A stretch of 64,000 nucleotides of DNA, from NCBI GenBank assembly GCA_964019335.1, contig OZ025718.1:428323-492322 (forward strand), in the 5' to 3' direction. A program made the translations under genes and the position numbers. This document shows, piece after piece, positions 1 through 64,000 of the stretch. Source of the stretch: Diplonema japonicum (Eukaryota; Protista; Euglenozoa: Diplonemea). Numbering within the stretch: position 1 is the stretch's first letter; each line of letters begins with the position of its first letter. Under the pieces are notes generated by a model. The model was not told the DNA's origin, made no database searches, and worked only from the letters and a program-made list of their open reading frames with translations.

Positions 1-869
1 GTGGTGTCCAACCCGGACATGACCTGGGCTATAGGGTTGGTCTGCGGTGGCCGTGGGGCGCCGCCCACCAAGTTGACTGGAACACTGCCGGGCGTCTGCT
101 CGATTTCTCTCTGGAAGGCCGCAATTTTCTGAGGAAGGGTCTCCAGGTCAGCAGGAGTGGCGTGCACCACTATGTGGACACCTTGGACTACTGTCTGTTG
201 GGTCTGCTGCATGGCTGCAGGAGTCACAGGGGCCGCTGCTGCAGCTGGCGCCGGGGCCGCTGCGGGAGCTGGAGTTGCAGATGCTGCTGCAGGAGCAGCA
301 GGGGTAGGTGCAGCAGGAGCAGCTTGAGCAGCAGCTTGGGGGGGCTGCGCGGCCTGCTGCATGTTTCTTGCGGTGCCCAAAAAGCTCTGTTGTATGTGTG
401 TGTTGTATGTGTGTGTGTACCTGAAGGATGTTAGGGAGGTCGAGACCGCCAAGGCTAGTAGGCTGACCGTCGGAGGACATGGAGAAACCACCCATCATGA
501 CAGGGACATTCTGACGCACCCCAGGGCCTCCAGAGGGCGCTGCTGCGGGTGTCTCTTGCTGGGGTTGCGGGGGGTCTACTTCCCTCTCCACGATGTGAAT
601 GGTCTGGTTCTCCCTGATGTCAAACTCGTGCAGCGGCTGGTCGTCCTTGAGTGCCCGCCCGAGAAGGATCAGGCGCAACCTGCTCGCAGCAACATCGATC
701 TTTCTAGACAACTGTGTTGCTTTGCTTTGTTTTACTTGCCATACCTCCTCCTTGAGCCGCGTTACGGTCCAGTCAGGGTCAATGCTCATTTCAAGCACCT
801 CGCCTGTAGCCGTTTGTTGTTGTTAGTGCAGAACATACCCGACATCCGCTTGAATCTGACCGTGATCAT
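1..869 (-). CDS. Ubiquitin-like domain protein (BAG6/ubiquilin-like N-terminal UBL followed by A/P/Q-rich region); 3' part runs off the window; introns 804-838 and 387-420
   Basis: Spliced translation MITVRFKRMSG|EVLEMSIDPDWTVTRLKEEV...RLRLILLGRALKDDQPLHEFDIRENQTIHIVER is a UBL fold pattern. Two GT-AG introns restore one frame that stays open to position 1. Confidence 0.75.
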
Positions 870-1159
870 GTTTTGTATTGTTTCTTTTCCTGTGTGGCTG
901 TGTGTGTCGCTTGCTTGCTACGCCCCCTGTTACTGCCAGTGGATCACCGACAAAGAAAAGGCAGTAAGCCCTCCCCTCAAACTGGGTTAGAGATGCTGCC
1001 CCGACTCTTACAACGTAAAGACTTTTGGAAAACAAAAAAAAAATGGAAATAAAAAAAAAAAAAAAAACCGGTGGGGGGATGGGGGGGGGGGGGGGGAATT
1101 TGATGCACTGGTCTAACCAAGCAGGAAGGAAGACAGAAGAGGCCTTGGTCACACTAAGC

Positions 1160-2602
1160 TCACCTGATGAAGGAGCGTACCAAAGACTTGACCTCGAGGT
1201 CTTGGAAGCCCTCAAGGTTCCCGTAAGTGCATTTAATGAACTCGCCTTGCAGGCGGGGGCGGATGAAGGCATCGATTCTGTCGAGGGTGACTTTTGCAGT
1301 CCTCGCGTGGAGCTCCTCTGCCGACCAGACAGTGTTGTTGATGGCGGTGTGCTTCCCGATCTCCCCTATGCTGTGAGCCCTTTCGTCAATTCCCGTAAAG
1401 CTCTGGAACAGAAATTTATTTTTCGCCATGTTAACCATCGCTTCGCTGATCCCGTCTGTGATCGTCGCAAGCTGCTGGCACAGCAGGTTCAGGAGGTTCT
1501 GATTGTGCTGGTGCTCCGCCTGTCCGTAAATACCCAGCAAGCCCGAATCGCTGTACCCCGCCGAGATGGCCTCAATCCCATCCAACCACGTGTGCCTGTG
1601 TGTTCTGCATTTCATTGTCAAGACATACCTGCACAGGCATCTGTACAGTTTTGTGAGAATGCCCTTCCCAGGTCCGCCTGCAGAGAACGACATCCCACCG
1701 CCCAGCAGGGTTTGCGTAACAAGCATCGTGATATGATCCGGGTGACCAATAGGCACACCCTCCATCATGACTCCAATGTGTGTGTTGTTCTTCTCCTGGA
1801 ACTTCGACAAGGATGAAGGGGCAGTCAGGTTTTCCATTGTACGTACTGAAAGTGTTTTTTTTTTTCTTCTTTTTTTTTTTTTTTTTCTCCTTTACATACC
1901 ACCGCCTGTGAATGTAGGAGGTGCAAGGCACTCGTCGGGAATGGGGTGCTTCTCCCAGTTGTTTAAGATAGGGGTGAAGGTGGCCTCCGCCATTTTCAAG
2001 AGATCATTATGTTCAACACCTTTGCCGACGAGGGTGAGCCTGTCCGGCTGCACCATGGTGTGGATGTACTCGTGCAGAATGTCTGGGGTGATGTATGCGT
2101 AGCTATCGATGTCAGAGAACCCTACTGCAGGGTTGCTGAGGGTCTCGTTGTTCCATGCCGCTTGGTGGAGGAGCTCGAAGAGGATTTTAGAGGGTTCGAT
2201 TTTTAATTTGTCCGAGTCGGCGACGGCGAAGTCCTTGAAGGATTGCAGTTTTTCGTTTGTGATGTCTCTTGGTAGCGCTATCTTGCTCAGCATCTCCATG
2301 GCCTGGCTCACCTCCCACCTGGCGCACGCCACATTGTATACCATCCATTCCCTGTTGTTCGTTACCTTGGTCTCTGCCTGGATCCCTGCTACGGCATGGT
2401 CACCGTACGCGAGCATCTCCAGCAGCCTGCTGCAGCCCCTGTGTTTCTCCTCCGCCTCGTATCTCGCACCTATCTTGCTGATCACTCCCACGCAGCTCGA
2501 CGGCGACTCTTCACTGAAGCTCACTACTTTCATCCCATTGTCCATAACGGTCATCCGGGGGGGCGTCCATTTCCACAATTTTGGTACGCTGCGCCTTAGC
2601 AT
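1160..2602 (-). CDS. Mitochondrial processing peptidase alpha subunit (M16 family, non-catalytic); introns 1846-1899 and 1596-1628
   Basis: Glycine-rich loop LLGGGMSFSAGGPGKG, GARYE motif, degenerate HxxEH (SRLLEML) and an MLRR... presequence-like start. Splicing 1846-1899 joins FTGG|VRTMEN in frame. Confidence 0.9.
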
Positions 2603-2632
2603 TTTTTTTGTTGCTTTTTTTTCTTCTCTTTG

Positions 2633-2677
<45 letters not shown>

Positions 2678-2922
2678 AGAAAAGGGGGTTTATAAAAAAC
2701 AAATAGAAAAGAAGAAAATTCATGTCTGTGAGGGGGTGAAAGCGGGGGCAAAAAAAAAAAAAAAGAAGAAGAAGAAATACGGAAAAAATAGAAAGAAACA
2801 CCATAAAATGAAGTGGGGGGTGAAAAAAACTCTTTTCTTCTTTTTTTTTTAAAAAAAATGAATGGCTGAAAGAAAAAAAAGGGGAAAAAGAGAAACACTA
2901 AACGTAACCATCACCAAACACC

Positions 2923-4653
2923 CTATGACCTAAAGATGTCACTGTGGAAGTGTGGCCACATGCAGTACCTGCAGGCGAAGAGATAGTGGCCGGATGCGGT
3001 GGGGCTTTGCGGCTGGTCTTGCTTATCGCTGCCGTCGAACATAAGGGAGGCGAGCTGACCTTTAAGGCGGATCTCGTAGGCAGGCAGCTTGCACTTCAGC
3101 GCCGAAGAGACATAGAAGGGAACTCGGATGAAATCGGACTGGACCTGTGTGAGGTTTCAAACGTAAATATAAAGGCATACATCAGGCTGTCTTTGCCTAG
3201 GGTTCGAGATGCAGCTGGCATTCTTGCAGCTCACGCTCGGGAACCCAAACACCCTTGGGGGGGTCACGAGGCGGATCTTCTCCACTACGCTTCCGTCTTT
3301 CACGTAGTTGACGGTGCAGCCGGGGGCCAGAGAGGCGAGTTTTTTAAGAGCGTCCGACGTAAGCGACTCGTGCGGCAGGTCGGGGATGGAGATGACGCCC
3401 TTGGCACCCTTGTCGGCGAAGGTGTACACGCCTTGCGACCCGAGCTTGTCCATCCACCCCATCACTTCGCGTGCTGCTTCTACAACAGACCAGCACTCTG
3501 CTTCAGACGCACCACGTGAGATGTGATCGACAACCACACCGTAGGCAAAGGGGAGGACTGACTCCACTGTCTGTTTCTCTTTGGGTGCTGCCCGCACTTT
3601 TTTGATGAAGTCCGATGCCACTGGGTCTGCAGGCGGGACAAGCGACAACGGTGCAGGCGATGTGGGTGTGAACCCCTCACCGTACCTCCCCGTCAGCATT
3701 CCCAGCAGTGCCATGCGCACCCAGTACCCGTTGCCCGACGCCTGCTCCCATGCGTTGAGCTCGTCCCCGTCGAACTCGTACGGGACAAGTGGCTTTGTCA
3801 TGGCACGCGGGAGCGTTTGCAAAAATTTGCACCCCTTTGGGAGCTTCGATCTCCATTCCTTCCTGAAGGCAACCGCTTTGTGTAGCTCCTCCTCTCTGCC
3901 CTGCGCCTCTTCGCCGATCCGAGACATTTGCAACCGCGAAAAGGACCAAATATCCGCTATTTTGTCCGCCGTCCTGAGGTACTCCTCGATGGAAGAGAAG
4001 ACGTTCACAGTGAAGCCGTTAGTCTCCATCTTCGCCTTGTACTCCACGGGGTATTGGATCTCCTTGGGGGCGATCAGGTCGACTGTTACGTTACTAAAGA
4101 TGCGAAGGCCGTCGACCTTGGAGTGGGCAGTACGGCCGTTCATGAGGTCGCCCACAAGGGCGAGGTGGATAGTGTCGCGCTGCCAAGATTTCAGCTCGAG
4201 GAGGGTGAAAGTATCGACGTACTCAAGGGTGGGGTGGGTGTGCCGACCGTCGCCTGCGTTGATGAAGGACGGCCTGGGGGTGCCGGTCACAACATTCTCA
4301 AGCCACCTGCACATGCCCTCCATGGGCGATCTGATGACGAAGACGGACTGCTCTGTAGAGTAGCTTGTGAACATCTTTATCACATCCGTCACGCTCTCCT
4401 TCATGAACAACTTCTTCGCATCTGTTATGTCGTTCACATTCATCTCATGGTGCACCGCAGCGTTCCTGAAGCTGTCCTTCGTCCTCGTGCTCTCCTCCTC
4501 GAACATCAAGTACACATTCTGCTTGCCCTTCTTCTCCCCTTTTACCATCTTCCCCGCTTTCACTTCTTTTGCCGTCTCATACAAATAATACTGTTCAGTA
4601 AGGCTCAGGTCCGACACCAGGTGGATCGTCCTCCCCGCGAAGGGTGATGTCAT
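2923..4653 (-). CDS. pyrBI: Fused aspartate carbamoyltransferase catalytic + regulatory chain (Thermotoga/Treponema-type PyrBI); intron 3145-3180
   Basis: Catalytic-chain motifs STRT, INAGDG..HPT, VGDL..GRT.HS and RLQ..R, followed by a PyrI-like region (GVVVDHI, TVNYVKDGSVVEK, CKNASCISNP). After the intron, FACRYC supplies the last two Zn ligands; stop at 2923-2925. Confidence 0.88.
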
Positions 4654-5085
4654 TTTTTTTTTTCTCCTTGTGTCCTTTTTCCTTTTTTTTTTGTTTTGTT
4701 TTATTTTCTACAGAAGATACATAAAGGGGGCCGTGAATTAAAAAAAAGATGGGGGGGCTGTCTTGATGGCTAAGAGGAAAAGAAGAACTCAGGATAGAAT
4801 CGAAGAGGGTTGGGACAAAGAAAGAGGGGGAAGAAACACTAATGAGACCGGGGGGGGGGGGGGGGGGGAGAGAGAAAAAAGAAAAAGGAGGGGGAAGAGG
4901 CAGAATGATTGCGTTCTAGAAAGGAAAAAAAAATCACTGTGATAGGAAACGAAATCGTTTGCAAAGGCCTACCTATAAAATAAAAAAAAAGCTGCTCAAT
5001 AAGGGTGCAACATGTGGACGATGTGCACACCTCAGAGCAAGGGAAAAAAAGGGGGGGGGGTAAGGAGTTTCATTTGTGGCCCTCT

Positions 5086-7357
5086 CTAGATCCTGTCAAC
5101 GGTCTTGATACCAAGGAGAGTAAGACCCTTCTCAAGTGTGCTGGCAGTGGCTTCGCAGAGAAGGAGACGAGAGTTCTGTACAGGGCTTCCCACCACCTTC
5201 CAGTTGCCGGCATCGTTGTAGCACTCGTTGAAGCGCTGGACGAGTTGGTAGAGGTAGTCGGTGATGTTGTGCGCCATCAGGTTTTCGCACTGTTTTTTTT
5301 TTTTTTTTTTCTTTTTTTTTTCTTTTTTTTTTTTTACATACCGTCTTTTCAATGACAGCCGGGAACTTCAGGAGGCAGATGCCCAACCTCTTCTCACTGT
5401 CGAGCACAAGTGAGATCTCCGAGTCTCGGATGGTGTCCAAATCCTCGATGCCCGCCTTCCTGGCGAGCGACTTGCACCTGACGTAAGCATACAGCATGCA
5501 CATGACGGTGTTGCCATCCAGCGAGCACATCTTCTTCGAGTCGAAGACGTAGTCAGACGTTCTGTTCTGACGCAGGTCGCAGTACTTGATTGCGCCCAGC
5601 CCCACCGTGTCTGCGATCTCCCTGAGCTCCGCCTCAGAGAACTCCTTGTACTCGTCACGCAGTTCGCCCTTCTTATTCAGTTCTTCGAAACGGGCTTTCT
5701 TCTCATCTTGCCTGGCCTTGCTGATATCATAACTATGCGCGCATCCTTCTTCCAACAGGTCTGCCAGCGCCGCGGTGTCCCCGCTCCTTGTCTTGTACTT
5801 CTTCCCGTCGGGGCCCCTCACCACACCGAACCCGACGTGGTCCAGTCGTACATCAGGTTTGCCCTCCCTCTGCAGCCACCCTGCGTCCGCCGCTGCCCTG
5901 AAGATCATCATGAAATGCAGCTCCTGACCAAGATCAGTTACGTAAATAGCGCGGTCCACCTTCGATTCCTGCGACCTGTACCATGCAGCCGCCATGTCTG
6001 TTGTGTCGTAAGAGAACCCACCGTCGCTCTTGGTAACTATGAGGGGGATGTTGAAGGTGGGGATGTCCACCTCGTCGTTGCTGATTGCGCCCAGACGAGT
6101 CAGCTCGGCGATGAGCTCGGGGTGCAGGGGCTTCATGAGCTTCGGCACCATCTTCAGGAACTTGTCGCAGTCTTCGTGCGTGAGATTGGTCGAGTTGGCC
6201 CACGTCTTGGCCGACGTGGCCACGTGCAGGACACCATCCTCTTCTTTCGCACCACCAGTTTCCTTTGCCAGCTTTGCAAGAACGGGGTTGATTTTCTCCT
6301 TGCCCTTGGGGTTCAGGAAGTAGTACGCCACGATCTTCTCGGGGTCGGACTTCGCGAGTTTGCTGAGAGGCTTCTTGTCGGTGGCGGAGATGATCTTGGC
6401 ACCCTCGTTCATCTCTGTGAGGCCCTTCTTGTCGAGGATCTCCAGCACCTTGGGGATGATGGGGTTGTAGAAGGACTCGCCCTTTGTCTCGAGCGTCACG
6501 TCCAGTCTGTCGTAGATGCTCTGGAACTCCTTGCGGGAGATCTCGCAGATCATCTTCCACGCGGCGATGCTGGTGGGGTCGTTGGACTGCAGGGACACAA
6601 CTTCCTTATGCGAGCGGCTCTTGAATTCAGCGTCTTCGTCAAAACGCTTCTTTGCAGCCTTGTAGAAGGTGACGAGGTTGGTGATGTCGGGGGGGGTGTC
6701 CAGGAAGTTCGGGCACTCCGATTTCAAATGCGAGATAAGCATTCCGAACTGCGTGCCCCAGTCGCCGACGTGGTTGATGCGAAGGACCTCATGCCCGCAG
6801 AACTCCATGAGCCTGCAGATGGAGTCGCCGATGATGGTGGAACGGAGATGTCCCACATGCATGACCTTGGCGATGTTGGGGGACGAGAAGTCGACAAGGA
6901 TCTTCTTCTTCTCTACCGCCGGGGGCATCACGCCGACACGTACAAGCTTTGAGATGGCCTTCTGGACGTACCCAAGACCCACAGAGATGTTGATGAAGCC
7001 CTGCTTCGTGGGCAGTGCTTCGTCGATCAGACCTGTGCTGAGGTCCACTGCCTCGCTGATGTTCTTTGCCACATTCTGCGGTGACTCCTTGATAGGCTTC
7101 TCTAGCTGAGACAGCTGCTTTGCCAGGGCCATTGCGTTGTTGCACTGGTACTCTGCTGTCTTCCCTGGGGTGATGAGCATGGCTGGCATAGCACCTGCTA
7201 CTTGAGGGTAGGCTTTTATGATGGCCTCCTTAAACACCCTGGCGATCTCCTTCTCCATGTCCAGGCTCAGCAGGCTGTCGCACTTCAGCCTCATGCAGTT
7301 CTTGCACACCTTGGAGTTCCTCTCCCATGCTATGAAGGTGTTGCACGCCTTCTTCAT
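5086..7357 (-). CDS. argS: Arginyl-tRNA synthetase; intron 5290-5341
   Basis: VDFSSPNIAKVMHVGHLRSTIIGD (HIGH), NHVGDWGTQFG, KSDGGFSYDTTD and KYKTRSG motifs. The spliced C-terminus ...IEKT|CENLMAHNITDYLY...GLTLLGIKTVDRI completes the anticodon-binding domain. Confidence 0.95.
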
Positions 7358-7515
7358 TTCGTCTCTTTTTCGCTTTATGTTTCTTTTTTTTTTTTATGCC
7401 CCTTTTTTTTTGTGGGGTAGCCAAGGAAAGAGATCTAACAAAAAAAAAAAGAAAAGGAAAAAAAAAAAGAATGAAAAAAAAAAAGTCAACAAAACAAAGT
7501 AACACTGCCTCACTG

Positions 7516-8162
7516 CTACTCCTCCTCCTCCTCCTCCTCCTCTTCTTCTTCTTCGTCGTCATCGTCGCCAAAGTCAGGCAGATCCTCCTCGTCAATTTCG
7601 CCGTCTGTTGAAAAATTGAAGAATTTTAAAAAGAAAAAGAAAAAAAGAAGAGAAAAAAAAACCCTTCCTACTCCCCCGCCTCATACCTTTGAAAAGTTCC
7701 CAATCCACGGTGTTCATCGCCTTGTCGAAGTGCTGCCGGCCTGTGAGTTTAGGCTCCCCGTTGACGTCCAGTGCCCTGACCTCCTTTTTGCTCTCTTTCT
7801 CACAGTAAAACGCTGGGTATTTTTTTTTTTTTTTCTTCGTTTGATACCTTCTTTCCATTCAGCAAAGTTCTCTCTGGTCACGGGTGTACCATGCTTGACC
7901 CTAGACTCAATGACCATGGGTGCCTCGAAGGCCTCAGATCGCTGGTTGGGGTCCTTTGCACCGTTAGCCATCCATTCTTGGATGAAAGTTGTCAGTTCAA
8001 ACACCATGGGCATCCCAAGCAGCTCATCACACATGCTGTATAGCAGCTCTGGCAGTGGGTCAACCTGTGCCCGTGTTAACGCTTTGATGGCTCTGACTGA
8101 TAGTACCGGCTTCACTTCCGGGTACCCTTCTGGGAAGTTCACCTTCAACTCCACTCGCACTG

Positions 8163-8195
<33 letters not shown>

Positions 8196-8360
8196 CCTTA
8201 TTATTAAAAAAAAAAAAAATCTCATACTGCCAGTTTGCGGATCATCCGCCCCAGGGTCAACCACCTCTACTGATATCCTTTTGTTTTCTTCTAATATTGC
8301 AAGATCGTCTCCGTAGATGCTCTCAAGTGCATCTAGTTCCATTGCTATTTCTTCGCTCAT
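7516..8360 (-). CDS. RWDD1: RWD-domain protein (RWDD1/Gir2/DFRP2-like); introns 8160-8227, 7813-7847, 7605-7686
   Basis: ELDALESIY, FPEGYPEVKP and LLGMPMVFEL (RWD domain); GTPVTRENFAEWK, KLTGRQHF, VDWELF and an acidic tail. Three GT-AG introns give one open frame. Confidence 0.85.
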
Positions 8361-8990
8361 TTTTTTTTTTTTTTTTTTTTTTTTTGGAATGCTGCTGCCC
8401 TCCTATTTTTTTTTTTGAAAACATAAACGGGGGGAAAGAGGCAAGGAAAAAAAAAAAAAAAAAAAGGAAGTTTCATTTCTCCTTTTATTTCTTTTTTATC
8501 GGAAGGCCGAAAGAAGAAGAAAAAAAAAAAAAAAAAAAAAAAAAACTTAAGGGGTCGTTCCCTACGGCCTGTTTTTTCTTCTTTTTTTTTTTGTTTTCCC
8601 CTCTTTTTTCCCTCTCCTCTCTTTTTGTGCCCCCATTTTCTTTTTTTTTTTTCTATTTCTCTCAAAAAAAGAAACTCAAAGTACAGGACAAGCCCCCTGA
8701 TAGAGGGCCGCCCTGTTAAAAAAAAGAATCTCTGAAACAATAGAGAATGAACAGAAAAGAAAGGGGAGGGGGAGAAAAAAAAAACTAATGTGCCACGCGT
8801 AGGAGGGGATTGTCTCACAATAAAAAAGACTGGTATAAGAACAACAAGAAAAAAAAAAGAGAGAAAAAAAAAGAAACACGAAGCTAGTAGCGCCACCATT
8901 GAGGCGCAGCCTTTTAAATTAAGAGGGGAAGACAGCGAGAAAAAAAAAACAACTTTTTTTGAACGAAACAAACGCCACACGGTTCGAAGG

Positions 8991-10198
8991 CTATTCAGAC
9001 AAAAATACGGAAGGCGGGGTAGACACAGGAGTACTTGTAGCCCCATGTGAGCGCGATCTTGACAGCCGTAGCTGCCGCGCGCTAGTCCGTGCAGGGCTAG
9101 TGTAGGTGACCCCAGCCATCGTGAGGCTGGTGTGCAGCCTGCAGTTCTCGACTTCGGTGAAGTATTCAACAATCTGCTGCTTGCCCGCGCGCACAGCACA
9201 CAGGAAAGCAGACATCCTCTGCGTGTTGGGGGCTGCATTCGGTGAGTACCCATGCCTCAGCAGCAGCTTCACCATTCTCAACGAGCCGTACTGCGCGGCA
9301 CGTATGATGGGGAGCGGGCTCCCTGCCGCAGGATGCACGCAGTGCGTCAAGACAATCTCCAGCGTCGTTGGGGACTTGCTCTTCACCGCTGCATACACGT
9401 GTCGCTGACCTACTGAGGGGGTCAGTCCCTCCTCGATAAGCAGGTATCTAAGCACCCCTGCACGCCCGTACCTGCAAGCCACCCACACAGCATCTTCCCA
9501 TCCCACTGTCTTGGGGAGCGCATTCCTGATGTACCTTACCATTTCTACCACACCACTCTTAACGGCCTCTTGCAGCAGGCTCCCTCCCGCGAGGTCCAGC
9601 CCCGAGTTAACTAGATACCTCACAACATCCACCCGCCCGTGGCGCACCGAGAGGGCAAGTGCTTTGTCGTCGAGAATATTGCAAGAGGACTCCTTCAACA
9701 ACCTAACCAACGGCAGGCACCCTCGCACACAAGAGTAGCGCAGCGCTGTGAAGGATTTATGGTTCGAGATGTCGAGGAGGCTGCGTGTCTGGGCCATGGG
9801 GATGAACACGGCCGCTGCATCGATCCTACCCAACAGTGCCGCCACTATGAGCGGGGTGTTGCCAGTGCTGGGATCCGCCCCGTATGGTGGGGTCACTTCG
9901 GCCAACTTCCGTATGAGGCCCACTTCCTCAGACTCCACTGCTTTGCATAAAATCAAACTTCCCTGTTTTCCCATGCGCAGGCCTGCCGATAGCAATAAGG
10001 GCAGTACTTCGCTTCCCCTGTTCTCGTCAAGAGCCTTCAGTGCCTCTTCTTCCGTCGCCTCCTTGACACCCAACCCCCTGAGGGTCGACACAGCAGTGCA
10101 TCTTGTCGCCCTTTTCGTTTCGATGAGACACCCGCTGGTAACTTTGCGCTTTATGTTCGCTTGCGTCACCTTCACGCCGCCCACATACGCCTCCCACC

Positions 10199-10241
<43 letters not shown>

Positions 10242-10379
10242 CTTCTCAAACTCCGAATTCAGAGCATCTTCGATACTCCTCAGCAACGCCTCCACGCTGC
10301 CGACTTCCACGGTCGCCCCGCACGGCCGTCCTGACATGCCACTCACTTGGTTTCTAATGTAACATTGCAAAGAGGTCAT
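8991..10379 (-). CDS. Ankyrin-repeat protein with an N-terminal (HG)n tract
   Basis: GNTPLIVAALLG, FTALRYSCVRG and PIIRAAQYGSLRMVKLLLRHG ankyrin repeats. Likely start is MTSLQ at 10379, downstream of CACACAG acceptor-like sites. Confidence 0.8.
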
Positions 10380-10513
10380 CGCCGTGGCATGGTGTGCACT
10401 CTGTGTGGTGTGCTCTGTGGTGTGGTGACTACATGAAGCGCGCTGACATATAATCGAAACATACAAGAACTAAGAACTAAGAACTAAACAAAAGGTCCAA
10501 ACGGTGTAAGGAA

Positions 10514-11002
10514 CTAGGACATGCCGACTCTTGCCATGTAGAGTTCGAAGGGGATGGCGTCCGTGTCAGTAAGGGGGGTATGGGAAAGGGATGAGGGCGA
10601 AGGGGGGGAAGAGGAGGTTAGAGCTGTATATGATTGCCCCGGCACTCGCTCACAAGCCTGAACAAGGGTCGGTTGCCGCCTCTGTCGGGTGGAGGCATCG
10701 GGGAGGATAGGTTCAAGGGGCGCAGGCATCTTGCTGCGTCGCGCTTTATAGTTTCCAGTTTCTACACCATTTGTCTGTACGAAGGGCGGAACCAACAACA
10801 GCAAGTTCCCTCTTCTCAAAGGCAATATGCCCCGCCCCTCTACGTCCACCAGCACCCTCCCTTCGCCTGCATCGCTTTCGCCTTTCACCACACCTCGGGA
10901 CCCATTCAAGTCCACCCATGCTACGTTCCTCAGGCCATGCACCACAACGCCATCCCCTTCATTCATGTCTGCAAACGTGTGTGACAAAACGTACAAAACC
11001 AT
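10514..11002 (-). CDS. Hypothetical protein with an SH3/KOW-like N-terminal motif
   Basis: GDGVVVHGL...LNGSRGVV...GRVLVDV...LRRGNL pattern; fits the minus-strand gene spacing; start uncertain (10966 or 11002). Confidence 0.55.
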   Translation of the reverse strand: MVLYVLSHTFADMNEGDGVVVHGLRNVAWVDLNGSRGVVKGESDAGEGRVLVDVEGRGILPLRRGNLLLLVPPFVQTNGVETGNYKARRSKMPAPLEPILPDASTRQRRQPTLVQACERVPGQSYTALTSSSPPSPSSLSHTPLTDTDAIPFELYMARVGMS

Positions 11003-11058
11003 AAAGGACCATAAGGAAAATTTTACACTTAAACCCTAAAAACCCATTACTGTGTACT

Positions 11059-13078
11059 TCACAACAAATCTTTCAGGCGTTGCCGAAGCTCTTCCTTCTT
11101 GCCTTTGGCAGGAACGCCTGTGTGAGTGTATGCGGTGCAGTGCTGCATACCATTCTTCTTGCATGCTCCTTGCAGCTCTTTGTAGGACATATCCTCTATA
11201 GCCCCGTGACTATACAAGGCGCTTTTCGTTCCGTTCAGCTCTTTCGCTTCCTGAACGGGTTCTACCGTTGATTCGGTCTCCGGTTCAGCCGCCTCTGACT
11301 CTGGCTCAACTACGATTTCCGGCTCTGGTTCTGTCTCTGTCTCTGGCCCGACGACCTCTGGTTCTGGGTCGACCACAGGTTCCGGGTCCGATTCTGTCGT
11401 AGGTTCAGGCACCGGCTCTGGCTCAGCAGCTTGCTCGGGCTCTGGTTCCGCTTCAGCTGGTTTTTCCTCACCCATATCAACATCATCTTTCTTTTCCTGC
11501 TCTTCCTTGTTTTTCTTCTCTACTTCGCTTTCTGCTACCTTTGCCGGCTCTTTGGCAACGTAGTTCTCTTGCTCCATCAGTTTGTCTTCCGTCACTTCGC
11601 ACCTGTGTTATGATAGAAATTGTGGTGTGCACCATACAGTGGCAGGTAGTTGATGATGAAGTTTGTTTCGTAGCGCTGCTTCCGCACATATGTTTCCTCC
11701 TCACTGTCGTGACGTGTGTTGTTGCCATGTTGCATACACTCTGCTCAGGTTCATCCCCAGAGCACGGAAGCAGGTCCTCAGATTGTTGTTGTGCATCGTG
11801 TGGTTTCGGTACTGTGTGTGGTGAAGGTTGCCAGTGCCATACATGTCTAGGGTGCTCGAGGTATCCCAGGCACAGCTTCAGAGTGTTGTCTGTCACTAGC
11901 ATAGGGTCGGCATGCGCCTCAAGCTCCTTCTTCACACTTTCCCATTTGGTGTTCCACTCGTTCTGGCGCGCTTCCGCGTCCTCACTTGTCTCTTCCTCTG
12001 CCTTCTGCTCGGACTGTGTGGTGTGGTTGTTGGTGGTTTCAACACGTACCTCCGCTTGTTTCTTTTCTGTCTCAAAATCCGCAATCAGTCTTGCCTTCTT
12101 CGCCCGCCGTTCTTCGCTCGCGCTCTCCCTCTGCCTTGCTGCGTCAAGTGCTTGGACGACAATCTGCGAGACGTGCATGGCCATCGCCTCGTGCACCTGC
12201 TGGGTAACTAGATTGAACTCAAAATTATCGCATTGCTGGGAGCGCATGTCTTGCAGCTGGTGCAGAGTGTGGAAGACAGGGGTGAAGATCGATCCATCGC
12301 AGGAGAGAGTAGACGGTGCTGGGACGGTGTCTGCGTCTGCCGGCCAGTTAACTAATAGCACAACCACATTGGAGCCGACGGAACGGTCGTAAGTAGCACG
12401 GAGGAATGGCTGCAGGGACGCTGTAGTGGGGAGCTCGATGCCCTGCTGCCGGAGGTGTCTGGTTGCTGTTGTCTGCCAAGTGGACGAGTCATCGGCGGGA
12501 CCGTCTGCGGGTGCCCAGTACCCGCCGAACAAGTGGTGCTTCGAGGCCTTGTCCTGCAGGACGAGGAGGGCGACGCGCTGGCCAAGGTGCGCACCGGGCG
12601 GGTTTACGTTCCCTATGACGACGTTGACGAGGAGCTCCGTCGGCTCGCCACGGAGGGAAGGCAGCTCCTGCTTATGAGGGCCGGGCTGCACACACTGGGA
12701 AGTCTCTAGAGGGAAGGGGTGACCAGCTCCCACCCAGAGAGGTTCCGCACCCTCGAAGTCAGGATCAACGGACCCATTGGGGAACCTATCCGATACCTGG
12801 CACAGCCCCAGCCGCTCACCGTACCTCAGCTGACGTTCATGATGCCCATGGTGGTGGTGGTGGTGATGGTGATGGTGATGGTGTTGGTGTTGGTGGTTCT
12901 GGTGATAGTGCCCGAACCCCTTTCCATCCCTTCCTCGCTTCCCTCCCTTGAACCCACCTTTGCCGTGCACTTGGTGCGACCTGTCACCCCACTGCCGTCT
13001 GTCTTGGTACCCTCCCACGTAGCCGGGGTTCTGCCTGAAGTTGTTATGCCGTTGCGGTGGCCTGCCTCCTGGCTGCAT
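11059..13078 (-). CDS. CCAR1/DBC1-like protein with C-terminal SAP domain; introns 12014-12049, 11812-11842, 11704-11737, 11603-11637, 11118-11150
   Basis: LFGGYWAPADG...TATRHL...PFLRATYDR resembles the DBC1 domain. Spliced NLRTCFRALGMNLSR resembles the CCAR1 C-terminal region, and MSYKELQGACKKNG|VPAKGKKEELRQRL is a SAP motif. The introns join ORFs 11483-13078 and 11059-11595 in frame. Confidence 0.72.
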
Positions 13079-14124
13079 TCTTCTTTAGTGTCCCGCCTTC
13101 ATGAGTAGAGACAACGAAAAAAGTTAACAAGAACAGAAGAAGGAAAAGAATGAAAAGAAGAAGGGGGAAAGGGGAAAAAAAAGAAGAAGAAAAAAAAAAC
13201 ATACAATAAAATTGAGGGGGGAATGAAATTTTTAAAAGGGGGAGAATGAAGAAGAAGAAACTCTTTTATCTGTCGGGCGCTTTCTTTTTCGTTTTCCGGC
13301 TTTTTTACCCTTCTCTTTTTCTTCTCTTTTTCTTTCAATTCCAGAGTGCCTAAATATTAGGCACGATAGGGTGCAGATGGTGTGGAGGTGTCGAGGAAGA
13401 CCTACGCTGAGCACAATGCGGTGGAGCCGCATTTCTTTTTCTTTGAACCTTTCAGTCCCTTTTCCCAAAGGGACATATCATTATAGCTTAGAGCATAACA
13501 AATATATTCGTCTTTTTTTTTTCTTTTTTTTATTTATTTTTTTTTTTACGGTTTTTTCGCCTTTCTGCTCCTTCCTTTGCAGAACAATAAAAAAATAAAT
13601 AAAAAATAAAGGTTAAAAAAAAAAAAAAAAAAAAAAGGAACAAAGACAGAATTACACAGACCGCGGTCATCACGAACAAACGAGTCATATGCCATAGAAG
13701 AGATCGACTGCAGGGTTTGACCGGACAATGAAAGCAGAAATTTTCATCGAATTCAGCTGTGTCTGGGTTAAGAAGTCAGGGAAGACACAGGTCGACTAAA
13801 GGCCAGCCGGGTCCACCTGAAAATTCACTGGGCGCCCCCTCATACACAAGAACGTGGGGGTGAAGGCAAAAACAGGTGTAACACCACTAATTGAATTTGC
13901 ACTTTAAAAACCCCGAGCGTGGCTCCTCTGTAGCTATGACTATGACTCATGACCGCTGCAGTGTGGGTGGTACCAAAGAAAGGATAAAACGAAAAGAAAA
14001 AGGACAGAACCGGGGAAGAGATATGTGGGGGATTATTGAATACGATGAGGTGACACATGACACATGACACATGACACATGACGGAGACACGAAGAAGGTT
14101 CCTATCAAAGTCTTAAGCGGCTGA

Positions 14125-15519
14125 TCAAGTCTTAGGCGGCTCAGGGGTGCGCATGGAGGTGTTGCTGTCATTGAGGGCAGAGAGGAGTGTCGATGGGAGG
14201 GACCTGTTGAAGGCACGGCGGGTGCTGCTCAGGTTAGTGTGTGTCTCTAGGCGTTCGTACTCCGAAAGCATCGACGCCCCGTGGCACCTTCCTGTCAGCA
14301 TCTTGACGTGTCGCGCACCTGGTGTGACGTGGTCCTTGAAGAAGCTTCCCCTTCTGCAGATGCCCCCCGTGCTCCCGTCCCCCTTCCGGTCCCCCTCCTT
14401 CACCTCCGCATGGTTGGTCGCCCAATACCGCCACGGGTGCTTAAAGAACGAGCATTTCCTCTTCAAGCACACTGTGCACCGCGATCTGTAATCCAACGTG
14501 TCGAGCTCCTTGCAGCGCTGCCTGTTCTCCTTCAGCGTCAGGTGGTACAGGTGCGCCGCCATCTCAATGAACATCAGGGTCTCTGCATCCTCTTCTGCTC
14601 CTACGCATTGTCTTTCGTGCGCCTCCACATGTGAAAGGCACAGCATTTGCTTCGTCAGCAGCTCCTTGTAGTTCTTCTCTCGCGACACGAACACGGCCCC
14701 CGAGGTCAGCGTCACCACATCGCTGGTGATTTGTCGGCGTTCTGTTGCCTCGTTCTGCCGGATCTCTGCTCGCTGCTCCTCCTCGTCTGCGACCACTATC
14801 TCCCGTTGCCGCCTTGCGATGGCTTCGAAGGCTTCCTGCATGATACTCACCAGCTCGCTCCGTTCCCGCACCTCGTCCTCCCACACACCTTGTTGCATCT
14901 CTGCCACGTCGATCGAAAGCTGCAGCAGGCGGAACTGCAGTGCGTAGTCGTAGGTGGGCGTGGGGTACTGAGGCTCCGGGGCAGCAGGGGAGGGGAATGG
15001 GCACTGCTCCCTTCGAACTGCCTTGACCTTGTCCTCCACCTTGTCCATCGACATGTTCAGTTCTGAGCACACTGCACAGTTCACAGCCTGGTGGCCGTGG
15101 CAGTGCCCTTTGTCGTGGGCAGACTCGCTGTGCCACATGCTGAAGGTGTCCTTGCTCCCATCGGCGATGGTTTTGTGCTTCAATGGGCTGGGCGGGACGT
15201 AGACTGTTGCGTTGCGCACGCATTGGTTGGCTGTGGGACGCGAGGCGGGCGCCGTTTCGAACTTGTGCAGAGGGCTTCGCTTCTGTTTTGACTTGCTGCT
15301 GTGCGTTTTGGCTGCCTGTCGTTTAAGCCCCTCACGCCGTGCAATGAACAGAAGCTTCTTCACAAGACTGGTGTTCGTCACCCGCATGCACTGCAGCTCC
15401 CTCTCTGTCAGCCGGTGGAAATTCTCGGCACGAACCCCCTTCTCGAAGAACGGGTCCGCAAGGTGGCCCACACCATTGTTACTCAAAAAGGCCGAAAGGT
15501 CTTTAAAGTTACTGGGCAT
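14125..15519 (-). CDS. SAM-domain, coiled-coil protein
   Basis: N-terminal LSAFLSNNGVGHLADPFFEKGV...LTERELQCMRV...LVKKLL fits a SAM domain; E/R-rich coiled coil; 464-aa ORF. Confidence 0.7.
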   Translation of the reverse strand: MPSNFKDLSAFLSNNGVGHLADPFFEKGVRAENFHRLTERELQCMRVTNTSLVKKLLFIARREGLKRQAAKTHSSKSKQKRSPLHKFETAPASRPTANQCVRNATVYVPPSPLKHKTIADGSKDTFSMWHSESAHDKGHCHGHQAVNCAVCSELNMSMDKVEDKVKAVRREQCPFPSPAAPEPQYPTPTYDYALQFRLLQLSIDVAEMQQGVWEDEVRERSELVSIMQEAFEAIARRQREIVVADEEEQRAEIRQNEATERRQITSDVVTLTSGAVFVSREKNYKELLTKQMLCLSHVEAHERQCVGAEEDAETLMFIEMAAHLYHLTLKENRQRCKELDTLDYRSRCTVCLKRKCSFFKHPWRYWATNHAEVKEGDRKGDGSTGGICRRGSFFKDHVTPGARHVKMLTGRCHGASMLSEYERLETHTNLSSTRRAFNRSLPSTLLSALNDSNTSMRTPEPPKT

Positions 15520-15782
15520 TCTCCTACCCGGCCTGTGGTGGTGGTGGTGGTGGGGGCACGTATATAAGGAAAAAGAATTCTTTTTCTTTTCCAGTTTGAA
15601 TAAGAATTTTAGAAAGCCAGCTCCGTATAGTGGCCCACATCACCCTTGGGTGGGATGGGGGGGCTGAAAAAAAGGAAACGAAAAAATAAGGGAGAAAAAA
15701 AAAAGAGGAACCCCATACCCTACCTGTGTACTATAGAATTGCGCAAAAAAGGGCGGATAGCGAGGAGAGATGGAAGAAAAAA

Positions 15783-15813
<31 letters not shown>

Positions 15814-17480
15814 GGCAAGAACTTCTTTTCTGTTGTGGGTTTTTCGGGCCGCACAACTTGCGTCGTTACTGTCCTGTATCGAAGTTAGTTAGCCAGGTTT
15901 TGGGGCACTCCAATTTTTTTTTTCTTTCTTTCTTCTTTTTTTTATTTTTTGTATCCGCATAGCTTACATGAATTCCATAGTATTTTTTTTTTATTGTACA
16001 CCACTTTCTTAGAGGGGGAGGAAAAAAATGGGGGGAGTATAAAGAAAAAAGGACAGAAATATATGAAAAGATTTTTTTTTCTTTTTTTTTTTTCTTTTTT
16101 TTCCCCTCAGGGAATGTTCTGTTTGCTGATGCAGTGGTGGGAAGGACCCAGAACAAAAGTGTGAAAAGATCAATCTACAATTTTCTTTTCCTTTTTCTCT
16201 TTTAAAAAAAAAAAAGAAATTGCCTTCGGAGAATGTTTCCCCGATCCTTTGCAAGTTTAGACCAATGTCGCCCCCTCCTCACCTTTAGACCTTGCTTGAA
16301 CATTTTAAAGGAAAATGCTGTGTCTTCTTCTTTTTTTTTTCTTTTTTTTTTCTCGCGAGGGGGAAGATGGGCATCTTTTTAAATTTTCACCTTTTCTTTC
16401 TGGGAAAAAAAAAAAAAAAAAAAAAACATTAATTTCTAATGGTAATATAAAAAAAAAAGGGAAAATCACCTCCCCCTCCCATTATTTTCGTCACTCACCA
16501 GGGGCCTCATTGTTGCACGCAGCCGCTTTGTAGAAAGAAATGTGCCTTTAAATGCCTGTCAAGATACCTACCTTAGGGAAGCTCGGCGCAACATGACATC
16601 TTCAAGGTGAAATATACCGCAAAAAAAATCCCCCCCTTTGAAGGATCGATATATATTTTTGTTTTCTTCCTGTTCTTTCCATCCCCCTCAAACCAAAGGA
16701 GGAACATAAAAAAAGAACGGGGTAAAAAAAAGGGGGTGGTGAGTGAGACGCGAGAACCGGTGTCCACAACCGGGGGGGAAGGTTATAAGCAAAGCGACAC
16801 CCCCCTCTCATTTTTTTCTTTTTACATCTGTTTCTTTCCCCCCCCCCCCTTTTCGTCTCTTTTTTTTTTTTTTTTTTTCGTTTTAATAAATGTTTCATTC
16901 TTGAAAATAGAAGAAAGAAAAAAAAAGAGGGGAAAAAAGCAACGGGGTGCAGCGAAGGCAAAAAAAAAAGGGGGGAAACCACCGTTAACGGTAAGCAAAA
17001 CTTTTTTTTTTCCAATTCAAAAAAAGAAGAAGAAAAAAAAAAGAAAAAGTTTCCACTATCCACGGCAACCTATATTTACATGAAACTGTATGGGGAATTT
17101 CCACGGCAACCGACCGTGAATGGAAAGGAGGTTGCAGGTTTAAGGAATTGGAAGTGGATTATTTCTTTTCTTTTTTTCTCTTTTTTTGCTTACCGTGAAC
17201 AAAGGTTTTTCCCAAAAGACAAAATAAAAATAAAACCCCCCCCCACTTATCAAACGCCAAGAAATGACTATAGTTCGTCTCCTTGAGGTTCCCATATTTG
17301 TAAAATGGAAGCTCGCAGCAACGGCAAGGTCGTTAATAGGTGAATAGCGATTTATGTTTCTCTTTTTTTTTTTTTTTTCTTTTCTTCTCCTTCTCTCATT
17401 GTATCTCGCAGCAGACAACAACATACACACGCAATGCACGGGGGTTTTAGCTTTTCTAACTATGGTTTTGTTTTGTTTTG

Positions 17481-17511
<31 letters not shown>

Positions 17512-17532
17512 TTTTTTTTTCTTTTTTTTTTT

Positions 17533-20061
17533 TTACTGCTTCAACTTGGCCATGTCGTCCAGGGCCTTGTGGATATGCTTCATCAACCTGTCCGAGTCAG
17601 TGTTCTCCGCGAACCTCTTTGACGAAACATGGAAGTAGAAACGCTTGTCCCCGCACAGGCAGTATGACACCCCGTAGCCATTGTCAGCTGCAGGCCCGAA
17701 CCCTCCGCTAGGGGTGTAGTAGGTGTCGCCAGTATCGCCATGCGGCCATGTTCCAGGTGGTAGTTGCCTCTGCGGCACCTGTGAGGTGGACAGCTTCCAT
17801 GGTACGCTGAGTGCGTTTGTGATAAAGGGGGCATCGATGCCCTTCCCCACTGCCACCACGTACAGTGCAAAGAGATGCCTGTCGACACCTTTCCCAACCA
17901 TGCACTCCTTGGACTGCTTCGAGTGTGCCTCCGATGCCGCCTTCAGTAGTCTCACCTTCTCGTCTCTTGTTGCTTCTGGGTCTTCCAGTGCCTTCACGAA
18001 CGCGCAGCTCTCCTCCGAGCAGGATCTGATGGTTTCTGTCCTGCCCTCACTGAACAGCCTCGTCATGCTGCTCTCGTACGTCAGGTCGAACTGTCCTTGG
18101 TCCCTGTAATACGCCACTTGGAGCGCTAGTTGGATCCACGCGTCGGGTGAGCACCCCATCTTCTTCACCAACCCTTTCCCGTAGGCGTCGTGCTCCGTCA
18201 CCACTAGGTCGAGGTCTGACATGGCCTTCCTTGCACTTCCCACCGCTGCTTCGATCTCTTCTTCGAGGGATTTGGGGATCCTCCAGGACAGCTTCTGCGT
18301 CATGCGGAGCGATCGAGGCGATGCGCTGCTTCCGAGTGCGCCCTCTCTTCTGCTCTGCCAGCCGACGTCGCCCCATTTCGCCCGCCCTTTAGGCTCGATG
18401 TTCTCCTGAAGGTTGCCGTCCTTTGTATACACGAAGTCCTTGTTCCTCTGCTCCATGGCCAGCACCCACTCGAACAAGTGCGCGATGACCGGTGCGTCTG
18501 CCCACGTGTGCTCGGTGTGGATCCCGATCCGCCCGTTTCTGTGCAGTGTTGTGATGTTGTTGTTAGCATACTTGAAAACGACGAAGGAGAAGGACTTGTC
18601 GGACCACCTGTTGGTGCCGTCGCTCATGAACAGCTCGCGGCCTGCGGTTCGTGTTTATTTTGTGTGTTTCATACTCTGGTCTGTAAGGGACTCGGGCTCC
18701 TTGTCATCCAAGTTCACAATGAACATGGCACGTTCCACCTGGTCGAGCGTCTGCCTGTTGTGCAGCCTCCCGTCCAGAAGGTACTCCTCACGGATAGCCG
18801 CCCACTTCGTGCGGTCAAGGGTTGTGAGGGCCGCGATGTTGCTGGGCCTGTCGGACTCCTGGTGCGCTTCGACGATGCCGCGCAGCAGTCTGAGGATCTC
18901 GTTGGGCTGCAGCAGGGTGTCGGTGTCCTGGGTGAAGGGGACCAACGAGTAGTACTGCCCCTTGTATATCACAATGATGTGCCTGGACTCATCCATGTCC
19001 CACACCTTGATCCTGTCAGTCTCCCGACCCGGCACCCTCACGCTGTTAAAGGCAGACCTGTACTGGTTCATGCACAAGGGCACCAGATTCTGGATGCACA
19101 GGGGCGGCAGGCGTTCCCTGTCGATGAGCTGCCTTGCTATGAGCCAGTAGTAGATTAAGCACGCCGCACGGGGGAGCTGTTTCCTGCTGGGGATGACCTC
19201 CTCGGCCCCGTCGCCGATGCCGTAGAAGTTGGAATTGATGAACAGCGAGCTCCTCCCCCTGAGGTACACGAACTGCACCCACCAGTCTGTGACGTAGTTC
19301 CTGCTTATCAGGGACTTCCTCCACAGGTATGACTGCAGGGTCGCCGCCACACCTGAGTCGATGAACTCCTTGGCGTCATCCTGCAGCTCGTCGTACTTGT
19401 CCTCGTCAAGAAGGGGTTTCATCGACTGCAGGAACTTGCCAACAGAATCTTTCACTGCAGGAGGCTTCAGGGACGGGAGCGCGAACTGGAAAGCGTAGAG
19501 CAGAGGCTTCCCCGCCACAATGCCTCTGTTCAGGTACCCGTATTTGAGGCAGGCACCCCAGAAGGTTGTGAACTTGGACCTAGATCTGCTCTCGAAGAGC
19601 CAGCCGTGGTAGGACAAGAGGAGTCTAAGGAAAGTCTTCTGCAAGAAAACAACGACGAGGATGACACCCGCGGCCGTGTTGATAGAGAGGTAGACAACAC
19701 GCAAGGGGGTCGGGAGGTACTGCGTAAAGGGGAGGCGGGTGTCGATCTTCCAGAGGGTCTCGGCGATCCTGCCGCTGCGGAGCCAGTGGGAAGTGGGCTG
19801 GCTGGAGACGTACCCTGCAAAACCACCGATGATGCCCACAACAAGACGGGGTCTCAAGGGCCACAACAAAGTCTGCACTTGCGTCCTCACCTCGTGCACG
19901 GCCCTCTTCAGGCCTTTCCAGATGAACCTAGGGTGTGGGACGTATAACACAAAGCCGTCACTGCTGACCGCTAGCTGCGTGCTGTGCAGTGCAGGGTCTA
20001 CACGGAAGGAGTGCAGACCTATCGCCGGCACGGGGTGACATGCCGCGCGTGCCTCAGCCAT
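17533..20061 (-). CDS. CPT1: Carnitine O-palmitoyltransferase 1 (choline/carnitine acyltransferase family); intron 18642-18674
   Basis: MAEARAA start, NYVTDWW, RWSDKSF, catalytic EHTWADAP, SPDAWIQLALQ, TYESSMTRLFSEGRTETIRS, GKGVDRHLF, LSTSQ and GGFGPAADNGYGVSY. Confidence 0.93.
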
Positions 20062-21163
20062 GTTGTTGCTCCTGTTGAACGATGTGAATGCGGACACAAA
20101 TAAAAAGTATGAAAACCACTGAAGCATCTCTCGAACGAACTTCCCTTTAGAGGGAAATAATGAGGAAGGACAGACAGTGCAGTCTGTTGCGCTGTGAAAG
20201 AAACATACTCCTGAAGGGGGGGGGGGGGGGGGGGGGGCTGAAAGAGGGGTGGCACATTTCTATTTTTTTTTCTTTCGAATTCACAAGTTTATACACCTAA
20301 CCACAGGTTCTTTTATTTCACCAGGCCGTCCTCACTGTTGGGACGAACTTTCTGAATAGAAGTGAGTTGAGGGTGTTATACTTGCATGCACATTCGCACA
20401 AGAATTCAAAGGAATTTCCTTGCAGGAAGTAGAAATCGTCGCATCATTGATGCCGAAGTTGCTCATAGAAGGAGAGAAAAATCGTTTCTATATGACTATG
20501 TCTTTGCTGTTCGCACGAGCAACAAAAAAAAAAATCTTTTTAGAAAAGCTGCGACTTTTTTTCTTTTTTCTTTTTCTTTTTCTTTTTCTTTTTTTTTTTT
20601 TTTTTTTTTTTTCGCTCGGCACAATGATGTGTTGCATATAATATGTGCTTACTAATTTCTTGAAAATCAAGCTACTTACTTTAGAGACAAATAGAGGTCA
20701 CCATTCCAGATTGGTTCCTTGATGGGAACACCGCCTGATACCGAAGGTGTGCTTTCGCCGGTTCCTCTTAACTTTATTACCATTAAGGGCAAGGAGAAAA
20801 CACCTTAAGAAACCATAAGGCTAACCCTGGGGACACCTAGGAACCTAGGAATAAAAGAAGTCTACGAAATAAAAAGACTCGGGCATAGGCTGTGAATAGA
20901 AAAAAGAAAAAAAAAAAAAAAGAAACGCCGTGTGATTGTTATTGTTATTTGATATTATTATTTTTTTTTCTTTTTGCTCAACTTAACTTTTCTTTTTTGA
21001 TACGAGCCGTCAGAAGGAATTCCACAAATGGCCTTGGCGTGGGAACACAAACTCATAGTGAAAGACAAACCCACCCAGCCCTCTGGTGAAAGAAGATGCG
21101 AGGAAGGCCGGCTCGTGCACCACCGGGTTTATCAGTGGACAAGACAGGTTTTAAACAAGGAGG

Positions 21164-21209
<46 letters not shown>

Positions 21210-22688
21210 AGGATTTTTTTTTTTTTTTTTTTTTTTTTTAAAGCCAACCCGCAGCTATATAAACCCAGATGAATAGGGTTACTCTTCTGTCTTGGACTCT
21301 ATCTATATTCCTCTTTTCTTCTTCTTCTTCTTTTTTTTTTTTTTTTTTTTCCCCTTCGTTTTATTATTATTATTATTATTATTTCCTTTGCTCGTTATTT
21401 TTTTGTCCCTCTTTTCGCGAAGATAGAAAAGAAAGAAGGGGGGGGGGGGGGGGGGTGGATACACACACACTGCACACATCATTAGAACCATTAGACTAGC
21501 TGGGCTGACGCATAGTACAGGTATGGATCGCAAAAAATAAGAAGAAAAAAAAAGAGGCGACGTGAACAACTTACATGTGGTCATGTGCACACAGCTGTGG
21601 AGAGGCAGTGGTGGCAACACACACACTAAATGTAAGAAGGAGAAAGAAGAAGACAAAAAGAAAAAAAAGGGGGGGGGGAAACCGAAATACATGATCATAA
21701 ACAGAAAGAAGAAGAAAGGGCGGGAGAAGGAAGTACTTAAACGGCGGGCTGTCGATGTGAGGACAGCCTCACAGCCTTAACCGTAACCGATAAACAAAAC
21801 AATTCGATAAAGTTTCGGGGGGAGGAGGCAGGCGGGGGGAAGAGTCGAGAAGGAACTCTGTGGCTCGTGTCGATATAGCTTTAAGTGTGTGCAAAAGGAT
21901 GTTTCTCGACCATTTGGTACCATTTCCATTACGCACCCACCCAGTCATGTGTCGTTGTGGGGAGTGATCACCCGCTCATACATAGGGTTGCAAAAAAAAA
22001 AAGGAAAAAAAAATAATAATAATAAGCCTGCTACAACGGTCCCCTTTGTATGATACTGGCTAGCGTTTCACTACACATTTCTGTGTTGTCAAGGAACAAA
22101 AGCAGCCCCCAACTCAAGAAAGAAGTTATTCTTTTTTTTTTTCTTGTCGCTTTCGCCGTCTTATCCTGGCTTTATAAATGGGACACCGAATCACAAACAG
22201 AAATAAAAAAAATAACAATAAAAATAGAGATATAACTAATTGGGGGGGGGGGGGGGGGGATTTACAGCAAGCAAAAGGGAGATAACGAAACTTTTTTTTC
22301 TTTTTCTTTCTTTTTCCCCCCCGTTCTTTCCACTTTCCCCGTAGTTACTTTTTTTTTTTTTTTTTTTTTTCCAAATTTTTTTATTTCTTTTTTTTATTTC
22401 CGCCTCGGCAAAGCTATTCTTCACACGACTTGCAGATAAAGGAAAAGGGAAAGTTAATACAAATAGGAAACAAGAGGGCGGAGACAGGGCTTGGAAACAT
22501 CAGTACTATTTATGAAATGCCCTTCTCTCTTAGCCTATTGTGGGATGGGGGGTGTCATGGGGAGTTCGATCGCAAAAAAAAAAAAAAAAAAAGAAGAAGA
22601 AGAATGCTTTCGGTTGCTTAAAAACCGCCTGGCGTACAAGCAACTGGAAAAAAAAAAAAAAAAAAAAAAAGATAAGAAGAGAGCACAC

Positions 22689-25600
22689 TTACCAAACAGA
22701 GCGGGGTTCCACTGGTGGTGGTTGCAGTTGTTGCTGGGCTGCGATCTCCTCCTTGTTACGCTGCAGCTGCTGCTGCCTGGTATCGTAACCCCGTTTGTTG
22801 TGCAGCCCGATGGTGACAACGATGAAGAGCACAATAGCTAAGTCAAGGATGCTTAACACGATTCCCAAAGAGTGCAACGCGTGCCCTATCTGTTTCAGTC
22901 TTTCCTTGTCACACGTTATCCCAGGCACGCACAACTCGTCTGCGTTGGCCTCCTCGAAGATCCTCGAGCCGAGGTTCTGCTGCAGCAAAATGAATGGCTG
23001 CAGCAACGCACCCAAAGCACACCCCAGCATGCACATACGGTTCAGAATGTCGAATAGTGAGCACACGGCAAACACACTCCCAAAGACCAGCGGTGCCAGC
23101 AGATACACCCAGCTCATCCCCGAGATCGCAAGAAACTCATCGTGCGAGCTGCACGCGTTGGGCAGCAGCTTGTCGACATCCATTCTGTACGGCTCGTACT
23201 CGTTCCAGTACGCGGAGTAGAACCCAAGAGACAGCAAGGACACCAAGATAATCGCAAAGGAACAACTCAAGATATACAGACGCGACCGTCGGCTGAAGTA
23301 GTTGGCGTCTGCCTCGTCTTCATCCAGTTTTTCCTCTTCGTCTTCCTCTTCTTCCTCCTCCTGTTCTTTTTCCAACTCCTCCGTTACGCCTGCTCCATGC
23401 TCCTGGTATTCATGGTTGGCATTGTCTGCCCCCCCACCACGACCATTTGCACTACTCCTTTGTCTGTCACCACCTTTTTTCTTAGATCCAAGTTTTGCGA
23501 TGCCGCTCACCAAGGCGCCCAAGACCACATTGGCGCCCAACGACACAGCCGATGCGGCGCCTGCTGTCTGGACTGTTGCCGAAGCATCCGCCAGCTCCTC
23601 GGGGGTGATCTCTTTCGGGAAGGCTGCTGTGTCTTCACCCGCAACCACTGCCACGGCAGCCTGTACTGCCTCGAGGACAGCTTCTAGTGCCTGCGGGGAT
23701 CCTGGGTTGAGGGTGGGTTCTTGCGTTGGCGGTGCTTCTGTAGGTGGGGCCGGGGTGGGTGCAATTGTAGGGCCATGTGTTGCGGGCACTGAGGTAAGAG
23801 GTGCAGACGTAGGCGGGCTTTGCGTTAATGGTGCTAGTGTATCGGGTCCTTGTGTGGGTTCGGCTGTAGGGGTAGGTGTTACGGGAGCAGACGTGTCGGG
23901 TGCAGAAGTATCAGGAGGCAGGGTGGGTGTCATTGCAGGGGCGGGTGTGTCGGGTGCCTTTGTAGCAGGTGGTGTCGTGTCAGGGGGTGCAGTGTTTGGA
24001 GCAAGCGTGTCGGGTGCCGAGGTAGGAGCTGATGTATCAGGACCAGGGGCTGGAGTGGGTGGCGATGTATCGGGTGCGGGCGTAGTAGGTACAGGTGTTG
24101 TACCAGGCACAAGGGTATCAGGTGCGGGAGTGTCAGGTGCAGGCGTGTTTGGAGCGAGTGTGTTAGGAGCTGGAGTAACAGGTGCTGGTGTATCGGGTGC
24201 CGGTGTAACAGGTGGCGTACCAGGTGCTAATGTATCAGGTGCTGGTGTAACAGGTGGCGTTACAGGGGCTAGTGTATCAGGTGCTGGTGTTACAGGTGGC
24301 GTAACAGGGGCTGGTGTATCAGGTGCTGGTGTTACGGGGGTATTCGGTACTAAGGTGCTCGGCGCAAGTGTATCAGGTATTGGCGCAGGGGCTGCTGTGT
24401 CAGGTGCGGGGGTTTGAGGTACGGGAGTATCAGGCTCAGAGGTATCAGGAGAAGGAGTATCAAGATCAATAGGTGCATCTTCGGGTGCATCGGGTTCAGA
24501 GGTGGCTGGTGCAGGTGTTTCGGGAATGGGTGTGAGGGGGCTAGAGGTTGGTGTCGCAGTAGGTGGTGCGTTTGTTGGTGGTGCATTTGTTGGTGTCGCA
24601 GTAGGTGGTGCATTTGTTGGTGTCACAGTAGGTGGTGCATTTGTTGGTGGTGCGTTTGTTAACGGAGGGCTGGGAGGGGTTAGAGTAGATGGTGCAATCG
24701 TTGGAGGAACAGGGGTTGGTGGGGCCAAAGTGGGCGGTGCTGGTGTTGGGGGTGCAGGTGTCGGAGGCGCTGGTGTTGGTGGTGCAGGTGTTGGTGGTGC
24801 GGGTGTCGGGGGCGCTGGTGTTGGCGGTGCGGGTGTTGGGGGCGCTAGTGTTGGTGGGGCAGGTGTTGGTGGTGCGGGTGTCGGGGGCGCTAGTGTCGGA
24901 GGAGCTGGTGTTGGCGGTGCTGGGGTGGGGGGCGCTGGGGTGGGCGGGGCCGGGGTGGGCGGAGCTGGTGTTGGGGGTGCAGAGGTCGGAGGTGAGGGTG
25001 TCGGCGGTGCAGGAGTTGGTGGTGCAAGAGTCGGTGGAGCTGGTGTTGGAGGTGCAAGCGTGGGAGGGGATGGTGTAGGCGGGAAAGGTGTGGGAGGTGA
25101 TTGCGTAGACGGTGCGGGTGTTGGAGGCGCGTCAGTTGGCGGTGCATCAGTAGGTGGGGTTGTTGGAGGGGATGCAGTCGGTGCGGCCGTGTTTGGTGCT
25201 GGTGTGAGCGGTATCGAAGTTGGTGGTGCCTGTGTAGGTGGCGCCGGAGACGGAGGTGCAGCAGTGGATGGGGCAAGAGTGGGCGGCGCTTGGGTGGGTG
25301 GTGCTTGGGTAAGAGGCGCAGGCGTAGGAGGGGAAGGCGTTGGCGGAGAAAGTGTGGGAGGTACTGGTGTGGGTGGTGATATTGTGGGAGGTGCCGAAGT
25401 GGGCACTGCAGTTAACGGGGGATTTGTTGCCGGTGCCTGTGTTGGCGGTGATGGCGTAGGTGGGAACGGCGTCGGTGGTGCTGCAGTAGGAGGTGCAGGC
25501 GTGGGTGGGGCATTTGTTGCGGGCGCAGGGGTTGGAGGCGATGCTGTCGGGACAGCGGTAGGCGGCGCAGGGGTGTCCGGTGCCGAAGTTGAAGGAAAAG

Positions 25601-28346
25601 ATGTAGGGACACTTGTTGGTTCCAACGTAACTGGAGGTTGAGTTGGAGGTGCCAGCGTGGGTGGGCTTAGAGTATCAGGTGCAAACGTGGCAGGATGGTC
25701 TGTCGGTGGGGCCGGTGTCGGCTGCGACGTCACAGGAATTGTCGGTGTGGGTGTCATAAAGAAAGGTGTCAGAGTAGGTGCAAGGGTCGGTGCGAACGTT
25801 GCGTTATCGAAAGACACAGGCATTGGTGTTGTCGCGGCAACAGCTGCAAGAATGGAGCTTCTAGAAGGGGAACACTGCTGAAAGGCATAATCCATAGACT
25901 CACATGTTTGACTCCCCAGCGTTGCAGCTGTTGACGCGATGGAGTATTTCTCGCTGAGCGTGAACCCCACTTGACTGGATACGTTAAGCTGAGCTGACGA
26001 GACCATCATAATGACAGCAATAAGCACTTTGAAGTGCAGCTGGTACTCCAGCTTAGGGCCGGATATGAGCAACAGGCCTACAAGAACGCAGCATTGGAGG
26101 ACCTGAAAGACCTGTATCCACAGCATGACCCCGTAGGTGTTCGAGAATCTGTCCTTGCCCGTCTGGTCGAACTTGGTGAACATGGCGTCGTACCAAGTGG
26201 AGAAGGCGACAAAACCAATCATCCCTATGATGAGCATGAAGATGCCAAGCAGCACTGCCAAGAACTTCGAGAGAAAGGGGTACATCCGAAGAAGCGATGC
26301 GAGCAAAACCAACGGCTTCATCAGCTTTGCACAATCAACCTTGTCAGGCGGTGCAAAGTCCAACAGAAGCCCCTCGTCACCCAGATTGTTCTCCAAGTCA
26401 CGGTCCATAGAAGCCATATTCTGCTCAGTGTTGCCGCTGTTCTCTGCGGCCATGGCTCCAATCCCAACGGCTGCTAACTTTAACGCTGCGCTTCTGCTAA
26501 GCCATTGTGGCTTTACCTTTTTTTCTATCCTCAAAAGTGCCTTTCCAAGTGCGATGTGAAAGTTCTCGAACAACTGGTGCACATCACCATGGTGCGCGTC
26601 CAACAGCTCGTGCAAATCAGTAGAATGGTCGTTGGCCGTAGAGAGGGACTTGGTTGCCGTCTGTTTGATTGAGACGTTCGAGGCTCCCGGAAAGAGCTGG
26701 TGGAAAATCGCGTTCTGTGAATTGACAAGGTCCTCCATGACACTGCCTGTCGTATGCGGGGTTTCTTGGAGTGTCTCTGCAGAGACAACCGGCACAAACA
26801 CAATGTCGGAAATGGTACTTGGCAGTGAATGGTGCACAGTGGCAATAACTACATCCAACGTGGGCACCTTCACCCGATGCACATGCTCAATATAACTATC
26901 GAGGTCCAAGTCGATGCTTACTTCCCGTACGTTCTCAAGGCTGTAACTAGCTAGGAAAGAGTTGAGGGGCCCTTCGATCTGGCTAACGATGTCCCGCAAG
27001 GCTGTCGGGACGTTCGTGGCCGCAGAGGTGTCGATGGTCAAGTCACCCAACATGTGTTTCACGCTTTGGATAAGATGGTTTTGCATCGAGCTGTCAAAGG
27101 TCAGCTCATAGATCTTGAGTCCTGCCTTGTCGGCAATGTTCCTAGCGATGAGAGGGACAATATCGTTGATGGAGCGCAGCTGCAGCTGAATGATGTCATT
27201 AGCCAGTGCGTCCTCGAGCTTCAGATGCTTCTTCATAAATGTGCCCGCCAACCTTTTTGTGGCGTCACAGATGCATTTCACCTTCAAGGAAACCTTTACA
27301 TCTGCGAAGTCGATGTTGTTGATGGGTGCCGTGTCTTCCTCAGGTGGCGCTATTGCATGTTCCTTGATTTTTGTTATCACTGCGGGCACCGTCTCCACAT
27401 GCGCATTCTCCAAGCAACCCATGACGTCTGCGCTGTACTGCCTGATGTGCGTCACAGCTGCGGGAGATGCCACGTCCAGCGCCTTCGCACCGTTCACAAT
27501 GGTGCAGACAATGTCCATGTCTATGTAGCCCAATTTTTTCTGCAGCTTGGCGTGCACTGAACTGATGAAGCTTGTAGCAAAGCAATTGACCTCCTCGAGC
27601 TGTGCTTCGTACAGCCTGCTGATCGTCGTCAGCAGCATGTCTTTGTACTCTTCAGGAAGATCCGAGTCCTCCAGCTGATGGAGCTGCGGCAGTATTGTCT
27701 GCATGCTGAGCTCGTCTTGCGATGCATCTTTGCACCCGCAGACATACTCTTTCACGATTGAGTTCATCTTATCATTCATGTCCAGCATGGAGGGCACGCC
27801 GGGGGGCTCGTAGGCGTCAAAAGGCTTGTTGAGCTTCATGTTCGGGGGTGGGTGGAAGCCAAGCCATAAGAGAAAGACAAGGTGGAGGAAGATGGATGAA
27901 GGCACCAACGACAGCAAGATCTCGATGTTGGAGATGATGCTCATCTGGTTGAGGCATTGCAGCTTGTAGTGCATGTTGTTGAGGGTGGGCAACATGAATG
28001 CGAGCTGGAACACAGTAAGAGTGACGGATAGGAACACGTGGATAATATGCGTGCTCCACATCTTGAAAGGGCGTACCCCAGTGGCGAACAGCTTTCCCGC
28101 CACAAACACGTTGAACAGGACGAAGTACCAATGCAGCAGGTTCATCGAGACAAACAGGTCTTTAGCCTCACCGCATGCCACACCTACCCATTTGAACCAG
28201 AAGATGCCCCAGAACACGACAGCCGCAACAGACACAATGGTGTTAAGCCCCTGCACTATGATAAAGCCTGTAAAAAAAGATTTCCGAATAGCGGCATCTC
28301 GCTTTTCTTTTTGGTCCATAAGAACCCTCCTGTGGTGCATGAACAA
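22689..28346 (-). CDS. Large multipass membrane protein with a ~700-aa Pro/Thr mucin-like repeat region; true start uncertain
   Basis: 1885-aa ORF with hydrophobic helix clusters at the N-terminus, centre and C-terminus, and PPTPA/TPAPD repeats. Confidence 0.8.
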   Translation of the reverse strand: MFMHHRRVLMDQKEKRDAAIRKSFFTGFIIVQGLNTIVSVAAVVFWGIFWFKWVGVACGEAKDLFVSMNLLHWYFVLFNVFVAGKLFATGVRPFKMWSTHIIHVFLSVTLTVFQLAFMLPTLNNMHYKLQCLNQMSIISNIEILLSLVPSSIFLHLVFLLWLGFHPPPNMKLNKPFDAYEPPGVPSMLDMNDKMNSIVKEYVCGCKDASQDELSMQTILPQLHQLEDSDLPEEYKDMLLTTISRLYEAQLEEVNCFATSFISSVHAKLQKKLGYIDMDIVCTIVNGAKALDVASPAAVTHIRQYSADVMGCLENAHVETVPAVITKIKEHAIAPPEEDTAPINNIDFADVKVSLKVKCICDATKRLAGTFMKKHLKLEDALANDIIQLQLRSINDIVPLIARNIADKAGLKIYELTFDSSMQNHLIQSVKHMLGDLTIDTSAATNVPTALRDIVSQIEGPLNSFLASYSLENVREVSIDLDLDSYIEHVHRVKVPTLDVVIATVHHSLPSTISDIVFVPVVSAETLQETPHTTGSVMEDLVNSQNAIFHQLFPGASNVSIKQTATKSLSTANDHSTDLHELLDAHHGDVHQLFENFHIALGKALLRIEKKVKPQWLSRSAALKLAAVGIGAMAAENSGNTEQNMASMDRDLENNLGDEGLLLDFAPPDKVDCAKLMKPLVLLASLLRMYPFLSKFLAVLLGIFMLIIGMIGFVAFSTWYDAMFTKFDQTGKDRFSNTYGVMLWIQVFQVLQCCVLVGLLLISGPKLEYQLHFKVLIAVIMMVSSAQLNVSSQVGFTLSEKYSIASTAATLGSQTCESMDYAFQQCSPSRSSILAAVAATTPMPVSFDNATFAPTLAPTLTPFFMTPTPTIPVTSQPTPAPPTDHPATFAPDTLSPPTLAPPTQPPVTLEPTSVPTSFPSTSAPDTPAPPTAVPTASPPTPAPATNAPPTPAPPTAAPPTPFPPTPSPPTQAPATNPPLTAVPTSAPPTISPPTPVPPTLSPPTPSPPTPAPLTQAPPTQAPPTLAPSTAAPPSPAPPTQAPPTSIPLTPAPNTAAPTASPPTTPPTDAPPTDAPPTPAPSTQSPPTPFPPTPSPPTLAPPTPAPPTLAPPTPAPPTPSPPTSAPPTPAPPTPAPPTPAPPTPAPPTPAPPTLAPPTPAPPTPAPPTLAPPTPAPPTPAPPTPAPPTPAPPTPAPPTPAPPTPAPPTLAPPTPVPPTIAPSTLTPPSPPLTNAPPTNAPPTVTPTNAPPTATPTNAPPTNAPPTATPTSSPLTPIPETPAPATSEPDAPEDAPIDLDTPSPDTSEPDTPVPQTPAPDTAAPAPIPDTLAPSTLVPNTPVTPAPDTPAPVTPPVTPAPDTLAPVTPPVTPAPDTLAPGTPPVTPAPDTPAPVTPAPNTLAPNTPAPDTPAPDTLVPGTTPVPTTPAPDTSPPTPAPGPDTSAPTSAPDTLAPNTAPPDTTPPATKAPDTPAPAMTPTLPPDTSAPDTSAPVTPTPTAEPTQGPDTLAPLTQSPPTSAPLTSVPATHGPTIAPTPAPPTEAPPTQEPTLNPGSPQALEAVLEAVQAAVAVVAGEDTAAFPKEITPEELADASATVQTAGAASAVSLGANVVLGALVSGIAKLGSKKKGGDRQRSSANGRGGGADNANHEYQEHGAGVTEELEKEQEEEEEEDEEEKLDEDEADANYFSRRSRLYILSCSFAIILVSLLSLGFYSAYWNEYEPYRMDVDKLLPNACSSHDEFLAISGMSWVYLLAPLVFGSVFAVCSLFDILNRMCMLGCALGALLQPFILLQQNLGSRIFEEANADELCVPGITCDKERLKQIGHALHSLGIVLSILDLAIVLFIVVTIGLHNKRGYDTRQQQLQRNKEEIAAQQQLQPPPVEPRSVW
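23700..25800 (-). repeat. Coding tandem repeats (15-nt PPTPA/PPTLA and TPAPD units)
   Basis: Visible GGTGGTGCGGGTGTT-type periodicity on the + strand, with repeated pentapeptides in the translation. Confidence 0.9.
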
Positions 28347-28838
28347 ACAAGTACTACATGAAATAACAAAACTGGGGTGAGCCCATAAGGACCTCCTTCA
28401 TTCAGCTCGCTCGATCTCCTCCAATGTAGGGGGCACATAGCCACAGTCTCCTTCAGGCAGCGCCTCATCTTCTTGCACAGCAGGTGCAGCAAAGCAACTT
28501 AAAGAACTAAAAAAAGATTTTTTTGTAGGTGGAACGGGTACTGGGTTTGGCACATAAGTTCTCAGGTTCTGCTTACCGCTTGTCGGGTGCAGCATCGCCG
28601 CTGCATGCATGCTTTTCTCCAGACACCTGTAATGGGTTCAACAAGGACAGAAGCGCAAATGGGTAAAAACAACAGAAACTGATTGAACACCATGATGAAA
28701 TTGATGAAGCTACTGATGTGCTTATATAAACACTAAGTAAAGGGGTGTGTTTGGTGTGGAGAATGAGAAGGAGAAAGGAAAAGGCGAAATAAAGATCGAA
28801 AGTATGTCAGAAGAAATGGGAGGGAGGGGTAGAGGGAC

Positions 28839-30560
28839 CTACTCTACAACTTTCTTCCTCCTAATGATCTTCTTCTTCTTGGGAGGGGGTGCGTCCTCTG
28901 CGAGCTTCATGGAGGTGAGGGGGTCTTGTTTCCGCTTGACGCGCTTCTTCTTGAGTTGTTTCTTAGCCCTAACCTGGTTGTTCTCGTCGGAGTCGGAACC
29001 GGACAGGTTCTCCGCAACAGGTTCTTCGATGACCATCTTACCTGTCACTTTGGTGTCCATGTAATCTGGAATGAAGGACCTGCTGGCTGCCATGCCAGCG
29101 TCGCGAGAGGAAACTGGGGCTAAGTGCTGAAGTGCCGCGAGGTCCTGAGGGTTCTCTGCAAAATGCTTCTTCAGTGCCTCGGACGTTATGGCTTCTTTCA
29201 CAAGCTCCTTTGCCTTTGCTTCCTTGATGGCTTTCTTCTTGATGCCGTTCAGCGCGTCGTCGGTCCTGTACCGCATCTTGAGCACCTCTGCCGTGTCCTT
29301 CATGATCTCGTGTTGTGTCACGACTTGCCCTTTGCTTGACAAGTAGTTGTTCAGGTACTCCAGCCATGCACTGTCTTGCTTCTTGTGGAGGAACGACACC
29401 GCCATGCCAGACTTACCGCCTCTCCCTGTCCTCCCTATGCGGTGGATGTACGATTTGCATGAATCCTCGTCCAGCGTACCTGTGATGTCGAAGTTCACGA
29501 CTGCAGACACTTCACGGAAGTCGATCCCACGTGACATGCTGTACTCCGTGTCCTTCGGGGCCTTGCTGTCAGGCTTTCTGTCGGCCTTCTTCACCGACTC
29601 CTCAGTCGCAATGAGGTACTGGTACTCCCCCATGTTAAACTGCGCCACAATGTGGTTTCTGCTGTTCAACGGGATGTTGCTGTTCAGCACGACGGCGCGC
29701 ACCCCGAACTTGTCGAGGAACAGCTTCAGCTTGTAGGCCTTGTCCACGTTGTCCACGAACAGCAGCACTTTGCCCTTCACGTAGTTGAACCTTATAAGCC
29801 CGTACAGGTAGCAATACCGTTCCGAGTCGTCGTAAACGGTGACGGCGTGCTGGGAGATGTTCGGCAGGGTGTTGGTCACAGGTCTTGTGGGCTGACCATC
29901 GTCCTCCTCGTCGTCGTCCTCCTCCTCCAGCTTGATGACCATCGGCTTGTTAAGGATGAGCCTCTTGAGCTCCAGGACGCCAGGAGAAAGAGTAGCGGAC
30001 ATCAAGAAGGACTGCGCGACGGCGGGGTACATGCACCGGATCCTGCGCACAGTGGGGTGCGAGAGGAGTGCGTCTGCCTCGTCAGTGACGCAAACTTCCA
30101 CGTTGGTGATGTCGATCTCCTTGTCCTTCGCACGCTGCAGGACGGTGCTGGGGGTGCCAACGCATATCTCGCACTTCCCGCTGATGGCGCCCTCGTCCGA
30201 CAGGTTCACTACCCCTAAAACACCCCCGCAATGCTTCAATATGCTTCTGTAGTGGTCCACCACCTGGCTGCACAATTCCTTGCTCGGTACCAGCACAAGA
30301 CCTCTTACCCCTTTCGTTTTGACTTGACGTGTTAGCAGTTTATGGCACATTGGCAAGCTGTATGCCGCGGTTTTCCCACTCCCCGTCCCTGCCCTGGCCA
30401 GGATGTCCTTCCCCGCCATTGCCAGTGGTATCGTGCTCTCTTGGATCAATGTGGGCTTCTTGAACTTCAGTGTCTTCAACCCGTGCAGCAGGCTGCTGTT
30501 AAGCCCGAAGTCTTTCCACTCCTTCGAGCCCTCGTCGGCCATCATCGATGCCAAAGACAT
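28839..30560 (-). CDS. DDX56: DEAD-box RNA helicase DDX56/Dbp9
   Basis: PTLIQ, GTGSGKTAAY, LVPSKEL, DEAD, MSATL, NSRNHIVAQFN, EYSMSRGIDF and YIHRIGRTGR, plus Dbp9-like IKEAKAKEL...LKKHFAENPQDL. Confidence 0.9.
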   Translation of the reverse strand: MSLASMMADEGSKEWKDFGLNSSLLHGLKTLKFKKPTLIQESTIPLAMAGKDILARAGTGSGKTAAYSLPMCHKLLTRQVKTKGVRGLVLVPSKELCSQVVDHYRSILKHCGGVLGVVNLSDEGAISGKCEICVGTPSTVLQRAKDKEIDITNVEVCVTDEADALLSHPTVRRIRCMYPAVAQSFLMSATLSPGVLELKRLILNKPMVIKLEEEDDDEEDDGQPTRPVTNTLPNISQHAVTVYDDSERYCYLYGLIRFNYVKGKVLLFVDNVDKAYKLKLFLDKFGVRAVVLNSNIPLNSRNHIVAQFNMGEYQYLIATEESVKKADRKPDSKAPKDTEYSMSRGIDFREVSAVVNFDITGTLDEDSCKSYIHRIGRTGRGGKSGMAVSFLHKKQDSAWLEYLNNYLSSKGQVVTQHEIMKDTAEVLKMRYRTDDALNGIKKKAIKEAKAKELVKEAITSEALKKHFAENPQDLAALQHLAPVSSRDAGMAASRSFIPDYMDTKVTGKMVIEEPVAENLSGSDSDENNQVRAKKQLKKKRVKRKQDPLTSMKLAEDAPPPKKKKIIRRKKVVE

Positions 30561-31079
30561 CTGTTCGAGTCTCCTTCCCCTGTGGTGTCCTCAATGCAAG
30601 GGTCAGATGTGCGTTGTGAAAAAAAATAAAAGGGAAACGGGGATTAAAGAAAATAGAACGCTTTGGCAGCTGAAGGTCGTGGTCCTCTTCGTTCATAGTT
30701 AGCAGGGCAGCAAGTTGTCTTCAAGACCTTTACTAATTATGGTTCCTATATTTTTTTTTTTCTGCCCTCAAGCGTATTATAATTCTCATTGAAAATGAAC
30801 ATCTGGCTAGCAGGAGGAAAATAAAGAGGGGAGTGCAAAAAGAATTCTCAAATGGGAATAAAAAGGGGGCAGGTGGGTGTGAAGAAGAAAGGGCAAGGGA
30901 GAGTGGAGGTAATAACGTTGTACTTCTTTTAAAAAAAGGGGGGGGGTAAAGAAGATGGAAATAAAAGAAAAAGAAGAAAAAAACCCTGTCCCTAACCACA
31001 GAAGGCTAGTGTTCTGTGATGCCCACCCTTTTATTGTGTTACCTTGGTCAGAGGACCAAAACATTGCTTCTTTAAATTG

Positions 31080-31130
<51 letters not shown>

Positions 31131-31179
31131 GTTAACACTTTAGGTACAAAGTACCGAGCTTACAAAGATGAAGGCATGT

Positions 31180-33888
31180 CTACTGCAGGAACAGCTTCGG
31201 TGAATAAGTCTTGACTCTTTCCATCTGTGCTGGTTTGACAAGCTCTTCGGAGGGCTTGTCGTGTATTGTGGTGGAAACGATGAGGGTGGAACGCTCGATC
31301 TTTTCGATGGGGTTGATGCTCTTCTGTATCACAGTGTCCATGAGTGTCTTGTCGAAGCAGTGCGTGGCTGTGACAATGACGTGCAGAGAGGCATCGTTGA
31401 TATCCAGCACACCCGACTTCGTCAGTGCGTCCAGCAAGTCGAACGCTGCCGTCTTCTCCTTCTTCTGATCGTCCACGTTCACTGTCTTAGTGGTCGGCTT
31501 GCTAAGCAGCCCTTCCTGCGACTCCTTTGTCCACGTCTTCCCCACGTTGATGATTGTAGGCCTCAGTGCACTGTCCTCGTCAAGATCCGAGTACTTCTTT
31601 TCAAGGATGTGTGGAATCCTGCTGATGTCAAAACCCGTGCCTTCTACTTCCTCCTCTTTTCTCTCCTTTGGAGTCGATGCTTGGGTTTCACCAGCACCTT
31701 TCGGCTGGATCTGTTGCTGCTGTGGCGGCGGCGATTGCTGTTGCTGTTGCTGTGGTGGTGGCGCCACTGCACGTCTCTCCAACGCTCTCTTCGGCATAGG
31801 AGCGGACATAGCCAAGGGAGCGCACTGCATCATGCTGATAGAAGCACATTGAGGAGGAGGAGGAGGGGGGAGACCACCGGGGGGAGGGGGGAGACCACCG
31901 CCGTGTGCCATCTGGTACTCCATCTTGACCTCTTCAATCTCCTTTTCCTTTGACGTCTTTAGCATTTCCTGCATGGCAGTGACGTGTGTCTTGACGACAT
32001 TCACCTTGTCCTTCGCAGGGATGTCGTCTGGGTCGATGAACATGTCGCACTTGTAAGAGAGCAGGTCGCTGGGGATCTGGTACTTGATAAAGAGTTCAAG
32101 CAAGTCTTGCGTAAGCTTGATCTCCTTCGTCAGGGAGTCAGGAGTAAGGTTCAGCACCTTCTCCAACTGGGGCTTGATCTGCACAACGCACATGGCAAAC
32201 AGTGTCGACTCAAGCTGCATGCTACGGTACGCCTTTGCGAAGCGCTGTTGCTCAGGAGACAGGGACTCGATGGCATCTTGGAACTCCTTCGGGGTGGGGA
32301 TCTCTTCCAGGATCAAAGGGATCTTGAAGTCGTCCTTGTTTTGGATGATCATGGCATGCGACGGCATGAAGAGATCGGGACCACCAATGCGACCCACAAG
32401 CAAGATGAACCCGCTGAACTGCCTGGCTCTGCCGTTGACCTGAAGCTTTGACAGCGCCTCGTGCGAGAATCTGTGGCCCACATATGAGTGTACGAAGGTC
32501 TTGCCTGTGAAGCTCACAGTGGCTGAGGCACTAAGTGCGAACTTCATAGGCTTCTCATCTTCAGGAATGCACCTCACCACTGTCGGGACAGGATCACTCA
32601 TCGACCCGTCAGGCTTCGACTCCTCGATGCTCAGGATTCCCTCAGGGTAGTGGTCAGGCCTGCGGATAGCATAACTAAAGCCTGTTGGCTGGTATTCCTG
32701 TTTGAAGAGCTTCCTGTTGTGAAATCGCATGTACTCCCCGAAGTCCTGCGATGTCACTTCCTTCCCGATGGCAGAGATGAGCTGGTTCCTGAGCAATGTT
32801 TCCAGGTAGTCGATAGCTGCCTGGTAAGTGCACACCACCCCCTTTGCGTGTTTCAAGGTCATCACAAGGAGACCATCGAGCCTGAGAATGAGGCCCTTGC
32901 TCTCAGGGAAGACTTTTTCGATATCCGAAGACTTCTCGTCCAATGCGCGACGCTCTTCTTTCAAGAAGAGCTCGAGGTCGCTTGCGGGAAGTGAAAGCGT
33001 CTCTTTATTATCATCAGGCACCACCAAAGTGGCCTTGCCCTCGATCGCCTTCACTGTGTTCTCCTTAATATTCTCAAGGAGAGGGAGCACAGGGATGAAG
33101 ATATTCGAAGTGTTGTTGACAGTGTTGAGATCCAAGTCGACCTTCTGCTCGATGGACCACAGGTGGTTCCTGAAGTACGTGATTATTTGATCCGCCCACG
33201 AGGAGAGGTTGTGCATGCCGGACAGCACCTCCGTAATGTCCTGGTTCCTTCTCGGGGTGTGGCACGCGCTGTCCGAGCGATTGATGGAGAAGTGCACCTG
33301 AAGATTGTCGTTAAGGCTTTGAAGGAGCCACGTGATGTTGGTCTCGAGAGGGGGCTTGCTGGTCGCGGCGGAATGTGGCGTGTTCTCTGAGTTGGTCATG
33401 ATGGTCGTCGCGCTGTCACGAGTGAAGAAGGTGACACAGTCATCAGGGCTGTTGCCACAGTAGGCAGTTAGCGTGTATGAGGCAGTGATGTTCCAGAAGT
33501 ACTCCGTCACTGTGGTAACGTTCTTGTTTGTGATGTTAATCATCCTGCCCAACCCAGACACTTCAGTTACATTCTTTGTGGCAGCTTCCACTTCCCTCGT
33601 CTTCTTCTCCTTGAACTTGCACGTCTCCGTTGCTTTTAAGCGCAGGGTCACGCTCTTCGTTTTCGACCATTCTTTCAGCTGCTTCAACCCGTCCTGAGTC
33701 AAACCGATCCTCTCAAGTGTGGCCAGCTTTGATGCCATTGCAGCGCCCGTCATCACTTCCGCCAGTATATATTTGTCACTATACTGATGGTGGACATCGC
33801 CAGCAAGCCCCGGACTCCTGTTTGTATCCAAGATCTTCTTCACCACATTGAGACCGTTGCTAATCTGGTTCTCGAGGTAAACTTCCAT
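31180..33888 (-). CDS. Hypothetical 902-aa protein with a P/Q-rich insert
   Basis: Long uninterrupted ORF with globular composition; no family recognised. Confidence 0.85.
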   Translation of the reverse strand: MEVYLENQISNGLNVVKKILDTNRSPGLAGDVHHQYSDKYILAEVMTGAAMASKLATLERIGLTQDGLKQLKEWSKTKSVTLRLKATETCKFKEKKTREVEAATKNVTEVSGLGRMINITNKNVTTVTEYFWNITASYTLTAYCGNSPDDCVTFFTRDSATTIMTNSENTPHSAATSKPPLETNITWLLQSLNDNLQVHFSINRSDSACHTPRRNQDITEVLSGMHNLSSWADQIITYFRNHLWSIEQKVDLDLNTVNNTSNIFIPVLPLLENIKENTVKAIEGKATLVVPDDNKETLSLPASDLELFLKEERRALDEKSSDIEKVFPESKGLILRLDGLLVMTLKHAKGVVCTYQAAIDYLETLLRNQLISAIGKEVTSQDFGEYMRFHNRKLFKQEYQPTGFSYAIRRPDHYPEGILSIEESKPDGSMSDPVPTVVRCIPEDEKPMKFALSASATVSFTGKTFVHSYVGHRFSHEALSKLQVNGRARQFSGFILLVGRIGGPDLFMPSHAMIIQNKDDFKIPLILEEIPTPKEFQDAIESLSPEQQRFAKAYRSMQLESTLFAMCVVQIKPQLEKVLNLTPDSLTKEIKLTQDLLELFIKYQIPSDLLSYKCDMFIDPDDIPAKDKVNVVKTHVTAMQEMLKTSKEKEIEEVKMEYQMAHGGGLPPPPGGLPPPPPPQCASISMMQCAPLAMSAPMPKRALERRAVAPPPQQQQQQSPPPQQQQIQPKGAGETQASTPKERKEEEVEGTGFDISRIPHILEKKYSDLDEDSALRPTIINVGKTWTKESQEGLLSKPTTKTVNVDDQKKEKTAAFDLLDALTKSGVLDINDASLHVIVTATHCFDKTLMDTVIQKSINPIEKIERSTLIVSTTIHDKPSEELVKPAQMERVKTYSPKLFLQ

Positions 33889-34201
33889 TTTTCCTTTTTT
33901 ATTTTTGTGCTGTAGCGCTGCGTGATGTAAGTTACGAAGCCTGCCAAAGAAAACGCTTTAAAAGTGGTTTAAACCTCAACACGGCCCAACAAGAGAGAGG
34001 AGCAAGGAAACTAAGGACAATGTGCCTTAAAGAAGCAACAGTTTTCTAGATGTCTTCTCACAGGCAGACTTCTCTAAGGCACAGCTCTCTCATGTTTTAC
34101 ACCCGAAACGTGTCCATTTCATTTTTTTTTCTTTTGAACCATCCCCTACCCCAAATAAACCCATAACCTTTCAACACTAGGAAGGAGGCTGTCGGTTCGT
34201 G

Positions 34202-36667
34202 TTAACGGGTGCCCGTGCGCCCTTTTGTTTTTTGCGACGAGAACGTCTTCACACCAGCAGGGCCCGCGGCGGCGGGTGCTGGTGTTGTGGAGGTGGCTGA
34301 AGCAGTACGCGGGAACCCTTCAGGCTGTGGTGTAGTGTTGTGTGGTGTGTTGTATTGTGTTAATACCAAGGTAGACCCCCGGCCACGGCCCTTAGCAGCC
34401 AAGAACACTGGTTGTGGCTTGGGTGGGTTAGATTCAAGCTTGCTGATCAGCGCTGCGAAGGTGAGGTGGTCGTTCTGGATGTCTGTTGACATTTCCATGA
34501 TTGTGGTGGCGTGTTCCTCGATGGCTCTCACTTGGTCGGACTTCTTCATCTTCGCTTCCTCCTTCGACTTCCCGTACTCCAGGGCAGCGGAGTTGGCAGA
34601 TGCATCCACGTACTTATAGTCGTCCCCTAACTCTGCTAGCGGTTCTCCAATCCTCTTCTCAATCTCTTTCAAATACATTGGCTCATTGTACCATATGCAG
34701 CAACCACCTTCTTCAACCAGCCTCGTGTCTTGGCACGGTGCCCCTTGGCGCATACCTCGATTGCAGTTCGAGTGGTACCACACCTTCTCACGATGCTTTG
34801 AGACAGCAATAGTGACTGCCAGCCCCATACGCTCCGATCTGCCTGTCCTACCGATCCTGTGGATGTAGTCCTCTGACTTATCGGGCAGGCACATGTTCAC
34901 AACGAAGGGCAGCTGCTTGATGTCGATGCCCCTCGCCGCCACATCAGTACATATAAGGAACCTCACTTCTCCTTCTTTGAACATGTCCAGGTTGTCCCTC
35001 CTAGTTCTGGTGTCGAAGCCACTGTGGAAAGCGATATTGGAGTAAGGGTTTTCTTTCCCTTTCTCCACTCTGCCCGTGAACCCCTTCTTCCCCCCTTTTT
35101 CATTGAGGTAGGTGCTCAGGTGGTCGCAGTCATCCCTCGTCCTGCAGAAGATCAGACACTGCTCCATTTTATAGGCGTCTATCACTTTCATTAGAATTTC
35201 GGGTTTCAAAAGTTTTGCGTTGTAAGAGTGTTTGCAGCACATTCTGTTGGCAGGGTCAGGGCCGGTGTCGTCCTTGTCCTCTCTGCCGGAGACCACGTGG
35301 ACACCGTCTGTCTGGATGGTGCCCTGTCTCCACCTGTCGTCGTCGTCGGGGTCGGCGTACACGACAGCATGGTGCACTGTATCTGGAACGAAGTCTTTCC
35401 CTTTGAGATCAACCCACGACGCGTTAGGACACAGCTGCGCAGCAAGTGTTTTGATATTGTCATCGTGAAGCGTTGCACTAAACATGCACAGCTGCAGCTT
35501 GTGCTTGTTCGCTTTTCTGGTGTCTGTGTAAAGCCTTTTAATAAGCTCTGTATCCTCCATCAGCCTGTCGGCCTCATCAAGGACAATGAAGTCGCAGTCC
35601 GCCAAACTGAAGACTTCCGGCATGTCAAGGAACTGCTTCACTCTTGCAGGCGTGCCCACCACGATGTCGATGCCCTCTCGCAGCTGGTCGCAGATCTCTT
35701 GTGTCGATCGCTTCCCAAAGATGGGGCACACCTTGATCTTGGGTGCGCTGATGTACTTCACAAACTTGTGCAGCTCGTCAACAATCTGTTGGCACAGTTC
35801 CAGCGTGGGCTCCAAGATTATGCATGATGTCCCGTACCTTTCCCCCTTCTTTTCCTTCGCACGCTTTCTTATGAAAGATGCATACAGTTTCTCTTGTTCT
35901 GCACCCTTCGCCTCCTCTATCCATAAGTATCCTTCAGGGAGCACTGTTGTTGTGTTGCGAAGACCGAAGTCAAGCGCGAAGGTCCCACTCTGTGCCGAGA
36001 CGCAAGGGAACAAGGCCATCGGGTCCTGTTTGTCAGGAATGGTAAAGGCGTTCCCCTGGTCTTTACCGTTCTTCAAAAAGGAAATGGTGCGAGCGTCTCT
36101 GTCACACAAGCAGGTGACCACGTCCCCCGCAGAATAGGAATCGCCGTACGGAGCTTCGTAATTGTTGTTATGCTTCTTCCCTGTGGCGGAGTACCCATAG
36201 CCGCCCTTGTCCTTTCCCAGCTCGAGACTAGCATCTGCAAGCGCCCACCCGAAACGGACAGCGGTGCCACTGGTCAGGTTGACGTTGAAGGCCCACTTCC
36301 CCTTGGTGATGCCATACGTGGAACGCGAGCCGCCCCATGTCTTCATGTTCCGTATGACACACCCAAGCCCGTTCTCTGCGATGCGCAAGTCTTGGTAATC
36401 TTCCTTGTTTAATGAACAATGCTTAAGTAGTGCCTGGATCTTCTTTGTGTCTACACTCTTGTTCAGCTTCTCAAATATCAGCTGTATAATGGGCAGGCAG
36501 AACGCTCCTGTCTTGCCAGCACCTGTTTCTGCTGCGCACATAGCATCCACACCGCCCAGAATGTGTGGGATGCAATCCTGCTGTACAGGTTTGGGCAGGT
36601 ACCATTCCATGTCTTCCAAGGCCATCCCCAGCTGTTCCATCAGCCCCAGTTCTTCAAACGCCGCCAT
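34202..36667 (-). CDS. DDX1: DEAD-box RNA helicase DDX1 with SPRY insertion; probable in-frame intron 34325-34366
   Basis: MAAFEELG, AETGAGKTGAF, SPRY region (RFGWA...LGKDKGGYGY), DEAD, WVDLKG, RFLICTDVAARGID, GLAV...EKVWYH and GGCCIWYNE. Confidence 0.93.
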   Translation of the reverse strand: MAAFEELGLMEQLGMALEDMEWYLPKPVQQDCIPHILGGVDAMCAAETGAGKTGAFCLPIIQLIFEKLNKSVDTKKIQALLKHCSLNKEDYQDLRIAENGLGCVIRNMKTWGGSRSTYGITKGKWAFNVNLTSGTAVRFGWALADASLELGKDKGGYGYSATGKKHNNNYEAPYGDSYSAGDVVTCLCDRDARTISFLKNGKDQGNAFTIPDKQDPMALFPCVSAQSGTFALDFGLRNTTTVLPEGYLWIEEAKGAEQEKLYASFIRKRAKEKKGERYGTSCIILEPTLELCQQIVDELHKFVKYISAPKIKVCPIFGKRSTQEICDQLREGIDIVVGTPARVKQFLDMPEVFSLADCDFIVLDEADRLMEDTELIKRLYTDTRKANKHKLQLCMFSATLHDDNIKTLAAQLCPNASWVDLKGKDFVPDTVHHAVVYADPDDDDRWRQGTIQTDGVHVVSGREDKDDTGPDPANRMCCKHSYNAKLLKPEILMKVIDAYKMEQCLIFCRTRDDCDHLSTYLNEKGGKKGFTGRVEKGKENPYSNIAFHSGFDTRTRRDNLDMFKEGEVRFLICTDVAARGIDIKQLPFVVNMCLPDKSEDYIHRIGRTGRSERMGLAVTIAVSKHREKVWYHSNCNRGMRQGAPCQDTRLVEEGGCCIWYNEPMYLKEIEKRIGEPLAELGDDYKYVDASANSAALEYGKSKEEAKMKKSDQVRAIEEHATTIMEMSTDIQNDHLTFAALISKLESNPPKPQPVFLAAKGRGRGSTLVLTQYNTPHNTTPQPEGFPRTASATSTTPAPAAAGPAGVKTFSSQKTKGRTGTR

Positions 36668-36723
36668 GGTTCGTGTTGTCCCTGCTGTGAGGTGATGGAT
36701 GGGTATGTGCTAAACTAAAATGT

Positions 36724-38538
36724 CTATTTCCAACCAATATTCCCACCTGGAAACTGCACGGGATGCAATCCGTAGATTTCACTCAATGCATGCAAGTAGT
36801 AGCCTGTTGCAGCGAGAAGGCATGAAAGAAGAAAGAGGATTGAGGCGGCCCAAAAATGAGGACGGGCCAACAGACAACCCGTTAGAGAGCAAAGAGGCAC
36901 CATGTACACGATACCAAACAGAATGAAGTAGGCAGATACTCTTCTATAATAATAGATAGCGACCAGCGAGTGGATAGCGAAAAGGAAGGAGAAGTGGAAA
37001 GCTAGTCCGTCCGAAGGTGTATGCGGCAGTGCCACAGGTAAGCTTGGCTCTGATGTGTAGAAAGGAACAATGAAGATGAGCAGTGTTACCACCACCAAGA
37101 CACACACCACGCAGAAAGAAGCGCGCCACTGCAGTTTCATGAAGTCGCCTGTAAACGGCTCTTCTTCAAGTTCTTCTTCGCCAGCAAGCTCTTCTTCCTC
37201 GACTGCATCAAAGGGTTCGAAGCGCAGGTGGTCAAAGGAGAAGCATGGAAGATTTATCTTAACCACCACCAATAGGACACTTGCCATGCACAACCCGCGA
37301 AGGCAGCTGCAGACAGTTACAACTTTACTTTCACTATCGTGGCGCCAAACAGCAGCAACAAAGCCGGCACAAGCGGTTAGAGAGTAGAAGACGCTCAGCA
37401 CAACATGGAAGCCCACCCTCTTGAGTCTTTCCTCCGGTGCTCTCCCAGTATGACGTAATTTCGAGTTGTTGAGCAACTGAACACCTAAAAGCACAGCACC
37501 GTGTGCTCCAGACACCCCCGATGCGGTGGCCACCATTAGCAAGTTGCTACTTGAATGCATTGCGACCATGATGATGCCTTCAGCGAACCACACCAAAGCA
37601 TGCAACACACAGAAAGTGTTCACAAGAAAAAATGCAACCTTAGTGAGGCGCTCGCCAGCAGGAATTACAACATTCTCGTGGAGGTACCTGCCTTGGCTGC
37701 TGCAGGTGTTGCTGAGCTTATGCATAAAGAAAACGGACACAATACGAGTCATAATGCAGAGAGTTAGAGACGCAACCTTTGCACCGTATGTACTGTGCAC
37801 TAGCATGTGGATGCAAGTGCCTATCATAGAGACAGAAGACACAAAGCTCATTAAGATATATGCATTGCATGCATGCTGTAGGCGTTTCACTACAGCAAAT
37901 AACCCGATTGTAATAAGGACAGCTTGGTGTCCTGCCGTGCCGATACTTTCGTTCTGGCTGACCACCCATTGCAGCCAGTTAAAATCAGAGCCACCAGATT
38001 CATCGCACAGCACTGCTACGAGGAATAGCAGGTCGGTGACATAGACACAGCAAACCGCGAAATAAGGTGTGCGTGCTTCGTGCTCAGAAGGTGTGATGGG
38101 AAGAGCGTCGTCACTGTCAGTTGTGGTTACCATGCGGTATCGAAAGAAGCAGAGCAGAAGAGCAGTATTTGCGGCGACTTGAACACAGAAGTATGCATTC
38201 AACCCGAATGGAACCCCACCTTTGATTGCACCAAGTGCCGCTGTGCCCGCAACAGCGACGTTAGTGTTGATTAGATACACGCAGGCCGTGATGAACCACA
38301 CCCTGTTTCTGTCGACAGCATACAACCCAGTCACGCCTAGCACCAGCAGTGCATGGAACGTGAGACGCAGCGCCTCCTGATCAACTGCTAGCATGTTAGA
38401 ACCACCACCCACTAGCATCAGGAAGACGTTAAACATATAAATGCATGACACAACCCCTGCCGTGACGAGTAGGTTTTTCTTTCTGAGCCGTTGCTTGGCA
38501 TCCAGTGGCATCGCCCGTTCTACTTTTAAAAATACCAT
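36724..38538 (-). CDS. Hypothetical multipass membrane protein
   Basis: 604-aa ORF with many hydrophobic segments. Confidence 0.75.
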   Translation of the reverse strand: MVFLKVERAMPLDAKQRLRKKNLLVTAGVVSCIYMFNVFLMLVGGGSNMLAVDQEALRLTFHALLVLGVTGLYAVDRNRVWFITACVYLINTNVAVAGTAALGAIKGGVPFGLNAYFCVQVAANTALLLCFFRYRMVTTTDSDDALPITPSEHEARTPYFAVCCVYVTDLLFLVAVLCDESGGSDFNWLQWVVSQNESIGTAGHQAVLITIGLFAVVKRLQHACNAYILMSFVSSVSMIGTCIHMLVHSTYGAKVASLTLCIMTRIVSVFFMHKLSNTCSSQGRYLHENVVIPAGERLTKVAFFLVNTFCVLHALVWFAEGIIMVAMHSSSNLLMVATASGVSGAHGAVLLGVQLLNNSKLRHTGRAPEERLKRVGFHVVLSVFYSLTACAGFVAAVWRHDSESKVVTVCSCLRGLCMASVLLVVVKINLPCFSFDHLRFEPFDAVEEEELAGEEELEEEPFTGDFMKLQWRASFCVVCVLVVVTLLIFIVPFYTSEPSLPVALPHTPSDGLAFHFSFLFAIHSLVAIYYYRRVSAYFILFGIVYMVPLCSLTGCLLARPHFWAASILFLLSCLLAATGYYLHALSEIYGLHPVQFPGGNIGWK

Positions 38539-38663
38539 TTGACAAAGGCCCCCCCCTGTAGGGATTCCGGAGCAGGATTTTTACAGCTAGTAATGACACG
38601 TGGGTTATGAAAGAGAAAGAACGTACCAAAACATGGAGAATTATCAAGTTCTGGGCTAGAAAG

Positions 38664-39290
38664 CTATTTGTACCAGTAAATGAGGAGCATCAGAAAAAGG
38701 ATGACGAACATGCCACAGTAGACAATCATCTTGTCTGTGCGCTCAGTACGCGTGATCGTGGTGATAATGGACCCGGACAAGTTCATGGAGGCAAGGTATG
38801 AACCCATCCTGGAGGACATGGACTCAATCTGCGAGGTCTGGCTACGCAAGGCGTTCAGGACGGCAGTGCCTTCAGACATGATGTTCGTGATGTTCTTCTT
38901 TGTCTTTCCAAGGCTGTCTGCTTCATCGTTCAGCAGGGTTGTCGATGTGTGGTCCTCCTCCTCATAGCCCGCCATGAGTTGCTGCCTCTGTCTGCTAGCA
39001 ATCTTTCTCTTGTGGACCCCCGTGATGTACTTGTCCAGCCCGTGGCTGATGAACTCATGTTCATCACACAGCGCTTTGATTCTCCTCTTCATGACTTCTC
39101 TCTTCCCACTCTGTTCCACCTCAGCCATCGCCTTCAGCTCCTGCAGTGACCTTGCCACACTGTTCACCACACCACTTATCTTACCTTGCATCTCATGCGA
39201 CTCATCACGCCCCATCTCCAGGTCATCTAAAAGAGCATTAGCCTGGTATACCTGCTTCTTCGCAGCAAGGAACTTGTCATTCAAACTCAT
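38664..39290 (-). CDS. Golgi Qb-SNARE, membrin/Bos1/GOSR2-like
   Basis: Helical N-terminus, SNARE heptads (EADSL...GTAVLNALRSQ...LSGSIITTITRTERTDK) and a C-terminal TM anchor. Confidence 0.82.
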   Translation of the reverse strand: MSLNDKFLAAKKQVYQANALLDDLEMGRDESHEMQGKISGVVNSVARSLQELKAMAEVEQSGKREVMKRRIKALCDEHEFISHGLDKYITGVHKRKIASRQRQQLMAGYEEEDHTSTTLLNDEADSLGKTKKNITNIMSEGTAVLNALRSQTSQIESMSSRMGSYLASMNLSGSIITTITRTERTDKMIVYCGMFVILFLMLLIYWYK

Positions 39291-39454
39291 CTTAACCGGC
39301 TGAGATTGGTATGGATTCTTTTTATAACAAAAGGGGGGGGGGGGGAGAGAAAATGTCTATACTATTGTTGGCCTACCCCCCAAAAAATAGGCAGTATCTA
39401 AGATCTATGGCAAAAAAAAAAAAAAAAAAACTAATAGGCAAGTGGTCATAGAAA

Positions 39455-42400
39455 CTAGTCAAATTCGTTGGCACTCTTTTTAATATCAATGATCCGCGAC
39501 TTGGAGCTGTGATGTGTTGCATGTTGTTGTTGGTGTTTACCTGACAGTCACTCCATTGTTGTCGTTGATCCACAAACAGAAGTGCAACGTCTGTGGGTCT
39601 GTCCTATTCAAAGTGATTGTGAAGACTGTCTTAGCAGAAGGCTCTAGGTGAATTGTACGGGGCTGCACTATGAAGTGCTTGTGGGGGTTGTAGTAAGCAG
39701 AGAAGGTCATTGGTGTGTGGAAAGTATTTGTAAACTGAACTGTCCATCTGTACGGATCGCTACTGGCAGTCACGTGGATGGCCTCAGGTATCTCATATGG
39801 ATTTGCTCCCTGTGGCATGCCTTGCACGATAAGTGTGTAGGGTTCATATAGGACGGAAGGTGTCACTCCATCATCCAGAATGGCATTTGCCCGGACGCGA
39901 ACCAGCTGGTCGGTGACAGGGCGCACTTTTAGCCCAAAGCCCATGGAGGTGTACGAGGTTGACACAGCTTCGCACATCCAATCACCCCCTCCCGCCTCTT
40001 TCCCAAGCCTCCCAGACCCTATACCTATCTTCATCTTCTGCAGCTTAGCTTGGTCGCCGCCACTTGACAGTGGGATGAAGAGCGTGGACGTCCCTCCAGT
40101 TGGCTTCCTCCCTACACTGACCATTGTGCAGCATTTGAAAACAATTTTCCACACCTCGCTTGGTACCATGCATTCTTGTGGGTAGAACAACACATGCACC
40201 ACGTGCTCACCTTCTTCAGGGAACCTGGTTTTGATCTGCAGTGTTTCTCCCGGGACCCGAAACCCGTGCGTTGTGTTCTGCCACTCTACAAATGATGTGG
40301 CTTCGTACCCATCTGCAGTGATTCGGACTTTCTTCAGCTTTCGTCGATGATTGCCCTGTCCTCTTTTGTACCACTGGATGTTGTCCTCAGACTCAGCAAT
40401 CCCAACACGCAGCCACCTGCAGCACTCTTCATGTTTAGCGCCATACAACGTAATGGTCCTATCAATTCCAAATGGGCGAGGCTGGATCTTGATCTGGAAG
40501 ATCATCCTCGGCACGCCCTCTTGGTCGCGGATATAAACGGGCACTGTGCGGGGCTTAATGCCAGGCCTGCCTTGGATGCCATCGCACAGCGACAGGAACT
40601 GCAAAGGGACCCTTAGGGTGTCATTGGCGTCAACGGGGATTTTGCTGTCTGTAAAGATTTTCCCTCTGCCGTCAGGCAACATCTGCGGTGGGGGTGGGTA
40701 GCCATAAGTGCTGCACATTTCTTTCCACACGGTGTGACTGTGCACGAAACCGAGCTCCGTTGTCTCAGGGTCATCGATGTCTCCCACAAACACGTACCCA
40801 ACACCGAAGGGGTTAACAACAGGGAGCTCGATAAGGGCGGCAGCGCCCATCATTACATCCACCTCTATCACATGAGTAAGGGAACCGTGCAGCTGCGCAT
40901 GGAGCATTTCTTGCTTTCGCTTTCCCCTACTCCTTCCGATGATCTTCAGGCGTTCTTCCAGGTCGTAATAGTCGGCTTTGTGGACCGTTTTCTTGTTCGA
41001 CACCACCACGGGGTTGGTGGTCGCGTGCTCTTTCAACAGTTGGTCCTTTGCATAATCCGCACGTGCTCTTCGGAGTGCCATAATTTCGGACTCATTCATC
41101 ATCTTCCTGTCGGCTTCGTCCAGGACGCCTCGGTGAATCACTATGCGGAATGAGCGCGGTGGTTTAACTTCGGAACGTGTGATAATGCACCCATAGCCCC
41201 GTCCCTTCACGTCACCATCAAGCAGAGAGCATATCACCCAGCACCCTGCCACCTGGTCCATAGCCCTGATCACAGCCTGTAGGTGAGTATTGCAATCGTC
41301 GCATGACGCAAGGGGCCACCCTGCCTTAAGCGCCGTGTCCGTACTCTCGCACTTGAAGTGAAATAATTCTTGCTTCTCAGCGTTTCTTGACCCAACCGGG
41401 GGGTTCACTGTCGGCTTTTTAATAGGTTCATCATCCAGTTTCTCTTCTTCTACTTTATGTAAGTCAATCACATCTTCCATCTTCTTTGCATAGACCTTGT
41501 GTCGTTTCCTTTTCTTTGGCATGTCAATTTCTTGCGGGGTGCCTTGCCCCGCCAGCCCCTGGTTAATAACTTGATAAACGAGGACGCCTTTCTGCTGTGG
41601 GTATTGCGTGTAGACTGGAACGTCTGAGGAAGGGAGCTCTTGGTCAAAGTTACTTCCCACAGCATCAAGCACAACAAGCTCCCCTATGTGGCTAGATACT
41701 GGTGTCTCTGGTTCTCTGTGCAGTTGGAATAGTGGCAGCTCAGTAGTGCCCCACAAGAAGTGAGTCTCAGCATCCCATATATCAATATGCAGGCGCCCAT
41801 CACGGAGGTATGAGGCTAAGTGTTTGGCGAGTTGGTTGCTCATCTTCGACAGTTTAACCTCAAACTCTATCGTCACCCCTTCGCTTTTTTGGCTGCGCAG
41901 TATGTTGATCGCCTTCCCGGTGCTACTTTTGAAGTCGGGTGACGAATTCTTTGTAGCAACAGGTGAACGCAAGGAACCCACTTCCCTAAAATCACAGGTG
42001 AAAAACAATTGCCTCGGGCAGTCAGAACACGGTTTTGCAATGGCCTGAAACTCCAACGTCACGTTGCTGTCGATAAGGCGGCTGCCGTCAGGGCTCACAC
42101 TTGGTACTTTTGTGAAGTTTTGCGTCCTGAGCATCTTGTAATCGTCTTGCTGCAGTGAGACAGAATGCTCTGCAAGTAGCACTTCTGGCTCGACCGCTAT
42201 AACTTGGACTTCCCTCGCCAAAGGTGGGTACTCTTGCTCTCTGTGCCTTGGGATCGAATAATTGCATCTGTTTCCACAACTACCGTTACAGTACGATTTG
42301 TGCCTGTATGTTCCCTTGACACGTGGTTCCTTGTACTGAGGAATGGGTTCAAAATCCTCTGAAACCTCACTAGGTGCAATGTGTTTATTGTCATTCAGAT

Positions 42401-45400
42401 GCTTAATTGTTGGTGTGGGTGTTGGGGTATGTACAGGGACTGTAGGAGAATGTCGGACATCGTGAGGACGCGGGTGCTTAGCTTTCGGCTGACGTGGTAG
42501 GCCCGTAACAGTAGCCATGTATTCAAGGAGCATGTGAGACTGCAAAACATCTGCATCAGCAAGCTTACTCTTCACCTTGTCGGTGACAACCAACCCGTTG
42601 GTGGAGGTGAAGGGCCCCTTCAGAGCATTACTTTTGATGATCTCCTTTGTGGCGACAGTGTCGGCACCAAACGGAGACGGGAGATGGAGATGCCACCCTA
42701 AAGCTACGGTAGTGCGTACTTTGCCATTTTGCAAAGTGCCAACCACATGCATCACAACACCTGTCCTGGGGTGTAAAGGGAGCTGAAATGTTGCCTGTTT
42801 CTCGGTTGCGTACTTCTTCTCCTTTTTTCTGCCGTACCGCGCGTCGAGCTGCAAGGGACACACAAGTACATCAGTGAGACAGGCAGCTGTATTGTGTCCG
42901 AAGACTTCCAGTCTTAAGTTTTCGCAGGTCACATCCGAAGTGTTCCACTCCGCCATGTACTTGCCGCACACGTCACCCAGCATGTCATCAGGCAGAACAA
43001 CGGTGACGTCACTAACTATGAACTTGAACTTCGGACAGTCACTGGTGAGCTTGTCATTGATATTCACAAGCCCTGCAACGGGTGACTTGTACCTGTCGAC
43101 CAACAACGGAGCTAGGCGTTTGTGCACAGCGGCACTTTTATAGGCCTCAACTGTAAGGGAAATTGATTGAGGTGGTGATATTTCTTTTATGTAGCTCTTC
43201 CACATGGAGGGTGCTCCTACCAGAGTAACATCTGGCGACCCTTGATAGAGATTCAGGTGGTGCGTTCCTTGCGTTAATAGAAAGTAAGACCATCCAGCTA
43301 CCACACCAAACTGTGTACCCACTCGGGGTAAACTGATGCTGATAGCAATTACAACACGGCCTGTTGGTGCACACAAGAGCAACTCTTGCAAAGTATCCAA
43401 ACGCATTCTCTTCACATTCCCTCCAAGTGGCTTTTTCTCGTTAATGCTGACCATCCGTATGTTCAGCAAGCCGCCAGAAGGCATGCTCTTCAGAGCCATT
43501 TCCTTGAATCTCAGCCTATAGTAATCATGCGTCTCACTTGGTTTCGGGCTTTTTTCCGCGACAGTGCATGCTTCGGTGAATACGGCCCACCATTTTGACA
43601 CAAGCTTGAAAGGTGCCCTTCTCCGCACAGTATGGTGTTCCCTTGGTCGCAAGGGTGAAACCGGCGACTTAATCGTTGCAAGCATCTCTGCCCCACCAGC
43701 ACGAAAGGTGGGTGCATACTGGTGCGATCGCACCTCTATCGGGTCACTATCACTAGTTGCTGAGGAGGCCGACTCGGAATGGATAGGTGGTGACTTACGT
43801 TCGGCTGTCTGCCTCACGTGCTCAGGTGTGCCAGGCTCCTCTTTTCTCAGCTCTTTCTTCAGAGCTTCGTGCTCTTTATGCTTCTTGTCTACATGACGGG
43901 GCTCATCTTTAGTTGAGGTGTCCTTGGATATAGGTTTGACCCCAGGTGATTGACCTTTTTTGATGTCGAGTTGCGCGGTTGAAGGCTCGTTGTTTGTGGA
44001 CTCGTCCCCAGAAGGTGTACCTAGCATTACTTGAACGGGCTTACTGTCAGTAGGACTCTTGCGGCTTTCAAGAGTACTCTTTTCCGCTGACCGTGAAGGT
44101 CCATGCACTTCGGTGGCGGTTGGCTCACGTTTCTCAGAGGGGTCGCGCTGCGCAGAAGCTGTGTGCTCACGTTGTGAAGAAGCCGATTCACGTTGCTCGG
44201 AGGCAACTGGGTCGCGCTGCTCGGCAGCAGTAGATCGTTGTTCGGTGGTTTCCTTTTTCTGGTCTGTTATTGGCTTGATATCAGCATCAATCCCTTTGGG
44301 CTTTGGTGATCTTGTAGGCTCAGCTCTTACCTCTTTTACTTCGTCATCTCTGTTCCTGAAAGGCTCTCCAACGTGGTCGGGCTTGTCAGTCGGTGACTCC
44401 ACCTGATTCTGCTTGGTTGTGGGTGCAGACGATGAGAGGGGTTCAGAATCAAAGTCTGATTTGGTTAATTTGTTTTCGGTTGAGCTACGAGTTTCAGATG
44501 TTCCAGTTGTACTTGACGCGGTTGAACTACTACCGGAAGTGCTGCTCACAGTGGAGCTGCTCGTCCCAGAGCTTATTCTCGAACTAGTACCTGTGGAACC
44601 ACTTCCTGTACTTGATCCTGTACTTGTGTGTGTGCTGGAGCTGTACCCAGATCTCGACCCTGTTGCCGAGCTCTTGCTGCTAGACCAGGTGCCTGTTGCT
44701 GAATTCGTAGTTGAAGACTCCGAACCCGTGCCCGATGTATCCGTCCCCGTTTCTGTTCCTGTACTACCTGATCCCGTGCTGCTTGTCTCCGTGCTACCTG
44801 AGCTTATTGTACCTGTTGTACTTGTACCGGTTCTCGACGACCTTGTCCTTGACGCACTTGTCACAGTACCTGAAGTACTAGTGTATGTGCCTGTTCCTGA
44901 GGTACTTGTGCCTGTCCGCGATGTGCTTGTTCGTGAGGTACTTGTGCCCGTTCTCGATGTGCCTGTTCTTGATACACTTGTCGAGGTTCCCGTGCCTGTT
45001 TGTGACGTATCCATGCCCGTACCTGTCCGTGAGGTACCCGTTCTCGATGTGCTGGTGCCCGTTCTTGATGCACTTGTCTCTGTATTTGTATCTGTCCTCG
45101 AAGTACCAGTTCCTGATGTACCACTTTGTGATGTGCTTGTGCCTGTGCGTGTTTCGGTTCCAGATGTTCCAGTACCAGTTCTTGATGACTCAGTTCCTGT
45201 TCCGGTTGTTGTTCTTGATGTTCCCGTGTGTGTGGCAGAGGTTCGTGTTCTGGATGATGTTCCTGTCTCAGTTCCTGTGCCTGTTTCCGTTCCAGTTCTA
45301 CTTCCAGAAGATCTGCTCACCTCTGTGGCGGTTCCAGTGCTTGTGTCTGAACCAGTACTTTCGCTTCTGGTCGTGGAATTGCTTGTACGCGTGCTACTCC

Positions 45401-45614
45401 GACTGCTTCCTGTCTCCGTCCGACTGCTTCCTGTCTCCGTCCGACTGCTGCCTGTCCCCGTCTGACTGCTGCCTGTACGACTGCTTGTCCCCGTCCGACT
45501 GCTGTCTGTACTTCCATTACTAGTGCTGCTCCCTGTCCTGCTTCCAGTCCGACTTGAGACTTCGGACTCTGTCCCAGAACCCGTTGTTTCGGAAGCAGAA
45601 CTGCGGGAGCTCAT
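39455..45614 (-). CDS. NPHP4: Nephrocystin-4-like ciliary transition-zone protein with S/T/G-rich N-terminus; intron 39507-39540
   Basis: LNLYQGSP, HIDIWDAET..LWG, ELPVVNPF, IQPRPFGIDRTITLY, PSEVWKI, VQFTNTF and LWINDNNG occur in the order of NPHP4 C2/ASH-domain motifs. The last exon ends at a stop at 39455. Confidence 0.7.
44410..45610 (-). repeat. Low-complexity coding repeat (SRTGT-type units)
   Basis: Repeated SRTGTS/SRTETGS peptides over ~390 codons. Confidence 0.85.
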
Positions 45615-45968
45615 AAGAACATCCTGTTGTATGATGTGATTTGATGAAGTAGAATAGGTAAAATAAATAACAGGTGGTCAACTTTCACCGAATTTGCCAT
45701 TTGTCTACCAAGGCACGGTTCGTGAGATGTACGACTGAACACAGCGTACCTGCAAGAAACGTTGATGGCCAGGTGCATGCCGTCACCAGGAAGTCCATAT
45801 GCACAACGTGACTAAGAAAATGAGTCAAACACACCTATAAGTATTTGCATGGTGTTGCTGAGATACAACACCACCTACACTAGCATCTGTTCACACACAA
45901 AGTCGTTGGTGGGGTTCAGCTTCCCGCTTTGGTTGGCTAGAAGTGAGGGGAGGGGCATGCAAAGCGGC

Positions 45969-46712
45969 TCATAACGTCTTGCAAATGTCAGAGATGGTCA
46001 TGACGGTAGGAATCATTCCGCACATGGCCTTCGTCCAGGGACCGAGGGTGATTCCGTTCACGGTTGTCAGCTCAACAAGAGAGTGGAGGGGTTTCAGGAA
46101 CGAAGCCTCAGGGTTCTGCAGAAGCTTGATAGTTCCTTGTTGGGGCATGCTGCCCCATGCCATGATGAACCACAGGAAGGCCTGAAGGAACTTCTTAAGA
46201 ATGCCCTGGACCTCCTGCTCCTTTTCAGCGGAGTCGGGCTTCTTTTTCAGCTTTGCCAGCTTCAGAATGTAGGTAAGCTGTTCGAAAACGAGGGAGTAGA
46301 ACCAAAAGTAAACGCAACGGGGCCCATACTCGGCCTTCCTCTCGGCAGAAACGTCCCTTGCCATAACACCATTCCCAGCATACACTGCAATGTTCTCCAT
46401 AGGCAAGAAGATAGCAGTGAAGACCCACGACAATAGGTTGGTAACTGACTCAGGAGTCCCATCAGTCTTGGGGGGCGCGCCCTTTGTGAGCATGCTGAAC
46501 AGTGATGTCAGCCTTGTCGTGGACCTGTAAGTGCCAGCCATGCCAGCCAAAGCCTCTAGAGACTTCTTCAACTCAGTGTTGCCCGTCTTTTCGACCACAG
46601 GCATCAGTGCGCCAGGCAGGAACTGAATAACACCCATCAGCTGGTCTCTGTGTGCAGTGGAAGTGAGCATCTTGTTCACCTTTGCGATACGACAGTCGGG
46701 GCACCCGCTCAT
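45969..46712 (-). CDS. GIM5: GIM5/PEX11-family glycosomal (peroxisomal) membrane protein
   Basis: RDQLMGVIQFLP.AL...SLEALAGMAGTYRSTTRL and VYFWFYSL resemble kinetoplastid GIM5A as I recall it. Confidence 0.78.
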   Translation of the reverse strand: MSGCPDCRIAKVNKMLTSTAHRDQLMGVIQFLPGALMPVVEKTGNTELKKSLEALAGMAGTYRSTTRLTSLFSMLTKGAPPKTDGTPESVTNLLSWVFTAIFLPMENIAVYAGNGVMARDVSAERKAEYGPRCVYFWFYSLVFEQLTYILKLAKLKKKPDSAEKEQEVQGILKKFLQAFLWFIMAWGSMPQQGTIKLLQNPEASFLKPLHSLVELTTVNGITLGPWTKAMCGMIPTVMTISDICKTL

Positions 46713-47057
46713 CTTATTGTTATTTTAAGTAGTGCTGTGTAGTTAAACAAAATGGAATGAACAAAGGAAAGTAGTGCTGCAAAGGGAAAACCCCACAGTG
46801 GTGGAAGCCTCAGACACTTCAGGTCCAAGCAACTTGATGACCAATATACAAATGTTGCAACCAAGAAGTGAAAAAGCAAACGAAAGGGTTTCCAGAGGTG
46901 TATGCTGAAAGACCAAGTACACCCAAGGCAACTCCAGCCCTGAAACAAAACGACCCTTCTTCTTGTTCTCTATCTGTTTATACCTACCCAGTGTTGGGCA
47001 GTCCATCCTTCACTCTGTGTACTGCTTGCTTTTCAATACGTTCTTTACCGGTTCGGG

Positions 47058-47103
47058 TTTAACCTATGTATTCAAACCTCTTACCCCTTACTTGGTTTTT
47101 TTT
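47058..47103 (+). repeat. 45/46-bp direct repeat, left copy
   Basis: TTTAACCTATGTATTCAAACCTCTTACCCCTTACTTGGTTTTTTTT; second copy at 53633-53677 with 1 substitution and 1 indel. Confidence 0.85.
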
Positions 47104-47122
47104 AAAAAAATACGGGTCTGAG

Positions 47123-47244
47123 CAGTGTTGGTCAGTCCCGTCCCGTCCCCTAAAACGGAATACGGGCCTGGACGGGACTCACGGGACTCCACGGGACGGG
47201 ACTCGACGGGACTCACGGGACTCACGGGACTCTCCCCAACACTG
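47123..47244. mobile_element. Small MITE-like element with CAGTGTTG...CAACACTG termini
   Basis: 8-bp terminal inverted repeats and internal GTCCC/GGGAC sub-terminal repeats; no 8-bp TSD seen. Confidence 0.5.
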
Positions 47245-47762
47245 TCATTATTTTTGATAGTTTTGCAACTTTTTTTTTTTTTTTTTTTTTTTTTTCTCTT
47301 TGGAAAAAAAAAAATGGGGAAAAAAAAAAGAGAAAAAAATCCTTGATTTTCTTTTTGACATACATGATGTGTTTACCTTTTTTTTTTTTCCTTCTTTTTT
47401 TCTTGTCTTCTCACATTTTATCGCACACCTAAGCCAAGCTGTTGTTTCTACTTTCCGCATCAAATGTTGTATTTGGATGTAATAGAAAAGGGGGGAAATA
47501 ATAAATAATATGTACAAGAGGAGGGTATGTTTATACAACCTGTGTAAACAGATCGGTTCCTTGCTTTCAGCACCATGCCCCTAATGTGCAATGTACAGCT
47601 CAACCCCTGCATTGCACTGCCTGTTTGTTGCACATATTTTCATGTTATCCCCCCCCCACCTGAAAATAATAGAAAGGAGATAAATATATGAGTTAAAGGA
47701 GGCTGGTGTTGGCAGCACCCTGCACAAGAACTGTCTACTTGATTACAGGGGGTGCACCACAG

Positions 47763-48059
47763 CCGAGTTGTAGCTTCTTCTGCGTTCCGCGTCGTTTCCT
47801 TAATCACCACGGCCAGGATGTAGCTTCTTCTGCATTCCACATCATGCCCTTAATCACTGCAGCCAGGTTGTAACTTCTTGCATTCCATGTCATTTCCTTA
47901 ACCACCATGGCCAGGTTGTAGCTTCTTCTGTGTTCTGCATTGTGTCCTTAATCACCGTGGCCGAGTTGTAGCTTTTTGTGTTCCGTGTCATTTCCTTAAT
48001 CACGATGGCCGGACGGCCGGGTTGTAGCTTCTTCTGCGTTCTGTGTTGTGTCCTTAATG
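47763..48059 (+). repeat. ~47-bp degenerate tandem repeat, ~6 units
   Basis: Unit approximately GTTGTAGCTTCTTCTGCATTCCGTGTCGTGTCCTTAATCACCACGGCCAG; related units occur in both orientations through 49.3-51.5 kb. Confidence 0.8.
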
Positions 48060-48143
48060 TGTGTGGTGTTCAGCTCAACCCCAGCCAGGGCGCCCCAGGT
48101 AACTAAGATTCTGTGCTTGTGTGGTTTGCTCAGTGATGACAGA

Positions 48144-48225
48144 TGAGGAGGTCAACAGTGAACAACACATCTGATGTTTTTCTTATATTTTCATGTTATC
48201 CCCACCACCTGAAAAAGAAGATAAA

Positions 48226-48270
<45 letters not shown>

Positions 48271-48466
48271 TATATTGTGCACCAAGAGGTGCATTGTGAC
48301 ACCTGCTTTTCCCTGTGCAACATAGTGGTACATGTTATAAAACACGTGCTGTGTTGTGCACCCTGTGTTGCATACATCATGTGTGTCGAAAATTTGCGAT
48401 GTTGGGGTGGTTTGTGGGCCAGACCCCTCAGACCACCAGTCTGGCCAGCACTGCCCATCCCTTTTT

Positions 48467-48497
<31 letters not shown>

Positions 48498-49124
48498 GCT
48501 TTGTACTTTTCTTGCAAAGGCCTCTTTTTAATATTTTTTTCAAAGCAGGTCTCCAAACCCCCTGACATTTTTTTTAATTTTTTTTTTTTTTTTTTTTTTT
48601 TTAAATAGTCACAACAAGGTAGTATGAGCCTTGCCTCACATCCCACCCAAACCTAGGACCTCTTTTTTTGAACCTTTGAAACCAAAAGTGCCAGAAAAAT
48701 GCAAGCCCCAGCCTAAATTTGGGCCTTTGTGACACAAAAAACACAAAGAAATTTTTTGGTCCCAAGAGTCCCCTGAGTCCCCTCCAGACCCCTGAGTCCC
48801 ATGAGTCCCTCCAGTCCCCTGAGTCCCCTGAGCAGTGATGGGTGAATCCTAATTAGGACTAGACCGGACTGGACCAGACCAGACCGGATCTGGCGTGAAT
48901 TTCGACCCAATTATGCCAGACTGACCAGACTGACCAGACTGGACCGGACTGGACCAGACTGGACTGGACTGAACCAGACCGTACAAGATACAACACCACA
49001 ACACCACATCCCCCCTTTTTTTTGCTGCAGAGTTCAAACATATAAACAGATGTCTACAAGAAAAGATGTTACACAGGTACTGAGAGACGACGACAACAAC
49101 AAAAACAATGAGAAACGAAGAAGG

Positions 49125-49156
<32 letters not shown>

Positions 49157-51671
49157 CTTCTTTTTCAGGTGGTGGGGATAACATGAAAATATAAGAAAAA
49201 CATCAGATGTGTTGTTTGCTGTTGACCTCCTCATTGGTCATCACCAAGCAAACCACACGAGTGCAGAATCTTGGTTACCCAGGGCGCCCCAGCTAGGGTT
49301 GAGCTGAACCCCACACACATTAAGGACACAACACGGAGCACAGAAGAAGCTACAACTCGGCTGCAGTGATTAAGGACACGATGCAGAATGCAGAAGAAGC
49401 TACAACCCGGCTGCAGTGCACCCCCTGTAATCAAGTAGACAGTTCTTGTGCAGGGCACTGCCAACACCAGCCTCCTTTAACTCTTGTATATTATTCCAAA
49501 GGTGGTGGGGATAGCATGAAAAAACATCAGATGTGTTGTTCACTGTTGACCTCCTCATCGGTCATCACCAGTAGCTCCTGAGTGGAAGAACATAATGCAG
49601 ATGCTCAGGGTGACAAACAGGCAGCAAACTACACCACACACATTAAAGACATGACACAGAATGCAGAAGAAGCTACAATTCAGTTGCAGTGCACCCCTGT
49701 AATCAAGCAGACAGTTCTTGTGCAGGGCACCACCAACACCAGCCTCTTTTAACTCATATATGTATCATTCAGGTGGTGGGGATAACATGGAAATATAAGA
49801 AGTACATCAGATGTGTTGTTTGCTGTTGACCTCCATGTTGGTCATCACCAGTAGCGCCCAAGTGGAGAACATAATGCAGATGCTCAGGGTGATGAATTGG
49901 CAGCAAACTGCATGAGCACAGAATCTTGGTTACCCCGGTTGCTACAGCTGGGGTTAAGCTGCACACATTAAGAACACAACACAGAACACAGAAGAAGCTA
50001 CAACTCAGCTGCAGTGCCCCCCTGTATCAAGTTAACAGTTCTTGTGCAGGCACTGCCAACACAACAAACAGGCATTTCCTCCATCCACTTGGCCAGTCAT
50101 CACCTGTAGCACCCTGAGTGGAAGAACAAATTGCAGATGCTCAGGGTGAGTAAACTACTTAGGGCACCAGCTGGGGTTGAGCTACACACCACATGCATTA
50201 AGGACACAACATGGAATGCAGAAGCAGCCAAGGTGCACCTGTCACTGGTCTCCTTTACCTCTTTCATGTTATTTGGTGGTGGGGATCACAGAAATATAAG
50301 AAGTACATCAGATGTGTTGTTTGCTGTTGACCTCCATGTTGGTCATCACCGGTTGTGCCTGAGTGGAGGAACGTATTGCAGATGCTCAGGGTGATGAACT
50401 GGCAGCAAACTACACAGGCCCAGAATCTTAGTTACCAGGGCCATGGCTGGTGTTGAGCTGCACACTGCACACATTAAGGACATGACACGGAATATTGTGC
50501 TGTCAGTGTTGTGGTGATATAGTCACCACTTTCAACCTTGATGATGCAAAGAGGAAAAAAAAAGGGGGGGGGGGGAAAACTAGTTTGACACTCCATTTGT
50601 TTGTGTGCATGAGCAGAATTTTACCTAATAAAATAGCTCATTACGCTGCCATCAACTAGTTTTAGTCTCGACAATAATATTGTTAAAACAAAAAAAAAAG
50701 TAAGGAATTCCCTGTTCCACCAAGTTCTGGTTCTGCCATTCTGCCAAGTTCCGACTTTCAGTTTGGTGGAAGGGAATGGAACGACCCAATCCTGCACAAG
50801 TAGAATCTTGGTTACCCAGGATGCCCCGGCTGGGGTTGAGCTGAACACCACACACATTAAGGACACAACACGGAACACAGAAGAAGCTACAACTCGGCTG
50901 TGGTGTACCCCCTGTAATCAAGTAGTCTTGTGCAGGTCCTTTAACTCATATATCTCTCACCACGGCCGGGTTGTAGCTTCTTCTGTGTTTCGCATCGATC
51001 ACCACAGCCGGGTTGTATTACATCCAAATACAACATTTCCAGACATTTGTACATACCTGCAGCTGCAGTGCACCGGAGTAGATAGGTGCAAATGGCTTGA
51101 TGGAGCTGTGCATGTCTGTGGTATGAAGAAGAAGAATGACACCACAACCGAGTTGTAGCTTCTTCTGCATTCTGTGTCATGTCTTTAATGTGTGTGGTGT
51201 AGTTTGCTGCCTGTTTGTCACCCTGAGCATCTGCATTATGTTCTTCCACTCGGGAGCTACTGGTGATGACTGATGAGGAGGTCAACAGTGAACAACACAT
51301 CTGATGTTTTTTCATGCTATCCCCACCACCTTTGGAATAATATACAAGAGTTAAAGGAGGCTGGTGTTGGCAGTGCCCTGCACAAGAACTGTCTACTTGA
51401 TTACAGGGGGTGCACCACGGCCAGGTTGTAGCTTCTTCTGCATTCTGCATTGTGTCCTTAATCACTGTGGCTGAGTTGTAGCTTCTTCTGTGCTCTGTGT
51501 TGTGTCCTTAATGTGTGCAGGGTTCAGCTCAACCCTAGCCAGGGTGCCCTGGGTAACCAAGATTCTGCACTCGTGTAGTTTGCTTGGTGATGACCAATGA
51601 GGAGGTCAACAGCAAACAACACATCTGATGTTTTTCTTATATTTTCATGTTATCCCCACCACAAAAAGAAG

Positions 51672-51702
<31 letters not shown>

Positions 51703-52436
51703 ACCAACTTGGTTGAGGGTTTTATACCTAAGGTACTGAGGAGGGTGAACAAGGGGCCAAAGGCCACACCACAGCAGAAAGGTTCGATCAAGAGATAGAT
51801 TGAGACTCTTCAGGCGTCCTGCCACATACCAAAGGTACCCTTAAATGTCTCTGTTCTTTTTTTTTTTTTTTTTTTTCTTCATTTCTCATTGTTTTTGTTG
51901 TTGTTGTCATCTCTCAGTACCTGTGTAACATCTTTTCTTGTAGACATCTGTTTATATGTTTGAACTCTGCAGCAAAAAAAAGGGGGGATGTGGTGTTGTG
52001 GTTGTATCTTGTCTGGTCTGGTTCAGTCCAGTCCAGTCTGGTCCGGTCTGGTCTGGTCAGTCTGGTCAGTCTGGTCAGTCTGGCATAATTGGGTCGAAAT
52101 TCACACCGGATCTGGTCCGGTCTGGTCCAGTCTGGTCTAGTCCTAATTAGGATTCACCCATCACTGCAAGGGACTCAGGGGACTCTTGGGACCAAAAAAT
52201 TTCATTGTGTTTTTTGTGTCACAAAGGCCCAAATTTAGGCTGGGGCTTGCTTTTTTTGGTACTTTTGGTTTCAAAAGTTCAAAAAAAGAGGTCCTAGGTT
52301 TGGGTGGGATGTGAGGCAAGGCTCATACTACCTTGTTGTGACTATGTAAAAAAAAAAATTAAAAAAAATGTCAGGGGGTTTGGAGACCTGCTTTGAAAAA
52401 AATATTAAAAAGAGGCCTTTGCAAGAAAAGTACAAT

Positions 52437-52474
<38 letters not shown>

Positions 52475-52794
52475 AAAAGGGATGGGTAGTGTTGGCCAGA
52501 CTGGGGTCTGAGGGGTCTGGCCCACAAACCACCCCAACACTGCAAATTTTCGACCACACCATGTGGTGTGTTGTGACATATTTTACACCACATTTCACAT
52601 ACCTGATGTTCCACATGATGTATGCAACACAGGGTGCACAACATGGCATGTGTTTTATAACATGTACCACTATGCTGCACAGGGAAAAGCAGGTGTCACA
52701 ATGTGCACCTCCTGGTGCACAATATACAAAAAAAAAAAAAACTTTTATCATATAAGAAAAACATCAGATGTGTTGTTCACTGTTGACCTCCTCA
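48144..52794. repeat. Long inverted repeat: arms ~48144-49686 and ~51145-52794, ~1.45-kb spacer
   Basis: Colinear reverse-complement matches, e.g. GGTGAATCCTAATTAGGACTAGACC (48841) vs GGTCTAGTCCTAATTAGGATTCACC (52134), and near-identical translated junk ORFs on opposite strands. Confidence 0.9.
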
Positions 52795-52845
52795 ATGAAA
52801 TTTTCAGGGGTCTGGAGGGGACTCAGGGGACTGGAGGGACTCAAG

Positions 52846-53215
52846 CAGTGTTGTTATGGGAAAAAACCCGGGGGTGGGGGGGCAAAAAAAATTTTTTTTT
52901 CTAGGGACCCTCACACATTTAGCACCCTCAAAACAGACTTTTTGGAAATTTTTGGCCAAAAAAAATTTTTTTTTTTCCCAGGGGACCCTAAACTTGGGGT
53001 CACTTTGGCTATTTTTGACCCCAAAATTTTTTTTTGGGAAAAAGCCAGAAATCATGAAATTTATATTAAAAACACCTTATAAACCCATTTCTGCAATCCA
53101 AAAAGTTCAGAAAGGTGTTTAGGTGGAATACACATCTCTAAACTATATCCTGAAGTAAAAAGTAAGTAAAAATCCGAAAATCTCAGGGGGGTAACTCATC
53201 CTCATGACAACACTG
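52846..53215. mobile_element. MITE-like element with 15-bp imperfect TIRs (CAGTGTTGTTATGGG / CTCATGACAACACTG)
   Basis: hAT-like CAGTG termini with 2 mismatches in 15 bp; no TSD seen. Confidence 0.5.
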
Positions 53216-53632
53216 GGAGGGCAAAAAATAATTTTTTTTTTGAACACCCAATTTTGTCCCAAAAATGGAATTCTGAACAGCCAATGGAAAGTTTTGACCC
53301 CACTTGGACTGAAAATTTTTCTTCAAAAATCACTTTAGGGTCTAAATGGCCACCTGAAAATCACAAAATCAAGCTTCATTTTAGAATGGTATTTTGGAAT
53401 TTTGGCCTAATTTTGGGTGATGATAAGCAAAATTCACTTTTCAGGAAACACACATTTTCACACATTTGAATTTATTCTTTAGTTTTTTTCTGAACCTATT
53501 TAATTTTTAAACCTAATAAAGAAAGAGTAAATCCTCCTATTCAAAACTTTTTAGTCCCAGTGTTGCCAAAATGGGTTGAAAATTAAAGTACCCAGCTGTG
53601 GTTACTTAATCAAAAAAGAATTTAATAGCCCA

Positions 53633-53677
53633 TTTAACCTATGTATTCAAACCTTTTACCCTTACTTGGTTTTTTTT
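53633..53677 (+). repeat. 45/46-bp direct repeat, right copy
   Basis: Matches 47058-47103. Confidence 0.85.
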
Positions 53678-53777
53678 GTGGAATTTATTTCATTCTTTTG
53701 ATTCCTTGCCCAGCAATAGCAGTTGGTCTTTCCTCTTGGCTGCAATCTCCTTCACCTCCAGTGCTTGCCAACAATAG

Positions 53778-54254
53778 CAAACCCACAAACCCGCACGAGA
53801 AATAAAGCAATCACTTGGTTTTTTAGAATTGTGGGTGTGCGTGTCTGTGTGTGTGTCTGTGCTGGTGCCTGTATGGGTCTGTGTGCTTGCATTTATCTGC
53901 GTGGTGTGTCTGTGCGCGTGCGTGGTCTGTGTGTGTGTCTGTGTGCAAACCCGCAAACCCGCACGAGAAATAAAGCGATCACTTGGTTTTTTAGAATTGT
54001 GGGTGTGCGTGTCTGTGTGTGTGTCTGTGCGTGTATGGGTCTGTGTGCTTGCATTTATCTGCGTGGTGTGTCTGCGTGTGCGTGGTCTGTGTGTGTGTCT
54101 GTGTGCGTGCGTGTGTTTGCGTCTGTGCCTGTGTGCGTGCATGTGTCTGTGCTTGCACGTGTCTGTGTTGTGTGTGTACTCGTGTCTGTGCGGGTACGGG
54201 TGTGTCTGTGTGCGTGCATGCGTCTGTGTTGTGCATGTGTGTCTGGCAGTCTGT
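53778..54254 (+). repeat. Tandem ~167-bp GT-rich units, each headed by GCAAACCC(G/A)CAAACCCGCACGAG
   Basis: Unit starts at ~53778 and ~53945 are near-identical and begin with remnants of the CCCGCAAA satellite. Confidence 0.8.
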
Positions 54255-57200
54255 AGAGAGGAACACGAGGGGACCTGATCAAAGTGAAGGCGTGGGTGAG
54301 GGATGGAAGGAAGGTCACCCTCGACGTCTACGAGGGGAGGGGGCCCTGCGAGAAGGAGACGAGGCGCACTGTCCAGGACCATCTGCGGAAGATGGGTGTT
54401 GCCAAGGCGAGGGAGGGGGCGAGGGAGGCTGCCAGACAGGAGAAGAAAAGGCACCGTCGTGCGAGGAAAGAAGGGAGGAGGAGGGCCCGCAGAGAGGAAC
54501 ACGAGGCCGCCCTGGAACAGAAGCCAGATGACCCTGCAATGGGGCTGAAGCGGACCGAGGTGGGAACGCCTGGAGCCCAACCCCTGGCACCCAGAATCCC
54601 GGCACCTGGGGCTGCAACCGGCACAAGGAGGCACCGCAGACGGACGGGACACAGCAAGGAAGGGGTGAGATGGGAGCACCTGGGGGCGTGGGCCTGGGTC
54701 GCCCTGTTCTCCCTCTTGCTGATCCCAGGGGTGAGGCAGGTGCTGGGGGCGGGCATCGGGATGGCCCCCTCCTTCCTGCATGCGGCAGTGTTGTGGAAGA
54801 GGCCGGGGAGCGACAGGAGGACCACCCGCAGGTCAAGGGTACAGGTGGGGCCCCGAGGGGATGAATGGTCCGCTGGGGAGCTCGCTTGGCTAGCGGTAGG
54901 GGGCACTCTGGTGGGAAGCACTTCAGTTTGGATAGGGGGGCTGATGTCGCTCTGGGCCATGGTGGAAGTGATGGTGGGGAAAGCTGGTGCTGGCCCGACC
55001 CAGAGATTCGGACCGGTAAAGCTGAAGAAGACAAGACGCGGATCGAGAGGTCACTACCGGCCGGTGTACTTGGGCCCGCCTAGAAGCTCAAGACGCAGAA
55101 AAAAGAAGGAGGACGCCAAGCAAGCGGCGAAGGAACGAGCTGAGACGGAGGATAAGCTCTTTCAGGCCGAACACCTGGACCCCTTTGCGGACTTGACGCT
55201 GGCAGGGGACGCGTTGCAAGGAGGTGGTGACCCTCCCCCCATGGATTTGGATGATGAGCACATGGAGGCGCAGAAGGAGGGGGAAAAAGAAGGATCAGAC
55301 AAACATCAATGCCGGATGGAAGACTGCTCTTTCCGCACCAGTGTGGCAAGCTGTCTAGTTAAACACCTCAATGCGGTCCACCATCATTTTGTGAAACAAG
55401 AGCAGGCGAGGAGCATGAAGGTGAACCTCTGTGGAACGTGTGCTGCGGCGTGCTCGTCGAACCAGACGCACTGTGCACTACACAGGCAGCGGATCTGTGG
55501 AACCCCGACAAACAACCCAGGGCCGGCAAGTCAGTGGACGAGATCATGAAGAGCTTCAAGCTGACGAGGAGATCGACGGAGAAGGACGGGAACTGCATGT
55601 TCCACGCCCTGGCCGGTTCGCTCGGGGAAGCCTACGGCGACCACACCCACATCAGGAGCGAGGTTGTAGAATGGATGAAACACCGGGAGGAGCACTATGC
55701 CCCGTTTTGCAGTGAGGGTTGGGACCGGTACTTGGAAGGGATGGGCACAGCAGCGACGTGGGGAGACCACTTGTGCCTGGCAGCCGCAGCACAAGCGTTT
55801 GGCCGCACGATACTCGTGGTTGCTGGGGGGAACAACCCAGTCCTGATGATAGGGGAGTACAACTCCGACCACGAGAAGGTGGTGGTGCTGGCGTACAACG
55901 GCAACCACTACGAGTATGCAGTCGGAGAGGAGGAGTCGATGATGATGCTCCTTGATGAGTCCCAATCGGTAGCTCTACAAAAGGCAGGTAAGCAACCCTC
56001 CGAGGCCCCGGGTGAGGACATCGGGGAGTGGGACATAATAGACCGTGCGATCCCTGGATACGGGAAGGCAGGGGTGTTGGACCAGATGGGGGCAAGGAAC
56101 CAGCAATTCCTGTACTGTCCGGTGGCGAACTGCGCTAGGTCGAAGTGCAAAAGCACGACCCCGTTCAACTCGACAAGGGTATGGAAGTGTCACCTGGATG
56201 GGCACCTGGAGAGTGATGAGATCCCGGAGAGCGTTCTGAGGAGACTGGACCTCGAGAGGTGCCTGGTGTGCAGGGGCTGTGTGTGGAAGGGTCAGGGGTG
56301 CCACGACGAGTGCAAAAAGGCGGTGCGAAGGGAAGGGGAATACACGACCCCCCCGCCGGCCCCGACGAGGACCGAGTTACCCAGCCTGGAAACCATAGCC
56401 GCCATGAACGTCACGACCATGGGGTCGATCCCGACGAGCCTTCAAAGACTGTGGGGCTTACCCTTAAGCACACTCTGGGCCGAGCGGTGAAGGACAACAC
56501 AGAGGAGGCTTGGCTGCTGGTGGCGATGCTCCCCAAAGCCTGCCTGTGGAAGAAGAGGGGAGGGAAGAAGCGGGACAAGGAGACGGAGCTGAGTGTCCAG
56601 GCCAGATTGGAGGAGTGGGAGAAGGGAAATTACATGGCCCTCTGGAATAAGCTGGAATCAGGTGAGAAGGGGGAACCTAAGAACGACGAGGTCTCTAAGG
56701 TCGCCAGGGCCACGGAACTGTGCAGCAAAGGGAGGTTCTCGGCAGGAAACGCGGCGCTTGTAGCCCAGGGGCTGGCGGAAGACAATGAGGATTGCTGGAG
56801 AGCGCTGCAGAGCAAACATCCAGAGCCACTACACCCCCAATGGGACAACCCGGCGAAGACGAAGGAAGCGGTAGAAGTCTTGCCAGAAGAAGTGCTGGAC
56901 GCAATCAGGGACTTCCCGAGGGGGACTGCTGCGGGACCGACTGGTCTGAGAGCCCAGCACATCAAGGACGCGGTGGACGGAGCTTTTGAGTCTCAAGGCT
57001 GTTTGATGTCGGTGACGAGGGCAGTCAACGCATTAGCTAGAGGCACGGCCCCTAGGGAGGTGGCTCCGCTGATGGCAGGGGCGAACCTTGTGGCCCTCAA
57101 GAAGAACGACAGGGACGTGCGGCCCATAGCCGTTGGGGATGTGCTGCGTCGGCTGGTGGGGAAATCCCTTGTGAAGAAGATCGCTCCGGAAGTGGCCTCT

Positions 57201-60200
57201 TCGTACCTGAAGAAAGGCGGCCAGGTGGGGGTATCGGTCCCTGCTGGAATGGAGGCGGCTATACACACCATCAGGCAGTATGTGGACAGGGAACGGGGCA
57301 ACAAGCAGGAAAACAAGGTGATCCTCAAGATCGACTCCGCCAACGCCTTCAACAGTGTTTGTCGGAGGCAGCTGTGCTCACAGGCCTATGAGCAAGCGTC
57401 GGGGCTGTATGCGTGGGCCGATTGGTGCTACAGGGTGCCCTCCCAATTATACTACAACGGAAAGGTGATTAAGTCCCAGGAAGGGGTGCAACAGGGGGAC
57501 CCGATGGGACCGCTGCTGTTCTCTCTGGCCATCCAACCCCTGGTGAACAAGATAAGTGAAGACTGCAACCTGGACATCCTCCAGTTCTACCTGGACGATG
57601 GCGTCCTTGTGGGGAATGTGGATGAAGTGAGAAAGGCGTACAACATCTTGTGTGAGCTGAGCGGAATGATAGGGCTGAAAGTGAAACCCCAGAAGTGCGA
57701 GCTCATATGGGTTAGTGGCGACCTCCCCCAGACAGTGGAGGACACAGGCTTCGATGGCCTGACAGAAGAGAATTTCCACAAAGAGAGGAACTTCATGCTC
57801 CTGGGGGCGCCGATAGGATCGCCGGAGTACACGCAAGCCTTTCTGAACAAACGCTTGGACGCGCTGGAAGAGAACTTCGACATGCTGACCAAGGTGGGGA
57901 GGCAGACAGGGTACACACTTCTCCGGTATTGCAGCTCATACAGCAAACTGGTGTTTTACATGAGAGTGGTCCCAGACTCGCATGTGGGAGGGGTCATGCA
58001 CAGGTTCGACGAGATGGTGCGGAAGACGATGTCGAAGGTGTGCGGCATGCAGTTCGAGAACGGGTCGAAAGAATGGCAGCAGGCGAAACTGTCCGTAAAA
58101 GTCGGTGGGCTTGGGATGAGGAGCTGCCAGGAGCACCTGCGCGCGGCCAACATGGCTTCGAGGGCGTCGACGATGAAGCTGTGCAAGGAGCTGGATCCCA
58201 AATACGAACATGGGCTGGAAGGGGGTGTATGGGGGAGCTGGCTCGAGTGGTTCAACAGGACGAAGGGCGGCATGCAGATTACACCCGACATGGTGGCCAA
58301 GGCCCCCCACATCTGCAGCCAGAGGTGGCTCTCTAGGGTGCTTGATGAGAAGGCGCTGGAGGACCTCTTGGCGAAAGCAGATGCACGCTCGAGAGCGAGG
58401 TTGATGTCGGAGTCAATGCACTATGCGGGGGCGTGGTTGACGGCGACGCCTGACTTCTACAACCAGCTGTCGGACAACGAGTTTGGGGCTCTGATCAAGT
58501 GGTGGTTGGGGGCTCCGGTCTACAAGCAGGGTGAGAGCTGCCACGACCCGAGGTGCAAGACTGAGGGGATGGACGTATGGGGTGACCATGCCCAGGGATG
58601 CGGCAACGCCAGGATTGCGAGGCACGACCGGGTGAAGGAGACCATCCACAGACACTGTCAGTGGGCCGGGGTGAGCGCAACGATGGAGAAGACGGGGCTG
58701 ATCCCGGGGTCGTCCCAGCGCCCGGCGGACGTGTTCTTCCCAGGTGGGGTGGGGGGTTCCCGCCCAATGGCTATGGACGTGGTCATCGTGCACCCGAGGA
58801 ACGAGTCTTGTGTCAACCAGGCGGCGAAGACTGCGGGGTACGCAGCGGCGAAGGCGGAACACTACAAGCGCCAGAAGTATGAGGCGGAGCTCGCCAAGAC
58901 ACGCGTGGCCTTTGTACCTTTCGCGATGGAGACCTTTGGGGGGTTCGGGGAGGCAGCAGTCTACCTCACGAAGAAACTGTCCAGGAGCATAGCTGCGCGG
59001 GCTCACGGGGACAGAGTCTCGATACACAGGCGTGTGGTCCAAGAGGTGCCAACGGCCATGATGAGATCGATAGCAGGGGCGCTGTTAGTCAAAGGGCCTG
59101 TACAGTTGGATCCAGGGCCCCCGGTACCGGACGGCGAAGAGGAAAAAAAGGACAACGAGGAAGCGAACAACGAACCCAACACTGAATCCAACACTGACCT
59201 CACAGAGGACTCCTTCGGCAATGAAAAAACCACCGAAGCTGAGGAGTCGTCCGAGAGGGAAGTGAAGGGACAGGGGGGCGGACCCCCAATCACGGTGGCC
59301 CACCAGCTGGATGCCCTTCTGGAGCAGACGAAGAAGGACCTGGACGCCCGAATGCAGCAGCAGCGAAAGGCGGAACCGGTGGAGGGTGGAACACAAGGGA
59401 AAGCGGGAGCAGGACTCGAAGCAGCCTCGCCGGGAGGAGAAGACACGGAGATGGCCGGAACAGGATCCAGCGAGAGGGCTGGGCAGGGAGGGGAGCTTGA
59501 CCCGAAGGCCCAGGAAGATGGGAAGAGACAAGGGGCGACTGACGCTGCGGTGAACCAGACCTTGGACCAGTGTCCTAAGGGGGATACGGAGGCCCAGAGG
59601 GACTCGAACAAGGGGGACCAGAGTGCGACAACTGCTACGAGGAAGATGACCGTGAGCGAATTCTGTAGGGAACAAGCTGCGAAGAGACAGGGCGGTGGGA
59701 GGACTCTGAAGCCGCAGGCGGATGACGCCCCCGAAGGGACCAAAGAGGGCGGGAACGCACCGAGCGGAGGCAGCCAGTCGGGGCCTGACACACCTAGGGG
59801 TGGGATCCAGACGCCGGAGGGAGATCAGCTGATGGGAGTCGGGGCACCGGAAAGGGAACAGCAGGTGGAAGTAGGGGGAGACTTCGTTCAGCTTGACCCG
59901 ATTGATGTGGTGATGGGCATCCCAATTCCGAGAGCGATGGTGCCACTGAGGGCGAGGCCGGGGGACCGACTGCTCAAGTTCATCATCCAGTTCGAGGGCC
60001 GGGTGGAGATCATCCTTGAAGAAGGAACGGACCCTGGAAGGGAGAGGACTGAGGAGATGCTTCTTGCGAAGGCCGAGTCGCTGGGTGTTCCACTGGAGGT
60101 GGCTATGGCTGGCCAGATTGGTATCGCTGGACTTGGATACATGATGGTAAAGCAGTACTTCGCAAGCTTGGAAGGTGGGTCGGACGGAGAGCGCCGCAGC

Positions 60201-61879
60201 CGCATTGTGGGTTGTGAGGTGCAGAAGTCGGAAACATACCGCGAGTTCGAGTTCCCGAGGACGGTCCAGGATTTCCAGATCACGTACGCGTGTGGGTGTT
60301 CGGCGGTGCAACCTGTTCGTTTCAAGGGTGGCGTGCTCAAGGGGACTCTGGAAACGGCATGGAGGGTGGTCAAGTTGCAGACCCGGGGGTGCAGACACCA
60401 CCCGACACCGGGGAAGGAAGGGGTAGTGGGCATTGCGGCGGGAGCCGGCGCTACCAAGGTGACACTACGTGAGTTCTTGGAGAGGTGCGACGCAAGGATA
60501 AGGGCCCCAGTGGGAAAGGTCAAGGACCTGATCAAAGTGAAGGCGTGGGTGAGGGATGGAAGGAAGGTCACCCTCGACGTCTACGAGGGGAGGGGGCCCT
60601 GCGAGAAGGAGACGAGGCGCACTGTCCAGGACCATCTGCGGAAGATGGGTGTTGAAGAGGTCGACCTGCAGTCAGCGGTGGTGACGGTCCCGGGGTTGTT
60701 CGAGGACGTCTCCTTTGAGAGGTACCTTGGGCTGTTGGCCCGGAAGAAGGAGGAAGACAGGGAGAGGCGGCCTGAGGTGGTTGCCACGGACCTCCCCACC
60801 CTGGAAGAGCTGAAGTGGAGCAAGAAGGACAAGAAGCGGGCCCGGGCCCGATCGGCCAGTCGTGGTCGAAGCCAACATATGCAGGGGTGAGCTCAAGGGG
60901 ATGACCGGGCCCCAGTTCAAGTTCTTGGCGGAGCACAGGTTGATGGAAGAGCTGGGGAGCGACGACCTGGTGCGGGACACGGTCAAGGTGCGCAACAAGG
61001 AGAACTGGGCCCCGGTGAACAGTGCGGTGGCTTGGCTGCAGCTCGAGTCGGGGAGGGCACGGGTGGGGCCCATACCCCACAAGAAGAGGTCCAAAGGCTC
61101 GCTGGCCAGATAGGCCAGCGGGGGTGTGGGGGGCTGTTCTCCCCCCCCCCGCCATAGGAAGATGTGAAACTTTTTTTTTTTTTTTTCTGAGAAAAAAAAA
61201 AGGGAAAAATAAAAGAATAGGAACAGGTGCTACAACGGCCAGGCTAGATAGAACCACTTAGATTTTTTTTTTTTTTCCTTTTTTTTTTTTTTTCTTTTTG
61301 TTTTTCCTTTTTTTTTTTTTTTTTTTTTATTTTTCTGTTTTTCTTTTTCTTTTTCTTTTTGAAGTGGAACCATCTCGGTCGACGTTTTTTTTTTTTTTTT
61401 CTTTTTTCTTTTGTGGTGATGTGTTTTTCCTGTTTTTGATTTTCTTCTTCCCCCGCTCTATGCTTTTTCGCATGGACATTGGTCACTCTGCCCCTTTCCC
61501 CTTTTTTGATTCTCCCTCTTTCCCCCTCCTAAATTTTACCCCCTGCCCCACTCATTCCTCCCTAGTATGTTTTTGAATTTGCCTCTTCTTCTTTTAAGCC
61601 TTTTTTGAGATTTTTATTTTTGAATTTTTATCATTTGGAGTTGCTTCTTCTTCTTCCCCTCTCCCTCCCATAAAGAAAAAGAGAAACCCATGCCTTCCTC
61701 CCAGGTTGGAACTTGATTGTCTGTTTTGGAATATTTTTATTTTCTCTTAAGATTTATCGTGCCTTGTGTGTCTTTTGAAGAAAAAAAAAAAAAAAAAAAA
61801 CATTCTCAAGTCCCCCTTTTTATTTATTTTCTCAAGTCCCCCTTTTTATTTATTTTCTCAAGTCCCCCTTTTTAAAAAA

Positions 61880-61913
<34 letters not shown>
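54255..61913 (+). mobile_element. RLE-type non-LTR retrotransposon (CRE/SLACS-like), probably 5'-truncated, ending in poly(A)
   Basis: RT motifs (RPIAVG, KIDSANAFN, GVQQGDPMGP, YLDD, GGLG), CCHC knuckle (CHDPRC...DHAQGC), RHD, RPAD..D and K..KY RLE motifs; T-rich 3' UTR; A33 tail at 61881-61913 abutting (CCCGCAAA)4. Confidence 0.92.
54402..61113 (+). CDS. Retrotransposon polyprotein split by apparent frameshifts (~55505, ~56460, ~60850): hydrophobic N-terminus, C2H2 Zn finger, OTU protease, C2H2 finger, RT, RLE, C-terminal extension
   Basis: Track ORFs 54284-55549, 55438-56490, 56259-60890 and 60862-61113 overlap in successive frames. OTU: DGNC (Cys codon 55594), WG and NHYE (His codon 55906). 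YLDD at 57588. Confidence 0.8.
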
Positions 61914-61915
<2 letters not shown>

Positions 61916-61947
61916 CGCAAACCCGCAAACCCGCAAACCCGCAAACC
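61914..61947 (+). repeat. (CCCGCAAA)4 satellite spacer between two elements
   Basis: Directly visible after the poly(A). Confidence 0.95.
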
Positions 61948-61982
61948 AACGATTCTAAAGCTACAGTTTCTGTACTTTATTG
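61944..61982 (+). other. Spliced-leader (mini-exon) sequence, 39 nt, retroposed copy
   Basis: AACCAACGATTCTAAAGCTACAGTTTCTGTACTTTATTG: 39 nt, ends in the euglenozoan CAGTTTCTGTACTTTATTG core and starts with the diplonemid-type AACCAACGAT. Confidence 0.9.
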
Positions 61983-62126
61983 TGGTCGTTCGTGTTCTGC
62001 TGGTGCCTGCCGCCTCTGCCTGGGTTTGCAGAGACCGCGGTTTTGGCGAACCTTGTGGCCCTCAAGAAGAACGACAGGGACGTGCGGCCCATAGCCGTTG
62101 GGGATGTGCTGCGTCGGCTGGTGGGG

Positions 62127-62161
62127 AACGATTCTAAAGCTACAGTTTCTGTACTTTATTG
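62127..62161 (+). other. Second spliced-leader copy, nt 5-39 only
   Basis: AACGATTCTAAAGCTACAGTTTCTGTACTTTATTG followed by the same 5' UTR as copy 1. Confidence 0.9.
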
Positions 62162-62333
62162 GTCGTTCGTGTTCTGCTGGTGCCTGCCGCCTCTGCCTGG
62201 GTTTGCTGCTGCGTCCGTCGTCCGTCGTCGCCGTCGTCCGGGGGGGTTGTTTTGCCTGTCGGCCTGCCCGCCGCTTACCGAAAGGATCCCCTCCCCCAAC
62301 ACACACTTTAAAAAAAAATAAAAAAAATAAAAA

Positions 62334-64000
62334 ATGGATCCAAGACGGAATGCAAGAGGAGGTGACCGCGCAAACCGCAGGGAGAAGGAACCCCGACAGG
62401 CCGCCAGGCTGCACACGACGCCAGGGCCGACCCAACCAGACTATCTGGTTGGGCAGTATGAATCCCCACCCCCACCCCCTAGATCCCCCCACCCCCCTTT
62501 AGAAAAAAAAAATAAAATAAAAAAATCACTAGCAGAGACCGCGGTTTTGACCGCCGCTGCTACAGCCACGGCCGCCCCAGCCGCCCTGAACGCCGCAGCC
62601 GACCCTGCCGCCCTGATCGCCGCAACTGAGACCGCCGCAGCCGCCCCTGCCGCAGCCACGACCGCCGCGACCACGACCCCTGCAGCCGACCCTGCTATTG
62701 TTGAAGAGGGAAGAAAAGAGGGAGAAAAAAAGGGGTGGGTACTGGTGTATGGTGAACACCCTCCCGGGTTGAGGACGGGCCCGGCCCCTGCCTTCCCGAA
62801 AGCCCTGCTTTCAGGAAAGTGGGAGGCCCTGTCTGGGAACTCAGGGAGGGAGACCCTCCAATACGGGTACCGGTGGGAGGGGACGAACGCCAAGGTGCGC
62901 CCCACCACGGGGATCCCAGGGGGGGCGGAGGGGTGGGTGAGGGAGGTGGCCGCCGCCGCAGGGCTCGAGGTGGTCCCCAACCAGGTACTTGTCAACAAGT
63001 ACAAGTCTGGTTGTGGGATTGCCGCCCACAAGGACGACGCGAGGCTGGGACCGATTGTCCTAGTCCTCTCGTACGGAGCCGAGACCACAATGGTCATGAG
63101 GAGGGGGGACAGGGTGGCGAAATACCTGGTGCCCCCCTTCTCATGGGCATTGTTGGAAGGTGGAGCGAGACACCAGTGGACGCACCACATCCCGTCCGGG
63201 ATGTCCACTGGTGTCAGGGTGTCGATCACCCTGCGTGCGGTAGGCCCCAAGCTCACCCGCACACCCCAGGAAGACCCATCCCCTGGGTTAACAGACGAAC
63301 CCCCTTTTTTAGATCCCCTTTTTTGTGGGCAAGGGGGGGTGGCACTCCCAAGAGAGGATAGTGCCCCACCCGCCCCCCTTTTTTTTTTAGAACCCTCTTC
63401 GGAGGAAAACAGACCCTCTTCGGAGGAAAATAGAGAGAAAGGGGAAGAGGTGGCACTCCCGAGAGAGGGTGGTGCTCCTCCCCCCCATTTGTCCCCCCCT
63501 TTTTCATTTTTAGAGCCCTCTCCAGAGGAACCCTCCACGGAGGTAAAAAACAGACCCTCTTCGGAGGAAAACAGAGAGAGAGGGGAAGAGGTGGCACTCC
63601 CGAGAGAGGGTAGTGTTCCTCCCCCCCATTCGTCCCCCCCTTTTTCTTTTATAGAGCCCTCTCCAGAGGGACCCTCCACGGAGGTGAAAAACAGACCCTC
63701 TTCGGAGGAAAAAAAGGCAGAGGGAGAGACAGCACGCCCGAGAGAAGGTAGTGCCCCTCCCTCTCTGCCCCCCATTTTTTCTGGACCCTCTACGGAGGTG
63801 TACACCCTGGTCCCCAAGGGCCGGGGGCTTCCGCAAACCCGCAAACCCGCAAACCCGCAAACCCGCAAACCCGCAAACCCGCAAACCCGCAAACCCGCAA
63901 ACCCGCAAACCCGCAAACCCGCAAACCCGCAAACCCGCAAACCCGCAAACCCGCAAACCCGCAAACCCGCAAACCCGCAAACCCGCAAACCCGCAAACCC
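62334..64000 (+). CDS. AlkB-family 2OG-Fe(II) dioxygenase domain protein; no stop codon, runs into the satellite at 63831
   Basis: Manual translation from ATG 62334: MDPRRNARGG...RETLQYGY...PNQVLVNKYKSGCGIAAHKDDARLGPIVLVLSYG...ARHQWTHHIP...RVSITLR. All AlkB motifs are present: NxY 62994-63002, HxD 63027-63035, distal H 63183, RxSxTxR 63216-63236. Confidence 0.88.
   Translation, partial: MDPRRNARGGDRANRREKEPRQAARLHTTPGPTQPDYLVGQYESPPPPPRSPHPPLEKKNKIKKSLAETAVLTAAATATAAPAALNAAADPAALIAATETAAAAPAAATTAATTTPAADPAIVEEGRKEGEKKGWVLVYGEHPPGLRTGPAPAFPKALLSGKWEALSGNSGRETLQYGYRWEGTNAKVRPTTGIPGGAEGWVREVAAAAGLEVVPNQVLVNKYKSGCGIAAHKDDARLGPIVLVLSYGAETTMVMRRGDRVAKYLVPPFSWALLEGGARHQWTHHIPSGMSTGVRVSITLRAVGPKLTRTPQEDPSPGLTDEPPFLDPLFCGQGGVALPREDSAPPAPLFFLEPSSEENRPSSEENREKGEEVALPREGGAPPPHLSPPFSFLEPSPEEPSTEVKNRPSSEENRERGEEVALPREGSVPPPHSSPPFSFIEPSPEGPSTEVKNRPSSEEKKAEGETARPREGSAPPSLPPIFSGPSTEVYTLVPKGRGLPQTRKPANPQTRKPANPQTRKPANPQTRKPANPQTRKPANPQTRKPANPQTRKPAN
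63339..63800 (+). repeat. 141-bp (47-codon) tandem repeats within the AlkB ORF, ~3.5 degenerate units
   Basis: GTGGCACTCCCGAGAGAGGG recurs at 63450 and 63591; encodes VALPREG...EPSPE..STEVKNRPSSEE. Confidence 0.85.
63831..64000 (+). repeat. Perfect (CCGCAAAC)n array, at least 21 units, open at window end
   Basis: Directly visible; the reverse complement is (TTTGCGGG)n. Confidence 0.97.

What the first reader, a model, noticed from the sequence alone, without database searches (positions are those of the whole stretch)
53778..64000. Candidate new system: satellite-targeted RT/OTU retrotransposon plus an SL-headed AlkB passenger element
Seen: two + strand elements lie head-to-tail, with CCCGCAAA repeats before the first (remnants at 53778 and 53945), between them (61914-61947) and after the second (63831 onward). 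Element 1 has OTU, RT, RLE and poly(A). Element 2 starts with the host spliced leader, encodes an intact-looking AlkB domain and contains an exact 84-nt piece of element 1's RT. Known: CRE-clade RLE elements are often sequence-specific (SLACS/CZAR/CRE in SL RNA genes, MoTeR in fungal telomere repeats). Inference: element 1's machinery inserts both RNAs into this 8-bp repeat, and the pair carries a deubiquitinase-like protease and a nucleic-acid demethylase as accessory or counter-defence functions. I do not know of this combination being described.
Basis: partly seen in the sequence, partly recalled or inferred. Interest (0 to 1): 0.92.

Follow-up and report, generated by a model that had tools for sequence, protein, structure and literature searches.

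The report
AlkB-carrying, repeat-targeted diplonemid retrotransposon
The two apparent elements are two broken, head-to-tail copies of one retrotransposon whose single large protein joins an AlkB-type domain (predicted demethylase) and an OTU-type domain (predicted deubiquitinase) to its copying enzyme, a layout also present in Diplonema papillatum, and it likely inserts into an 8-base telomere-like repeat.

Summary
All sequence features are real, but this is one element, not a two-element system. Contigs of two public runs join 63830 to 54402 across 289 missing bases, two more runs show the same left flank at 54402, and all four lack the window's two frameshifts. Read through, the element has one 2,758-codon ORF: AlkB, zinc fingers, OTU, RT, RLE nuclease. 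Diplonema papillatum proteins hold AlkB, OTU and RT in one ORF in the same order (RT-RLE 40%, AlkB 38% identical). The window thus shows a 5'-truncated copy followed by a 3'-truncated copy of one spliced-leader-headed, CRE-like non-LTR retrotransposon, spaced by CCCGCAAA tracts as MoTeR/FoTeR are by telomere repeats. The 84-nt 'RT piece' is one of four same-strand internal fragments at two 5' junctions, likely from template jumps. OTU or USP proteases are common in this clade; AlkB appeared only in two families, and my searches found no paper on AlkB in a non-LTR element. Open: whether the repeat is the telomere (the array points the wrong way for a normal right-hand end), how strict targeting is, and AlkB's substrate. 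New variant of a known kind; interest 0.55.

The parts
53777..53944 (+). Older copy of a ~168-nt unit: 19-nt repeat remnant followed by TG-rich sequence
   Evidence: 92.9% identical to 53945-54106; 2 of 4 substitutions are CpG to CpA
53945..54254 (+). Second unit (exact 19-nt repeat remnant) plus TG-rich tract; left flank of copy 1
   Evidence: in runs X4 and X2 this tract is joined to other start points of the element (61945, 61566)
54255..54270 (+). 16-nt same-strand fragment of the element (= 54491-54506) at the 5' junction of copy 1
54271..54401 (+). 131-nt same-strand fragment of the element's C-terminal coding region (= 60524-60654)
   Evidence: exact
54402..61913 (+). Copy 1: 5'-truncated element, from mid-ORF to poly(A)
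   Evidence: runs continue left of 54402 into sequence that leads to 63830
55585..55902 (+). OTU cysteine-protease domain, Cys (55594) and His (55906) of the catalytic set present
   Evidence: nearest solved OTUD5/OTUD3/OTUD1 at E 5e-6 to 3e-3
55310..56315 (+). Three zinc-finger-like Cys/His motifs around OTU (starts 55310, 56131, 56260)
   Evidence: motif scan
57099..57710 (+). Reverse transcriptase core (YLDD at 57588)
58539..58911 (+). CCHC knuckle and restriction-like endonuclease (C-C-H-C, RHD, E, RPAD, D)
   Evidence: against the motif quoted in PMC12857005
58912..60890 (+). C-terminal extension of about 660 aa to the stop; no family found
   Evidence: no Pfam, NCBIfam, relative or atlas hit
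60891..61913 (+). 3' UTR (T-rich) and poly(A)33 at 61881-61913
61914..61947 (+). (CCCGCAAA)4.25 spacer; its last four bases overlap the first four of the SL
61944..62029 (+). Outer SL exon (39 nt) plus leader: 5' end of copy 2
62029..62128 (+). Mosaic insert: 17-nt fragment (= 62533-62549) and 84-nt RT fragment (= 57080-57163), both same strand
62127..62206 (+). Inner SL copy starting at SL base 5-7, plus leader
   Evidence: 97.6% identical to 61948-62029
62334..63830 (+). Copy 2: first 499 codons of the single ORF, cut off at 63830
62835..63236 (+). AlkB-family 2OG-Fe(II) dioxygenase domain; NxY, HxD (63027), distal H (63183) and RxxxxxR all present
63831..64000 (+). Pure (CCCGCAAA)n tract, 21.25 units, open at the window end

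Best explanation
This is one CRE-like non-LTR retrotransposon, present here as a 5'-truncated and a 3'-truncated copy in tandem, whose single ORF joins AlkB, OTU, reverse transcriptase and an RLE nuclease, and which likely inserts by target-primed reverse transcription into CCCGCAAA tracts while its AlkB likely strips methyl marks from its own RNA. Shown: one unit of about 9.5 kb (SL, leader, 2,758-codon ORF, 3' UTR, poly(A)); intact catalytic residues; the same layout in D. papillatum. Inferred: the RNA is SL trans-spliced; the RLE nicks the G/T-rich strand of the tract so that its T-run primes on poly(A); the RT jumps between element RNAs near the 5' end, giving the mosaic junctions, and finishes on the 4-base match between SL start and repeat; cutting and resection at the tracts leave 5'- and 3'-truncated copies. 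Least certain: AlkB acts in cis on methylated bases that block reverse transcription or mark the RNA for silencing (the inner SL copy stops just short of the four cap-proximal bases, which in trypanosomatids carry base methylations; recalled), about 35%; OTU removes ubiquitin from, or processes, the polyprotein, about 50%. The repeat is most likely a telomere-type motif, with this array lying internally or mis-joined.
For: (4 runs, 4 studies; one could be the window's source): joint 63830 to 54402 with 289 letters between in X1 and X9; identical loose end before 54402 in X2 and X4; one extra base behind 55492 and behind 56452 in 4 of 4 runs, each lengthening a short base run; AlkB and RT contigs of similar depth within a run (X2 2529 vs 2553-2636; X4 858 vs 722-955; X1 5.8-9.0 vs 6.4-6.7); of 12 combinations of gap length and frameshift correction only the one the runs show gives a single stop, at codon 2759. 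D. papillatum KAJ9442719.1 and KAJ9464152.1 carry AlkB, OTU and RT in one ORF; KAJ9446222.1 and KAJ9435373.1 carry AlkB and OTU; window RT falls in a 15-row clade (FastTree 0.935, 148 of 167 relatives kept) with these proteins; monophyly of the two element AlkBs is not rejected (p-AU 0.78; constrained tree 20.5 lnL better than the quick free search); element-to-repeat joints at 61913, 63830, 60747 (X9), 61136 (X2); repeat-to-element joints at 61944, 59957 (X4), 61606 (X2). All four mosaic fragments are same-strand with 0-2 nt microhomology; multi-jump chimeras by LINE RT are published (PMC2104539, abstract).
Against: Only one poly(A)-to-repeat junction was seen (the window's own), so target specificity rests on few junctions; one search showed 15 of 21 joints, 12 of 20 between-letter rows and 24 of 221 loose ends. 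Several 5' junctions have no repeat (55294 to SL and 55907 to SL in X2 and X4; unique flanks before 60288, 61464, 61667 in X1). The 289 bases were not seen in full (only 30 and 17 letters at the edges, open in frame by hand), so a stop or intron inside is not excluded, although D. papillatum has one ORF. No run piece spans the whole array, so the window's own order and mosaics are unverified. No RNA holder was laid. The AlkB tree has long branches and 3 of 40 supported forks. Most clade members with OTU lack AlkB, so AlkB is dispensable. No activity was measured; both folds failed (pLDDT 35).
Confidence: 0.75

Rival explanations
1. One reading: an autonomous OTU-RT-RLE element plus a separate non-autonomous SL-AlkB passenger that it mobilises (MoTeR1/MoTeR2-like pair).
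For: In the window the AlkB segment is bounded by repeats on both sides and has no RT; MoTeR2 is a published precedent (PMC7367193, Introduction).
Against: Runs continue past 63830 into 54402; frame is kept; D. papillatum has one ORF; the segment has no poly(A) or shared 3' end.
Confidence: 0.03
2. The element is real but not repeat-specific: it inserts in repeat-rich spacers between gene clusters and into its own copies, and the CCCGCAAA tracts mark later breakage, healing or local satellite growth.
For: Joints without repeat at 5' ends and three unique left flanks; three 3'-truncated copies abut the repeat directly with no poly(A); relatives' proteins lie on many long contigs; none of 80 distant loci (28-43% identity) has a 5-10 nt tract flanking the RT gene that resembles this one.
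Against: The one intact 3' end abuts the repeat with the T-run register expected of target priming; repeat joints occur at seven points of the element across window and three runs; FoTeR 3' ends are likewise followed by 3-7 C-strand repeats.
Confidence: 0.15
3. The arrangement in the window (order of copies, mosaics, join to the gene-bearing arm) is an assembly chimera of a real multicopy element.
For: Two short-run indels and other differences from all four runs show imperfect base calls here; no listed piece spans the array; the repeat strand is the reverse of a normal right-hand telomere.
Against: The TG-rich left flank is joined to element sequence in X2 and X4 too; junctions of the same kinds occur in independent runs; short exact same-strand inserts are not a usual assembler product (own knowledge).
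Confidence: 0.15
4. The AlkB domain acts on DNA rather than RNA: it repairs alkylation damage or oxidises silencing marks on the element's own copies.
For: D. papillatum encodes DNA methyltransferases said to silence transposons (PMC10161547 passage); neighbouring repeats are CpG-depleted (o/e 0.27 and 0.0) while the element is 0.57-0.71.
Against: Nearest solved relative is the tRNA-acting ALKBH8 domain (E 1.6e-8); the tested retrotransposon AlkB is an RNA m6A demethylase (PMC9289625); higher CpG may simply reflect youth.
Confidence: 0.25

Closest known systems
MoTeR1 (Magnaporthe) and FoTeR (Fusarium), telomere-targeted CRE-related elements
   Same: RT plus C-terminal RLE; head-to-tail arrays spaced by short repeat tracts; sense strand on the C-rich strand; many truncated copies (PMC7367193, PMC12857005; passages and one section each)
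   Different: ORF 2,758 aa versus about 1,150-1,184 (FoTeR); AlkB and OTU; SL head; long poly(A); 8-bp CCCGCAAA; the 5' end points away from the window's open repeat end, whereas MoTeR/FoTeR 5' ends face the chromosome end; no MoTeR2-like partner
SLACS, CZAR, CRE1, CRE2 (trypanosomatid CRE clade)
   Same: Single ORF, zinc fingers, RT, RLE, poly(A), internal repeat region (PMC12278014 passage); euglenozoan host
   Different: They insert inside SL RNA genes with a target duplication; here a whole SL exon heads the element and the 3' flank is the 8-bp repeat; no AlkB or protease described for them in the passages read
Undescribed D. papillatum family (KAJ9442719.1, KAJ9464152.1, KAJ9446222.1, KAJ9435373.1)
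   Same: AlkB-basic/hydrophobic spacer-ZnF-OTU-ZnF-RT-RLE-long tail in one ORF; 40% (RT-RLE) and 38% (AlkB) identity; multicopy
   Different: Labelled only 'SLACS 132 kDa protein', 'tRNA methyltransferase' or 'hypothetical'; flanks and 5' ends could not be read here; not the window RT's closest branch
AlkB-bearing Gypsy elements of Phalaenopsis orchids
   Same: A retrotransposon lineage that has fixed an AlkB domain (PMC9289625; m6A RNA demethylase in vitro)
   Different: LTR element, separate ORF, ALKBH5-like; here non-LTR, fused into the RT polyprotein, nearest to ALKBH8-type domains
NeSL and Utopia-1_TSP
   Same: RLE elements with an N-terminal cysteine protease (PMC4640811 passage)
   Different: Ulp1-type, not OTU; other clade and targets; no AlkB

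Membership tests
RLE-type non-LTR retrotransposon | RT domain with YxDD | tested here: met
RLE-type non-LTR retrotransposon | CCHC knuckle plus PD-(D/E)xK-like nuclease after the RT | tested here: met
   all key residues present
RLE-type non-LTR retrotransposon | No LTRs; poly(A) 3' end; variable 5' truncation | tested here: met
CRE clade | RT groups with named SLACS/CZAR/CRE1/MoTeR sequences | not testable with these tools
   No named reference sequence came back; best hits are automated 'SLACS 132 kDa' labels (E 1e-175) against R2 structures at E 1e-7
CRE clade | RLE spacing as in SLACS/CRE1/2 | tested here: inconclusive
   vs motif: 3 of 7 spacers in range, 4 off by 1-3 residues
CRE clade | Single ORF with N-terminal zinc fingers | tested here: met
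SLACS/CZAR/CRE1 (SL-gene inserting) | Insertion inside the SL exon with target duplication | tested here: not met
   3' flank is the 8-bp repeat; whole SL at the head; SL copies in X4 (6 contigs) and X9 have a different upstream flank
MoTeR/FoTeR (telomere inserting) | Head-to-tail copies spaced by short C-strand repeat tracts | tested here: met
MoTeR/FoTeR (telomere inserting) | The repeat is the host telomere sequence | not testable with these tools
   no genome held; motif not found in print
MoTeR/FoTeR (telomere inserting) | 5' end faces the chromosome end | tested here: inconclusive
   5' end faces 46.7 kb of ordinary genes; whether 64000 is a chromosome end is unknown
Autonomous plus non-autonomous pair (MoTeR1/MoTeR2) | Partner shares both termini and lacks the RT | tested here: not met
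   segment 2 has no 3' end of its own and continues into the RT ORF
AlkB-family dioxygenase | HxD...H iron ligands and RxxxxxR | tested here: met
   kept in D. papillatum too
AlkB-family dioxygenase | Demethylase activity on nucleic acid | not testable with these tools
   needs assay; below NCBIfam AlkB cut-offs
OTU deubiquitinase | Cys, Trp and His motifs | tested here: met

The most novel reading that the evidence does not exclude
The window ends at a real chromosome end of reversed polarity: in this diplonemid the C/A-rich strand CCCGCAAA runs 5' to 3' toward the terminus, arrays of this element lie 3'-end-outward within it, and eroded copies (63830, 60747, 61136) are re-capped with the repeat, while the element's own AlkB clears the SL cap methylations so that it can copy its RNA to the end.
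Probability: 0.07. Interest if true: 0.9.

Novelty: new variant of a known kind. Interest (0 to 1): 0.55.

Why it matters
An AlkB dioxygenase kept intact inside the RT polyprotein of a non-LTR element in two diplonemids whose RTs are only 40% identical points to a methylation-based conflict between these protists and their retrotransposons, and gives a small, expressible domain with which to test it. It adds a second route, after orchid Gypsy elements, by which retrotransposons took up AlkB. It shows that some AlkB-type genes counted as host regulators in D. papillatum (a dozen, PMC10161547) are transposon cargo: KAJ9446222.1 is. The clade also collects deubiquitinases (OTU before the RT; a second OTU-like or a USP domain after it). 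If CCCGCAAA is the telomere, it is a motif I did not find in print and an independent case of telomere targeting by a CRE-like element.

Tried and rejected
No whole genome is held, so no census of copies. Rfam: no match. No RNA holder listed. A closer look at the poly(A)/repeat/SL junction in the runs was not obtained, which leaves the repeat's flanks, single-copy depth and the generality of the SL mosaic open. Word-based search for long AlkB fusions found nothing; the full HMMER search did. Metagenome scan with the RT alone: 48 stretches, no relative; with alignment A1: 80 of 492 distant loci kept, none with AlkB or OTU by my profiles, one weak SL-like match (L070) taken as chance. Single-sequence folds of AlkB and of the C-terminal tail failed (pLDDT 35.7 and 34.4), so no fold search was run. 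ESM Atlas: no usable hit for the tail; the AlkB query did not complete. Earlier findings: none. Run depth was not used as a copy number. Rejected: AlkB as a single-copy host gene (depth like the RT, in frame with it, fused in D. papillatum); insertion into SL RNA genes; real frameshift inactivation of the family (absent from 4 of 4 runs). Literature searches that found no description of AlkB in a non-LTR element or of this family: searches (0 papers; 16 listings), 27, 70, 75, and PMC6431247 (no AlkB mention); subscription reviews, Repbase and Additional file 1 of PMC10161547 (repeat section; too large to read) were not seen and may bear on this.


Full report
Setting. Bases 1-46.7 kb hold ordinary eukaryotic genes (named by inspection only). 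The spliced leader at 61944 differs at 2 of 39 bases from a euglenozoan SL consensus printed in PMC3795323 (that this consensus is the Diplonema one is recalled), and the named nearest relatives of the RT are Diplonema papillatum proteins, so the host is very likely a diplonemid. No whole genome is held.

Observation. The 19-nt remnants at 53777 and 53945 exceed chance (none in 20 shuffles) but belong to one tandem duplication. Additional features: a second SL at 62127 that lacks its first four bases, an exact 131-nt duplicate at 54271, 16- and 17-nt duplicates at 54255 and 62029, and two frameshifts that split copy 1 into three ORFs.

One element, not two. Twenty runs hold part of the stretch, twelve of them half or more of its words. 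Four were laid, from four studies; one of them could be the window's source. X1 and X9 have contigs that run from 63830 through 289 other bases into 54402. X2 and X4 show the same 30-base loose end before 54402, and X2 shows non-repeat sequence behind 63830. All four carry one extra base behind 55492 and behind 56452, each lengthening a short base run, which looks like a base-calling error in the window or a copy-specific change. With N at these three places the window slices translate as 2,758 codons with one stop; the other 11 of 12 combinations tested break earlier. The order is AlkB (about 150-301), a Pro/Glu repeat, a basic and a hydrophobic stretch, zinc finger, OTU (Cys 994, His 1098), zinc fingers, RT (YLDD 1659), CCHC-RLE (1976-2100) and a 660-residue tail without known family. 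AlkB and RT contigs have similar depth within each run; depth is not a copy number, but a single-copy host gene beside a multicopy element would not be expected to match it.

Independent confirmation. An HMMER search of 1.84 billion representatives with the AlkB domain listed 150 of 1,237 hits; of the 13 longer or best ones scanned, one (P0188) also had OTU. Its 90% cluster has eight D. papillatum members, two of which carry AlkB, OTU and RT in one ORF at the same spacing as here. Identity to the window is 40% over 983 residues of RT-RLE and 38% over 135 residues of AlkB, with the iron and 2-oxoglutarate ligands kept in both. The window RT lies in a 15-row clade with these proteins (support 0.935; 148 of 167 relatives had enough RT to be used). 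OTU upstream of the RT is widespread in that clade, and several members add a USP or a second OTU-like domain downstream. AlkB was found only in the window element and the D. papillatum family among 217 proteins scanned, of which three further hits are stand-alone AlkB cluster members; many of these proteins are incomplete at the N terminus. The two element AlkBs do not group in the free trees, but holding them together gives a better likelihood and is not rejected (43 of 153 rows, p-AU 0.78, long branches). A single acquisition with later loss is therefore possible, not shown.

The junctions. Both 5' junctions have the same build: a 16-17 base and an 84-131 base fragment of the element itself, all on the sense strand, joined over 0-2 shared bases. 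That fits an RT that jumps between element RNAs before it completes the 5' end; double jumps by LINE RT are published (PMC2104539, abstract only). Repair synthesis is the alternative. The inner SL starts at base 5-7, and the first four bases of the outer SL can be read as repeat. In X2 and X4 one joint keeps SL bases 2-4 without the repeat, so the block, if any, is not absolute. SL copies with another upstream flank (6 contigs in X4, 1 in X9) and another downstream flank (X2, X9) are likely the SL RNA genes, so the element is not inserted in them.

The repeat. Element-to-repeat joints occur at poly(A) (window), 63830 (window), 60747 (X9) and 61136 (X2); repeat-to-element joints at the SL (window), 59957 (X4) and 61606 (X2). 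Against strict targeting, joints 55294-to-SL and 55907-to-SL (X2, X4), 58002-to-61520 (X2) and three unique left flanks in X1 have no repeat. These come from 15 of 21 joints, 12 of 20 between-letter rows and 24 of 221 loose ends shown. The reverse complement TTTGCGGG looks like a telomere G-strand (inference), and MoTeR and FoTeR arrays are built the same way, with the C-strand repeat after each 3' end. But those elements face the chromosome end with their 5' ends, whereas here the 5' end faces the genes and the C-rich strand runs to the window's edge. The simplest readings are an internalised array like the MoTeR relics, an internal satellite, or a mis-join. A terminus of reversed polarity would explain 3'-truncated copies capped by the repeat, but runs against the general rule (own knowledge) and is given 7%. 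I found no report of this motif.

Mechanism. Shown: anatomy, single ORF (bar 289 unseen bases), intact motifs, conservation. Inferred from the known chemistry of RLE elements: nicking of the G/T strand, priming on poly(A), template jumps, array instability. Inferred more weakly: AlkB acts on the element's own RNA. Its nearest solved relative is the ALKBH8 domain, the one tested retrotransposon AlkB is an RNA demethylase, and SL cap nucleotides carry base methylations in trypanosomatids (recalled; unknown for diplonemids). Action on DNA remains a fair rival. OTU resembles OTUD5/3/1 and likely protects or processes the polyprotein.

Comparison and verdict. It works like MoTeR/FoTeR and has CRE-type anatomy; clade membership by tree against named references was not testable, and it fails the SL-gene insertion test of SLACS/CZAR/CRE1. 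Proteases in RLE elements (Ulp1 in NeSL and Utopia) and AlkB in an LTR element are known; AlkB fused into a non-LTR RT protein was not found, a library that lacks most subscription papers and Repbase. Papers seen: passages of PMC10161547 (plus a search of 7 supplements; Additional file 1 not readable), PMC9289625, PMC12278014, PMC4640811, PMC3795323, PMC6431247, PMC13598402; passages and one section each of PMC7367193 and PMC12857005; abstract of PMC2104539; others as search listings only. The proposed two-part system falls; what remains is a solid new variant of a known kind, interest 0.55.

Noticed in passing
window 47058-53677: A 6.5-kb CpG-depleted block (o/e 0.27) with long nested inverted repeats (up to 533 nt, 95%) lies between 46-nt direct repeats at 47058-47103 and 53633-53677, like an old foldback insertion with a long target duplication.
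   Followed up: partly
window 53300-53776: CpG-free sequence left of the first repeat remnant has contig depth near that of the element in X2, X4 and X9 and none in X1; it may be a subtelomeric or dispersed repeat, and ends in a minus-strand coding-like remnant cut at 53776.
   Followed up: partly
window 62649-63354, run X9: A second AlkB-region variant with 55 differing letters and 5 gaps, many G to A, beside a near-identical one: a sister subfamily or a deaminated copy.
   Followed up: no
window 62173, runs X2, X4, X9: The same loose end after SL plus 12 bases of leader in three runs suggests a second SL-headed family with a related leader.
   Followed up: no
P0357, P0365, P0002, P0005 cluster, P0334: Related elements carry two predicted deubiquitinases (OTU before the RT; USP or a second OTU-like domain after it) and some carry RNase H1 N-terminal hybrid-binding domains.
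   Followed up: partly
P0178, P0188 (KAJ9439924.1, KAJ9446222.1): D. papillatum proteins labelled tRNA methyltransferase carry the element's AlkB domain and no methyltransferase domain by Pfam.
   Followed up: partly
window 22689-28397 (-): A 1,900-codon ORF with hydrophobic ends and a long Pro/Thr/Ala pentapeptide array, like a mucin-type surface protein.
   Followed up: no

Follow-up and report, generated by a model that had tools for sequence, protein, structure and literature searches.

An AlkB-family dioxygenase domain forms the front end of a multi-copy non-LTR retrotransposon in Diplonema japonicum that is related to SLACS/CRE. Two broken copies of this element are present in the window, the 64,000-nucleotide stretch of contig OZ025718.1 analysed here. 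Both are located on the plus strand, and 12 of the 12 host ORFs scanned are located on the minus strand. The complete element is very probably about 9.5 kb long, capped by a spliced leader, poly(A)-tailed and endowed with one reading frame, for which a polyprotein of the order AlkB, 47-amino acid (aa) repeats, zinc fingers, OTU protease, reverse transcriptase (RT) and restriction-like endonuclease is predicted.

The AlkB domain

The reading frame begins at ATG 62334, the first ATG downstream of the spliced leader, and remains free of stops for 499 codons up to 63830 on the plus strand, as an earlier sequence-only reading of the window had described. The basic N-terminus and the Ala/Thr linker named in that reading are both evident in the translation, and the 47-aa repeats behind the AlkB domain were recovered by a repeat search as a coding tandem repeat of a 141-nt unit in 2.5 copies (63406–63761, +). 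The ATG is indeed preceded by an A-run, but its likening to host genes is loose, about 3 of the 13 host starts checked being equally A-rich.

The AlkB domain is genuine with respect to its profile, its complete catalytic motifs and its fold. In a Pfam scan of the 499-aa frame, PF13532 (2OG-FeII_Oxy_2) matched at 62835–63236 (+; aa 168–301) with an E value of 2.9e-13 and 50.9 bits at a cut-off of 31.2. Because PF13532 alone reaches E ≤ 1 in the AlkB-bearing frame and no TET/JBP profile matches there, no TET/JBP assignment is made, and the preference for an AlkB-like over a JBP/TET-like enzyme voiced from the motif pattern was correct. All of the motifs then proposed were located on the plus strand: the 2-oxoglutarate motif NxY (N221-x-Y223) at 62994, the HxD of the iron triad (H232-x-D234) at 63027, the triad histidine H284 at 63183 and the 2-oxoglutarate motif RxxxxxR, here R295-x-S-x-T-x-R301, at 63216. 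This chain of motifs did not arise once when the domain sequence was shuffled 100,000 times, and H103, D105 and H155 are invariant across a 104-sequence alignment of the domain.

A fold predicted from the single sequence was unusable (pLDDT 35), and the model based on the 104-sequence alignment was taken instead (pLDDT 87.6). The best Foldseek matches of this model in the PDB are ALKBH6 (E 1.6e-12), NMAD-1, ALKBH3, Ofd2 and ALKBH8, the top ones all being AlkB homologues; ALKBH5 and Escherichia coli AlkB rank below ALKBH6, NMAD-1 and ALKBH3. By sequence, the best PDB match is ALKBH8 (E 1.7e-8 with the single sequence, 3.6e-45 with a profile), followed by NMAD-1, whose PDB entry is titled 'DNA N6-methyl adenine demethylase'. 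With good confidence, the domain is predicted to be an active enzyme.

Two broken copies of one element

The 499 codons do not form a standalone ORF that ends at 63830, as had been assumed. No stop is encountered before the window end, and the frame enters a perfect (CCGCAAAC)n array (63831–64000, +) of at least 21 copies, which extends past the window end and is likely the target repeat, with a telomere-like sequence. Since 63830 is merely the point where the array interrupts, a 499-aa gene is not real; the segment 62334–63830 (+) represents codons 1–499 of the element's reading frame, according to the frame reading and the contig joint. The frame had been reported as missed by the ORF track, for which the stop-free 8-mer array is the likely cause, but what was missed is the 5' part of a longer frame.

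A contig of run X1 (1,048 bp) and a contig of run X10 (663 bp), obtained in different studies, join 63830 to 54402 via 289 letters. Because contigs of independent runs make this connection, the two units of the window are regarded as broken copies of one element. The joint was found in two of the four runs compared (54255–63860); X2 has loose ends at exactly both positions, and X14 offers no cover there. At the (CCGCAAAC)n array, 358 contigs of X10 extend past the end of the stretch compared. The offset of the joint is in frame, 54402 falling at codon position 2 and thus matching the frame entered; 47 of the 289 linking bases are visible and, read by eye, stop-free, and the other 242 are unseen. 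The summed chain consists of 2,758 codons and a stop, without any stop in the parts held by the window, and the element measures about 9,470 nt. This one-frame total assumes the absence of two gaps of one base each, near 55492 and near 56452, which split the RT copy of the window into three frames and are private to it, being absent in four of four runs. In the predicted protein of about 2,758 aa, AlkB occupies residues 168–301, the repeats 358–476, OTU 991–1096, RT 1496–1699 and the endonuclease 1976–2055. The retroposed setting proposed earlier is therefore even stronger than supposed, the domain lying within the coding frame of the retrotransposon itself.

The upstream copy (54402 to about 61910) is cut at its 5' end. 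It comprises the rest of the reading frame as identified by contig comparison (54402–60890, +), including an OTU domain of the cysteine protease type in which the Cys and His motifs are present (55585–55902, +; PF02338, E 5.5e-13, 50 bits), an RT with QQGDP and YLDD (57099–57710, +; PF00078, E 1.9e-16) and a CCHC knuckle with a restriction-like endonuclease of the pattern RHD...E...RPAD...D (58539–58778, +; motif in PMC12857005). A T-rich 3' UTR of 983 nt (60891–61873, +) and a poly(A) tail (61874–61913, +) follow. At the 5' side, a chimeric addition (54255–54401, +) is composed of 16 nt from 54491–54506 and 131 nt from 60524–60654, and two short AAACCCGC-type tracts found by sequence matches (53779–53794 and 53947–53963, +) mark the left boundary of the insertion cluster. 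Between the two copies there are 4.6 units of (AAACCCGC) (61911–61947, +).

The AlkB copy (61944–63830) is cut at its 3' end. It starts with a chimeric 5' addition (61944–62128, +) that contains the leader with 47 nt of UTR, a piece of 16–18 nt from the AlkB frame and an 84-nt piece from the RT frame; the latter two match 62532–62549 and 57080–57163 exactly. Behind it the euglenozoan spliced leader is found at 62127–62161 (+), from its base +5 (to +7), with 37 of 39 positions identical to 'Euglenozoa 14', which we take to be the Diplonema leader. A 172-nt 5' UTR without an ATG and with the A-run at its end (62162–62333, +) leads to the start codon. The reference leader originates from a published table (PMC3795323, in part). 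The patchwork 5' ends of both units are built from exact pieces of element sequence with 1–2 nt shared at most junctions, and they look like products of template jumps of the RT. A search of Rfam returned nothing above its cut-off.

The order of RT, CCHC and restriction-like endonuclease is a trait of the CRE clade, with spacers slightly off the consensus in PMC12857005; a poly(A) tail, internal repeats and 5'-truncated copies are further traits of this clade that are present. Poly(A) tail and subsequent AAACCCGC repeats occupy 61874–61947, and the remainder of a leader gene does not follow the tail. Because the spliced-leader RNA gene is not its target, the element is filed as SLACS/CRE-related and not as SLACS proper.

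The C-rich repeats face away from the 46 kb of host genes, opposite to what a normal chromosome end would show. This orientation would fit an internal repeat tract, a fusion or an assembly join. The 8-mer repeat is very abundant in X10, and its telomeric identity is putative.

Copies and sequence change

Variant copies are numerous in the runs. In X4, 14,423 variant contigs fall on the 1.9-kb AlkB unit, many of them 90–99 % alike. X10 holds one identical and one diverged type as well as a copy that starts at 63500 behind the 8-mer repeat; in X2 the 8-mer repeat is joined to 61606 and RT pieces are joined to the leader. X14, possibly an RNA data set, contains AlkB contigs of about 95 % identity and related RT contigs, and the leader is joined there to several different sequences. 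Contig depths of the RT and the AlkB parts were 2,004–2,802 versus 2,529 in X2 and 6.4–6.7 versus 5.75–9 in X1, values that lack a host-gene baseline and do not represent a copy number.

A comparison of silent and replacement changes among copies, which had been suggested as a check, gave a divided answer. The X14 contig shows a silent excess relative to the window, with 9 silent and 7 replacement changes among the 16 of 20 changes listed (pN/pS 0.27, p 0.009; 0.42–0.50, p 0.05–0.10 if the 4 unlisted changes were all replacements), and both of its indels are in frame. In the diverged X10 copy, by contrast, 4 silent and 5 replacement changes (23 of 55 differences listed) indicate no significant bias (p 0.19–0.26), and Arg301 is lost. 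The window copy itself has Gly277 at a position where Glu is found in the main contigs of five of five runs and in Diplonema papillatum.

Relatives in databases

A complete HMMER search with the AlkB domain against 1.84 billion representatives yielded 1,242 relatives at E ≤ 0.001; of these, 70 remained at a threshold of 1e-10, and 1e-30 was reached by none. Among the best 150 representatives, 139 are not longer than 300 aa and just one (P0143) also matches RT. This protein, P0134 and P0137 belong to D. papillatum, as established for 10 of the best 150 that were looked up, and the nearest named relatives of the RT, like those of the AlkB domain, are from this species. Two of nine further cluster members, P0276 (KAJ9442719.1, 2,635 aa) and P0277 (KAJ9464152.1, 1,964 aa), are single predicted proteins that unite AlkB, OTU and RT, with the domains at positions matching those of the window element, the OTU scores of 20–21 bits lying under the Pfam cut-off; one of the nine has AlkB and OTU only. 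P0276, P0277 and P0143 are 99.9 % identical and encoded on different contigs, and in these automatic gene models AlkB reads through into the RT region. At NCBI the D. papillatum element proteins are named SLACS 132 kDa protein or tRNA carboxymethyluridine methyltransferase.

Identity between the window and D. papillatum amounts to 38 % in the AlkB domain and to 40 % in the RT-endonuclease region, and all five catalytic positions are kept. KAJ9442719.1, KAJ9464152.1 and KAJ9446222.1 share the order and spacing of AlkB, OTU, RT and endonuclease at this identity of 38–40 %, whereas their linkers and C-terminal tail are unrelated to the window element. In a quick RT tree (62 rows, no curated references) two D. 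papillatum proteins that bear the name SLACS form the sister group of the window (SH-aLRT 93), and in a quick AlkB tree the window is grouped with D. papillatum on long branches (SH-aLRT 90); both values are below the tool's mark of 95.

AlkB was found neither in the 120 other RT relatives covered by precomputed Pfam and phmmer results nor in the 22 long RT relatives that were rescanned, some of which are partial models. OTU was detected in 8 of these 22 at E ≤ 0.05, 2 of them above the cut-off. Since other RT relatives are without AlkB, related elements function without the domain. In the ESM Atlas and a viral fold library, viral AlkB-type proteins rank first; a viral origin is not claimed, because the AlkB tree points to no donor. 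Protein searches by word index, with the AlkB domain as query, gave no match among 3,572 and 438 candidates, and neither scanning metagenome and viral contigs for AlkB patterns nor tblastn of phages produced one.

Comparison with known systems

The SLACS, CRE and CZAR elements of trypanosomatids have an RT and a restriction-like endonuclease, zinc-finger motifs, internally placed repeats and poly(A) in common with the window element, and a single ORF is likely common to both. The target of CRE and SLACS is the gene of the leader RNA (PMC12278014, in part), whereas the window element sits in (AAACCCGC)n tracts. Neither AlkB nor OTU is mentioned in the passages of PMC12278014 drawn on here, and both are present in the window element. 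MoTeR1 and FoTeR belong to the same RT-endonuclease group and resemble the window element in having a few C-rich repeat units past the 3' end and many truncated copies (PMC12857005, excerpts). In MoTeR1 and FoTeR the 5' ends are directed towards the chromosome end, in contrast to those of the window element, which face 46 kb of host genes, and the same excerpts contain no mention of AlkB or OTU, unlike the element described here with both.

Two systems with AlkB are known from published work as far as the sections cited here extend, namely an orchid LTR element and plant RNA virus replicases, in which AlkB stands beside OTU. In Phalaenopsis, Gypsy_Pa_2799 carries AlkB as a separate ORF, and m6A RNA was demethylated in vitro (PMC9289625, in part). 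A retrotransposon-borne AlkB is thus common to both, but the orchid element is an LTR element whose AlkB is recent and similar to plant ALKBH5-type m6A demethylases, whereas the diplonemid element is of the non-LTR type, with a predicted fusion to RT and no AlkB relative at E ≤ 1e-30. Flexiviridae replicases contain AlkB and then OTU within a polymerase polyprotein (PMC544882, in part), the same layout as in the window element, although these are RNA viruses with an RdRp and not RT elements. We infer that the AlkB-OTU layout arose convergently in the diplonemid element and in Flexiviridae replicases. In the portions used of a review on giant transposons there is no passage on 2OG, oxygenase or demethylation, and OTU appears for Helentrons only (PMC6431247). 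The genome paper of D. papillatum names SLACS RTs and, in the part seen, ascribes regulatory roles in the host to a dozen AlkB-type genes (PMC10161547).

In the literature covered, no description of a non-LTR polyprotein with an AlkB domain was found; Repbase and Additional file 1 of PMC10161547 lie outside this coverage and may record it. What appears to be new is a diplonemid SLACS/CRE-related retrotransposon with a predicted polyprotein that starts with AlkB and includes OTU.

Possible function of the AlkB domain

On balance we favour, by a modest degree of confidence, that AlkB acts as part of one predicted element protein of about 2,758 aa and, as an enzyme dependent on iron and 2-oxoglutarate, demethylates the element's own RNA or nascent cDNA. 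The element RNA would be trans-spliced and polyadenylated and bound in cis by the element protein. The endonuclease would nick a (GCGGGTTT)n tract on its G-rich strand, and the element would be copied into (GCGGGTTT)n/(AAACCCGC)n tracts by target-primed reverse transcription from the poly(A) end, with the RT frequently halting early and jumping among pieces of element RNA. In the same particle, AlkB may strip base methyl groups, either blocks of the m1A/m3C type or marks of the m6A/6mA type, which would otherwise stall the RT or flag the element RNA or cDNA, and OTU would remove ubiquitin. The two copies of the window would then be defective products of this cycle. A removal of RT-blocking or silencing methylation from element RNA or cDNA had already been proposed in the sequence-only reading and is still the favoured guess.

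A more far-reaching version of this proposal is tentative. AlkB and OTU might constitute a long-held eraser cassette fused to the RT that cleans the trans-spliced RNA for copying into telomere-type repeats and serves the escape from methyl-based silencing, convergent with plant RNA virus replicases. The methylated leader cap, which halts RTs, is possibly among the targets of AlkB in such a cassette. In trypanosomes cap methylation blocks RT, the cap in the cited part of that work being trypanosomal and not diplonemid (PMC6173450). Four leader starts are indecisive in this respect, with +5 to +7 in the window, an ambiguous second case at +1 to +5 and X2 joints at +2 and +9.

Because ALKBH8 and NMAD-1 lead by sequence, the main rival, although rather unlikely, is that AlkB of the same element acts on host targets as a hydroxylase or demethylase resembling ALKBH8, ALKBH4 or ALKBH6, that is on tRNA, protein or target-site DNA (6mA), so that changed translation or chromatin would favour the element. 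ALKBH8 is a tRNA-modifying enzyme and not a repair demethylase. The ranking of ALKBH8 before NMAD-1 by sequence and of ALKBH6 first by fold speaks for host targets, as do the 5mC, base J and RNAi genes of D. papillatum (PMC10161547, in part). On the other hand, identity in the fold alignments to ALKBH8, NMAD-1 and ALKBH6 is just 14–24 %, too low for the substrate of solved relatives to be transferred, and the nearest of these (ALKBH8, ALKBH6, NMAD-1 and ALKBH3) differ among themselves in substrate. Furthermore, the partner domains of ALKBH8, RRM and methyltransferase, are absent in the Pfam scan, and the fusion to RT would place AlkB on element RNA.

That AlkB is a captured passenger without a present role in retrotransposition is improbable. 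The loss of Arg301 in one X10 subfamily and the RT relatives without AlkB agree with it, but two diplonemid lineages whose AlkB domains are 38 % identical have kept the catalytic residues, and silent changes are in excess in X14. Hardly better founded is a division of the one element into ORF1 with AlkB and repeats and ORF2 with OTU, RT and endonuclease, which we likewise consider improbable and, if anything, a shade more so. It would be hidden in the 242 unseen linking bases, an in-frame offset is expected by chance in one of three cases, and CRE elements were formerly described with two ORFs; most of them, however, have a single ORF (both PMC12278014, in part), the offset is in frame with both visible ends of the link stop-free, and three near-identical D. 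papillatum models continue from AlkB to the RT region. Very improbable, finally, is a processed host ALKBH pseudogene or a separate RT-less partner element beside the retrotransposon. Taken alone, the window copy does show a leader, repeat flanks, no introns and no RT, as either would. However, contigs of independent runs carry its 3' end on into the RT element, the closest relatives with a name are element proteins of D. papillatum, and exon-like joints do not recur in the run contigs.

The pseudogene, which the sequence-only reading had named as its own counter-explanation, was rejected on account of the lack of its own stop or poly(A) tail and of the frame that continues into the RT element. 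The RT-less partner and the standalone ORF were dropped given the contig joint of 63830 to 54402.

Significance

If the favoured demethylation of the element's own nucleic acid is true, a non-LTR retrotransposon would provide in cis both a nucleic-acid demethylase and a deubiquitinase of its own, which would suggest that euglenozoan hosts control retroelements by means of methylation and ubiquitin. A direct test would be possible in the model species D. papillatum with its near-identical copies. The annotation of this species needs correction in so far as some AlkB-type genes counted as host regulators are domains of such elements. AlkB pretreatment is used to aid RTs in reading through methylated RNA, and for this reason a natural fusion of RT and AlkB would also be of practical interest for the reading of methylated RNA.

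Host open reading frames

Two host open reading frames on the minus strand deserve mention. In the first (3157-4653), a single frame encodes an aspartate/ornithine carbamoyltransferase domain together with a PyrI regulatory domain. Fusions of pyrB and pyrI are known in a few bacteria, and the gene is therefore possibly a transferred one. The second (22689-28340) encodes 1,883 amino acids with hydrophobic ends and a long core of Pro/Thr/Ala repeats; it gave no Pfam match at 1e-4 and is likely a surface protein.

DNA between host genes and insertions

The host gene cluster on one side and the insertions on the other are separated by an AT-rich, CpG-poor region (47058-53677; CpG o/e 0.28) consisting of nested inverted repeats, whose arms reach up to 533 nt with 95% identity. 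A 46-nt direct repeat is present at both edges (47058-47103 and 53633-53677), and the region is possibly a foldback-type element. Furthermore, a TG-rich non-coding unit occurs at 53796-54254 in two copies which are 93% alike, with a pair of AAACCCGC-type units in front of each copy. Within the same tract of repeats, it may represent a second passenger or a subtelomeric unit.

Spliced leader

In contigs of the sequencing run X10 covering 61944-62163, other sequence is found immediately upstream of leader base 1 as well as after the GT that follows the leader. These contigs appear to represent the leader RNA gene proper. In the element, too, a GT lies directly 3' of the leader.

Parts of the predicted polyprotein and module variation

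Downstream of the endonuclease the element frame continues for about 600 aa (59070-60890, plus strand), a tail with no match in Pfam and none among 120 relatives of the reverse transcriptase (RT). The tail of the Diplonema papillatum relative P0276 comprises about 470 aa and is unrelated to it. Between AlkB and OTU a hydrophobic stretch (about 54677-54760, plus strand; 19-aa mean hydropathy 1.68) is a possible membrane anchor, and P0276 has hydrophobic stretches at a comparable location.

The AlkB region is 99% identical between the D. papillatum subfamilies (P0275, P0134 and P0137 versus P0276), whereas the parts downstream of it diverge, including the OTU region, which suggests module swapping. 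At NCBI, P0134 and P0143 are named tRNA carboxymethyluridine methyltransferase. P0033, a relative of the element RT, contains a UCH deubiquitinase, and in other RT relatives (P0009, P0017-P0025) the OTU is located downstream of the RT, not upstream. Ubiquitin proteases thus appear to have been acquired or relocated repeatedly within this RT group.
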